DNA from: Mobula birostris
Taxonomy: Eukaryota
Assembly (NCBI RefSeq): GCF_030028105.1
Contig: NC_092384.1
Coordinates: forward strand, 17,429,629 to 17,493,628
Length of the DNA stretch: 64,000 nt
Direction of reading: 5' to 3'
The translations under genes were made by a program, and so were the position numbers. This document shows positions 1 through 64,000 of this stretch, in pieces. The notes below the pieces were generated by a model, which was given only the letters and a program-made list of their open reading frames with translations, made no database searches and was not told the origin of the DNA. Numbering within the stretch: the first letter of the stretch is position 1; each line of letters starts with the position of its first letter.

Positions 1-894
1 CAAAATGAAATACAGTCAGTTTGGGAGACGGATGAAAGAGTTCAGAGAATACACCTCGACGGCGAAGCTTAGAGGTCCGAAGTCAGGAGGACGTTCTCTT
101 TTGAATGGTATTTGAGCTTTAATGCACAGTTGGGTTTGCGCCGGGCGTTAGCTTTGAAAACCTGGGTACGTATGGATTTTTTTTTTCATTTCGTATCAAG
201 ACTGAGCTACAAAACCCAAAATATCACATATTTCTATAGTACGAATGCACATGGAGATAAATATTCTGGCAGCTCAACTGCTCAGGGAGTGTTGCAGATC
301 TTGCAGTTGAGCTCCATAGTCATAAACATCCAGTAATAGAGCTTTCCCCAGAATGTGAACCATTCCTCCAACAGTTCCCCGTGTTGAACGTGGCAAATCA
401 TTGCCTCGTGAAACAACCAGGAAGGCAAATGCAAATCGATATTAAGCGCATTGATTCTATAGATTTATCTTTCTAAAGCGTGAAGACCTGCAGAAAAATG
501 GTTGACAGTGAATTGGCACTGCTACAGGATTGCTTGTGGAAATAATACCTTGCATAGGGTCAAAAAGGAACTGAATAACTTCAATTTAACCATACTCAGA
601 GCTTACTAAAACTTGAGCCCAATTGTAAGGTTCTGTAAAACATGGACTTCTTCCGCTACAGCTTTAGTCGGTGTCTAACAGGGGAGATTTAGTAGTTCCT
701 CCTATACTTCTTCCTATAGATGCTGCCTGGCCTCTTGTGTTCCACCGGGATTTTGTTTGTTCTGCTTGAATTTCCAGCATCTGCAGATTTTCTCGTGCCT
801 GACATTTTACTAGTTCGATTGCTTTCTCTGTTTATCACAGCAGTTAGGATTTCGCTCTGTCTGCAGTAGCCACCCGGAGCTCACTGTTGCCCGA

Positions 895-2130
895 CTCCCC
901 GTAGATCTTCATGCCCTAACTAATCAAGAACCTATCAACTTCTGCTTTAAATATCCATAAAGACTTCGTTTCCATAGCTGCCTGCGGCAAAAAATTCCAT
1001 AGGTTTACCATTCTCTTTTTAAGGCCTTCCTCCTCATCTCCTCTATTCTGAAGCTGCAACCTCTGGTCTTAGACTTTCCTACCATAGGAACATCCTCTCC
1101 ACATCCACATTATCAAGTACTTTCACCTTTAAATAGGGTTCAATACAGTCGGCTCTTATTTTCTGAATTCCAGTGAAAACAGGCCAGAGCCATAAAAGAC
1201 TCTTCATTGGATTAGCTAATGAATTCTGGAATCATTGTGAAGAACCTCCTTTGAGCCCTCTCCAGTTTCGGCACATGCCTTCCAAGATAAGGGGCTTAAA
1301 ACTGCTCACAATACGCCGTGACACCTCACCAGTGCTTTATAAAGTCTTGATATTACATCATTGCTCTTATATTCCAGTCCTCTTGAAATTAATGCTATCA
1401 TTGCATTTGCTTTCCTGCCCACAGACTCAATCTGCAAATTAACCTGTATGGAATACTGCACACGGACTCCCAAGTCCCTTTGCACCTCAATGTTTTAGAT
1501 TTTCGTTCCAGTTAGAAAATAGTCAAACCTTTCATACCGTCCACCAAAGTGCATGACCACATACTTCTCGACACTGTATTCCATCCGCCATTTCATTGCC
1601 TATTCTCCTAGTCTGCATAAGTCCTTCTGTTGCCTCTCTATTTCCTAAAACCCACCTGCCTGTCCACCTATCTTCATATTGACTGCAGACTTTGCAACAA
1701 AGCCATCAATTCCATCATCCATATCACTGACACACAACCTTAAATGAATCAGTCACAACACAGATCCCTGTGGAACACCGTTCGTCACGGACAGCCAACC
1801 AGAAAATGCTTCCTTTATTCCCATTCTTTGTCCCTTACCAACCAGCCACTACTTTCTCCACCCTTGAATCTTTCCTGTGATACTTTGACCTTGTAGCTTG
1901 TTAAACAGCCTTTTGTGTGGTACGTTGTCAGAGGCCTTCTGAAAATCCAAGTACGCAACAATCGATTCTCCCTACCGTATCTGACCTGTTTTTCATTCCT
2001 TCAAATAATTCAATCAGATTTTTCTGGCGAGAGTTTCCCTTGAGGAAATCATGCTGATATGGCATGCTGTATTATACGTCTCAAAGTAACCTAAGACCTT
2101 ATCCTTAATAATGTACTCCAACATCTTGTC
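895..2130 (-). mobile_element. Degenerate CR1-clade LINE ORF2 (RT) fragment
   Basis: The reverse strand carries CR1 RT and 3'-end motifs (reverse of FADDTK, GGSVD, VLLQLY regions) with stops and frameshifts; boundaries approximate. Confidence 0.8.
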
Positions 2131-2152
2131 AACTGTACTCCAACATCTTGTC

Positions 2153-2700
2153 GCCTCAAATCTCCTACTTCCAGCCTCGCCTCGCCTCAACTCTACTGCC
2201 TCCAGCCTCCAGCATCGCCTCGCCTCAAGTCTCAAGTCTCCAGCCTCCTACCAAGCCTCGTCTCAAGTCTCCTGCCTCCAGCCCTCAGCCTCGCCCTGCC
2301 TCAAGTCTCCTGCCTCCAGCCTCCTGCCAAGTCTCACCTCAAGTCTCCAGCCTCCTGCCTCCTGCTAAGCCTCGCGTCAAGTCTCTTGCCTCTAGCCTCC
2401 AGCCTCGCCCTGCCTCAAGTCTCCTGCCTCCAGCCTCCTGCCAAGCCTCGCCTCAAGTCAAGTCTCTTGCCTCCAGCCTCCAGCCTTGCCTCGCCTCAAG
2501 TCTCAAGTCTCCAGCCTCCTGCCAAGCCTCGCCTCGTCTCTTGCCTAGCATCGAGCCTGAAGACTCCAGTCTCTAAGCTCTAGCTTCTTGCCAAGCCGAG
2601 ACAAGTCTCTAGCCTCTAGCTTCAAGCCTGAAGACTCCAGCCTCCTGCCTCCTGCCAAGCCTTGTCTCTAATCACTAGCCTCAAGTCTGCAGACTCCAGT
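2153..2700. repeat. Low-complexity tandem microrepeats inside the LTR (CCAGCCTC / GCCTCAAGTCT / GCCTCTA units)
   Basis: Directly visible reiterated 7-20 bp units; the same array recurs at about 3675-4075 and 45820-46260. Confidence 0.9.
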
Positions 2701-4306
2701 TGCATCCTGCCTGCCTGCCAAGCCTCGTACTTGCCTAGTTCTCGGGTCCGAGCCAGAGGCAAGACCCAGGTACTGGGTCCTTGTCCAGTCCCTGCCTCGG
2801 AGTCCAATTCGGGCTCCTAGCTCTCTTATTCAGTCCTGTTCCAGGTTCCTGGTTTTCCTGTCCATATTCTTGCCATCGCCCTGTATCCTAGTCCTGTTCC
2901 TGGTACTTCAGTGTCTGTGTCTTCAACTTGGGTCCATTCCCAGCCACCACCTGATGACAGAACGATCCAGCCAATCATGGACCCAGCGACACAGACACTG
3001 TCGTTTTCCTCTGGGCTCCCGGGGTTCCTTTCTGTTAATTACCCTCCCACCTGCCCGGGTCGTCCATAGTCTGGATACTCTGTTTGGTCAGCAGGATACT
3101 CCCGTAGAGAGGGGAGTACTGTCATGGTCTGGTCCGTGAAGTCCGTATTCCGGTTCACGGTCCGGTCTATCGACCCTTGCTCCAGGTTTTCCTGTTTACA
3201 CTGTGCCTGTTCTGGTTGAGCTCTAATTGACGCAGCTGATGCTGGTTGGGGCTGGCTGCATGAATACCTCCAGAGACCAGGGTGTGGCTGCTGGATTACT
3301 GCTGTCCTTACTCATTGTATCCCTTGCTCTGCCTTCTGTTTCCTGCCTTGTCTTGCCGGTAACTCTCGCCTCGCCTGAAGTTCTCGTCTCGCCTTGCTTT
3401 GCCAGAAGCCTTGCCTTGTCTTGCCGGTAACTCTCACCTCGTCTCGCCGGCAGTCTTGTCCTGGAGCCACCCTGTACCTAGCTCCCTTCCTGTCCCTTCC
3501 CTCCGCCCAGGTAAGCTAGGCCGCCTTGCCGTTACCTGGGGTTATTTCTGTCCCTTCATGTCCCTTGCGTCCGCCCAGGTAAGCGAGGCCGTCCTGCCGT
3601 TACCTGGGGTTGGTTCTGTCCCTTCCTGTCCCTTGCCTCTGTCGGGTGGTGATCCGCGCCCTGCCCAGGAGGAGCCAAGCCTCGCCTCAAGTCTCCAGCC
3701 ACCTGCCTCCTGCCAAGCCTCGCCTCAATTCTCCTGCCTCCAGTCTCCAGCCTCGCCTCGTCTCAAGTCACCTGCCTCCAGCCTCGCCTCGCCTCAAGTC
3801 CCAAGTCTCCAGCCTCCTGCCATGCCTCGCCTCGTCACTTGCCTAGCCTCGAGCCTGAAGACTCCAGCCTCTAGCCTCTAGCCTCTTGCCAAGCCAAGCC
3901 AAGTCACTAGCCTCTAGCTTCAAGCTTGAAGACTCCAGCCTCGAGCCTCTAGCCTCTTGCCAAGCCAAGCAAAGTCTCTAGCCTACAGTCTCCTGCCAAA
4001 CCAAGCCAAGTCTGTAGCCACTAGATTCAAGACTGAAGACTCCAGCCTCGTCCTGCCTGCCTGCCAAGCCTCGTCCTTGCCTAGTTCTGGGGTCAGAGCC
4101 AGAGGCAAGACCCAGGTACTGGGTCCTCGTCCAGTCTCTGTCTAGGAGTCCAAGCCCAGGCTCTTAACTCTTTTCTTCAGTCCTGTTCCAGGTTTCTGGT
4201 TTTCCTGTCCATGTCCTTGCCAACGCCCTGTATCCTCGTCCTGTCCCTGGTACTTCAGTGTCTGTGTCTTGCACTGGGGTCCATTCCCAGCCACCACCTT
4301 ATGACA
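2153..4306 (+). mobile_element. Non-autonomous TRIM-like LTR element: truncated LTR (2153-2959), 160-bp internal region, full LTR (3120-4306)
   Basis: Both LTR copies end CATTCCCAGCCACCACCT(G/T)ATGACA. The internal part starts GAACGATCCAGCCAATCATGGACCCAGCG (MDPA, typical Ty3/gypsy gag start) and ends with the purine tract AGAGAGGGGAGTAC immediately before TGTCA at 3120. Confidence 0.75.
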
Positions 4307-6862
4307 CATACATGGTAAATGATAGGGCATCGAAGAATGCTGTAGAACAGAGTGATCTAGGAATAATATGCATAGTTCGCTGAATGTGGAATTTCATGGG
4401 GAATCTCGAGAAAAGAATTGGTTGAGACAAATGTAGGTCCCCTACAGACAGAAATAGGTGAATTGATTATGGGGAGCAAGGACATGGCAGACCAATTGAA
4501 CAACTACTTTGGCTCTGTCTTCACTAAGGAGGACATAAATAATCTTCCAGAAATAGTAGGGGACAGAGGGTCCAGTGAGATGGAGGAACTGAGAGAAATA
4601 CACGTTAGTCGGGAAGTGGTGTTAGGTAAATTGAAGGGATTAAAGGCAGTTAAATCCCCAGGGCCAGATAGTCTGCATCCCAGAGTGCTTAAGGAAGTAG
4701 CCCAAGAAATTGTGGATGCATTAGTGATAATTTTTCAAAACTCTTTAGATTCTGGACTAGTTCCTGAGGATTGGAGGGTAGCTAATGTAAACCCCGTTTG
4801 AAAAAAGGAGAGAGAGAGAAACCGGGGAAATATAGACCGGTTAGCCTAACATCGATCGTGGGGGAAATGCTAGAGTCAGTTATCAAAGTTTTGATAACAA
4901 CATATTTGGAAAGCGGTGAAATCATCGGACAAAGTCAGTATGGATTAATGAAAGGAAAATCATGTCTGACGAATTTCATAGAAGGCTTTGAGGATGTAAC
5001 TAGCAGAGTGGATAGGAGAGAACCAATGGATGTGGTATATTTGGATTTTCAAAAGGCTTTTGACAAGGTCCCACACAGGAGATTAATGTGCAAACTTTAA
5101 ACTCACGGTATTGGGGGTAAGGTATTGATGTGGATAGAGAATTGGTTGGCAGACAGGAAGCAAAGAGTGTTCTGAAACGGGACCGTTTCAGAATGGCAGG
5201 CAGTGACTAGTGGGGTACCGCAAGGCACAGTGCTGGGATCCCAGCTGTTTACTATATATATTAATGACTTAGATGAGGGAATTAAATGCAGCATCTCCAC
5301 GTTTGCGTATGACGCGAAGCTGGGCGGCAGTGTTAGCTGTGAGGAGGATGCTAACAGGATGCAGGGTGACTTGGATAGGTTAGGTGAGTGGGCAAATTCA
5401 TGCCAGATGCAATTTAATGCGGATAAATGTGAGGGTATCCACTTCGGTGGCAAAAATAGGAAAACAGATTATTATCTGAATGGTGGCCGATTAGGTAAAG
5501 GCGAGTTGCAACGAGACCTGGGTGTCATTATACACCAGTCGTTGAAAGTGGGCATGCAGGTACAGCAGGCGGTGAAAAAGGTGAATGGTATGCTGCCATT
5601 CATAGCAAGAGAATTCGAGAACAGCAGCAAGGAGGTACTACTGCAGTTGTACAAGACCATGGTGAGACCACACCTGCAGTATTGTGTGCAGTTTTGGTCC
5701 CCTATCTGAGGAAAGACATCCTTGCCATAGAGGGAGTACAAAGATGGTTCACCAGATTGATTCCTGGGATGGCAGGACTTTCATATGATGCAAGACTGGA
5801 TCGACTAGGCTTATACTCGTTGGAATTTAGAAGATTGAGGGGGGGGGGATCTGATTGAAACGTATAAAATCCTAAAGGGATTGGACAGGCTAGATGCAGG
5901 AAGATTGTTCCCGATGTTGGGGAAGTCCAGAACGAGGGGTCACAGTTTGAGGATAAAGGGGAAGCCTTTTAGGACGGAGATTAGGGAAAACTTCTTCACA
6001 CAGAGAGTGGTGATTCTGTGGAATTCTTTGCCACAGGAAACAGTTGAGGCCAGTTCATTGGCTGGATTTAAGAGGGAGTTAGATGTGGCCCTTGTGGCTA
6101 AAGGGATCGGGGGTATGGAGGGAAGGCTGGTACAGGGTTCTGAGTTGGATGATCAGCCATGATCATACTGAATGGCGGTGCAGTCTCGGAAGGCCGAATG
6201 GCGTACTCCTGCACCTATTTTCTATGTTTCTATGATATAGCGGTGAAGAAAGCTTTTGGCATGCTGGCCTGTATTAATCGGAGCATTGAGGATAGGAGTT
6301 GGGATATAATGTTGAAATTGTATAAGGCATTGGTAAGGCCAAATTTGGAGTACTGTGTACAGTTCTGGTCACCGAATTATAGGAAAGATGTCAGAGACAG
6401 GACAGAGGAGGTTTACTAAGACGTTGCTTGCGTTTCATCTCATAAGTTACAGAGAAAGGTTGAACAAGTTAGGTCTTTATTTTTTGGAGCGTAGACGGTT
6501 AAGGGGGAACTTGATAGAGGTGTTTAAAATTATGAGGGGGATTGATAGAATTGACGTAGATAGGCTTCTTCCACTGAGAATGGGGCAGATTCAAACAAGA
6601 GGACATGAGTTGAGAGTTAAAGGACAAAAGTTTAGTGGTAACATGAGTGGCAACTTCTTTACTCAGAGAGTGTTAGCTGTGCGGAGCGAGCTTCCAGCAG
6701 AAGTGGTTGAGGCAGGTTTCACTGTTGTCGCTTAAAGTTTAATTGGATAGATAAATGGACAGGACAGGAATGAAGGATTACGGGCTGAGTGAAGGTCGGC
6801 GGGACTAGATGGGAGTAAGAGTTCGGCACGGACAAGAAGGGCCAAGATGGCCTGTTTCTGTG
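4307..6862 (+). mobile_element. Older CR1 3' fragment (4307-4387 and 6233-6862) interrupted by a second CR1 insertion
   Basis: The two pieces align consecutively with the CR1 copy at about 7985-8745; 3' tail ...GTGCTGTAATTGTTATATGGTTAT. Confidence 0.7.
4388..6232 (+). mobile_element. 5'-truncated CR1 LINE, ORF2 RT pseudogene with intact 3' UTR
   Basis: ORFs 4418-5709 contain KSPGPD, YRPVSLTS, DFQKAFDKVPH, SGVPQG and YCVQFWSP. The element ends GCCGAATGG..ACTCCTGCACCTATTTTCTATGTTTCTATG. Confidence 0.93.
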
Positions 6863-6865
6863 CTG

Positions 6866-8745
6866 TAATTGTTATATGGTTATAAGATACGAGGCTGTTT
6901 TGGAAAGTAAGGTGAAAATAAATCCAAAGGGTTTCTACAGTTACATTAATAGCAAAAGGATAGTGAGGGATAAAATTGGTCCCTTGGAGAATCAGAGTAG
7001 ACAGCTACGTGCAGAACAAAAAGAGATGGGGGAGATTTTGAACAAATTCTTTTCTTCGGTATTCACTCAGGAGAAGTATATTGAATTGTGTAAGGTAAGG
7101 GAAACAGGTAGGGAAGTTATGGAAACTATTTTGATTAAAGAACAGTAAGTGTTGGAGCGTTGAATGAATATAAATGTGGACAATTCTCCGAATCCTGACA
7201 GGATAATCCCTAGGACCTTGAGGGAAGTTAGTGCAGAAATAACAGGGGCTGACGGAAATATTTCAACTGTCATTAGTCACGGGGTTAACGCCGTAGGGAT
7301 GGCGTAGTGCTCATGTTGTTCCATTGTTTGGAGAGGGTTCTCAGAGTAATTACCGGCCTGTAAGTGTGACGTCAATGTTGGGCAAATTGATGGAAAGTAT
7401 TCTTAGAGATGATATATACAATTATCTGGATAGACAGGGTCTGATTAGGAATAGTCTACATGGATTTGTGTGGAAGGTCCTGTTTGAAGAATCAGATTGA
7501 ATTTTTTGAAGACGTTATTAGGAAAGTTTACGAGGGCAAAGCAGTGGATGTTGTCTATATGGACTTCAGTAAGGCCTTAGACAAGGTTCCACACGGATGG
7601 TTAGTTAGGAAGGTTCAATCGTTAGATATTAATATTGAAATAGTAAAATGGATTCAACAGTGGCTGGATGGGAGACGCCAGAGAATAGTGGTGGATAATT
7701 GTTTGTCAGGTTGGAGTCCAGTGACTAATGGTGTGCCTCAGGGATCTGTATTTGGTCCAATGTTGTTTGCCATATACATTAATGATCTGGATGATGGGGT
7801 GGTAAATTGCATCAGTAAGTATGCAGATGATACTAAGATAGGTGGCCTTGTGGATAATGAAGTAGGCTTTCAAAGTTTGTAGAGAGATTTAGGCCAGTTA
7901 GAAGAGTGGGCTGAAAGATGTCAAATGCAGATTAATGCTGGTAAGTGTGAGGTGCTACAGTTTTGTAGGACTAATCAAAATATGAGATACATGGTAAATG
8001 GGAGGGTATTGAAGAAAGCAGTAGAACAGAGGGATCAAGGAATAATGGTGCATAGTTCCCTGAAGGTAGAATCTCATGTGGCTAGGTTGGTGAAGAGTGC
8101 TTTTGGTATGCTGGCCTTTATAAATCAGAGCATTGAGTGTAGAAGTTGGGATGTAATGTTAATATTGTACAAGGAATTGGTAAGGCCAAATTTGGAGTAT
8201 TGTGTACAGTTCTGGTCATCGAATTACAGGAAAGATGTCAGCAAAATGGAGAGGCTACCAGAGAAAATTTACTAGAATGTTACCTGGGTTTCAGCACCTA
8301 AGTTACAGAGAAAGGTTGAACACGTTGGGTCGTTATTCTCTGGAGCGTAGACGGTTGAGGGGGGACTTGATAGAGGTATTTAAAATTATGAGGGGGATCG
8401 ATAGAGTTGACGTGGATAGGCTTTTTCCATTGAGAGTAGGGGAGAGTCAAACAAGAGGACATTAGTTGAGAATTGCGGGCAAAAGTTTAGGGCTAGCACG
8501 AGGGGGAACCTCTTTACTCTGAGAGTAGTAGCTGTGTGGAACGAGCTTCCAGTAGAAGTAGTAGAGACAGGCTCGATATTGTCATTTGAAGTAAAATAGA
8601 CAGCTATATGAACAGGAAAGGAATGGAGGGTTATGGGCCGCGTGCAGGTCGGTGGGACTAGGTGAGAGAAAGCATTCGGCACGGACTAGAAGGGCCCAGT
8701 TGGCCTCCTTCCGTGCTGTAACTGTTATATGGTTATATGCTTATA
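6866..8745 (+). mobile_element. 5'-truncated CR1 LINE ORF2 RT pseudogene (second subfamily)
   Basis: ORFs 6876-8465 contain DFSKALDKVPH, GVPQGS, YADDTK and YCVQFWS; tail GTTATATGGTTATATG. Confidence 0.93.
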
Positions 8746-8769
8746 TAGATTAGATTATTTTTCCCATGA

Positions 8770-9000
8770 TTCGTAAGAGAATGAGCGAACATTTGACAGA
8801 GGTATACAAAATTATGAGGGTGGCAAATATGCTGCATGAAAGCCTGCTTCATCCACTGAGGTTTGGTAAGAATGCAATTGGAAATCAGAGTTTAAGAGTG
8901 ACTGAGAAGCATTAAAGACAAACCTGAGGAGAAACGTCTGTATTCAGGCGGTAATGCTACTGTGGAATTAGCTGCCAGCGGAGGTGTTGAGAGTGGGTTT
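8770..9000 (+). mobile_element. Ancient CR1 3' remnant
   Basis: Weak similarity to the CR1 end (GAGGTATACAAAATTATGAGGG ... CTGTGGAATT). Confidence 0.5.
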
Positions 9001-9779
9001 GCGCCCGTCTGTCTACCGTTTACTATCTAACTCCATCAAAATTCACCTTCATCTCGAGAGGTGTATATTTCTCCCCATTTTGTATGGAGAAAGAAATGTG
9101 GATTTTGCTAATCCTGCATGAAAAAAGTTGGAATGACAATTTTCAGTGCCTGCGACAATTTGTTGCTTGATGTTGGAATTAAGTTTTTTGGAGCTGGGTA
9201 TTATTCCTTTCTACTGGTTGATACGGAAATGGAGCATTGTGCTGCGGCATACAGACTCTTTGATAGAGATGTATATGTTTTCATATTTTTGGCGTCTGTG
9301 ATGACGAATCGAGTTATCCAACTCCAGCCATTCACATTATTATCCGTATTATTTCAACTTCTTGCATGCAAAACAATCCTAACATTACTTGGCAAGTAAT
9401 TCGTTGTATTCAAAGTACCTTCGCGCGATAATAAGGGTAAAATCCAAAGGTATCATAAACCTTGGACATTAGGTTTAACTGGGAGATAGCTCATGAACAG
9501 GGTTGGACGAACAGCAGCGGGAAAGAGTCCGGGGAAGTGCGATACGATAAACAGAAGTAACTCTATTATGCGCCTAATAGATTCTACATGAAAAGTAATT
9601 AATTCTTCTGTTCATTAAAATTCTGAATTTAGAATATCAGGACTGGGGTGTATTTAAACGCGGAAAACAAATGTATTGTCGCCTCTTGCTTTATCAAGTA
9701 GAAACATTTCGTTTTATCCTCATCACTAAGTTTTATGTAAAATGCTCAGGGCTGAAAATCTCCAAACAGTCACACTCAC

Positions 9780-10085
9780 CGAACACAGTGATCTTGGTGC
9801 CACTTCCATTCCCGAAAGAGTGCCCCTGGTAGTTTGCTTCACAGTAATACAGTCCGGAGTCGGCGACTTTGGCATTCCACAGTGCAAGTTCTTCCCTTCC
9901 CCTTCCTAGCATAAAATGTCTTCTGCTGTCGCTTTTTAAAAATGCCTTCTCGCCTTCCCTCCACCAACGAACGTCAACAGTATCTTGAGATAGTGGAAAT
10001 TTGCATAACATAGTAACATTCGTACCAGCCGGGACGTTCAGCTCCCTAGGTAATTGAGATACTTCGCTCACAGTTACTTTGACGG
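9780..10085 (-). CDS. Internal exon encoding a VJ-type immunoglobulin V domain (NKp30/NCR3-like family)
   Basis: 306-nt phase 1-1 exon with acceptor cttattttctggcag and donor G|gtgagt. It encodes VKVTVSEVSQLPRELNVPAGTNVTMLCKFPLSQDTVDVRWWREGEKAFLKSDSRRHFMLGRGREELALWNAKVADSGLYYCEANYQGHSFGNGSGTKITVF, with B-strand Cys, C-strand Trp, DSGLYYC and J-like GxGT. Family assignment is from recalled motif similarity, not a search. Confidence 0.92.
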
Positions 10086-11231
10086 CTGCCAGAAAATAAG
10101 CAAGAGTATTAATAACAATCAGATACAGTGAATTTTTAAAAAAACGTAAGACGTAAGTCACTGGACATCTAAGAACCAAAGGCAACCGAATAGCTGAAAC
10201 ACTGCAACCAAATATGTTGCTGGCACCTAGTGTTTAATGTTCTAAAATATAATGTTCAGTTCGGAAACGGCATATATAAATCAGCATACTCAGCCAAGTA
10301 GTAGCTAGAAGTGCCATGTACCAAACCGTAAATTTTCCCGACATCTTACAAAAACCGAATCAACCAATTCCTGCAAGGCAAGTGGTAATTTAAAGAGTTT
10401 TCTGGAGGAAAAGGTCTTCGTGAGGAAATTGTTTGATCATGTTAACATGACGTAGGATGACGCCTCCGCAAGTCAGAATAATGTGGTTTAGATTTAAACT
10501 CTGCCTGGGTTGGGAGGAAATTAAGAACTCTTGCCATTCTATGTCTTTTTATATGGCCTACCCAGTGCTTTCGTGATTATGCTGGAAATTTTGCCCTCTC
10601 GCTGAATTCAGGAATTATCCAAATCTTTATTGAGATATATATTCAAATCCGTACTCTGCGCATTTTGATGGTAAGGATGGAAAATCCGCTTAGGAGTTGG
10701 AAAAATGTCCAATAATATATACGGACAAAAAAAATAACAACGTTTATTCACTCCAATTTATATTTACAGCTTTGCTCCATTTCAATCATCTACCTTTGGT
10801 CAAATAGTACCCTGCTCGTTTCTCTACAAAAGCAATTGCGCCATACGTCCAAAAGGCTTTAAGCCGCGACGCGTAGGGACGGTGTTACATAAATGAAAAT
10901 TTGTTTCTCTTGATAATTTATTTTAGGGTTTGGTTATAACGGTTCGACTAATGAACTACTGCTTAACGTTTGAATAGCAAAACAAAAAGGAAATTATGAA
11001 CGAAACTGGTTAGAACGACAAGTATGTTCCCTCGGACGTCGTCACGGATCCGGCACAATGTATGATGTTGGATTCTGAGTATTGATGCCTATTACTTCAG
11101 CAATTTTCATGTAATTTTAATGCTTAAGTTTCATGAAACAAAAACATATAATGTGAAAACTTCACAAATTTATTTCAGTGACAGATTTCAGGCTGTGGTT
11201 TTTTTTTCAAAGTATGCCCCAGGTTCCTCAC

Positions 11232-11272
11232 TCGCTGCTGTGACCACAGCGAAAAGCAGCAGCAAATACTGT
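11232..11272 (-). CDS. Signal-peptide exon of the V-domain gene
   Basis: Acceptor aatctatttctatcgcag and donor A|gtgagg. The 41-nt phase 2-1 exon reads QYLLLLFAVVTAA and joins the V exon in frame. Confidence 0.7.
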
Positions 11273-13816
11273 CTGCGATAGAAATAGATTTAGGGTATTG
11301 GATGTTGATCACATAAAGAGAGAGCTTAGAGTTCAAACAGCAAGTTATTCAGTTTAATAATGACAGAGATTCAAGAGGGACTGCGATAAAATCTATAAAG
11401 GACGCATCGAGGAAGCCTCAGATGATTGATTGCAGTTCCGGGGCTCCATTTTAAATCCAATAAGCACGAGCAGTTGCGTTGCGGGAAATGCTGCTATTTT
11501 AAATATCTCCTACATTTCCACAAAGTAAAGGGGAGGCAATAGGATAGTTCATCGAGCAAAAAAAAAATAACACGTTAGCAAAAAATGGGTAAGCACGCAC
11601 CCATGTGTCTAACCTGATAGGGCATAAATTGTTATTCATTTATAAAATGACAGCATTGAATATCTCAAAAGCAACTTGGTTGGCGATGAAACTATACTGA
11701 GCTCCCATGGGCTTGCTACGAACGGAGTTAAGATTCTTATTACCATGTCAAACGCCTCGACATTTTGAGCAGTTATATTTCCGAATTGCCACGAAGCAAT
11801 GGGGATATTATGCTGCTTTCACAGAAGTTTGACAGCATTCTTAAATTTTATCTCCTGTCCTCTTAGATCTGAAATTATGTAGCTGTTTGGAACGTAAAGG
11901 TGTTCACTGGTAAAACATATTTTGTCTGTTGGATCTCACGGGATGTAATTGATGTCTGTTTGTTGAGGAGTTAGAGGAAATGGACATTGTGAACCTTATC
12001 CTACTGTGCATCTGGATGAATTTTAAGTGACTAGTCTAATAACAGATAACTTAGGTTTACGTTACAGGTAATTTGTAATGCCGAATACAAAAAAAAAAGT
12101 GTCTGCGGCAGAAAACACGATTTCTAGGAGGTAAGTTTTCCGTCGAGATTTCTGCCTTGATCTTTAGATACTCCTTTTTCTAGACGGATAAATCCTAATG
12201 ATGAATGTACTGTAATTACTTCCCCATGATCCATTCTCTATTTTCTATTGGTCGATTCTTCATGGTGTGTGAGAATGGAGCAGTCACTTGGACCGATTAC
12301 TGAGCACTTAAAAACAAGTTGGCTGATAAAAATTCCCCTCGTTTGGGTACGGTTGGGATTGTCCTGGTAGCTCTTAGGTAACAATTGAATAAGACTGCCG
12401 ATGCATTTTTAATCTCAAATGCTTCAGAGATAAGCCCTACATCTCTATGCTGTATTTTCACCAGCATAAATTTGTTAACTGGGGCGGAAAAGCACAGGAA
12501 AGTATAAGACACATTAGAAAGAAAGAAAACCGGGTGCCCATTCCACACACTCACCACTCCCTGTGTAAAAAACGTACCTCTGACCGACTTCGAAGTACTT
12601 TAAAAATGTGCCTTCTCGTGCTTGGCATTTCCGCCTTGGCATAAACCTTTTGTTCTTATATTTTTTAGCATTTAATTTATTTTATTTTATTTCAAATGCT
12701 TGAATACATGACAATCTCAGAAAAATCAAGATGTTTTTAAATGCTAAGCATAGCTCTGGTTAGGCCAAAGCATTGACTGCAAATCTAGCTTTCTAATTTG
12801 TGGAAAATGTTATGCCCCGGACGAGATAATCATTTATAATATCGCACCTTTAAATGCCTCTGCTTTCATTGCAAACTTATTCCGAAATGTTTTCAACAAA
12901 GTTCTTTTTGGATAAATATTTCAATTGCATGTTCATTATTCTTTAATGGCTAATAGGGAGCTCAATTGGAGTTAGTTGAACGCAAAATTAAAGCTACTGT
13001 TTGCTACAACTGACAGACCAAGGAAACACTCAGCAAGCCACGCAGCATCTGCCGAGAGAAATAGTGTGAACAATTCAAGTTGGTAATTTTTTACTAGTTC
13101 ATGAAGAGAAATGATTTGTATTTCCCCCTTTCTAAGAAGGTTCTCGATGTCTTCTGCTTAATTTTGGATTGCAAACATCTTTAATGCTGTTTTCCATTAA
13201 TTACTCTGCGTTACAATTAATGATCTAACGATATGAGCCAAATACAAAGCGAGATGACTTTACTTCTCCTTTCATTCGAGTCTTTAAAAGTATCGTTGAA
13301 AGCTTTAGAAAATGCAGCTCTCGACATTGGAACTTCATGTAATGTTGTCCACCTGTTCCTGTTCATTTGACGCTGTTTTTAATATAACAATGGACGAGTA
13401 CAGCACAGGAACGTGATCTTCGGCGAAGCTGCCTGTCGCAAACACGATGTGAAATTAAACTGAATCTCTACTAGCTGCGGTCCCTCATTTAAGTAATTAG
13501 ACAGGAGAAAGTTTTTCCCCTAAGATCTGTTTACAATATCATTTAATCTGCAAGTAATTGGTTCTCCATTCAATGCTCTTAGAGAATGACTCACACATAA
13601 ATATCAGCTATTTTACTGTTTTTAACAAATGTTTCGTATATTTATTTCCAGTGTGAACATAGCACAGAAACAGGAAGTATAGACGTTGCAGCATATTTTC
13701 GAAACATCTCGCTGACAGAAGCGAGATATCAAATATGTTGCTTAAATTAAACTTATGGACCTACGCTTAAAAGTCAAGTGTGATAACACGAGCTCTCTGG
13801 AACATGTAGGTTTTAC

Positions 13817-13848
13817 AGAAAAGAAACCTTTGACCACAGATTTTCCAT
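13817..13848 (-). CDS. Candidate first coding exon of the V-domain gene (MENLWSKVSF)
   Basis: ATG in ATCATGG context; phase-2 donor CT|gtaaaa matches the phase of the leader exon; a homologous sequence precedes an ATG and strong donor at 28.7 kb. Confidence 0.5.
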
Positions 13849-13994
13849 GATCTCACCAGCACGAGTGAAATTCTACTCTCAGGTAGCGTATTAGTTCCCG
13901 TAAACACAAGGTACAAATGCTCTCTTGGTAAACTGACAGATGATTTAAAATTCTATTCGGAACATATTTTTATAGAGAACTTGCAGAAGCTCGC

Positions 13995-14033
13995 ATGCAA
14001 ATATTCGCATTGGTGAATTATAAACAGGAAGTG
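13995..14033 (-). promoter_or_regulatory. Octamer (13995-14002) and ETS/PU.1-type site (14024-14033) upstream of the candidate ATG
   Basis: Plus strand reads ATGCAAAT (ATTTGCAT on the gene strand) and ACAGGAAGTG; a second ACAGGAAGTA is at 13670-13679. Confidence 0.45.
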
Positions 14034-14899
14034 AAAATATATCTGTCTTGAGAGGATATGAAACTTCGTCGGACTTGAATAAGGGAGCTGGCCTTTCAAG
14101 TGGACAGATAAAATAGGAAAGGAAAGCACAAGAATGTGCTCATTTCTTTCGATGTTAATTTAATTGCATGGATTTTTAATTCATGAATGTGGGTTTAGAA
14201 GTCCAGATACACAGTTCTGAGAAAAGAAGGGAAATTGAAGTGTTAATTCTGTTGATCTGCCTATAAATGCTAACCTGATTTGCTGGATATTCCGTGCATT
14301 CCATATTCAATAGTCCAGCAAGTTGGACCATTCGTCTTTTTTTTGTTATCTATTCTATTAGGCCGATTAATATTCCTTGAATATGTAATTTTATTCCGTT
14401 TCTTGTTCTATCATAATCCGTAAGGGTCCTGATCCTCCATAGGTGTAAATTATCCGCAATATGCCTCTGCCATTTGGAACAACTTTCAACTGCTGAGTCA
14501 GCTGACGTGAAAGGAGGGGTGGGGAGGTCAGGCTAGGTACAAATTCTAGAGGGTGATAAGCAGGAAGACATAGCCTACCAGTTCTGGAATCTAAAAAATA
14601 AAGGGGAGAGATAATTAGGACCATTAGAGCAGAGCTGAAAGGCAGCTGGAGCCAAGGGCCGGGGAAGACTTTGTCCAAAATATGTGTGTCGTGGATGGAT
14701 GGAACCACTGGGTAGCAAAGTTTTTCGAAAGTGTTGCCTCTTCAGATGTGGATGAGATAGCCTGCTTGAAGTTGAATACAAGAATAATAATACATTACCT
14801 GTATCAGGAAGAAAATAGGAGAAAAAAGGCATAAACTTCTGTTGAACATAATGCGTTTAGTTGTATATTGGTAATGACGCCTGGCAATAATTCAATTAA

Positions 14900-15800
14900 G
14901 CTAAAGTACTTTGTGAAGATTTTCAAATGTATTCAATGCCTGAGGCTTCTTGAATAAGTGCCCAACCATAATCCGGTAGTATTGATGGATTCCAGCTGCC
15001 TTGATACCACTTATTCTTGACGGCAATTTCCTTTTCAATCCGTTCACCATGCTCATTATGAACAGCACCAAGATCTGCATAGAAGAAGTCTAAATGGGAA
15101 TGCAGAAATTCTTACTGATATGCTACACTTCATGGTTTTGAATGTTTGAATTATATTGTCAAGAAGCTGCACGTAGTTTGATGCTCCGTAGTTGCTAATA
15201 AATTTTTTCTACGACATCCTTGAATGCCCTCCATGGCATTTTCTCCGGTCCGACTAGACATCCTTCGAATGGACAGCCATTGATGACCTGTTTGATATGC
15301 GGACCAACAGAAAATGCCTTCCTTAATTTTGGAATCAGCTATTCTGGGAAACATCTCTCTGAAATATCGAAAACAGTCACGGAAATTCTTGTGCCTGGAG
15401 ACAGCAGATGTCATCAGTCTAGTCTTGGATCCAGTAATTCTGCTTTTGCCTTTGAGTTAGAGTTGGAGATTAATGGGTGGATACAGGTAAGGAAGGGATT
15501 AGCATCACTCTGCGAAATCACTATGATCTTCCCTCTGCATACTCACAAATAACCTCCATGTTTAATCAGACTAAACTCTTCGCTCACGATCATGGCTGGT
15601 CCAATCAGAATCTCAGATTCTGCTTTCTTTTTCGTCCGCAACTCACATCGGTATCAATCAGCTTTACTTTGTCCCTATTCGGTTGTTTTCTAAAATTCTC
15701 CAGAAAACTACTGATATAATTTAGGCCATATAATCTAAAAGGCTGGAAAAACTGAAGACAATCTTATTTGAAATCTCGTTCTGACAGAGCGTGAATTAGG
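14900..15800 (-). mobile_element. Internally deleted DNA transposon transposase relic, probably Sola2-type
   Basis: Minus-strand fragments AKAELLDPRL, IADSKIKEGIF, FLHSHLDFF.ADLGAVHNEHGERI and WYQGSWNPSILPDY match a widespread transposase family. The Sola2 label is from memory; TIRs were not identified. Confidence 0.65.
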
Positions 15801-15974
15801 ATTCAGCTCATGATCTAACGAATCGTAGGAATACTGGTGTCCACGGCTGAGGTACAGCGCTGTCGAACACTGGAATAGATCCAGCAAATCATAGCTGCCA
15901 TCCATGATTTAATATGAGAGAGATATATTCTCTCTAATCTCGTTTAGCCTAACTGAGGAATTCATGAAGACTTC

Positions 15975-16810
15975 ATGACACGAAGGTTGGGGGTGTTGTG
16001 GATAGTGTAGAGGGCTGTCAGAGGTTACAGCGGAACATCGATAGGATGCAAAACTCGGCTTAGAAGTGGCAGATGGAGTTCAGCCTAGATAAGTGTGAGG
16101 TGGTTCATTTTGCTAGGTCATACATATAGTATTAAAGGTAGGACTCCTGGCAGTGTGGATTCTCAACGCAATCAAGGGGTCCGTGTCCATAGAATACTCA
16201 AAGCTGCTTCGCAGATTGATTCTGCGGTTAAGAACGCATGCGGTGCATTGATTTCCATCAACCGTGGCATTGAGTTTAAGAGCCGAGATGGAATGTTACA
16301 AATTTATAGTACCCTTGTCAGACCTCAGTTGGAGTTCTGTGCTCAGCTCTAGTCGCCTCACTACAGGAAGGATTTGGGAACTATCGAAACGGTGCAGAGG
16401 AAATTTACAAGAATGTTGCCAGGATTGAGGAACATGCCTTATAAGAACAGGTTGAGTGGATTTGGCCTTTTTTCCTTGGAGCGACGGAGGCTGAGAGGTC
16501 ACCTGAAAGAGGTGAATAAGATGATGAGATGCATTGATCGTGTAGATAGTCAAAGGTTTTTTATTTTTCTCTCCCAGGGCTGAAATGGCGAGCACAAGAG
16601 AACACAATTTTATGATGCTTGGAAGTAGTTACAGACGAGATGTCAGGTGTATGTTTTTAACGCAGAGAGTGGTGAGTGCATGGAATGGGCAGTGGTGGAG
16701 GGGGATACAATAGGACGCTCCTGGATAGATACATGGAGCTTAGAAGATTAGAGGGCTATAGGTAATCCACGTAAGTACATGTTCGGCACAGCATTGTTTC
16801 TGTGTTACTA
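15975..16810 (+). mobile_element. Degenerate CR1 RT 3' fragment
   Basis: LVRPQLEFCAQL, QRKFTRMLPGL and LFSLERRRLRG motifs. Confidence 0.85.
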
Positions 16811-16839
16811 TGTTTTAGCTTCAATGCCCCCGTGAGCAA

Positions 16840-17770
16840 TAGATTCAGCGATTTCCTCACTTGTAGACCGCAGTGATTACAGACCGTCAACAACATCTCC
16901 TCCACAAGCACCATCAGCGGAAGTGCACCACAAAGCTAATCACTATCCTGCTCTGATCGATTTACACCTATAACTGTGTGGCTAAGCACAGATCCAAAGC
17001 ATATTTAAGTTTTCTGAGGACACCACTGTCGTGGGCCGAACTAGAGCTGGAGACCAATTAGTAAATAATATGTGGATTGAAAATCTGACTGCGTGGTGCC
17101 ACAGTTATTCAATGACAGCAAGAGGAACGAGCAGAATATTCACTTCAGGAGGAAGAAATCGGATTTCCTTGAGCCAGTGCTCGTCGGGGAATCAGAGCTA
17201 GAGAGAGTTAGCTAATTCTAGTCACTCAATGTTATCATTTCAGAGGACCTGTCCTAATTACGATGATATCATGAAAGCGCATCTACTTCTATATGAATGT
17301 GTGAAGAAATAGTATGACACCTATTACTTTAACTAACTGTTGTAGATGTGCAGTGCAGCTTAGCTTGAAACGCCTGTGCCCTAGAATGGAATAACTTTAA
17401 AATGTGGTGGATACGGTCCAGTCCAACACAGATAAAGTCCTCCTCAGCAGTGAGGCCATCTACATGCAGAGATATCGCTAACAGCAACATCCATCATCAA
17501 GGACCCCCACCGGCCGGGTCATGCTTTCTTCTCGATACTACTCTCAGAAAAAAAAAAAGTACAGGAGACCCTGGACTCATACCAGCAGATTCAGGAAAAG
17601 TTATCACCGCTCAGCAATCAAGCTTCTGAACCAGAGAGATAAACTGCGCCGAATTTCACATGTTCCATCACTAAGCTGTTCCCATAACCTATGTAATCAC
17701 TTTCTAGGACTCTTCTTTTCATGTTCTCGATTGTTATAGCTGATATATTATTATTATTATTATCATTATT
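16840..17770 (+). mobile_element. Degenerate Rex1/Babar- or L2-type LINE RT fragment
   Basis: Remnants of GAPQG, YTYNCVAKH and FKFSEDTTVVG, plus the 3' ACCAGCAGATTCAGGAAAAGTTAT region. Confidence 0.7.
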
Positions 17771-18009
17771 ACCTTTTATTATATTTTTCTCATCAAGCTG
17801 GTGAAACCTGAGGTATGGCTGTAGCGAAATACTCAGTTCTCAAATGTTAGGAAAATCCGGACGATCCCAGTGATGTTCAGTATTGTGTTTTCTGAAGATC
17901 TACATAAATTTCATAAAGATTTTAAAAGTTGAGGAGGAGATGATGGCTGCGCGACGCTGAGAGCGCGGCAATTCCGGTGATGAATATCTGTTATTTGTCA
18001 AGTAGCATA

Positions 18010-18600
18010 CCGTGCACAATTCTGATTTGATGGAGGCAGACGTGAGAGCACGGAGGAACATCTGATGAAACTTCTGAAATGCCTGTTTCGCTGCCACCGC
18101 AAATGTGTGATCCGAAATCTCGGGAGGGGAAGGCCCCGAATCCTCGGCTCTGCTTGTTGCTCGGTGGCTGGGGCGGGGTCGAAGCGCTCGGCAGAGCTAG
18201 TGCTCGGTGCTCGGTGTCGGAGGACTGGTCGGAGGCTCGAAGTTTTCGGACAGACTCAGAATTGGACTGTAGTCGGGTGCTTCCAGGATGCTGCATCGGC
18301 AAGTTTGCGGCGCTAGAGGCTCATGGCAAGGAGATTTTCTCCCTTCTACCGTCGGCGTGAGATGTTGGGGCTATCGGGACTTTGAGACTTTTTTTTTACT
18401 GTGCCCATGGTCTGCTCTTATCGTATTACGGTATTGCTTTGTACTGTTGTAACAATATGTTATAATTATGTGTTTTTTGTCACTTTTAGTCTTGGTCTGT
18501 ACTGTATTTCTGTGATATCAAACTGGAGGAACATTGTATCATTTTTAATGCATGCATTTCTAAATGACAATAAACGAGGACTGAGTGCCCTCATATTCTA
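18010..18600 (+). repeat. Unclassified interspersed repeat
   Basis: GC-rich 5' part (GACGTGAGAGCACGGAGGAACATCTG) and AT-rich tail ending GACAATAAACGAGGACTGAGTG; retroposon-like layout. Confidence 0.45.
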
Positions 18601-19559
18601 ACCTAAATTTTCCTGTATAATTCTATTTTTGATGATACTGTATAATGACCATGGGATGATACCAGTTGTAGATATTGCTATTCAGACAGTATATCCGGTT
18701 TATATTCCATAGTCTTTCAATTTCCTTTTTTAATGTAACATATTTCTGGTCTTTTTCACTTATTGGCTTCTGTATGTTGTGCATGCTTGGAATGGCTATT
18801 TCTATTGAGGAAGTTGTCCTCGGTTACTCATCCTGTAATCTATCCGCACAGTTATTACAGATTGTCCTATCTCTAATGCTTTTGTCTTTGCAACTCTACA
18901 AATTTTTCTATGATATTACACAGTGTGAAGGTCTAGTCAACAGAGCCTCTGTTTCTTCTGAAGTCTCCTTGCTCTTTCCTCAAGCACACATCTCCAACAT
19001 CTGAATCTCAATTTACACAACAGTCAGATAAATCTTCGAAGGATATATTATCTGTAATAACGGATCAGTCATAATATCATTCGTGTGATTCTGACTCTAA
19101 AACTGGACCAAGCTTGTGCTTACAGTGAGATATGATTTATTTCACCATGTTGTATTTTAAAGGAAGATTTTCGTGAATAGTGTTTGCTATTTTATTGTGC
19201 ATGTGCAAGTAATCAGATTGAGTTAAACTGCTGCAAGATCCTGTAATTTGTTCGATTGTTTCTGTTTCTTTTTCTCGTGAAATGTTCGATAATTATCATC
19301 TTGAATTTGTTGGTTTTTAATATATTTTTGCTAATTGCTGCTGTGTTAACCACCACGTCGTGCATGTTATATGAATATGAATACTAAAGATTCCAGGGCC
19401 ATGACACGTGTATATCCTGATGCTTGATTCGTAGAAGGCTACTAGGAACCTGTGTCAATAAAGTTACTAAAGGTCCAGATGCGATATCTGGAAAGCAGAC
19501 TGTAAACAAACTGTGCAAATGCAGATCTAAATAAGTAGCAATAAATAACGAATATGAAA

Positions 19560-20450
19560 CAACAATCTAGCAGAGCCCTTAAATAAGTGTAGATATCCCC
19601 TTTGTTAAAGAGCCTAATGGTTGAGGGGTACTAACTGTTCTTGAACCTGGTTGTATGAGTCCTGAGACATCTGTACTTTCATCATGATGGCAGCAGTGAG
19701 CAGACAGCATGGCCAGGGTGGTGAGGATCTTTGCTGATGGATGCTGCTTTTCTGTGGCAAAGTTTCATGTAGATGTACTCAATGGTCAGGATTGTTTTAC
19801 TTTGATGTACCGGACCCAATCCACCACTTTTGCAGGATTTTCTGCTGAAATCCGCTTCAGGCTTTTCCTTACCAGGTTGGAATACAGCCAGTCAGCAGAC
19901 ATTCCACCAAACAGCTACAGATGTTTGCCAAGGTTTTCGATGACATGCCGAACCTCTTTAGGAAGTAGAGTCGCTGGCGTGCTTTCTTCGTTATAATATT
20001 TATGTAATGAGTCCAGGGCAGATCCTTTGAGACAGTGAAACCGAGGACCTCAAAGTAACTGACCCTATCCAGCTCTGATCCTCCATTGATTACTGTCTCT
20101 GGACCTCCAGTTTCCCTTTCCTGATGTTTAAAATCAATTTCTTGGTCGTATTGACATTGAGTGAGAGATTGTTGTTATTACATCACTCAGCCAAGTTTTC
20201 AATATCCCTCCTGTATTCTGATTCATCATCACTTTTGATAAAGCCTCCAACAGTGGTGTCGTCAGCAAACTTGTATATGGTGTTGGGGCGTACTTAGCTA
20301 CACATATATAGCCGTAAAGCGAGTGGGAGCAGAGGGCTGTTTCGCATCTCTGCGGTGCTCCAGTGCTGATGGACACTGTAGAGGAGATGTTTTTGTCATC
20401 CGAACTAACCCTAATGCTAGCGTTTACAAGTGAGGAAATCCAAGATGCAA
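19560..20450 (-). mobile_element. Degenerate Rex1/L2-type LINE RT fragment
   Basis: Minus ORF 20134-20733 contains ISTGAPQRC..HSLY..CVAKY; reverse of KFADDTTVGG at about 20245-20275. Confidence 0.75.
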
Positions 20451-20589
20451 TTGCACAAAGACGTCTTATGGGCCAGTTTTTGGAGTTTACTGTTTGGTTT
20501 TGCGGGGATGATGGTGCTAAATGCCGAGCTGTAATATAAGTCTCTGGAAAATAAATATAAAGAAGGGAGGTAAGACTGTAGATGAATAG

Positions 20590-21050
20590 ACCCGGGATTT
20601 TAACTCTGGTGGACCGAGCACAGTATTTCTGTCGTAGTTCACAGTATTTTGCTCTCTTATCAGGAAGGAAATACAGCAGCTTTAGGTCCCAGGCTTTAGG
20701 TCCCAGACTACAAGGAACAATAATTACCTTCAACCATCAGGCTTCTCAAACAACGTGGATAATTTCACTCTTCTCAACTTAACTGATTCAACAAAGGGTG
20801 GACTTGCTTTCAATTACCTTCCAACTCATGTTCTTAGAATATTTCCTTAGCTAATTATTTATGATTGTTACAATATTTTGTATTTGCATAAGTTGTCTTC
20901 TTTTGCACATTGGTTGTTCGTTAGTCTTTTTATGCAATTTTTCATTGATTTGATTGTATTTCTTTGTTGTGTCGTGAATGCCCGCAAGAAAATGAGTCTC
21001 GGCGTAATAAATGGTGACAGAAACGTACTTTGATATTAAGTTTACTTTGT
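20590..21050 (+). repeat. LINE-derived 3' tail fragments
   Basis: GGAACAATAATTACCTTCAACCATCAGGCTT and GAATGCCCGCAAGAAAATGA...ACGTACTTTGATATTAA tail motifs. Confidence 0.5.
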
Positions 21051-21157
21051 CTGCTGAAATTTATTTTGAGGAATGGTTCAAATACACTGGAATCTGTTCT
21101 GCGTGATGGTATATAAGAAGGATCTGTAGATGGGCGAGTAGTCAGTTAAGGCATGTT

Positions 21158-22013
21158 GATATCAATTAACCTCCTCTGGCACCACAATCATTCCAAGTCA
21201 AAATGACTAAAATCGTATTTCTTTCCCCATTCTAATGTTTGGTCAGCTATATTTGCAACCGCTGAAGTTTAGAAAAGGCATAGTGAGATCGGTTGATGTC
21301 TATTTGATCTTGAGGGCTCTACAGTGTGTAGCTATAAAAGGCTTATAAGCCCATGTGAGGAAAAATAAATTACTCTCAGTGTTTCTAGTCTTAGGATCCA
21401 TCATCCTGAAACAAAACATTCAAAGCCATATTTTTGTGGTATTTTAAGGTACGCAATAAAATCTGCTCAAGAAGCAAGAGTCGAAAGTTACGGTGAGTGG
21501 GCGGGTTGGAGATTTGATGTTACCGTCAGATCAGTCACAGTTTTATTGAATGGCAAAATATGTTCGATTTGCCAAGTGCCCTACTTTTGCTCCAGCTGGA
21601 ATGTACGTATGTTGTTTTCCTGGTAACCTGTACAGTTAAAGTTCCAGATATGTTCTTTCAAATCTTCATCTTCGTGGAAGGTAAAATCCCTTCCCTTCTG
21701 AACCAACTCCAACATCTCACTGCAGCAGTCATATTGAGCAGCCCCTAATTTTGCCTCAAAGCCAAAACTGCATGTTATTCTGTTGCCGGCATCGTTCGAA
21801 TGATTAGACATTTACTGATTGGCTATTTTATAAGGTTAATGCAAATATCTAGTCAGGCATATATGTAGCAGCAAAGCAATGCATAAAAACATACAGGCAT
21901 GGCCAAAAAAGTACAGTTGTTGTTCTGACCAAACATTAGAATGGGGAAAGAAATACGATTTTAGTCATTTTGACTTGGAATTATTGTGGTGCCAGAGGAG
22001 GTTAATTGATATC
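21158..22013. repeat. 89-bp inverted repeat pair (21158-21246 / 21925-22013)
   Basis: Arms are reverse complements with one mismatch by direct comparison; spacer 678 bp. Confidence 0.92.
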
Positions 22014-22272
22014 TCAGAAACTGTTGATCGGCTGGAAACAGTCTCTAAAGATTAAAAAAAATGGTGCCAAAAATAAATCCGAAAAAACATCAAGTGAGTG
22101 ACAGTCTGTAAGCGAAAACTTATTGATAATGAGAGAGATCAGAGGAGAGTGACTCGACTGGTTCAAGATGACAGGAAGGAGACAGTAAACACATGTTAGA
22201 ACAATGGTGTGCAAAAGAGTATCTCTGAAAGAGCACGAACATACAACAATACACTCAGTGGCCACTTTATTA
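21835..22272 (+). mobile_element. Degenerate non-autonomous Tc1-derived element
   Basis: GACCAAACATTAGAATGGGG ... GGTGCCAGA ... CAGAGGAGAGTGACTCGACTGGTTCAAG ... CACTCAGTGGCCACTTTATTAG. A related end (TAATAAAATGGCCACTGTGTG) is at about 43670-43690. Confidence 0.65.
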
Positions 22273-22619
22273 GATATTTTATGTGGTTAATAAATTTAAT
22301 GCGACTATTGTGTCTGTGGATATGAATTTATTTTCTGTACTGATGGCAGTTAATCACAATGTTAGGCAGACTTCACCGAGGGAACGCATTTCCTACGCGT
22401 GCTATTGACTTACTATTGGTCAGCAGGTAAATAAAGGCTATTTATTTTTAACATGATGGTTATGAACAACTTACCTTCGCTTTCCATTCCTAGATTAGGA
22501 ATCGTGGTCCTTGATTTTATTTTAAGAACACGTGGGCAATTTATTTGTAATAATGGAACCAGGGATGCCACTTGAATTTTCCCGCTCCATTACAGCATGT
22601 GCCGATTATTCAAGGACAG

Positions 22620-23450
22620 TGCATGTTTCTCACATTTTGGTTTTCTCGATTTTGTTCTTCAGTTTGTGCTACCGTAGTGCAGTTAGTAGCAAAACCGCAC
22701 TAACGGTGACTGCTTTGTCTGAATCTTCGGAAAGAGCGCTACTTCTACCCTTTTTTTCCTTCTTTTCAGGGGACCCTGAACTGGAGTTACACGTGGACTT
22801 CGGTCCTCTGCGGAAATGGAACTTTGTCTCAGGGCCTAAGGAGCGTCCGCTTTTAGATATTGCAAGGACGCGGCATGGAAAAGGGTTAATTTGGAGACGA
22901 GTTAATTCGAGGCCGGTGCCACATCCTGATGGGAGTACACGGAAGATGGAAAGCAGCGAATTGACTGCTGGCTGTGTGCCCAGAGACCCGGGTTCTTTGG
23001 GCACAGAGCTCGGAAAAGAGTGAAGTAATGGAATTTTGACACAATGAATCGACGAGTTGTTTTGTTATGTCTCCCCTCTCACTGTGAAACGGGGACATCA
23101 ATTTTTTCCCTTATTAGGAGGAGAGAAAGAGCTGTGGCTGTGGAAAACCGGGTGAATGAGTACTTTTTGGGAGTCAAGTCTGCCTTTCTTGATGCTTTGC
23201 TGCAAGCTTGAGTGCTCGGTTGTGGATGCAGATGCTCTTTTGCTGGTGTGTGGGGGTGGTCTTTGCTTTGCTAATGCTTATGCGTGGGAGGAATGAGCTG
23301 GGGGGCGGGCTTTGGGTTTTTAACATTTAACTGTCAGTTATTCTTTGGGGCATTCCTCTGTTTTAGTGAATGTTTGTGAAGAAATAGAATTTCAGGATGT
23401 ATATTGTATACATTTCTCTGACATTAAATGTACCATTTAAAACCTATTGA
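22620..23450 (+). repeat. Unclassified interspersed repeat, related to 42185-43040
   Basis: The two regions share GAGTTGTTT-GTTAT-TCT-CCC-T-TCGCTG and the tail GAAGAA..GAA-TTCAGGA-GT-TAT. ORFs 22532-23023 and 22669-23004 lie within it. Confidence 0.55.
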
Positions 23451-23896
23451 AATAAAATGGTTCCGATATATTTGAAAAGTATAGCTCCTTAATTAACTGC
23501 AAAGAAATTACTTCAAAATCTGAATTAGTTGCTGACATGACAGCAAATAATGTTGTCATCATTACGAGATAAGTTAAGTGAAGAGAACGTCGCGTAATTT
23601 AGACACCATGACAACGGCGATAACGTTCACATTTGTAACAATGTAAATGGGCGAAACAAAGTGTTGCTCTTCTCTCTGAGTAGGCTGGCATTTTTGTTCG
23701 CATTTTCAACACTAAAAGCAGTCAATTATTCTTTGGTTGGAGGCACTTCCGCCTAACGGTCGGCTCAAGGAAGGTGTAAAGGACACTTCAAAATTCACCA
23801 TTGTGTCTCCTAAACCCAACTACGTTTAAATCAAACTAACAATATATTGGACCTATATTTAGTCATAGCTTTCGTTGCGGAGGTTTGCTTCGATTG

Positions 23897-23953
23897 TCAG
23901 CTTCTCGTCTTCTTTAAAGTACGTACATCTGCGTACGTTGCACATTCCTGTTT
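23897..23953 (-). CDS. Candidate terminal exon with an ITIM-like motif (KQECATYADVRTLKKTRS*)
   Basis: Acceptor ctgcatttattcag, phase 0, TYADV near the stop. This is a short sequence and a chance match is possible. Confidence 0.4.
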   Translation of the reverse strand, partial: KQECATYADVRTLKKTRS

Positions 23954-24496
23954 CTGAATAAATGCAGATGTATCTTTGATACTGAGAAGGTGCAGAGTTG
24001 CCGTGGCCAGCTTGTTAATCTTATAACTTGTGATCTGTGAAAGTAAATCATATTGACCATTAGTTCATCATCCTGCGGCTGCAGAGGCGCTCGAGTCTGT
24101 AAGAAAGTTGTCACTTGTATCTGTATCTCATTGATTTCCAGCGGCAGGCTGTAACCGCAATGTTTGTCGTTTAAAATAAGCTTTCTTTTTCTGATTTTCC
24201 ATTCGGGCTGAAATTACGTGCTACGGTTCATCTGTCGTGTACAGAACAATGGTCGTGCTCATTTTAACATTCAGCCTATCATGTGAACGTTAATGCAATC
24301 TGTTTGAGGGTGCAGTTGAATGCTAAGATCAAAGCAGTCGACGCTTTGAGATACTAATGTTGCAAATGATAATTTTATGGATCGCCTACCGTCAAATTGA
24401 CCTGCTATTTATGTGGGTTGTAGATTCAGCCTGGGTGTTTAATTGTAAAAAAAAAAGTGGGAAATAAAGTTCGATCAAAAAGCTGGCACGCCTTAC

Positions 24497-24579
24497 CTAG
24501 AAGGTTGAAAGGTGGACCTTTTTAGTTGAGTCTCAGTGTCTTCCTGCTCTGCACTAATTTCGGTCATTATGTGAATAAC
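24497..24579 (-). CDS. Candidate internal exon (VIHIMTEISAEQEDTETQLKRSTFQPS)
   Basis: Acceptor cctcgtcttcag and strong donor AG|gtaagg; only the phase 0-2 frame is open. Confidence 0.3.
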
Positions 24580-27449
24580 CTGAAGACGAGGTACTCTTGC
24601 AACGTTCGAGAAAATATCTGGCTATATTTTTTGTGACGCTTGAGCAGGTTTAGATTTTCCCATTTTCTTTAATTTTGAGTTTAAAGCTAAGTTTCAGTGA
24701 AATCATCAACCATCGTCAAACACAGACCCTGAAAGTAAAGCAAAGATAATTTTGAGTGTGGCAGAAGGGTAAAATGGGTGAACGGGTGAAACCTGTTTTT
24801 TTTTTTAGACATGTAGATTCGCAAGCTTTGTAATTAGTGAAATTTCGTAAAATATCATAGGATTCACATTTAAAATGTTTGTTTTCACAATGAGAAGTAT
24901 TTTTTAAATCAAATATGCGTCACTTCAAACTGAGGAGCCATTTGTATTTCCGCCAAATGTTGAAGGCAGATTCCAGAGGAAATTCAAAATGTTTATTGCA
25001 AATATTTTGCAAATAAATATTTAATGCAGCCAGAATGGCTTCCTTCTGTTTAGCAAAGTTCTAAGATTCTACAGAATTAACATGTTATTTGCTTCGCTTT
25101 CTGCAGTACTTCTGCTCCTAATTCAACAATTAAAAAAAAACAAAGAAACCGTTTCATCTCAAGAAATTGTCTGATTTCTCACCTCCTATCAAAGAATTAT
25201 GCTTATAGTTGAAGGAAGGGCGGGGGGTGGGGGATAGAATCAATGAGCCTACCGATGAACATTGTGTCATGATACAAGTCGATTTTCTTACCCAAAGTAA
25301 GATCGCCTGAAGATATTTTCTGAACGAGTGCAGCAGTACATGTTATTCTAATATTGTGTTTTGTGTATTACGTTCACCTTCATCTTTTGTGAATTATATC
25401 CCCTCTCATCTAAAATGTGTTTTTTCCAGTCTGAGTTACATTGTGCTTTCAGCTACTTCATAGGTACTGCTGCAAAAATCTACCCCAAGCATAACCATAC
25501 AACACACTTCCATGATTCGACCTCCAGCATAGTATCACTGAAGGGATATCTTCATATCTGAGTGGGTATTGTGTGAATAGCCATATCGGGTACCTGGATG
25601 ACAGAGAGAATTAATTCGGAATTCATTTACTTCGCTTCTGTTCGTCATAATGAGGCAATAACACCTGCCAAGCATTTAGTCGGTGGATCATTACATAGCG
25701 ATCATTAAAAAAGTTATTTTCTTAATTTCCATTCAGATTCACAATATTATGAAAGCCATGTATTTTATTTATACAGACCGTACGCAGTCACAACACGTTT
25801 TTATGTTTGCTGTTCATATTGGGTTAGGTCCCAGTTAATCCGATCAAGGGAGAAGCTTTGAAATAGAAATATTTATCATTTAAATCGAAGTTAATTATGT
25901 GATTTATTTTGTAAGATCCAACACAAAGGCACATGCGGCTTCAAATCAACCAATGCATCGCAAATACGTAAAATCAACTTATACCTATACTTGAACGTTT
26001 CTGTAGAATTCCATTGCTCAACTTGTATGCTTCACAGTATTGTTTGAAGTAAACCAAATACAATTCAGTTTTGTGACTCACTCATATTATTTAATCACTA
26101 AATAACATCGGGTTGATATTTGAAGGCAAAGTAAATAGTGCAATGGTTTCTTGAATCTAGATTTTCTCTTTTGCCTCCACCTTCATTTTTGCATTCTGCT
26201 AATCACTTCCTTCCTTATTTCTCTCTTTGTTTTTCAGCTACTTCCAGATAATCTCTGTTCTACTTGATTCTCTACTGTTCACTTGTGAACTCCAGTGAAC
26301 CTCCGGAATACTGTGCGTATCCAAGGTGCAATTTCCTTTTGGCAATTTATTTCTCCCTCATATCTCCAAAGAAGCAATGCTCCTGAATATAAAAATTGCG
26401 GGCATTTGATATAGCATGCATTATCTTTCAGTCTCCGTATCAGAAAACTGAAAATCATTTTTCATCAGCAATGTTCAGAAAGCTATTCAGTTACCTATTT
26501 TGATATTTGCTGAAAGACGAAGAATTTGGAATGCTAGCTCTATGGAAATGGTCAAAATTTGAAGGAAGATAGAAAATAAGTAACCACCTTCGTGAGTTTC
26601 TATACTGGAAAAGCGATTGTTTTTATTTGTGAACCAAAGTATTTTGATTATGAACCCTGCTTTAAATGCTTGCATACAAGATAAATATGACGAATTTGCT
26701 GACCTTTGAAAATGTTTGTAAAAAATCTGCTGTTGTAAAATAATAAGCACATCGTTTGAATTCACGCGAATATCAAGATAATTTGACAACTGCAACCAAT
26801 GGGTGTTGGCTGAATACAAAACATTAAGTAAATGGTAGGACAGTACTTTCCAAGAACAACTCATTTGGCAATAAAATGGAGACAAGAGAGTTCCGACGCT
26901 GGAACATGGAGCAACACAATAAGCGTTGGCGGAACTTAGCGTGCTGGGCAGCATCATGGGAGGGAAAAAGAGAGTCGACGGCTGGAGCAGAGACTCTTCA
27001 TCTGCACTTCATTATCTAGCCAGGAAATTAGATAGTGAGGAACATCGAAATTAAACCTTCTAAACTTCATCCCACGTCTTCTCCTTTCCGCTTTTGTAAC
27101 TGTTGGGTTCGAAATAATTGTTAACGATTTTATTTTCTATTATTTAATTAATTTTATTTCCATTCTTGAAACTTTATAAATGATTTCAATACTTTAAGAA
27201 GAAACGTTTTGTCAATCTGATTAAGATCAGAAATTGTCTCAAGTTACTACTTCGTTTTAATGTGCGGGTCATTTATACATCCCAACGCCCTTAATACCAT
27301 CTATAATGGTAAACTCTTATAACGTATATGGCCTCTTTTCATGGAACTTTCCAAATATTCAATGATCTCGAATACGGAAAGTTGCTACAGATAATATTGT
27401 TCTGATATCTTACCAAGCTTACTAATGAGTTCTGGTGGGTTGGACTCAC

Positions 27450-27528
27450 CACATAATCGACACAAGTTGAAAAACACAGAAGAAAAGTAAATGCAGAAGG
27501 TTTTGGAAATAACCGATTAGTTCGGCAC
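27450..27528 (-). CDS. Candidate hydrophobic (leader/TM-like) exon AELIGYFQNLLHLLFFCVFQLVSIM
   Basis: Pyrimidine-rich acceptor actttttctctccaacgaag and donor TG|gtgagt; the phase 1-2 frame is hydrophobic, but a second frame is also open. Confidence 0.3.
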
Positions 27529-28703
27529 CTTCGTTGGAGAGAAAAAGTCGGCTGGGAAGCTTTCACCACGCGATAACCCGAAAATATCTTAACCTGGCAT
27601 TTTCCACAGTTGCTTCCTGAGTTGGTGTAAACCCTAAATTTGCAAAACCTCAGGCATTTGCTTCTGTCCACACTCACCAGATACTAACCAGCTCATTTAC
27701 TACCTTGCTTCTTTGCATTTATCATTTATAAATATAATGAAACTTCGTGGTCCTAGAAAAAAAAACTCCAAATGGTCGCCAATTAGCCTATTAGTATAAT
27801 ATGAATACCTTTTTATTCTGAATCCCATCTCTCGAGTATTCACGCTCGAACCATTTCAACCTGCAACCGAAAAAAAATCTTCAATCCTTATTTTGTTAAT
27901 CCATTCTTCTGTGGAATAATTCTGATACGCTTTGACAATGCTGTATTAAATAAATGCACCATGATAAAATGTCAGTGTCCACAATATCAATATCTCCTTT
28001 GTTTTAACTGAGATTGCGAAGATATCTTCCGTATTTAAAGTGAAATATTACAAAACTTCTATCCACGCTCCAGATTTCTACTCCTGTTAGTAAATACATG
28101 ACAACACGGTAAAAACACTTTTAGTTCACCACTCCGCGTTCTGAGGATTTAAATGGACAGAAAATACTATGCATATATAAACAATACTTGTCTAGCATTT
28201 TTTAGGATTTGTGCATAGATACGTACAAGGCAATTTGTCCTTCTCAATATCCTATCATAACCTTAAGTGATATCACCTAAATTCCGAGAGGCAACTGTTT
28301 TATCTGGAAATTATCGACAATTTTTCCAACTGGACTGGATTTTGTCTATTCGAGTTCTGAAGAAAGGTCTCCGGCTGAAGCGTTGACGGTTGATTCATTT
28401 CCATAGATGTTCCCGAAAGTGCTGAGTTCCTTTCAGCGCAATATTTTTGCTTATACATTTTATCCTGCTTAAGATCACAAAATGCAATTATTCTATGTTC
28501 TGAGAAAAATACTAGATCTTTTTAAACAGGTATTGACCTGATGTAAAAAAATGGCTGATAAACATTTGTTGTTTTTGAAAAACATATCGTGAGCTAAGAA
28601 ACACATACTTTTCAGAAATAACTTTACAATTAATTTAATTAAATTAACTTTCTTACTTTTCACTTAAGCGTTAAACGCGATAATGTGGGCATCTGCAACT
28701 TAC

Positions 28704-28888
28704 TCGCCTGAGGCGGTGAAACTTCTGACCGCATAGAGTTTCCATGATGTCACCAGCCAACCGTGAGTGCAGTTACTTTGCTGTGTATGTTGACTCTGTT
28801 AGCAAATATATCTGTACTGGGTGCATTTGTCATTGCAAAGGTAGATAGTCCGCATTTGAGGATTAGAAATCGCGTTTCACGTGCAAAT
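28704..28888 (-). promoter_or_regulatory. Diverged paralog of the 13.8-14.0 kb promoter and first exon
   Basis: GCTGGTGACATCATGGAAACTCTATGCGGTCAGAAGTTTC versus GCTGGTGAGATCATGGAAAATCT--GTGGTCAAAGGTTTC; donor A|gtaagt at 28703; near-octamer GTGCAAAT at 28881-28888 at similar distance. Confidence 0.45.
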
Positions 28889-28914
28889 ATGTGCCTCTTT
28901 TGATAAATACTATA

Positions 28915-29236
28915 ATTTACATTTCAATCTAGTCAGAACAAAGGAAAACACAACCACACATAAACACAATGTTGCATAATAGGTTCTATACATGCGGCAC
29001 GAACGTTTATTTAGATATACTTTTAAAATCGTTACCATATATTGATGGAACATAGCAAAATTATTTAAAATACGTTCTGATTTTGAGCACTTCAGATAAT
29101 ATGACAAAACATATGTTGAATGTTAACAATGTTAAATACACAAAAAAGTTAGGTTACCCAAAGGAGTACCTCTTTCGACAAGTGATTTACATTTCCATCA
29201 AGTCAGAACAAAGGAAAGCACAACCACACACACACA

Positions 29237-29301
<65 letters not shown>

Positions 29302-29507
29302 AATATCGCACAGTAGGTTCAATACATGTAGCATGAAGGTTTATTTAGATATAGTTTTAAAATCGTTACCATATCTTGATGGAGCGTAGCAAAAAGAATA
29401 ATTTTAAATACGTTCTGATTTTGAGGACTTCAGATTATATGAGAAAGCAAATGTTAAATGTTAACAATGTTAAATACACAAAAAAGTTAGGTTACCAAAA
29501 GGAGTAC
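28915..29507. repeat. Tandem duplication (28915-29169 and 29185-29507) with a (CA)n expansion in the second copy
   Basis: Both copies run from ATTTACATTTC to AAAAAAGTTAGGTTACC.AAAGGAGTAC; copy 2 has about 70 bp of CA repeat. Confidence 0.92.
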
Positions 29508-30487
29508 AAAAGAGAAGAAAAACACTAAATACCAGAGGTAAGGTTTGGCATTGTTCGCCGTGGAAAAGAGACGAACATTGGGGGTTGGGGACACTGTAAA
29601 TCAGCCGAGGTATACTTTTAGCTCTGGGCCTGAAAGAGTGGGATAAAATCTGGAGGAACAAAGGCACAGAAAGTTGAAAGGATGGATGACAATTACAATT
29701 GCAAAATCCGTGTTTTGTTTCACTAAATGGCAAGTGGGTCAATGAGCGTGTGGATTTCAGATAAACGGGTCGCATACACAAATCATAACCAGTCACGCAG
29801 AATTCTTAGGATTAGTCATCCACATGGGCACGCATATATACTCCCACAGTAACGTCCTCTCGCCCAGGAGTGCACAAAGAAGCACATAGGCAGACATTTC
29901 TTCTGAACCTGCTCGGACTGCAACACTCTGTTTGAAACTGTTCAATTGGATTGCTTTCCCAACACAATAGCCAGGAATGCCGAACAATAATCGCATATTC
30001 TTAGTGACAGTCACCCTAAATTTTCTGAATTATGAAGACACTTTATGAAGGCAGGTCCCCAGATCTAGATTTCTGGAACAGTAACATCTTCATATGAAAG
30101 CACTCATTTCTGAATATACTCTTAACACTCATCTTGCATGTCCTCGTATTCTATCGTCCAGGGCTCAGTACCTACCTTCGTTCAGGTGCCCCAGTGTTTC
30201 AAATTTATAATCGCCAAACTCAGGCAAAGTATTTTTTTAATTATTATTTCGAGTGAGTAAAGCCAAACAGAGTAATTTCTCAACTGCTAGCAAAATTCAG
30301 ACTTGTGTTTAGTATTGTGGCTTTCTGGAGATTTCTATAAATACTGCTTTGTAGACCTAATTGTTTAATGCTGTTGTGTTATGACTTTGGGATGATATCA
30401 GTTGTAGATATCACTATTTGGACAAGGTATACACTATTTATGTTCCATAGTCTTCCAATTTTCTCTTTTAATTTCAGGTGATTTTGA

Positions 30488-31325
30488 TATGCATGGCAGA
30501 TGCAGTTTAATGTTGATAAATGTGAGGTTATCCACTTTGGTGGTAAGAACGGGAAGGCAGATTACTATCTAAATGGAGTCAAGTTAGGAAAAGGGGAAGC
30601 ACAACGAGATCTAGGTGTTCCTGTACATCACTCACTGAAAGCAAGCATGCAAGTACAGCAGGCAGTGAAGAAAGCTAATGGCATGCTGGCCTTCATAACA
30701 AGGGGAATTGAGTATAAGAGCAAAGAGGTCCTTCTGCAGCTTTACAGGGCCCTGGTGAAGCCCCACCTGGAGTACTGTGTGCAGTTTCGGTCTCCAAATT
30801 TAAGGAAGGACATTCTTGCTATTGAGGGAGTGCAGCGTAGGTTCGCAAGGTTAATTCCCGGGATGGCGGGACTGTCAGATGTCGAAAGATTGGAGCGACT
30901 GGACTTGTATACTCTGGAATTTAGAAGGTTCAGAGGGGATCTTATTGAAACATATAAGATTATTAAGAGATTGGACACACTGCAGGCAGGAAGCATGTTC
31001 CCGCTGATGGGTGAGTCCGGAACCAGAGGCCACAGTTTAAGAATTAGGGGTAGGCCATTTAGAACGGAGTTGAGGAAAAACATTTTCACCCAGAAAGTGG
31101 TGGATATATGGAATGCTCTGCTCCAGAAGGCTGTGGAGGCCAAGTTTCTGGATGCGTTCAAAAAAAGATGGATAGAGCTCTGAAAGATAATGGAACCAAA
31201 GGTTATCGGGATAAGGCAGGAACTGGATACTGACAGTGGATGATCAGCCATGATCACAGTGAATGGTGGTGCTGGCTCGAAGGGCCGAATGGCCTACTCC
31301 TGCACCTATTGTTTGTTGTCTATTG
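30488..31325 (+). mobile_element. 5'-truncated CR1 LINE (RT C-terminus and 3' UTR)
   Basis: ORF 30500-31183 (QFNVDKCEVIHFG ... LEYCVQF) followed by GGCCGAATGGCCTACTCCTGCACCTATTG. Confidence 0.93.
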
Positions 31326-33149
31326 TCAATTTTCACTCATTGATTTCTTATATTGTGTGTGTTTGAACTGGCTATATCTATTAAGTAGGTTCTGTTTGCT
31401 CTTCAACCAGACACGCATTTTATCACAAGGTATGGCTCCACCACTGAGATTGAAATTTAAAACAAGATTTTGGTAAAGATGTTTACCACTTAATTGTGCC
31501 TGTCTAAGTAATCGGATTGACTTCAACTGCTGCAAGGTCCTGTAATGAGTTGGATTGTTTCTGGTTTCTGTTGGCCTTTCTGCATTAATCGTCTTACTTT
31601 TGTCGGTGGTTTTTATTCTGTATTTTTGATTTTTTGTTTTTGTGTTGACCAGCTGGTCATGTATTGCCACGAAAAACCACTTTGTTCTGAGAAGAGGTCT
31701 CCAAATCTGTGCCAAACATTCGACACTTCCTTGATGACATCTAACCTGTTCAGATCCTCAGAATGTCTCCAAGGACGGTCATATTCTTCCATTGGTTAAG
31801 TGTTTTTTTTTTCCTTCTAAAGTGATAATTACTTCATTTTTCTGTTTTGTGTTTCAATTTCATTTTAGTGGTGTGTTCTTCTTATCAGAATTGCACGTGC
31901 TCGCCTGGAGTGTTGAATCCTGTTTTCATTGATGAAAAAAAACACATCTTTAGAAGTTTTATCTGTCTGTTGTACAAAGTTTAATTATGAGTGTTATTCC
32001 TCTACCCCTTCTGTTCTAGGTAGCGTTAATATACGTGCGTTGCCAACGCATGCCAGAAATCCCAAGCCGAGTGATCAGGGATGTTTCCTTCGAACAATTG
32101 ACTTTGCCATTGCAGAGCGCCCCAGCCTTTCTACTGACTGCTCAATTTTCTTCCCCGTTTGCATCCGATCATGATGGAAAATTCATTTAAATCGTTGCTT
32201 AAACATCGCAGGAAAGCTTACATGAGTTTACCGTTGTTGGTACTGCTTTTCCAAGCCTGTTATCAGATAATTTTGCACACCTATCTTCCATAAGTTAAGT
32301 ACTCCCTTTCAAAGTGTCCATTTGAACGATGATTGTTTGCCTGGATATTTTCACGCTCTGGATGCATCTTTTAAGCAAACTCCCACTCTTGAAGCGTTCC
32401 TCCTGAATTGATCTGAGGAATCGCAATTCTGGTACCCACAATATTAGGCTAAAATTCACAGCGGTAAGAATAGAACTCAACAAAAACTGAATTAATATCT
32501 TACAAAGAATATTTAAAACTAAGGGTTGTTAACATTGACGGGGTAGGTCATATTATCCTTGACCAGTATTTTTGAATTGTGTATAATTATTAACATTGAC
32601 AGAGTAGTCCATATTCATGTTGACCAGTATTTTTGCATCAGCAGTTAGACAGAGACGAAAATCACCAGAAGTTTAATTTAAGGGACATAATCCTGGAAAT
32701 ATATGTTCACACGACAGCAACAGTTTACAGAAGACTCATCGAGTTAGATGATATGAAATCAAAATCAATGTGAAATGGAATAACATCAGACAGATTGTTA
32801 ATTTACCTGCTCATATTTCCCTTGTCTTGCTTGTTACCAAGTGTGGATTACGCAGCATTTCTGCTTTCAATATTTTAAGTGTGTCCCCTCCCCTGTTGCA
32901 TAGGATTGATTTATAAATATTAGTCAATTTGTTGGTGTAAAGCCTATTTTCTCAGTGAATATCTTTTGCACCATTTTAAAGGTAGAAGAAGGATATACTG
33001 AGACAGGCAACATTGTTTAACCTTGTTCTGTGTTTCACTCATTTGCTGAAAGATTCAGCACAGAACAGAGCCTTCCAGTGCAATGAGCAACGAGCCAGCA
33101 ACCCACTTACTTAAATCCAGTCTAATCACAGGAGAATTTACAACGACGG

Positions 33150-33325
33150 ATTAAACTACTAACCGGTACGTCTTCAGACTGTCCGAGTAAACCGGAGCAC
33201 CGGAAGGAAGCTCGCGCGGCTCATGGGGAGAAATTATACGGGGAGGCTTGAATTGAAACCCGAAATCCGGAACACCCCCAAGTGTGATAGTGTCGCGCTA
33301 ACCGTTATGCTACCGTGGCGCCCAT
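33150..33325 (-). mobile_element. V-SINE-like tRNA-derived SINE remnant
   Basis: Reverse of GGGCGCCACGGTAGCATAACGGTTAG (A-box) and of the GGTGCTCCGGTTTACTC core. Confidence 0.55.
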
Positions 33326-33744
33326 AATTTCGAAATCACACAAATTTGCCTGAAAATAACTCGCTTTTTTAATGGAAATTCCTTTCAGCTATATTTGCAC
33401 GTGATCTGTGACTTAAAACATGGTGCGGGGTGTTCACCGGATGTTCGGAGTTTATGGAATTTCAAGAGGTTATTTTACAGGGATTGAACATGAATTGCAT
33501 GCTGTGTAAGCCAGTCTGCCTCTCAAATTGAACTCATGTGGCTTATCATCAGACAATTTATAAATGGTGTGCACCATATCCTTCTGCTTGAGAAATACTG
33601 TTAATTCTTGGCGGCAATAGCTTTAAAACATTTCTTCACATCGATGATAATACCTTTCCAATTCTTTCTATTTGCTATCCAAGTTTCGCCCCTTCATTTT
33701 GTGATTATGATGCCTTACCTAAAATTTTAAATTACCTAAGTAAC

Positions 33745-34790
33745 CTGTTGAAAATAAATTCACTGCTGACGCCTTATAAGGTGTTGGTCAGTCCACATTT
33801 GCAATATTGTGAACTATTTTGTTCGGTATAGAAGGAAATATGTCCTGGGCCTGGAAAGGAGCTTCACGAAAATATTCCCAAAGCTAAAAGGATTAACAGC
33901 GAGGGGCGTTGGATATCACTGTGTCTGTAGTGGATGGAGTTCATAAGATCATAAAACCATGAGACATAGGTGTTGAATTAGGCCATTTGGCCCATTGAAC
34001 TGAGCTGCATTTCATTAAGGACCATTCAATTTTCCCTTGAGCTCCAATCTTCTGCATCCTCTCCGCATCCCTTCAAAAATTAAAAGTCTATCAACCTGTA
34101 CCATAAATATACATAAAGATCTCGTTTGTGGTCAATATTTACCCAAATTCACCACTCTCTGGCTGTAGAAAATTCTGCTCATCCCCATTCTAAAAGGAAG
34201 CCCCTCTATTCTGAGGCTGTGCCCTCTCATTGCAGACTCTCCCAGCATTGGATACATCCTGTCCATATCCATTCTATCAAGACCTTTAACTATCTGAGAG
34301 GTTTCAATAACGTTACCCCTCATTCTTCTGAATTCTAGTCAATGTAGCCCAGAGTCATCAAACGCTCTTCATATGAGGGGTGGGTAGGGATGGGTACGGC
34401 GTGAGTGATCTAAGTGAAATATGCCATATACTGAGAAGCCCATGGAGAGGAGACGTGGAGACGTGTTTCCTTTTGTAGCAGAGCCTGGGATCAAAGGTTA
34501 CAGATGTACATTGAAGGATTATTCCTTGGAATTAGGAAGAATTTCTTCCTGCAGAGGGTGCTGAATCTGTGGAATTCGCTGGCAGAGAAGGCTACGGGGC
34601 CAAGTTTTTGGATGTACAGTATTGAAGGCAGAGATTGACGGGTTCTTGACTGGTAAGGCATTTAAAGGTTGCGAGTAGAAGACGGGAGAATGGGATTGAA
34701 AAATAACAACCTGGATTGAACGGTGGAGCAGAATGGATGAGTTAAATTTCCTAATTCTGCTTCTGTTCTCAAAGTCCTATGGTCACTCAA
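33745..34790. mobile_element. Cluster of old CR1 fragments in both orientations
   Basis: Plus pieces at about 33745-33950 and 34430-34790; minus piece at about 33955-34370 (ORF 34132-34323 RGHSLRIEG). Confidence 0.7.
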
Positions 34791-35031
34791 GAACTCTTGA
34801 AACATTATTAAACTAATTAAAATTTCTCATGAAAAGTCTTTGATTATAGTGCGGCGTAAAAAAATTGCTGGATCAAAAGTCAGCGACCAGCGTTCTGTTA
34901 TTCATTTGTGGATTGCTCAAAATGGAATGTAAACAAAATTACTCATTTTATTTTTCGTTTGTGTTTCAGCATTGCTGTCCCTAAAGGCCGTTAAACTAAT
35001 CAAACTCAAAAGTATTCATATGTTGTTACAA

Positions 35032-35032
<1 letters not shown>

Positions 35033-35098
<66 letters not shown>
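35033..35098. repeat. (TG)n microsatellite
   Basis: Perfect dinucleotide run. Confidence 0.98.
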
Positions 35099-35101
<3 letters not shown>

Positions 35102-38100
35102 AAAGAGATAAATAAAAGAGTATGTTTGTGCTTGTAATGCGCTCGCCGGGCCTTTGCGTGGAGCCGGAGAGCACTGGGCTGCAAGGTTTTCTAAGCACCT
35201 AAAGTGGTTAATTACGGATTATCGAGATTCGTTAATTGTTGTTATTGCCTTGTGACGTTTGTTTTGAATAGCTCAGGGATTCCTTGTGACCTGTACTTTT
35301 CACGAGGACGGTCTACAAGTACTATCACTAACGTGGAGAAAGTTTCAGCCGGGCTATTGCCCGGCTGAGTCACTGATGATCTGTTGTTATTCCTATGTGT
35401 AAATTCTGATCACCATATCTACAGGTAGGTCCACGTGGCAGATTACCCCTTCGAGACCCTCAATTTTTAGCTTCACTCTCACCTGAAAGAGTTTGGGGTC
35501 TGGTGAACTGCCAAAAGGGAGTACCTTCATGGCATATAGCGTCCACACGGCGTGATAAAGTTTGTGAGCTCCTGTGACTCACTGGCTAAACCGATCTGCA
35601 GAACCCTAAGTTTGTATATACTTTAGTGAAGAATTTAACTCCACCCAGCATACTCAACGTGTTCTCAACAGAGGGAAGAATAAACTTCTACCACCTCACT
35701 GCATTATTCAGTTTTGTTAGATCAACACAGACCCTCACTGTGCAATCTGACTTGGAAACACAAGAGTGCATGCACACCAGACGGTAGATTCATTCACTCA
35801 AGTTACCATATCAAGCGCCTCCATTCTCTCAAATTCAGCTTTGATGTTGTTTATCAGAAGAGGGTATATGGCTCGCAGTGGTTAGAGTGTAGGGCGCAAC
35901 TCCTGGCCTCAATAAGATAAGGTAACCTTCTTTCAGTACCACCATTCCAGAGAACAAGGATCTGTACATTTCCTGCCACCGAGCATTGTTTAGCGAATCC
36001 AGCCTTGCAATGCGGTTCAGCTTCTCGATGGCGTGCCTTGTTTCTACAAGGCATTCTGAACGATATACACATCCTCTTTTAACTGTTTTTAAGTTTTTTT
36101 TTACGGCTGGAAGCAATGAACACGTATTTCATCTAAGAGGAACTGGGCAAATATGATCCCCTATGAGCTCAATACTTTTATTTGAAATTTGGAAACTGAT
36201 TATTTTCAAACAATCCTACATTTCTCAATTCATCACCCCACCCCCCCGCCCTCTAAGGGAAATCATGAGCAAGTCAAAATGGGAAGTAAACACTACGTAA
36301 TCCCTCTCCAGGACGCATCTTCCAGCATTCCACTGGGTGCCAGCCAGACCGAGGAATTGACGGACATGAGAGAGTTCTAGAGAGGATCATTTGCTCTCAC
36401 ACGCTTTCAGGTTCAGAGTTTCATCAATGGCTCTCAATCAGAAGCAGTGATCTTTGACTAAGCCCTTTTCCATTTACAAAAAAGAAAAAAAAACTCATAC
36501 TAAAGAATGATGTCATTATTTGAACCCCCGTTAAATCTAGCTCTCAAATAAAGTCAGAATGTGATGCACTGGCCGAAATTGCAAAGATGATTTAGGAAGG
36601 CCGGTATGTGACTGGCCAGCCTAAAATAGCCCTAGTCGTTCTTCTATAGTAAATAGAATAAATTAAATATTTAACTCTTTTTGCGAGTTATCGAGTTTGA
36701 TACAGAAAGACAAATACTATTGGTAGCTGTGGAGCACGTAAATGATGTACGTTTAATAAAATTCCACAAAGAACCAAACGACAGCTAAAGATATGTTGAA
36801 CTCTCCTGTATAATTTGTATTTGGGGATGACATATTGTCATCCTGATTCGAAAGAATACGAGACGTTTGTGTGTGAATTGCTTAAACACAACGTGGCCGT
36901 TGTAAACCAGTCATCATACAGCCCTAACAGTGTGTGATCTTGGTTTAATGGCAATCAGATCCGATAGAGTTGGAAGCGAAATTCTGCTACGTACTTTCTT
37001 TTCGTGCGAAAGTAACACTGCACAAGGCTGATAAATTAATATATTCATCAGAGCCCTGCATTACCTCGCTGAGTACTTTTATAAAACTTCCACTCTGAGA
37101 TTGAATCCAATTTAAGCTAATCTAATTACTTACTTTATCATTCCTCACTACGACCACTCAACAACCATCTATTCCTCACAAGATCCGTTTTCACTCTTTC
37201 TAACAGAATGAAAAATTGTAGATGAGTCAGCAGGATCGTCCATCTGCCTCCCTCTAACTCATTCCCTTAACTCTGATGACATGGAATACATTTTTGAATG
37301 AGTTCTGTAATAATATTTAAAAGAAAATTAAAAATTAATTTGTAATGCAGCTTCGTTCCATATAGCACCTTAAAATTCTGTGAAAATCAATCTTTTTCTT
37401 TACTAAATGTAATGTATCTAGTGTCCACCTACCCCTTTTTGAACGGAAGTGGTTTTTTCCCTATCCATTTTCCTCTTTACATGCTTTCACAGTATTTCCG
37501 TTGACACCTTGAAGACAATTTAATAAAAACACAAAATACTTGGTAAAACAATGAGCACAGAAATAATTATCTAGCTCTCAAATGCGGTCATAATGTGATG
37601 TCTCTGATGTTAATTGAACTCCTTTTTAAGTAATACTGTCTGAAGTTATGGATCTATCTGAAGGTACTCAGATATACCAGCTGCCATCCAGATTCTGCTA
37701 CCGAAATGTCATATCTTTGTTGATGATGTTTATTTTTTGTCTTCGAGTATCATTATTCCACATTTGCACTTTTTATATACATGATATTGTTTAAAAACTG
37801 GAAACTATTAGTAAAATAGAGGGCATTTAACCACTTAGTTCCTCGTATATTCGTTCTGCAAAAATTATCAACGAGCCAAAATTGCTAATCCACCCTGAGT
37901 ACACGCGAGTATTAGCATAATTGTATGATGATCTACAGGAGCAAAAGATTAAATATGTAATTCACATACACGTATACATACACACATAAATAAATCAACA
38001 AGAATAGGATGTCTTCTAATCCTGACTGCAAAAATGTCAAGGTGCAAAATGACACCAATTGCAATTTAATGATGAGATTTACGAAGGAAACAAATCACAT

Positions 38101-38544
38101 TAATGTACATTTATTTCTACGAAGTCTATCGATTAAAATAAAATGATGATGTCAGCATTTGTGTAAACATGAATAGTGTAGAGTAACGGAGAGTCATTAA
38201 TACAATAAGAAAACCCAAACAGAGTGGGAACAAATAACTTTCAGACCAGGCAATGCATAATGAGATGTTAACGGATGTAATCAAGCATTAGATGGAAAAG
38301 AACAAACGGGGCATTTTAAGAAGAAGTGGTGAGGCAAATGTAGCCATAGAAGAACATCTAGTGGATGGTGTAGTGGATGATCTAGTGGTAGCTGCAAACA
38401 TGCTGTGCTGTAAAGAGTTGAACATGATGACATTAAATACCTAGGAAAAACAAACTGGAAAAGAATGGATGGACACTTTGTACTGGGATACAGGGATACA
38501 TATTAGACTACTTGACCTTTTATGATATTTTGCTAGATTATAGA

Positions 38545-38893
38545 GACATATAAACATAGAAAATAGGTACAGGAGTAGGCCATTCAGCCCTTCGAGCCTG
38601 CACCGCCATTCAGTATGATCATGGCTGATCATCCAACTCAGAACCCTGTACCAGCCTTCCCTCCATACCCCCGATCCCTTTAGCCACAAGGGTCATATCT
38701 AACTCCCTCTTAAATATAGCCAATGAACTGGCCTCAACTGTTTCCTGTGGCAATGAATTCCACAGATTCACCACTCTTTGTGTGAAGAAGTTTTTTTCCT
38801 AATCTCTGCCCTAAAAGGCTTCCCCTTTATCCTCAAACTGTGATCCCTCGTTCTGGACTTCCCCAACATCGGGAACATCGGGAACAATCTTCC
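38545..38893 (-). mobile_element. Short, well-preserved CR1 3' end
   Basis: ACATAGAAAATAGGTACAGGAGTAGGCCATTC is the reverse of the tail at 6190-6232. Confidence 0.9.
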
Positions 38894-39889
38894 TGGTTGA
38901 TTTTTGTGCCTGTTGTTAATGCCGCTTGATCGGTTGCTTGTTCAAAATATGCTAATCTCCGAATTGTAATGTTTTCTGATTTGTCATGTTCTATAGCAGG
39001 GCATTACCTATAAGTAATAAAATTTCACTCCATAACTCAGTCCTATTTGTCTGAATATGAGAATTGTTCTAGGCAGAGTATATATATTTTCATTACGTGC
39101 TGTAGATTTATATCTTCATATCTTAAGCGCTTTGGAGATAATATTTTATTAGTTTTCTTCAAGCGACGTCAGACTCATCCAATACAATGATTTCTGGGAA
39201 GATAGTCCACTCATCTGTCAAAGTACAGAAGTTCAAAGTTCAAAGAAATTTTATTTGTCACTCCTTGAGATTCATTGTCTGGCGGTCATACTCACTAAAT
39301 CCATAGAATAATAAAATTCCCATGTTTAATGAAATACTGCACCAAAATGGACGTACAACCACTGTGCAAAAGACAACAAACTGAGCAAATACCAAAGGAA
39401 AGAAATAATAAGTAAATAAACAATAAATATCGAGAACATGAGAGTGTACGGAGGGAGTAATTGATGGTGGTGAATAGAAGTGCAGAGAATAGTCTTGATT
39501 AACTTAGACTCGTAATAAGCAAAGAGACACATATGAAATCCAAAGGCGAAATCACAACCGGTAGTACTCTAAATAGAATTCCTCCGATCGATACATCACT
39601 CCTCAGCACGAGGCCTTAAGTGCAGAATTTTCAGAAAATAATAATGTGGCAGGAAATAACTGGTAATCTGAGTCTTAAGACGACAGCGCCAGTTAGCCAT
39701 ACTCCGGGGAATTGGAGTGCCAAAACGTGGATGCCTGCCACAGTTCAGTCGGGACTGTGACAAAACCCACCCTTCCTACAATTGTCTCCTGACGACCCAG
39801 TACGATCAAGGTGGTGGTGATGACAGTCTTCCATCAAAGAAGGGTCCAGGATGTGGCGTGAAGGAATCCAGCTTCTTCCTTCTTGTCAC

Positions 39890-40290
39890 CTCACTATAGG
39901 AAGGATGTGGAAGCATTGATAAGGGTACAGAGGAGATTTACCAGGATGCTGCCTGGTTTAGAGAGTATGTATTATGATCAGAGATTAAGGGAGAGAAGGA
40001 GGATGAGAGGAGACATGATAGAGGTGTACAAGATAATAAGATGAATAGAGTAGATAGCCAGCGCCTCTTCCCCAGGGCACCACTGCTCAATACAAGAGGA
40101 CATGGCTTGGAGTGGGAAGTTCAAGGGGGATATTAGAGGAAGGTTTTTTACTCAGAGAGTGGTTGGTGGGTGGAATGCACTGCCTGAGTCAGTGGTGGAG
40201 GCAGATACACTAGTGAAGTTTAAGAGACTACTGGACAGGTATATGGAGCAATTTAAGGTGGGGGCTTATATGAGAGGCAGGGTTTGAGAT
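39890..40290 (+). mobile_element. CR1 3' fragment
   Basis: CACTATAGGAAGGATGTG, RRFTRMLPGL and FFTQRVVG motifs. Confidence 0.85.
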
Positions 40291-40291
40291 C

Positions 40292-40830
40292 GATGTAACA
40301 AAGGAGCAATTGCTGATTTCAACCCACATGAGGAGATCTCCAGTTGAGATCCAGTTTCGAGCCAGACACAATGATGGAATGAATTGCCGGCCCGTGTCTT
40401 CTCTGGCGATTGGCCTCGTCTTGTTGTGGCTGCCAACCGGCCAACAACGCCTCTCTCGCCTTAAACCATTTCTGGCGACATTTCTAGACCAGTTGTTCCG
40501 TTGATGGCACCCCTCATTCTCTCCTTGTTCCAGAAACAGGGGAGGACGGTACCCAAATTGGCTTTGGAAAGCGGTCATCCTGAAAGACGAATGCTGAACT
40601 GTGTTAAGAACAAACCTCACCACCCGCCCCGCCCCCCCCCCCACCCCCGACCAGCCAGATCAGGTTGTCATTACATTTGGTCGGGTTTCCCGAGGCGCGA
40701 CATCTGAGTGTTCTCTCAAGGTCCTGGTTAACCTTCTCCATAGCCCATTGATCTACGGATGGAACCCGGACTGGCAGAGGCCACAATGACCTCAGAAAAT
40801 GTCTTCCAGACGAAGAATGGGATCGGCTGT
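40292..40830 (-). mobile_element. Ty3/gypsy integrase-region remnant
   Basis: Minus ORF 40604-40867 contains EKVNQDLERTLRC, similar to the gypsy integrase core after GYHPQ-NGQ. Confidence 0.65.
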
Positions 40831-41479
40831 ATTGTCCAATACTTCTCCTGATAATAGATATCAGCACATCTACTCAACGTGTCATCATTAAACCTAACAA
40901 GATTCTCTTCTTAATTAAGTCTGCTAAATCATTTTTGTCAGGAACATTATTTATTACAATCCGAACAGTATAGGTAACTCGTAGACTCGCCAAAGGAGTC
41001 TGAGTACAGTAACAATTTGCTTCCGTATTACTTGTTCAAGTAGCTCGCTAACTTTCTGAATTTATAACATTGTACTGTCTATAGCGTGTGATTCTGTATC
41101 TAGCACTTTAAACGTGATTTTTCATTGATATGGTTTACAAAGCATCACGAGTGGCCAGCCGAACTCCAATCACCGATCTGGACTGCATTGCCCACTAATA
41201 TTGGAAGCTAATTACTCAGAGACTGGATCTTATCAAAATCTGTACACAGACAGTCCCAAATATATCCGTTCCAGGTGGGATTTAAGTGTCACGCTTCAAT
41301 GTTCAGGAATTCCCATCTTGAAGCTGATTTTGCCTTATCTTCAATTTTTTATAATAAAACTCTTAATTAAGTACACCATAACTGACCGGCAAATGGTCCC
41401 CGCCTTTGCTATACCACTATGCGGTTTAGAGTTTAAGTTTTGTTTTGTCACATTTTTGTCGTATTTCAGAAGTTGCCTG

Positions 41480-42180
41480 CCTTACACACACTAACGAGGT
41501 GGCCTATAGAGAAGAAGTCATCTCTCTGACACAGCTGTGTCAAAAAACAACCTTTTCCTCAATGTCGCAAAAACAAAGGAGCTGGCTGGAGATGACAGGA
41601 GGAATGGAAATGGGCGAACTCCTAATGAAAGCAATGGATATGGGGTTGAGAGAGTAAAAAGCTTCATGTTCCGCGGCATTCACATCGCCAAGGACCTCAC
41701 GTGGTCTGTACATACCAGCAGTGTGTTCAAAAAAAGCACAATAGCTACTCTTTCACCTCAGACGGTTGAGGAAAATTGGTATGGGCCCCAAAGAACTTTC
41801 TACAGGGGCACAGTTGATAGCACCCTGACTGGCTGCATCATTGTCAGGTATGGGAAATGTACGTACCTCCCTTATTCGCTGGATTCTGCAGAGAGTGGTG
41901 CGCACAGCCCAGCGTATCTGTAGTTGTGAACTTCACATGATTCAGGATATTTTTAAGACAAATATGAAAAAAGGGCACGAAGGATCTTTGGGGACTCGAA
42001 TCACCCCAACCACAATCTATTCCAGCTGCAAAAGCTGGAAAACGGTACCGCAGCATGAAAGCCAGGACCAACAGGCTCCGGGACAGCTTCTTCCACCAGA
42101 CCAGCAGATTAATTAATTCACGTTGAACCAATTGCGTTTTAAGCTATATAGATTGTTCTGTTGTATACTTACTGTACATA
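41480..42180 (+). mobile_element. Rex1/L2-type LINE RT C-terminal fragment
   Basis: LNVAKTKEL, VERVKSF.FRGIHI.KDLTWS and LTGCIIVRYG motifs. Confidence 0.8.
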
Positions 42181-42184
42181 CTGA

Positions 42185-42723
42185 AGGCAGGGCGAAGTCA
42201 AGATGGCGCTAAACGGCGACTCATTTTCTTACATCTTCGGAAACAGTTTTATTTCAAACTTTGATATTTCCCCTTTCCCTTTTCAGGGCGTTTGGGATGG
42301 GGGGGTGGGGTGGGGGCAGTTCTTTTGAAAACTCTGACCTGCAGTTACGCTCTGACTTTGATTTTTGCGGGTATAGGACCCTCTCTCTGGGCCTCACGAC
42401 CGGCCGCTTTTTGATATCCCAAGGAAATTGCCTGGAAGACGATCGTTCCTACAGGGTTCCAGGATTTTTGTAGCTCTGGGGACGTGCTGATTCTAGGCCA
42501 GTGCCCCTGACTGAAACGTCACAGGGGAACACAGAAGGCTGAAAGAAATTGTTAGCTGTCGGGGCTTGTGTGCCTGGAGAGTTGCGCCTTTATAGTGCTG
42601 AATCTCCAGGCGCAGAGCTTGGGAAAAACCGACTCGAAGGACTTTTAACATCGTAAATCAGCGAGTTGTTTGTTATATCTGCCCTTTCGCTGCCAAACGG
42701 GAACGCGTCTTTTTTCCTTATTT

Positions 42724-42759
<36 letters not shown>

Positions 42760-43040
42760 CTTTGGTGTCTCCAATTATCAGGTGAACGAATAGTTTTTGC
42801 TGCACTACAAGTCGGTATCTACATTGATGCTTTTTTTTGCTGGTGGGAGTGGGGTGGGAGAGGTCATTGCTCGTGTATGGGAGGGGTATTTGGGGGGACT
42901 TTGGGGATCTAATGTTTTTACTGACATTCGTCCTTCGGTGCACTCTTCAGCTTTCGTGGATGTCTGCAATGAAAAAGAACTTCAGGAGTTATATTATAGC
43001 CTCAACGTGTGCCAAGATAAGTCAATTGTCAGTGTAGTGG
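42185..43040 (+). repeat. Unclassified interspersed repeat with internal (GA)n
   Basis: Starts GGCGAAGTCAAGATGGCG; related to 22620-23450; (GA)n at about 42725-42757. Confidence 0.55.
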
Positions 43041-43059
43041 ACTAACACGTTATATTCTC

Positions 43060-43470
43060 TCTGTGTAGCCTCCAACATGATTGTATAAACATTAATTTCT
43101 CTCTCGGGTAAAAAACTCCCTCCCCCCTGCCCTCTACATCTATTCCCCACTCTGGCATTTTACCTCTTCTTACTCGTCTATCACTCACCCCTGACACCAC
43201 ACGTTGTGTACCCCTGCTCCCATATCTCCTAGGGCGCACTCTCCTCTCCTCACATTCCTTCATCTCCAGCTATTTACCGTTTTGAAGCATCTGGCTTCAC
43301 CTTACAACTTGTTCTAGCCTCTATTCTTTCCCCCACCTACTTGTTCCGGCGTCTATCCCTTTTCTGTTCAGTCCTGAAGAAGGGTCCCATCCGGAAACAT
43401 CCACTGTTTATTAGTTTCCATATAGGTTGTCAGTTTTGCTGAGTTCCTTCAGCATTTTCTGTGTGTAACT
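43060..43470 (+). mobile_element. Penelope-like element 3' fragment
   Basis: GTAGCCTCCAACATGAT..AACATTAATTTCTC (degenerate SLQPDGMNIDFS end), a pyrimidine-rich UTR and the CCTGAAGAAGGGTC...GCTGAGTTCCTTCAGCA tail. Tail-only pieces occur at about 700-800, 26900-27000 (-) and 28355-28450. Confidence 0.6.
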
Positions 43471-45115
43471 CCAGAGACGGTTGTGCATGAAAATCCCAGG
43501 ACATCAGCAGTTTTTGAGATACACAAGCCGCGCTGCCTGACACAAACAGTCATTCCATAGTCAAACTCATCAGAACCTCTTGACCATATCTATATGTTTC
43601 TATGCAGAGTTGCTGCCATGATTAACTGATTAGAATTTTGTATTAACGAGCAGTTACATACATGTACCTAATAAAATGGCCACTGTGTGGGCGTATGATC
43701 TGCATGTTGGGCTGCTATTGTAAATTTTTCATTGAACTTGTACTTCACCGTATCTGTGCATGTGAAAATAAACTTGATTTGACTCAATTAATAGTAATAT
43801 TTTTACAAATTCAGTTTCGTTAAGAAATTGAACTATATTATCAATTTCCTGGTAAACCTGCAAACCAGGGACCACAGGAAATGGAACCACGCACAGTTTA
43901 AACAGAATGTAGGAAACAGGACCAAAATATATTGAATGGAAACACGGAAACTAGACACCTAACCACAAAGGCAAATGTTACCCGGTAAGCCAGATGTCAA
44001 ATTATCAGGACTCTTCGCTCGTCAGATTATTGGAATTTTAATGTAATTAAACTTGGGTCTGCGGATTTCACAATTCGAACAGTAATTACAGAAGAACATG
44101 CACAATGCGTTACAAGTTCAAAAGCTTGATCAGACAAGTTCAGTGAAATAACTCATGCTTACCCAATTTCATCAAGATCGGTAACGGGTGTATTAAACAC
44201 TGTTTATAAACCCCCTCTCTGCTTGTAACTGGATTTAGCCGTAAATCGAGCACATTTAAATTGATCAGATGGCGTAAGCCAGAAATTTCTTTCAAAGGTG
44301 GCACATTGTTAAAGTACAAGCATGATTTTCCAGTATTGCAAGCACTCTAAAGTCTGTACAAGGAAAGACATACACACATTCATTCATGAACTAACTAACA
44401 CTTTTGATTTTAATACTGCACTTTCATATTTCTCACTAAGAAATAATGTCAACTTCTTAGAGTCAACTGTGATTACAAGTTCTGTTACAAATCTGTCCAC
44501 ATGAATAGACTGAAACAAGAGACACAATCAATATTTAATTGTAAGATCCGTAACAATAAGTTCTGCTCAAGAAGCAAAATTGTACACAACAGATGGCTAT
44601 CAGGCCCACAAACGTAACCAAGTTTCATCTGTTTCAGGATTTTGAACACAGATGAGTATTTCTGATATTCCGAAGTATTTAAAATGCTATAAAGATATAC
44701 TGTTGGAATTAAAATTACTCAAAAATGTTTCAATGTATGAAAGAAAATGAAATAAAACAGTAGAATCCCTTAAAATTATCTTAGGTCATTTAAGTGATCT
44801 CAGCAAAGTCCTCTTACAGCCTTTCAGTCACATTTACATGAATGGACTCACTGATCGCGATTTCTTCCATGGTATCTACCCGGTCATTGCATCCACCAAC
44901 GTCAGCTTGGCAAATTCTGGGAAAAAGGTACCTTCAAGTTCAGTAACTTTCATGAGGAAAGCACAGACACAGAGATAGCGAATCAGAATCCAGTTTAACT
45001 TCACCTGCAGATGTTGTAAAACTTTTTAACTTAGCCGCAGCAGTGTAAAGCAACACAAGTCAAAAAAAAAACAAATAAGTCAATTCAATTATATATATAA
45101 ATATATATATGTGTT

Positions 45116-45150
<35 letters not shown>

Positions 45151-45155
45151 CCGTG

Positions 45156-46483
45156 TGTCATACTCCGGTCTGTGAAGTCCATATTCCAGTTCACGGTCCG
45201 GTCCATCGACCCTTGCTGTAGCGATTTCCTATCTACCCTGTTTCTGTCCTTGTTGAGCTAATTGAGTCAGCTGATGCTAGTTGGGGCTGGCTGCATAAAT
45301 ACATGCAGAGACCGGGGCGTGGTTGCTGGATTATTCTTGTCCTTACTCCGCGGATCCCTTCCTCTGCCTTCGATTTCCTCACCTGAAGCCCTGCCAGTCT
45401 CGCGGGTTACTCTCGCCTCGCCTGAAGTTCTGTCTCGCCTTGCTTTGCCAGAAGCCCTGCCTTGTCTTGCCGGTAACTCTCACCTCACCTGAAGTTCTCG
45501 TCTTGCCTTGCTTTGCCAGTAGCCTTGTCGTGTCTTGCTGTCTGGTCCTGGAGCCACACTGTACCTAGCACCTTTCCTGTCCCTTGCCTCCGCCCATGTA
45601 AGCCAGGCCGTCTTGCCGTTACCTGGGGTTGGTTCTGTCCCTTCCTGTTCCTTGCCTCCGCCCAGTTAAGCCAGGCCGTCTTGCCGTTACCTGGGGTTGG
45701 TTCTGAACTTTCCTGTGCCTTGTCTCTGTCGGGTGGTTATCCGCGCCCTGCCCAGGAGTACCGCGCCCTACCCAGGAGTACCGCGCCCTGCCCAGGTGCT
45801 CCGCGCCCTGCCCAGGAGGAGCCAAGTCTCAAGTCTCCTGCCTCCAACCTCCAGCCTCGCCTCACCTCAGGTCTCCAGCCTCGCATCGCCTCAAGTCTCC
45901 AGCCTCGCTTCGCCTCAAGTCTCCAGCATCGCCTCTAGTCTGAAGTCTCCAGCCTCGCCTCTACTCTCAAGTGTCCAGCCTCGCCTCTAATCTCAAGTTT
46001 CCAGACTCGCCTCTAGTCTCAAGTCTCCAACCTCGCCTCTAGTCTCAAGTCTCCAGCCTCCTGCCAAGCCTCGCCTCGTCTCTTGCCTAGCCTTGAGCCT
46101 GAGGACTCCAGCATCTAGCCGCTAGCCTCTAGCCTCTTGCCAAGCCAAGCCAAGTCTCTAGCCTTTCGCCTCTAGCCTGTCGCCTAGCCAAGTCTCTAGC
46201 CTCTAGCCTCAAGCTTCAAGCCTGTAGATTTCTGCCTCGTCCTGCCTGCCTCCCAAGCCTCGTCCTTGCCTAGTTCTGGGGTCCGAGTCAGAGGCAAGAC
46301 CGAAGTACTGTGTCCTTGTCCAGTCTCTGGCTCGGAGTCCAAGCCCGGCCTCCTAGCTCTCTTGTTCAATCCTGTTCCATGTTCCTGGTTTTCCTGTCCA
46401 TGTCCTGGCCATCGCCCTGTATCCTAGTCCGGTCCCTAGTACTTCAGTGTCTGTGACCGTTCACAGCCACCGCCCGTATGACA
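45156..46483 (+). mobile_element. Solo LTR of the 3120-4306 family with 5-bp TSD CCGTG
   Basis: TGTCA...TGACA termini; CCGTG at 45151-45155 and 46484-46488; colinear with 3120-4306. Confidence 0.9.
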
Positions 46484-46485
46484 CC

Positions 46486-46486
<1 letters not shown>

Positions 46487-46516
<30 letters not shown>

Positions 46517-46526
46517 CGCGCGCGCG
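46487..46526. repeat. (TG)n(CG)n alternating purine-pyrimidine tract
   Basis: Directly visible. Confidence 0.95.
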
Positions 46527-46609
46527 AGGGCATTAATTACATTAAAAATTGCGCAAAAACAGAAATAATACAAAGTTGGATAATGTTTATGGTTTCAATC
46601 TCCATTTAG

Positions 46610-46900
46610 CAATCGATTAGCAGAGGGGAATAAGCTGTTCCTGAATCACAGAGTGTGTACCATCAGGCTTCTGTACCTTCTTCCCGATGGCGACAATGAG
46701 AAGAGGGCATGTCCTGGATGATGGTGATCGTTAATAGTTGTTGGCGGCTTTTTGAGACACCGTTCCTTGAAGATGTCTTGGATAATACCAAGGCCAGTAC
46801 CCATCATGGAGCTGACTAATTCTACAACTTTCTGTAGAATCATTTGATCCTCTGCAGTAGACCAACTCATCTACCAGGCAGTGAGCAGGCTGTTAGAATT
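46610..46900 (-). mobile_element. Rex1/L2-type LINE 3' fragment
   Basis: ORF 46646-46870 contains HHHPGHALFSLSPSGRRYRSL. Confidence 0.75.
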
Positions 46901-47550
46901 ATCACCAAAGTACAATAGTAGCAATTTAGTATCAACTCTCTTCCATTTCGCATCAAGTTTTGGCCAATTGGATACAAACACCAAGCTGAAGATGACTTGT
47001 GAGTTGTATTATCCGATGTCACTGGTTAGTTTTAATACAAATATTTGCTGACTGTTTCCCATCTCCATTCTGGATCTTTACAACTACAGTTTTAATCTTA
47101 GCTCAACATAAAACTCTGAACACTCTTTCTTAAATTATAGATGATGCTGTTGGATTCTGCTTTACCAAAAATAAAATTCAATCAAAATAATTCTAACAAG
47201 AATTTTTACTTCAGGGGTTTCTGTTCAAACGAAAAATTCAAAATATAGAACACAACAAAGTATCAATTGTCACGTACCCCGTGACAGGAATAAAGAACCA
47301 GCAGAAATAGAAAAACTTTTGGAGTCACGTATTGCTATAAACTAATTAATATTTATTAGTAACTATGCAATACAGTAATATCAATGTAAATAAATCACAC
47401 AGGTTAGCAATGATTATATATAAAATTAAGTGTGGAATATATATGTATGAAAACAAGTTTCTTTAAATCTAGGGGTAAAAAGATAAAGTCTTACGGTGTT
47501 GACTAAAGTTCAGTTCAGTTCAGTTCGTTGTACTCAGTTGAGAAATGATG

Positions 47551-47588
<38 letters not shown>

Positions 47589-48384
47589 GAGAGCGAGTTG
47601 AGTCTTCAGGTGAGCTGATGCCGTCGATCTTCTCGTCGTCCTCCAAAATCCTTTACAAGTCACCGACTGTGACTTTAACCAAGGGGAACGGTTTTCCTGT
47701 GGTGGAGCTATCACCCCAGCAAGGGTGGACACATAGACAACACCCCACCAGTCAACCCCTTCTTCACCGTTGGAATAGCAATTTGTTTCGATCCGCCTGA
47801 TCAATGCTCCAAAACCCACTTTCTCTGCGGGCACAACAATGCTCATTCAGTGTCCAGATCATGTGTCTGAGGTCTGTATCATCTGACCTCCTATTTATCT
47901 CACCAGGCTGAGCATCAACTCTCATTCAAAGTGTCCCTCCTTCTTTTGTCTGTAAAGGAAATGCACAAGCAGGCAACAAGTCCTTGAAGAAATATCAACA
48001 ACCTGCTGAAAATTATAACATCGTCCATTAAATAACACCGTCTTCGGTCACCATAGGAACTTACGAGCTGCTCGGTGCTGTCTCCAACTCCAACCTCAGT
48101 AAAAATCCAAAGTTACTTCCAATGCCTTAAAGTAACTGTCCAACGGTTAATCTTCGTCTCTCTCTCCTTTCCAAACAAACCATCAATGATGAATGTCTCT
48201 CTCTGTCTCTCTTCAAACAGTTAATAGGGGCACTCCTGGATCCTCTCGCACTCCCCTTCCTTCGGGAAAAAAATTGTCGAAGACGATTTTTTTCAATGTC
48301 TATCACAGGGTTTTAAACAATACAGGGAATAACATCATAGACAAAGCAAAAATGGTTACAGTTTTCAACTTACCTTCTGGAAAA

Positions 48385-51300
48385 CTAATCAGCTATGGTG
48401 TTATCAGTACCTTTGACATGTTTGATTTTTAAGTCACCTTCCTGCAATATCGGACTCCAATTTAACAACCTTCTATTCTTATCCCTCATTTTAGTTAGAA
48501 ACATCAACGGATTATAACCCATGTAAACCACAAGTGGTCTCTGAGCAACGGAAAGGTTTTGAGATCTCAGATCATAGGCCTCAAAAGGTTGTAAAGCCAG
48601 AATAAGTGCTAGTAATTCCTTTTCAAAAGTTGAATAATTCTTCTGGTGTACATTAAAGTTCTTTGAGAAATAAGCTACTGGGTGTTCAATGTCATCCATT
48701 CCCTTCTGTAACAGTACTGGCCCAGCAGATTCGTCACTAACACCTGTTGTTATAGAAAATGGCTTTAAAAAATCAGGTGCTTTGAGCATAGGATGATAAC
48801 ACACGACTGTTTCCAGACGTTTAAATGCCTCCTGGCAAAGTTCATTCCATTCAAATCATTCACTTTTCCCTAAGAGATTTGTTAGGGGGAGAGCGATGTC
48901 AGCAAGGTTCTTCAATAACTTTCTATAATACTCAATCATTCTTAAACCCCTTCTCAAAGCTTTCTTGTCGGTTAGAACAGGAACTTCAGCAATAGATTGA
49001 ACCCTGGCCAGTACAGGAGACAGCTGGCCTTGGCCCACCACATAACCTAATATGTAACTCTGGCATGGCAAATTCACTTGTAGCAAGGTTCGCAGTAAGA
49101 GTGGCCTTGGAAGGTCTGCCAAACCGTTTTTTGCAGCTGCAATATGCTCTTCCCACGTATCATTCCAGACCACTAAGTCATTGATATCAACCTCTGTGCT
49201 TTCTAACCCTCCAATCATAGAATTTATCATTCTCTGAAATGTTTCTGGAGTATTCTTCATCCCAAAGTGTAAAACATTGTATTCACACAGTCTAGACGGT
49301 GTCACAAATGCTGATATCTCTTTAAACCTCTCTGTTAAAGGAACACCCCGGTATCCTTTTAACAAGTCAATCTTAGTAAGATATTTAGCCTTCCCCACTC
49401 TATCAATGCAGTCATCCATTCTTTTTCTTTGGTCTTTCTTGTTTATAATTCCTTGTTCAACCCTTTTACTTTCCTTAAATTCACTTTGTGAAGATGCCAT
49501 TTCATAAGCTGGGCTAAATTCATAATGATGCCATGCACTGCACCTGTGCACCATTTCAAAACACAAATTAGTCCTTTTACTTTTTTTTCTGCTTTGGGTC
49601 CAACTGGTGGACCTTATCAGTAATATTTTCCAAAACAATAGAATTTTGATATCTGGATGAGTCTAGATTCAGTGAGTAAACATGCCTTTCCATTCAATTA
49701 TCAGATTTCACGATTCCATTTTGTCCTACAACAATTCTCCCAGCTGCAATTCCAGTAAACAAGTGTCTTATTTAGACTCGACCATTTTGTAAACCTTGCT
49801 TGGCAAAGTCACAATGCTTACTAAATCACATCCAGAGTTCTCTGAGTAGGGTCAAAGGTCCTTTTGGCCTGCAACTGAACACAGATTCCAACAGATTACC
49901 CTTCACTGCCTTCTGAATCGAATCCCCAACAATAAATAAAAGGAGGGGAACCCCCTCGTTCCCATTTTCCTCATTTCTCACACGATGATGTCCACCTAAA
50001 GGCATACTGTAAGCCATGTTTAAAATTTCAGCCTTGTAACCTTTCAAGACCACCACGTAACATGCAGGCACAGTGGCTAGTCTCCACTTCCTCATCAACA
50101 TCCCATCTTTAAGGTAATATGCTACAGATTCTCTCTGAATCTCCTCTCCTGTGAGAGCTATCTCTCTTAAAACCACCATTCCAGAATCTTGCTTCTGTTC
50201 CTCGATACATTCCTTTCTCAACAAAGACAAGCCTTTCTTATACACGTTACCCATATCAATTGTACTACCCTCTAAGTCCTGCTGAAACCTGGAAGGTAGC
50301 AAAGTCTGTGACACATCATTATAATTTAAACTCCTGGTTTTCCTATCATAGGTCTCAATAGCAACTTTGCTCATTAGCTGAATTGCTGAAACACTCTCAT
50401 CTTGGAGAGCTGTCTACATGCCTCCATTGTTTATTAAACTCAGTACCATCATCAGGATGATCAGAATCAAGAATACATTATGAAAGAGACCAAGTAAACT
50501 ACCCATCTGATTACGACCTATACTTTGACTTGTATCCACAGCAACTTCCACTCCAAAACCACAACAATTCTCCTTTTCCTCCTCCATAGCATCACCCTGA
50601 ATAACAGCACGACGTTGCAGGTGCTTAAATGTCCAAACAAAATCCAACAGAGCGGCACAGCAACTCTCAGCAGGCCTTTGTCCTACAAGAAGGGAAAAAC
50701 GGTCGCGCAACCAATCCAACCTTTTACAGCACTTTATCCAAAAGTCCAGGAACAGCGTTTTTCCCATTACTTCCAGCAACAATGACCTCACCAGCTTTTA
50801 AATCACGGTCTACTACAAATGATTGAGAATCCCCACATTCCACTGCTACAAAGGTTAAACCCTTACTCACTGAACCAAATCCATCTGACACAAAAGGACT
50901 ACATTTCCTTACAACCAAGTAAGAAACCTCAGACCTCAACTGAGCCTCAACATAAGGATCAGAATCCTGTGAACTCACAGGTACTACAACAACCTTGGCA
51001 GATTCCAGCGGAACAACTGCCTCTTCTGGGGTGCCATCACTTGTCCCAGTTTCATATTCAAGGTCATCTCGAACCTCCCAACTATTCTCTTGCCAACTGC
51101 TTTCTGCAGTAAACTCAACCTCATGGGTTGAAACTTCTTCGTCTATTTTCTTAACAAGCCCCTTCAGGGTAGGGGCATCCTCTGCCACTGGACATGCCCT
51201 TACCTCATCAGGAACACAACCTTTGAATTCATCACACAAAACTAGCCCTTCCGAGCTGTAAAAATCATCAGGGCCCGACACTGAACCTCTTTGCTGCAAC

Positions 51301-51770
51301 CTTTCCCTTTTAAACTGTCTCTGCCTTTCTGTCACGTGATCTTCACGTTGCCATTTCTCTCTCTCGAGCTGTCTCTGTCTTTCTGCCTCTTCTCTCTGTT
51401 TTGCTGCCTTTTCTCTCTGTCTTGCTGCTTCTTCTCTCCGTTTCTCTGCCTCTCTGGCCTCCCTCTAGAGCTGTTTTAATTTCCATTCATGCTGCCTGTT
51501 CAATATTTCCAACAGAAGCTGTTCTCCTCCTCAGTAGGTTCACCTTCCACGGTCAACTCTGACTCCTGCTCATCAAATGTTCTCTATCTATATAATATTC
51601 AACTATTTTTTCTTTGAATACCTACCTTAGTCACACCCTTCTTTACATCAATTGTCAATTTTTTAGCAATGTCCCGCAACTCATACGTTTTAGCTGACTT
51701 CAAAGTCACCAGGTCTGGTGATTTCAGAAAGTCTCTACCTTGCATTTTTACTGTCTTTCCACAAAACCGA
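48385..51770 (-). pseudogene. gag-pol remnant, copy A (gag, protease, integrase Zn part, RT, RNase H)
   Basis: GCVPDEVRA (gag); YKAEILNMAYSMPLGGH (integrase N-terminus); RMDDCIDRVGKAKYLTKIDLLKGY (RT); HPVAYFSK..STFEKELLALILAL (RNase H). Confidence 0.88.
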
Positions 51771-52146
51771 ACCAAAAGTTTGTTTATGTGGAGAAACTCC
51801 CCGCCAGTCAACCCCTTCTTAACTGTTGGAATACCAATTTGGGTCGATCCGCCTGATCCATCCTCCAAAACGCACTTTCTCTGCGGGCACAACAATGCTC
51901 ATTCAGTGTCCAGATCATGAGTCTGAGGTCTGTATCATCTGACGTCCTATTTATCTCACCAGGCTGAGCGCCACCTGTCACTCAAAGAGTCCCTCCTTCC
52001 TTTGTCTGTTAAGGAAATGCACAAGCAAGCAACAAGTCCTTGAAGAAATATCAACAACCTGCTGAAAATCATAACATCGAGTGTCCATTAAATAAAACCG
52101 TCTTCGGTCACCATAGGAACTTACGAGCTGCTCGGTGCTGTCCTTC

Positions 52147-54950
52147 TTAACCCCTTCTTAAAGCAATCTTGACGGTTAGAACAGGAACTTCAGAAGTAGC
52201 TTGAACCTTGGCCTGTACAGAAGTCAGTTGGCCTTGCCCCAACACATAACCCAGATATGCAACTATGGCATGGCCAAATTCACTTGTAGCAAGTCTCACA
52301 GTAACAGTGGCCTTGGAAGGTCTGTCAAACCGTTTTTCTACAGCTGCAATATGCTCTTCCCACGTATCATTCCAGATCACTAAGTCATTGATATCAACCT
52401 CTGTGCTTTCTAACCCTCCAATCACAGAATTTATCATTCTCTGAAATGTTTCTAGAGCATTCTCCAACCCAAAGTGTAAAACATTGTATTCACACAGTCT
52501 AGATGGTGTCACAAATGCTGATATCTCTTTAACCCTCTCTGTTAAAGGAACACCCCGGTATCCTTTTAACAAGTCAATCTTAGTAAGATATTTAGCCTTC
52601 CCCATCTATCAATGCAGTCATCCATTCTCTTTCTTTGTTCTTCCTTGTTTCTAATTCCTTGTTCAACCCTTTTACTTTCCTTAAAGTTCATTTTGTGAAG
52701 ATGCCATTTCATAAGCTGGGCTACATTTATAATGATGTCATGCACTGCACCTGTGCACCATTTCAAAACGCTAATTAGTCCTTTTACTTTTTTTTCTGCT
52801 TTGGGTCCAACTGGTGGACCTTATCAGTAATATTTTCCAAAACAATGGAATTCTGACATCTGGGTGAGTCTAGATTCAATGCGTAAACATGCCTTTCCAT
52901 TCCATTATCAGATTTCACCATTCCATTTTGCTCTACAACAATTCTCCCAGCTGCAATTCTAGTAAACAAGTGTCTTATTTTGAATCGACCATTTTCTAAA
53001 CTTTCTTTGGCAAAGTCACAAAGCTTACTAAATCAATTCCGGAGTTCACTGAATAGGGTCATAGGACCTTTTGGCCTGTTACTGAACACATGTTCCAACA
53101 AATTACCCTTCACTGCCTTCTGAATGGAATCTCCAACAATAAATAAAAGGAGGGGATCCCCCTCGTTCCCATTTTCCTTATTTCTCACACAGTGATGTCC
53201 ACCTAAAGACATCCTGTAAGCCATGTTTACAATTTCAGCCCTGTAACATTTCAAAACCACCACGTGACTTGCTGGCAGAGTGGCTGGTCTCCAGTCCTCA
53301 TCAACATCCCATCTTTAAGGTAATATCCTACTGACTCTCTCTGAACCTCCTCTGCTGTGAGAGCTATCTCTCTTAAAGCCGGCATTCCACAATCTTGCTT
53401 CTGTTCCTCGATACATTCCTTTCTCAACAAAGACAAGCCTTTCTTATACACCTTACCCTTATCAATTGTACTACCCTCTAAGTCCTGCTGAAATCTGGAA
53501 GGTAGAAAGGTCTGTGACACATCATCATAATTTAAACTTCCGGTTTTCCTATCAAAAGTCTCAGTAGCAAATTTGCTCATTAGCTGAATTGCTGAAACAC
53601 TCTTATCTTGGAGAGCTGTAAACATGCCTCCATTGTTTATTAAACTCAGTACCATCATCAGGATGATCAGAATCATGTATACATTATGAAAGAGACCAAA
53701 TAAACCACCCATCTGATTTCGACCTATACTTCGACTTGTATCCACGGCAACTTCCACTCCAAAACCAGAACAATTCTTCTTTTCCTCGTCCATAACATCA
53801 CCCTGAATAACAGCATGACCTTGCAGGTGCTTAGATGTCCAAACAAAATCCAACAGAGCGGCACATCCGCTCTCAGCAGGCCTTTGCCCTGCAAGCAGGG
53901 TCAAAGGTTGCGCAACCAATCCACCTTTTTCCAGCACTGTATCCAAGAGTCCAGGAACAGCACTTTTCCCATTACTTCTAGCAACATTGACCTCACCAGC
54001 TTTTAAAACACGGTCTAGTACAAATGACTGAGAATCCTCACATTCCACTGATACCATTGTTAACCCCTTACTTACTGAATCAAGTCCGTCTGACACAAAA
54101 GATCCGCATTCCCTTTCTACCAAGTCAGACACCTCAGACCTCAACTGAGCCTCAACATAAGGTTCAGAATCCTGTGATATCACAGGTACTTCAACAACCT
54201 GGACACATTCAATCGGAAAAACTGCCTCTTCTGGGGTGACATCACTTGTCCCAGTTTCAAATTGAAAGTCATCTCGAACCTCCCAGCTGTTCTCTCGACA
54301 ACTCCTTTCTGGAGTAAACTCAACCTCATAGGTTAAAACTTCTTCGTCTGTTTTCCTAACAAGCCCCTTCAGGGTAGGGGCATACTCTGCCACCGGTAAT
54401 GCCCTTACCTCATCAGGAACACAACCTTTGAATTCAGCACACAAAACTAGCCCTTCCGAGCTTTAAAAATCATCAGGGTCCGACACTGAACCTCTTTGCT
54501 GCAACCTCTCCCTTTTAAACTGCCTCTGCCTTTCTGCCACGTGATCTTCACGTTGCCATTTCTCCCTCTCGAGCTGTCTCTGTCTTTCTGCCTTTTCTCT
54601 CTGTTTTACTGCCTTATCTCTCTGTCTTGCTGCTTCTTCTCTCCGTTTCTCTGCCTCTCTGGCCTCTCTCTCGAGCTGTTTTAATTTCCATTCATACTCC
54701 CTGTTTAATGTTTCCAGCAGAAGCTGAAGCTCATCCTCAGTAGGTTCACCTTCCACGAACAACTCTAACGCCTCCTCATCAAATGTTCCCTTATCTATAT
54801 AATATTCAATTATCTTTCTTTGAATATCTACCTTAGTCACACCCTTCTTTACCTCAATTCTCAATTCTTTAGCAATGTCCCGCAACTCATACTTTTTAGT
54901 TAACTTCAAAGTCACCATGTCTGGTGGTTTCTAAAAGTCTCTAACATCCA
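52147..54950 (-). pseudogene. gag-pol remnant, copy B (no RNase H)
   Basis: ORFs 54463-54918, 53251-54444, 53033-53263 and 52147-52605 are colinear with copy A. Confidence 0.88.
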
Positions 54951-55984
54951 TTTCTGCTGTTTTTCCACACAACCAAATCAAAAGGGATTTTCCCCAATCA
55001 ATTCAAACCAGCCTCTCGACCAATTTGTTCATATCGCGGACGCAGGCCCCAATCATGTCACGTACCCCGTGACGGGAAAAAAGAACCTGCGGAAATAGAA
55101 AACACTTTGGAATTTCGTATTGCTATAAACTAATTAATATTTATTAGTAGCTACGCAATACAGTAATATCACACAGGTTAGCAATGATTATATATAAAAA
55201 TAGGTGTGGAATATATATGTATGAAAAACAAGCTTCTTTGATGACTTTAACCGGGGGGACTGGTTTTCCTGTGGTGGAGCTATCAGCCCGGCAAAGGGTG
55301 GACACATAGACAACTCTCCACCAGTCAACCGCTTCTTCACCGTTGGAATAGCAATTTGGATCGATCGGCCTGATCGATCCTCCAAAACCCCCGTTCTCTG
55401 CGGGCACAACAATGCTGATTCAGTGTCCAGATCATGTGTCTGAGGTCTGTATCATCTGACGTCCTATTTATCTCACCAGGCTGAGCATCACCTCTCATTC
55501 AAAGAGTCCCTCCTTCCTTTGTCTGTTAAGGAAATGCACAAGCAGGAAACAAGTCCTTGAAGAAATATCAACAACCTGCTGCAAATCATAACATCGAGTG
55601 TCCATTAAATAACATCGCCTTCGGTCACCATAGCAACTTACGAACTTACGAGCTGCTCGGTGCTGTCTCCAACTCCAAACTCAGTAAAAATCCAAAGTTA
55701 CTTCCAATGCCTTAAAGTGACAGTCCAACCGTTAATCTTCCTCTTTCTCTCTCCTTTCCAAACAAACCGTCAATGATGAATGTCTCTCTCTGTCTCTCTT
55801 CAAACAGTTAATATGGGCACTCCTGGATCCCCTCACACAATGAATACCAATCAATAATTATAACCTGTTCACTTAATGATGATTGGAAACTTTATTTAGA
55901 CAAATGGGGAACAATGGCCATACCATTTGTGACTCGTGTAAAATTGATCCATATGCTACAAAAGAGTAACTGTCTTTCAGCTGT

Positions 55985-56550
55985 GTACATCTTGTTCGTC
56001 CATCATTGACGTCGATGAGGACCTCGACTCCATAATGATGGTGTCGAGACTAGCGTTTGGTTTGGATTTAAGTGAGGGAGAGTTGCGCAGCATCAGCCTC
56101 ACTCTCTCTTCCCAATTCCCATCTGGGTCCAGTGGCAAGACAGAGTCTAGATGGCTGGAGATGGGACTAGGCGCAGTGGATGACCAGGACGTCTTCTGTG
56201 TCTTGTCCTGCTCTACACGTTCCACGACGCTTGCAGAGACCGCCTTCTTAACCGTTGGACCTTCCATAGGTCTCGTCCGCTCAATCCGCCGGAGTCTGTC
56301 TTCACATGCTGGGATAGACAACTCCCTATCTCACCGAGGGTTTGAGACCCGTCGGCTACCCTCACCTGGTTTAGCCGGCTTGTCGAAGCTGTTGCCCGGG
56401 GTGTGGCCGCTGTCGCATGCAAACAGCTACGGGGAGCCACAGGTGAGAGCTGAGTGCCAGGTGGGGACCAAAGGTGGACTAACCCCCCTGAAAAGGACGC
56501 GACATGTTCCCCCACCAGAGGTCCTACCCCTCCCTGACACCCCATACACC
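55985..56550. repeat. Probable RTE-related non-autonomous retroposon
   Basis: GC-richer block (CAGTGGATGACCAGGAC ... GCAGAGACCGCCTTCTT) resembling recalled RTE UTR sequence; classification tentative. Confidence 0.35.
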
Positions 56551-56869
56551 TTGTGTACATCTTATCCCTGGATTCAATGCATGGAAGCCAGCAACCGGCT
56601 AAATTGTAGCTGTCTAATGGTACTGCTGATTAGTTATCAACATGATAAGCACAACGATTTAGAGATTTCAGTGGAAGTAATTTCCTCATATCATTTTCTG
56701 CATGTTTTGGTCATTAATATGACGCTATTAAGCAGAAATGCTTGCAGATCTATGTAAAACTAGACCACTTGTATTTACGTGTGAACCTATTTCTCACTGG
56801 GACCAGATGCGATATACCCCAGACTACTGTGGTAGTCTACGTAAGGAAGTAGATCGTTGAGCCTCTGGT

Positions 56870-57240
56870 GATGATCTTTGTATCATCAGTAGTGCATGAG
56901 AAGTCCTGGAAGACTGGAAGGTTGTAAATGTTGTTCCCTTGTTGAAGAAAGGGAGTAGCAATAACCCAGGGAATTATAGACAAGTGAGTCTAAGTTCAGT
57001 AGCGGGCAAATTGTTGGAGAAAATTCTGAAAGGAAGGATTTATGAGAATTTAGAGGGACATAATCTAATTAACTATAGCCAGTATGGCTTTGTCAAGTGA
57101 GGTTGTGCCTTACGAGCCTATTGAATCCTTTGAGGATGTAACAAAACACATTGACGAAGTAGAGCAGTGGATGTAGTGTACACTGATTCAGTAAGTTATT
57201 TGACAAGGTTCCCCATGTGAATCTCATTCAGCAAGTATTG
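56870..57240 (+). mobile_element. Degenerate CR1 RT fragment
   Basis: Remnants of VPLLKKG, NYRQVSL and FDKVPH. Confidence 0.75.
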
Positions 57241-57319
57241 CTACAGGCTGGGAACTCAGGAAGATTTTGAACGGGTTTCGCGCGTGTTAGAATTGCCAGT
57301 ACCCCATTATAATCTTATT

Positions 57320-58725
57320 ATAATTACAGCACGGAAACAGGCCATCTCGGCCCTTCTAGTCCGTGCCGACTCTTACTCTCACCTAGTCCCACCGAACTGC
57401 ACTCAGCCCATAACCCTCTATTCCTTTCCTGTCCATATACGCATTCAATTTTACTTTAAATGACAACATCGAACCTGCCCGAACCACTTCTGCTGGAAGC
57501 TCGTTTCAAACAGCTACCACTCTCTGAGTAAGGAAGTTCCTCCTCATGTTACCCCTAAATTTTTGCCCTTTAACTCTCAACTCATGTCCTCTTGTTTGAA
57601 TCTCCCCCACTCTCGATGGAAAAAGCCTATCCACGTCAACTCTATCTATCCCCCTCATAATTTTAAATTCCTCTATCAAGTGCCCTCTCAACAATCTACG
57701 CTCCAAAGAATAAAGACCAAACTTGTTCAACCTTTCTCTGTAACTTAGGAGATGAAACCCAGGTAACATTCTACTAAATCTTTTCTGTTCTCTCTCAATT
57801 TTGTTGACATTCTTCTTATAATTCATTGACCAGATCTGTACACAATCCTCCAAATTTGGCCATACCAATCCCTAGTACAATTGGAAAATTACATCCCAAC
57901 TCCTCTACTCAATGCTCTGATTTATAAAGGCCAGCATACCAAAAGCTTTCTTCACCACCCTATCCACATGAGATTCCACCTTCAGGCAACTATGCACCAC
58001 TATTCCTAGTGCCCTCTGTTCTACTCCATTCTTCAATGCCCTACCATTTACCATGTATGTCCTATTTCGATTAGTCCTACCAAAACGTAGCACCTCACAT
58101 TTATCAACATCAAAAGCCATTTGCTATCCTTCAGCCCACTCTTCTAACTGGCCTAAATCTCTCTGCAAGCTTTGAAAACCCACTTCATTGTACACAACTG
58201 CACCTATCTTAATATCATCTGCATACTTACTACTCCAATTTACAACGCCACCATCCCGATCATTAATATATATGGCAAACAACATTGGACCCAGTACAGA
58301 TAGCTGAGGCACACCACTAGTCACCGGCCTCCAATCTGACAAACAGTTATCCACCACTACTCTCTGGCATCTCCCATTCAGCCACTGTTGAATCCATTTT
58401 ACTACTTCAATATTAATACCTAACGATTGAACCTTCCTAACTAACCGTACGTGTGGAACCTTGGTAAAGGCCTTACTGAAGTCTACATAGACAGCATCCA
58501 TCGCTTTACCCTTGTCAACTTTCCTTGCAACTTCTTCAAAAAATTAAATAAGATTTGTCAGACATGACTTTCCACGCACAAATCCATGTTGACTGTTCCT
58601 AATCAGACCCTGTCTATCTAGATAATTATATATATCATCTCTAGGAATACTTTCCATCAATTTAACCACCACTGACGTCAAACTCACAGGCCGGTAATTG
58701 CTAGGTTTACTCCCAGAAACTGTCC
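57320..58725 (-). mobile_element. 5'-truncated CR1 LINE RT pseudogene with 3' tail
   Basis: Minus ORFs 57506-58741 contain NYRPVSLTS, DFSKAF.KVPH, GVPQ and YADD. Confidence 0.92.
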
Positions 58726-59164
58726 ATTTTTTCAACACCATCTCCCTTTCAGAGGTTCATCTTGTATTGACGCAAAATTAATAGCATTGAATCCGGCCAA
58801 CTATGCTGGCTTCATTGCTATCCATAGTGTGGAGCAGCACACAGAGCATGCCGTGTTTCTCATTTGTATAGATTTTACTCGTAAGCCGCATAATTGACAT
58901 CAGTGAATTAGCTTTGTTTGTTTTTGGACCACAGATGATTTTAGATCGAGGGATAACATATTCTGTGAATTTACTGAAGTGTTGCTATGCATTTTCCCCA
59001 TTCCCCAAAAGTTCTTCGAGAGCTGGTCAGTGCAAATGATATTCATTAGTTATAAATATTGGTAGCTCTGTATTTGAACAACTGCTAGGTAACCGATATC
59101 GGTGAAATATGGACAGGTGTGCTTGTCTAAAAGAAGGCCGAAGAATAGGAGAATTGTCGGATTT

Positions 59165-59665
59165 TGTCGGGTTTCGGTGGGACTCAGGTGAATACTTGTT
59201 CACCGCTATTTATTAGGGAGCATAAAGGCAACGGTCTTTCAAAAACAGAAGGCAGGCACGAATCTGAAATGGCAGGCAGGAATCTTACCAGGAAAGGGCA
59301 GACAATCCAGACCGCACTAGCAAAAATCAGGTCCAGGAACAGGCAAAATCCAAAACACAGAATCAGGCAAAATCGGTTGGCAGATGTCGCAATGACAGGC
59401 TAGAACGACACAGGTCAGAATTGGGACGAACTGACAGAGAATGCTTGCCAAGGTAGGGTTTAAGTCGACAGGGTAATCAGTGAAAATTAGAAACAGGTGG
59501 GTGCAGATGAGGAGACAAGTAGGTAATTGGAGGAAGTCCAAAAAGGAAAGGGGCTGGGCCAGAACCCGCATGACCAGGTGAAAGAAAACAGAACTTAAAG
59601 ACTGCCGTGATCCAGAACTACCAGCAGAGACCTTTCGACGCAGTGTTCAGGCCGGATCCTTAACA
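59165..59665 (-). mobile_element. Probable solo LTR (TGTTAAGG...CCCGACA)
   Basis: TG...CA ends on the minus strand with AATAAA near the 3' end; no TSD found. Confidence 0.45.
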
Positions 59666-60262
59666 AGGATATCGTTTAACTTCGATCATGCTTCGCGTTC
59701 GATTAGATGACGAGTGACCCTTGCGCTTCAATAATATTTTTTTTCTGCAGCTTCTAATCCCTTAATAGCAAATTGTAATCAAACTATTCGTCTAGAAGTT
59801 GAGTGATTATCCCACCCGCTATTTGAAGCTTTTCAAGGCATTGAAACGGGGTGATGAATAGGTGTGAATGGGTATGGTCGAGGTGTTCGGGGTAAGGTTG
59901 GAGCTGTAGGAATAAAGCCATAACAAGTATTTGGTTGGAAGTTTCAAAGGTCGAATAAATTAAGCTGCCAGTCTTCAAAATGACATCCAACATGGACGAA
60001 ACGACGAAAAGAACCTTGTTTCCTTTTTTGTTAACAAACGTGCAAAGCAAATAGTAACATATATTTTAAACCAGCGTAGTGTGATGCCCTCGTTAAGAAC
60101 ATGTTTTACTGCATTCCTACTTCCACGCTGTTAGGTGATTTATTTCAGCACCTATTCTGCAAAGCACAGGCTGTTCTCGGAATTAAGCTTCACTGATCAG
60201 TATATGGTTTCTGCTAAGATAAAGGGCCGTTTGGTCGGCGTAGCAAAGTGGCGTCAGCCATA

Positions 60263-60378
60263 TCAGGTTTGTCTCAGTAACATTATGTCCAGTGGGATGC
60301 CACGGAACATTCGGGAGAGCTGGGTGGGATCAGATTTCCGAGGGACTGTGGGTTGTTTTTCGGTTTTGCTGGTAGATG
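60263..60378 (-). CDS. Candidate terminal exon of a gene lying to the right of the window
   Basis: Long pyrimidine tract ending ccacttccag; phase-1 frame xSTSKTEKQPTVPRKSDPTQLSRMFRGIPLDIMLLRQT*; AATAAA at 60139-60144. Frame unresolved. Confidence 0.3.
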
Positions 60379-60691
60379 CTGGAAGTGGAAGTACGTGCGG
60401 AGAGGAGCACAAGGGAAAAACTAAAGAATTCCGTCCGAAGGGGAGACCATATTATAAAAAATGGTTTTTGCAAACGAATGAGTCCAAGGAGGAAGTGCAA
60501 ATGCTCCTGAGTTAGCCAGTTCGTTTTTAACAAGTCCGAAATGTGGCTGGGGACGTGGGTTTTGCGCTGTGAGTACCGACTATCCAGAAATGAGCTCCAA
60601 CACACCTTCACTCTGTTTTCACTGTAATTGGCCCCTTTTCTTTATCTTGCTATGAACTGTTTGTTAATGTTGAAATATCTACAAATATACT

Positions 60692-60985
60692 GCCACGTGG
60701 TCAAGTGGTTAAGGCATTGGACTAGCTACCTGAAGGTCGTGAGTTCGAGCCCCATCCGAGAGAATGTGTTATGTCCTTGAGCAAAGCACTTAATCACACA
60801 TTGCTCTGCGACGACACTGGTGCCAAGCTGTATGGGTCCTAATGGCCTTCCATTGGACAACATTGGTATCGTGGAGAGGGGAGACTTGCAGCATGGGCAA
60901 TTGCTGGTCTTCCATACAACCTTGCCCTGGAGAGTGAAGACTTTCCAGGCGCAGATCCATGGTCTCGCAAGACTAACGGATGCCA
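60692..60985 (+). mobile_element. tRNA-derived SINE with RTE-like tail
   Basis: A-box TGGTCAAGTGG, B-box GTTCGAGCC (60743-60751), then non-tRNA body ending GCAAGACTAACGGATGCC. Confidence 0.8.
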
Positions 60986-61094
60986 CTTCAATTTCATGTC
61001 AGTGCAAGGTCTGATATTTCCTGGGGAACAATAAATTTGGATAGGACAGTATTGATACAGCATTCTTTATAGTTTTCCTTCCCTCAAATGGAAC

Positions 61095-61315
61095 ATTCCA
61101 ACTTTCCATATGCATCATCTATATTGCGAGTGAGGAAGAAGAATGGGAAAGTACAAATATGTTTTGATTATCAATCACCGAACAGCCGCACTGTTCCAGG
61201 GATCGAGGTTACTCTCCTCTGCCTTAGTGGAGTCAAATGGTTCAGTGTGTTGCATCCAATAAGCGGGCATTGTCAAATACCCATGAGTGCAGTGGATAAA
61301 GAAAAGTTGGTATCA
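61095..61315 (+). pseudogene. Ty3/gypsy RT fragment
   Basis: PYASSILRVRKKNGKVQICFDY ... LSGVKWFSVL ... QIPMSAVDKEK. Confidence 0.75.
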
Positions 61316-61319
61316 GGAG

Positions 61320-63155
61320 CACCGACTACTTGCCAACCTACAGGAGCTACAGGGAGGTAGTCATGCCTAGCCTACAGGGGTCTGAAAACTGGGTCACTGT
61401 CAAGAAGGGGAAGGGAAATGCCCGGATAGTGGAGAGCACACCTGTAGCTGTCCGCCTCAGCAACGAGTATCTTGTTCTGGATGCTATTGAGGGGGATGAC
61501 CTGACGGGGGTCGCCCATGGTGACCGGGTCTCTGGCACTCAGCCTGGCGCTGTTGTGCTGGAGAGAAGGATGGAGAAGAGGAATGCGGTAGTCGTAGGGG
61601 ATTCCATAGTCAAGGGAACGGAGAGGAGATACTGTGAGCCTGATAGAGATCCCCGCATGGTGTGCTGCCTCCAGGTGCCAGGGTGCGAGATGTCTCGGAT
61701 CGAGTCCTGAATATTCTGAGGGGGGAGGGTGAGCAGCCAATTGTCTTGGTACATGTTGGTACCAATGACATAGATAGGACAAACGAGGAGGTTCTGAAGA
61801 TAATTTCTGGGAGTTAGGAAGAAGCTGAGAAGCAGCACCTCCAGGGTAGTAATCTCGGGATTGCTACCTGTGCCACGTGCTAGCGAGGGCAAGAATAGTA
61901 GCATCAGGCAGGTGAACGGGTGGCTGAGGGAATGCTGCAGGGAGCAGGGCGTCAGAATCTTGGATAATTGGGATCTCTTCTGGGGGAAGTATGACCTGTT
62001 CAAAAAGAACGGGTTACACCTGAACCCGAAGGGGACCAATATCCTGGCGGGAAAGTTTAATAGAGCTGTCAGGGAGGTTTTAAACTAATTTGGCAGGGGG
62101 ATGGGAACCGGAATGACAGTGCGGAGGAAGGGGAAAACAGAAATAAATCTAAGATTGTGAGCAGTAAAGATGTCAGGAAAGTCAGGCAGGTGATGGGGCA
62201 ATGGGAGGTTAGTTAGAAAAATTCAGTCGCCAGGTATACATGGAGAGGTGGTAAATTGGATTAGACATTGGCTCAATGAAAGAAGCCAAAGAGTGGTAGT
62301 AGAGAATTGCTTCTCTGAGTGGAGGCCTGTGACTAGTGGTGTGCCACAAGGATCAGTGCTGGGTCCATTGTTATTTGTCATCTATATCAATGATCTGGAT
62401 GATAATGTGGTAAATTGGATCAGCAAATTTGCTGATGATACAAAGATTGAGGGTGTAGTAGACAGTGAGGAAGGTTTTCAGAGCCTGCAGAGGGACTTGG
62501 ACCAGCTGGAAAAATGGGCTGAAAAATGGCAGATGGAGTTTAATACAGACAAGTGTGAGGTATTGCACGTTGGAAGGACAAACCAAGGTAGAACATACAG
62601 GGTTAATGGTAAGGCACTGAGGAGTGCAGTAGAACAGAGGGATCTGGGAATACAGATACAAAATTCCCTAAAAGTGGCGTCACAGGTAGATAGGGTCGTA
62701 AAGAGAGCTTTTGGTGCATTGGACATTATTCATCAAAGTATTGTGTATAAGAGCTGGATTGTTATGATGAGGTTGTATAAGGCATTGATGAGGCCGAATC
62801 TGGAGTATTGTGTTCAATTTTGGTCGCCAAATTACAGGAAGGATATAAATAAGGTTGAAAGAGTGCAGAGAAGGTTTACAAGGATGTTGCCGGGACTTGA
62901 GAAACTCAGTTACAGAGAAAGGTTGAATAGGTTAGGACTTTATTCCCTGGAGCGTAGAAGAATGAGGGGAGATTTGATTGAGGTATATAATATTATGATG
63001 GGTGTAGATAGAGTGAATGCAAGTAGGCTTTTTCCACTGAGGCAAGGGGAGAAAAAAACCAGAGGACATGGGTTAAGGGAGAGGGGGGAAAAGTGTAAAG
63101 GGAATATTAGGGGGGGGGGCTTCTTCACACAGAGAGTGCTGGGAGTATGGAGCCT
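61320..63155 (+). mobile_element. Internally deleted CR1: ORF1 SGNH/GDSL esterase domain (61330-62088) fused to the RT C-terminal half (62248-63159)
   Basis: VVGDSIVKG, HVGTND, VISGLLPVPRAS and GLHLNPKG, then GVPQGSVLGP, KFADDTK and YCVQFWSP. Confidence 0.9.
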
Positions 63156-63159
63156 TTAG

Positions 63160-63460
63160 AGGAAAGATGTGATGCAAAGTGCGAAATCCTGTGGATGATT
63201 GGGTTGGGAATGACGTAAGAAGCAGGGGTTTGACGGGTGGAAAGGATAAACGTTGTAAGAAGGAATCAGAATGGGAGGACAGTGGACCCTGCAAAATGGA
63301 AGAAAAAGGAGCACGGGTGGGGTGGGGTGTGATGGGCTGATGATGAGAAGAGAAGAGGTGAAAGGGAACCGGAATGGGGAATGGAAAAGAGATAGCACGG
63401 AATGATGGGGACATTCCCAATTGTTAGAGAAATCGACTCTTGTGCCTTCCGGTTGAAATA
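63160..63460 (-). mobile_element. Penelope-like 3' fragment
   Basis: Purine-rich plus strand and TTAGAGAAATCGA, the reverse of the IDFSN end. Confidence 0.5.
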
Positions 63461-63484
63461 AAATACCATCTTACCATATAAAAG

Positions 63485-63800
63485 TTACAGCAAGGAAACA
63501 ATCCATCTGGGCCCTTCTCGTCCGTGCCGAACTCTTACTCACCTAGTCCCACCGACCTGCACTCAGTATATAACCATATAACAATTACAGCACATAAAAA
63601 GGCCATCTCGGCCCTTCTAGTCCGAAAAATATTATGTTTGCACCATAATGTTATGTTCCCTGGGATACTCCGGTTTCCTCCTACACTCCAAAGACTTACG
63701 GGTTAGTAGTTTAGTTCGTCACATGGGCACATGGGTGTGATTAGGCGGTGTGGACTTGTACCGGAAGGCCCTGTAACTGTGTTCTATTGCTAAAGTAAAT
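63485..63800. repeat. Tandem CR1 tail fragments (63485-63625, -) and a V-SINE-like core (63655-63800, +)
   Basis: The tail matches 57320-57420; core TACTCCGGTTTCCTCCTACACTCCAAAGAC. Confidence 0.65.
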
Positions 63801-64000
63801 CTATTTCATAAGCACGCTGATCTCTCTGCTTTACCAGATAATAGCTAATGCACTCTTCCTGCTATCGATCTTTGCGAAATGCTTTGCTCTCCCTCTGGTT
63901 TAGTGAAGCAAAGGCAGTGGTGTGCTCAAACGGGGCTTGTTCAACCTTTTGGAAAATTATATTTAATATAGCTAACTGATAGAGAGGTCAGCGATCATAC

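What the first reader, a model, noticed from the sequence alone, without database searches (positions are those of the whole stretch)
9780..13848. Phase-consistent three-exon model for a germline VJ-type Ig receptor gene (NKp30-like)
The exons join as MENLWSKVSFLQYLLLLFAVVTAAT-VKVTVSEVSQ...YYC...GNGSGTKITVF with compatible phases (2, 1, 1). V and J-like strands are in one exon with no RSS, as in NKp30/NCR3 and related non-rearranging VJ receptors considered close to the ancestral antigen receptor. Neither leader exon appears in the ORF track. It may be an uncharacterised member of an expanded chondrichthyan family.
Basis: partly seen in the sequence, partly recalled or inferred. Interest (0 to 1): 0.75.

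Follow-up and report, generated by a model that had tools for sequence, protein, structure and literature searches.

The report
Manta ray SIRP-like receptor gene front

Summary
The V exon is real. Window 10085-9780 (minus strand) is a phase-1/phase-1 exon for a V-set Ig domain with a germline-joined J-like strand (GNGSGTKITV) and no RSS.

The three-exon model is wrong. The true leader is one 55-nt exon at 10344-10290, 204 nt upstream and present in the ORF list. Leader plus V translate exactly to residues 1-120 of XP_072135230.1, a 346-aa "uncharacterized protein" of Mobula birostris.

The protein continues into a true C1-set domain, an uncharged membrane anchor and a 103-residue tail with four tyrosines, including an ITIM (LTYAAL) and an ITSM (TLYSDV). 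Those exons lie before the window start, after an intron of more than 11 kb.

That layout (VJ-C1-TM-ITIM/ITSM) is not NKp30, which has one domain, an arginine anchor and a short tail. The gene belongs to a multigene family found in sharks, rays and chimaeras, with inhibitory, short-tailed and arginine-anchored members. It is closest in design to SIRP-alpha/beta; databases name it inconsistently.

This scan has met the same family several times elsewhere in this genome. It is a new member of a known kind, of modest interest. Common descent with tetrapod SIRPs is unproven.

The parts
10290..10344 (-). True leader exon: ATG plus 18 codons (MSGKFTVWYMALLATTWL) plus the first base of a split codon; donor gtatgc, phase 1.
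   Evidence: Joined to the V exon it gives residues 1-120 of P0151/XP_072135230.1 exactly. The leader is conserved across the family. It is listed as ORF 10234-10344 minus.
10086..10289 (-). Leader-to-V intron, 204 nt (gtatgc...ctggcag).
9780..10085 (-). VJ exon: V-set Ig domain with the canonical Cys46, Trp59 and Tyr-x-Cys100, a short C'-D region, and a germline-joined J-like G strand (FGNGSGTKITVF). Phase 1 at both ends.
   Evidence: Pfam V-set E 4.9e-11. It is 100% identical to P0151 residues 20-120. No RSS. AlphaFold model pLDDT 89.
1..9779 (-). First 9.8 kb of the V-to-C1 intron, which runs at least 11.4 kb and leaves the window. It is filled with LINE reverse-transcriptase fragments and minisatellites. 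The C1, membrane-anchor and tail exons lie before the window start.
   Evidence: tblastn with P0151 residues 121-346 finds no matching exon here. RVT_1 hits at 5176-5706 and 7445-7879. The gene span of 18,540 bp puts the stop at about -8195, which coincides with scan note s1-145842.
13817..13848 (-).
   Evidence: It is absent from the annotated protein and from all relatives. It is one of 50 chance ATG-to-GT phase-2 candidates in the 4.1 kb upstream.
11232..11272 (-).
   Evidence: No homologue carries it. No in-frame ATG precedes it. Counted.

Best explanation
Window 10344-9780 (minus strand) holds exons 1 and 2 (leader and VJ domain) of the Mobula birostris gene for XP_072135230.1. This is a 346-residue type I membrane protein with the layout signal peptide, VJ-type V domain, one C1-set domain, uncharged membrane anchor, and a 103-residue tail.

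The tail has four tyrosines: TEYAPL, IIYSQT, LTYAAL (an ITIM) and TLYSDV (an ITSM).

Proposed mechanism, inferred from the motifs and from how SIRP-alpha and other ITIM/ITSM receptors work:
- The membrane-distal VJ domain binds a cell-surface or pathogen ligand.
- Src-family kinases then phosphorylate the tail tyrosines.
- The phosphorylated ITIM and ITSM recruit SH2-domain phosphatases (SHP-1/SHP-2 type), which damp activation of the leukocyte carrying the receptor.

Sister genes keep nearly the same ectodomain but have lost the tail or carry an arginine in the anchor. The family therefore works as a paired inhibitory/activating system of the SIRP-alpha/SIRP-beta kind.

Shown here: exon structure, identity to the annotated protein, domain types, motifs, and family distribution. 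Inferred: signalling, expression on leukocytes, ligand binding, and signal-peptide cleavage.
For: - Exons and identity: leader plus V equal residues 1-120 of P0151 exactly. The gene spans 18,540 bp on an 86.2-Mb chromosome of GCA_030028105.1.
- Domains: Pfam V-set and C1-set (E 6.9e-13) in P0151.
- C1 hallmarks as listed in PMC2785349 are all present: FYP at the B-C loop, C-x-V-x-H after the F-strand Cys, and exactly 13 residues between Cys142 and Trp156.
- Model: the ectodomain gives pLDDT 89 and two beta-sandwiches. Best fold matches are V-C1 chains: Ig light chains, TCR beta, PD-L1/B7-H6/B7-H3, TAPBPR, SIRP-alpha.
- Sequence matches in the PDB: Ig constant regions, UrIg2 (1.2e-14), SIRP-alpha (9.2e-13).
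- Anchor and tail: uncharged anchor ILACAVGGSAILALIIVLV, tail with ITIM LTYAAL and ITSM TLYSDV. LTYAxL is conserved from chimaera to manta.
- Paired design: paralogues with short tails, or with Arg in the anchor, interleave with inhibitory ones in the tree.
- Orthologue: the M. hypostoma protein is 96% identical overall and is named SIRP-alpha-like.
Against: - No transcript data could be examined here. Support for the model rests on the NCBI prediction and on conservation.
- No bona fide tetrapod SIRP sequence was available for a tree. Fold and sequence searches do not separate SIRP from Ig/TCR, B7/butyrophilin or tapasin-related V-C1 modules.
- The protein has one C1 domain where SIRPs have two.
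- The V domain has only 53 residues between its two cysteines, and the model shows almost no C' strand and no C'' strand. Single-sequence PDB hits are therefore led by I-set domains.
- Tyrosine motifs are short and can arise convergently.
- The language-model feature search with the tail alone gave only weak, generic adaptor-like hits.
Confidence: 0.85

Rival explanations
1. NKp30/NCR3-like single-V activating receptor with a two-exon leader.
For: The V and J-like parts are in one exon without an RSS. The GNG(S)GT motif recalls the J-like strand of NKp30; this comparison is from my own knowledge and was not tested. The phases of the proposed exons are compatible.
Against: The annotated, conserved protein uses another leader and continues into C1, an uncharged anchor and an ITIM/ITSM tail. 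No relative carries the proposed leader peptides. NKp30 is absent from the best PDB and Swiss-Prot matches.
Confidence: 0.03
2. A B7-H6/B7-family ligand rather than a receptor. Many paralogues are auto-named NCR3LG1-like or PD-L1-like, and the V-C1 ectodomain superposes best on B7, butyrophilin and SKINT models.
For: Swiss-Prot fold matches with the highest query TM-scores are SKINT8 0.80, TAPBPR 0.79, B7-H3 0.78, PD-L1 0.76 and B7-H6 0.74.
Against: The E-values of these matches are no better than those for Ig light chain, TCR beta or SIRP-alpha. The G strand carries a GxGTxLxV J-type bulge. The C domain has the full C1-set signature, which CD80 domain 2 lacks according to PMC2785349. The tail is a conserved multi-tyrosine ITIM/ITSM tail, and sister genes have Arg-bearing anchors, which is a receptor-type paired design.
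Confidence: 0.07
3. A relic or offshoot of the non-rearranging antigen-receptor lineage (UrIg/UrIg2-like), not related to SIRP.
For: UrIg2 V-C1-C2-C3 (PDB 9dmx) is among the best sequence matches of the whole protein (1.2e-14) and second for the C1 profile. UrIg genes also have a single VJ exon and a split leader (PMC12227049).
Against: UrIg and UrIg2 have three to eleven C domains, and no ITIM tail is described for them. Those PDB scores sum over several C1 domains, so the rank is inflated. All 34-40 close database relatives have the V-C1-TM layout.
Confidence: 0.05

Closest known systems
SIRP family (SIRP-alpha inhibitory, SIRP-beta activating; PTPNS1)
   Same: Non-rearranging V domain with a J-like strand, followed by true C1-set domain(s). 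The inhibitory member has an uncharged anchor and a multi-tyrosine ITIM-type tail. Sister genes have near-identical ectodomains but short tails or a basic residue in the anchor. Automatic annotation names the orthologue SIRP-alpha-like. SIRP-alpha appears among both sequence and fold matches (SIRP features from PMC2785349 and PMC12975943).
   Different: One C1 domain instead of two. The V domain is shorter (53 residues between the cysteines, no C'' strand in the model). No close relative outside cartilaginous fish was found. Orthology, synteny and any CD47-type ligand are untested.
NKp30 (NCR3)
   Same: A germline VJ-type domain in a single exon with no RSS.
   Different: NKp30 has no C domain, has an Arg in its anchor and has a short tail. 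This gene has a C1 domain, an uncharged anchor and an ITIM/ITSM tail.
UrIg / UrIg2 (non-rearranging elasmobranch antigen-receptor-like genes; PMC12227049)
   Same: A single-exon VJ domain followed by C1-type domain(s), restricted to cartilaginous fish. UrIg2 is a good PDB sequence match.
   Different: UrIg and UrIg2 carry many C domains and no inhibitory tail is described for them. This family has one C1 domain and a signalling tail.
Ig light chain / TCR chains
   Same: V-J-C1 order. These are the best Foldseek and phmmer matches over both domains.
   Different: The VJ domain is joined in the germline with no RSS. The protein has its own membrane anchor and an inhibitory tail.

Membership tests
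NKp30 / NCR3 | Ectodomain is a single V-type Ig domain (no C domain) followed by a stalk | tested here: not met
   The protein whose residues 1-120 are encoded here continues with a Pfam C1-set domain, E 6.9e-13.
NKp30 / NCR3 | Arginine in the membrane anchor for adaptor pairing, and a short cytoplasmic tail | tested here: not met
   The anchor ILACAVGGSAILALIIVLV is uncharged, and the tail is 103 residues with an ITIM and an ITSM.
NKp30 / NCR3 | VJ-type domain in one exon, not rearranged | tested here: met
NKp30 / NCR3 | MHC (class III) linkage and B7-H6 as ligand | not tested
   The window holds only transposon debris around the exons. No flanking marker genes could be read.
SIRP family | N-terminal V-set domain with a J-like G strand, germline-joined | tested here: met
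   Pfam V-set; GNGSGTKITV strand in the same exon; no RSS.
SIRP family | [quoted passage not shown] | tested here: inconclusive
   One domain meets all three C1 hallmarks, but there is one C1 domain, not two. A few family members have a duplicated C1, for example P0174.
SIRP family | Inhibitory member with cytoplasmic ITIM tyrosines that recruit SHP-1/SHP-2 | tested here: inconclusive
   The motifs are present and conserved (LTYAAL, TLYSDV, TEYAPL). Phosphatase binding cannot be tested with these tools.
SIRP family | Paired activating or short-tailed paralogues with similar ectodomains | tested here: met
   Anchor-Arg forms (P0165, P0169, P0067, P0199) and short-tail forms interleave with inhibitory forms.
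SIRP family | Common descent with tetrapod SIRP genes (phylogeny, synteny) | not tested
   No tetrapod SIRP sequence could be obtained through the tools. All database hits were from cartilaginous fish.
Rearranging antigen receptors (Ig/TCR) | V and J segments separated, flanked by RSS heptamer-spacer-nonamer signals | tested here: not met
   V and J are contiguous in one exon. The RSS scan of 9500-10600 found none; two CACTGTG heptamers inside the coding sequence have no nonamer.

The most novel reading that the evidence does not exclude
The family is the cartilaginous-fish branch (or sister) of the SIRP lineage. It would be a minimal VJ-C1 membrane receptor with ITIM signalling, present in the common ancestor of jawed vertebrates. 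It would be close in design to the non-rearranging V-C1 chain proposed as the forerunner of antigen receptors, and possibly co-evolving with the CD47-like Ig plus five-pass proteins that this scan noted elsewhere in the genome.
Probability: 0.25. Interest if true: 0.55.

Novelty: new member of a known kind. Interest (0 to 1): 0.3.

Why it matters
For this locus, the main value is a corrected gene model. The real leader lies 204 nt upstream of the VJ exon. The V exon is the front of an 18.5-kb gene whose C1, anchor and inhibitory-tail exons sit in the neighbouring window across a transposon-filled intron of more than 11 kb.

More broadly, the gene adds one well-defined inhibitory member, with a clear orthologue in Mobula hypostoma, to a large family of non-rearranging VJ-C1 receptors in sharks, rays and chimaeras. 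I found no paper describing this family in the searchable library. Public annotation scatters it under SIRP-alpha-like, B7-H6-like, TCR-beta-like, Ig-lambda-like, MHC II-like and tapasin-related names.

Such V-C1 receptors bear on how antigen-receptor chains looked before RAG-mediated rearrangement. This single gene does not settle that question.

Tried and rejected
- A scan for single-exon leaders using a strict hydrophobicity cut-off missed the true leader, which is only moderately hydrophobic. The homologue comparison found it.
- The PDB sequence search with the V domain alone was dominated by multi-domain I-set proteins or antibodies, because scores sum over domains. The searches with family profiles of V and of C1 had the same problem. 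They could not rank SIRP against NKp30 against B7.
- Foldseek against the PDB returned only Fab light chains. Swiss-Prot AlphaFold matches were spread evenly over Ig/TCR, B7/butyrophilin/SKINT, TAPBPR and SIRP. Fold alone does not assign a family.
- The language-model feature search (protein-atlas search) gave only generic results, both with the V domain and with the tail.
- Three word-indexed protein searches (whole protein, family profile, C1 region) returned only cartilaginous-fish proteins. Given the word filter, this does not show absence elsewhere, and it left me without tetrapod SIRP, NKp30 or B7-H6 sequences for a tree.
- The look-up of encoding contigs gave the gene span but no DNA, so I did not read the downstream exons directly.
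- Literature searches found UrIg/UrIg2, NKp30/B7H6 and CD28-family work in cartilaginous fish, but no description of this V-C1-ITIM family.
Full report
**The observation**

Reading the minus strand shows an open segment at window 10085-9780. It is flanked by a good acceptor (ttattttctggcag|CC) and a good donor (G|gtgagt), both in phase 1.

Its 101 codons carry the Ig hallmarks Cys...Trp...DSGLYYC and end in FGNGSGTKITVF. Pfam calls it V-set (E 4.9e-11, 108 of 109 profile positions).

The V part and the J-like strand are contiguous. A scan of 9500-10600 on both strands found no heptamer-spacer-nonamer recombination signal. The two CACTGTG heptamers inside the coding sequence have no nonamer.

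So the core observation, a germline-joined VJ exon, stands. No other V exon is present in the 64 kb.

**The exon model**

A full HMMER scan of 1.84 billion representative proteins with the V domain found a 346-residue protein that is 94% identical over the domain (P0009). Its cluster mate P0151 (XP_072135230.1, "uncharacterized protein", Mobula birostris) is identical over it.

In these proteins the V domain starts at residue 20, not 26, and is preceded by MSGKFTV(W/S)YMALLATTWLT. That peptide is encoded at window 10344-10290. It is an ATG in an A(-3) context, 18 codons plus one base, and a gtatgc donor, lying 204 nt upstream of the V exon.

Leader plus V exon translate to residues 1-120 of P0151 without a mismatch. 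The ORF list given to the first stage does contain this leader (10234-10344 minus).

The leader is conserved in paralogues and in orthologues from Mobula, Hypanus, Hemitrygon, Pristis, Narcine, Heterodontus and Scyliorhinus.

The second is one of two independent hydrophobic AG...GT mini-exons ending in phase 1 in the 4.1 kb upstream. Fifty ATG-to-GT first exons end in the phase needed to feed it. The phase consistency is therefore weak evidence, and the three-exon model is rejected.

**The rest of the gene**

P0151 continues after ...KITVF in this order:
- VPPTPLEIVP..., a Pfam C1-set domain (E 6.9e-13);
- an uncharged membrane anchor (ILACAVGGSAILALIIVLV);
- a 103-residue tail with tyrosines in TEYAPL, IIYSQT, LTYAAL (ITIM) and TLYSDV (ITSM).

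The C domain meets the three sequence criteria that PMC2785349 gives for true C1-set domains: FYP at the B-C loop, C-x-V-x-H after the F-strand cysteine, and 13 residues between Cys and Trp.

None of these exons is in the window. The recorded gene span is 18,540 bp. Counted from the ATG at 10344, the stop falls at about -8195. That is where the scan's neighbouring note on a "C1-set receptor with tandem ITIM and ITSM" ends.

The V-to-C1 intron is thus at least 11.4 kb. Inside the window it is made of LINE reverse-transcriptase fragments and minisatellites.

**Which family it belongs to**

Word-indexed searches with the whole protein, a 12-member family profile and the C1 region alone each returned 34-40 proteins, all from cartilaginous fish. 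They cover rays (Mobula, Hypanus, Hemitrygon, Pristis, Narcine), sharks (Heterodontus, Heptranchias, Scyliorhinus, Chiloscyllium, Hemiscyllium, Rhincodon, Cetorhinus, Carcharodon, Mustelus) and the chimaera Callorhinchus.

At least seven distinct members lie on the same 86.2-Mb manta chromosome.

Their automatic names are inconsistent: SIRP-alpha-like, NCR3LG1-like, PD-L1-like, TCR-beta-like, Ig-lambda-like, MHC class II-like, tapasin-related and "uncharacterized". This is what one expects of an uncurated V-C1 family.

A maximum-likelihood tree of 39 ectodomains shows the following:
- The window's protein pairs with its M. hypostoma orthologue (100/100).
- They sit inside a myliobatiform clade (100/100) where inhibitory, short-tailed and anchor-Arg members are interleaved.
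- There are two deep subfamilies.
- The ITIM LTYAxL is conserved from chimaera to manta.

**Comparison with named families**

The AlphaFold model of the ectodomain is confident (pLDDT 89, pTM 0.77). It shows two beta-sandwiches. The V domain has only a vestigial C' strand and no C'' strand, which explains why single-sequence PDB hits are led by I-set domains.

- Foldseek against the PDB gives only antibody light chains (E about 1e-14).
- Foldseek against the Swiss-Prot models gives matches at E about 1e-12 to 1e-11, with no clear winner. They include Ig kappa/lambda, PD-L1, TCR beta, B7-H6, TAPBPR, B7-H3, SKINT, SIRP-alpha and butyrophilins.
- phmmer against PDB sequences ranks Ig constant regions first, then UrIg2 (1.2e-14) and SIRP-alpha (9.2e-13).
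- NKp30 is in none of these lists.

By architecture and signalling design the nearest named system is SIRP-alpha/beta, as defined in PMC2785349 and PMC12975943:
- a VJ-type V domain;
- true C1 domain(s);
- an ITIM tail in the inhibitory member;
- near-identical partners with a basic anchor residue or no tail.

The differences are one C1 domain instead of two, a shorter V domain, and no demonstrated common descent. I could not obtain tetrapod SIRP, NKp30 or B7-H6 sequences through the tools, so no discriminating tree was built.

UrIg and UrIg2, the published non-rearranging elasmobranch antigen-receptor-like genes, share the single VJ exon. They differ in having three to eleven C domains, and no inhibitory tail is described for them (PMC12227049).

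**Mechanism**

Shown here:
- a secretory leader;
- an outward-facing VJ domain with three predicted N-glycan sites in the ectodomain;
- a C1 spacer, a neutral anchor and an ITIM plus ITSM tail.

Inferred from established ITIM/ITSM biology:
- Ligand engagement leads to tyrosine phosphorylation.
- Phosphorylation recruits SHP-type phosphatases, which inhibit the cell carrying the receptor.
- Tail-less and Arg-anchored paralogues supply the opposing or decoy arm.

The V domains diverge faster than the C1 domains among manta paralogues (53-75% against 72-87% identity to P0151). This fits V being the ligand-binding, diversifying part.

**Literature and earlier scan notes**

Five full-text searches found no description of this V-C1-ITIM family. 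The library is incomplete, so this is not proof.

The scan itself has met the family repeatedly in this genome. Other agents reached the same "SIRP-like" reading on other DNA, including a gene pair just beyond this window's end. I reached my reading before seeing those notes.

**Verdict**

The VJ exon is real. The leader model and the NKp30 assignment are wrong. The gene is an already predicted inhibitory member of a large, unstudied SIRP-like VJ-C1 receptor family of cartilaginous fish. It is a new member of a known kind, of modest interest.

Noticed in passing
window 63841-63942 (minus strand): A relic cytoplasmic-tail exon of a paralogue upstream on the same strand. It reads EQAPFEHTTAFASLNQRESKAFRKDR*QEECISY and is 59-68% identical to tail residues 268-301 of family members. 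It has an in-frame stop, and the membrane-proximal tyrosine is changed to Phe. The neighbouring gene has apparently lost its inhibitory tail.
   Followed up: partly
window 23909-24046 (minus strand): A decayed copy of the family's last coding exon (LLSQITSYKINKLATATLHLLSIKDTSAFIQKQECATYADVRTLKK). It is 30-42% identical to the terminal 46 residues of six family members (35-42% for the five with E 8e-5 to 7e-3). The ITIM tyrosine is lost (LTYAAL to LATATL) and ATYADV is kept. It is probably the orphaned terminal exon of the upstream paralogue, now about 40 kb from the exon at 63.9 kb.
   Followed up: partly
window 48388-54930 (minus strand): Retroelement remains. There is an RVT_1 match at 48859-49662 and RNase H matches at 48388-48855. 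A 246-403-residue acidic ORF occurs in two partly repeated copies (50727-51464 and 53254-54462), preceded by a Glu/Arg-rich coiled-coil-like stretch. This ORF has no Pfam match.
   Followed up: partly
window 2000-4400 and 45477-45935: Proline/serine/leucine-rich minisatellite-like repeats give long spurious ORFs on both strands. One block lies inside the V-to-C1 intron.
   Followed up: no
protein P0173 (Mobula birostris paralogue), C-terminus: The annotated C-terminus ...GNVSQWKVTWFGE resembles the J strand plus intron read-through of a V exon (GNGSGTKITVFGE at window 9813-9775). That gene model may end in a V-exon relic or be mis-joined.
   Followed up: no
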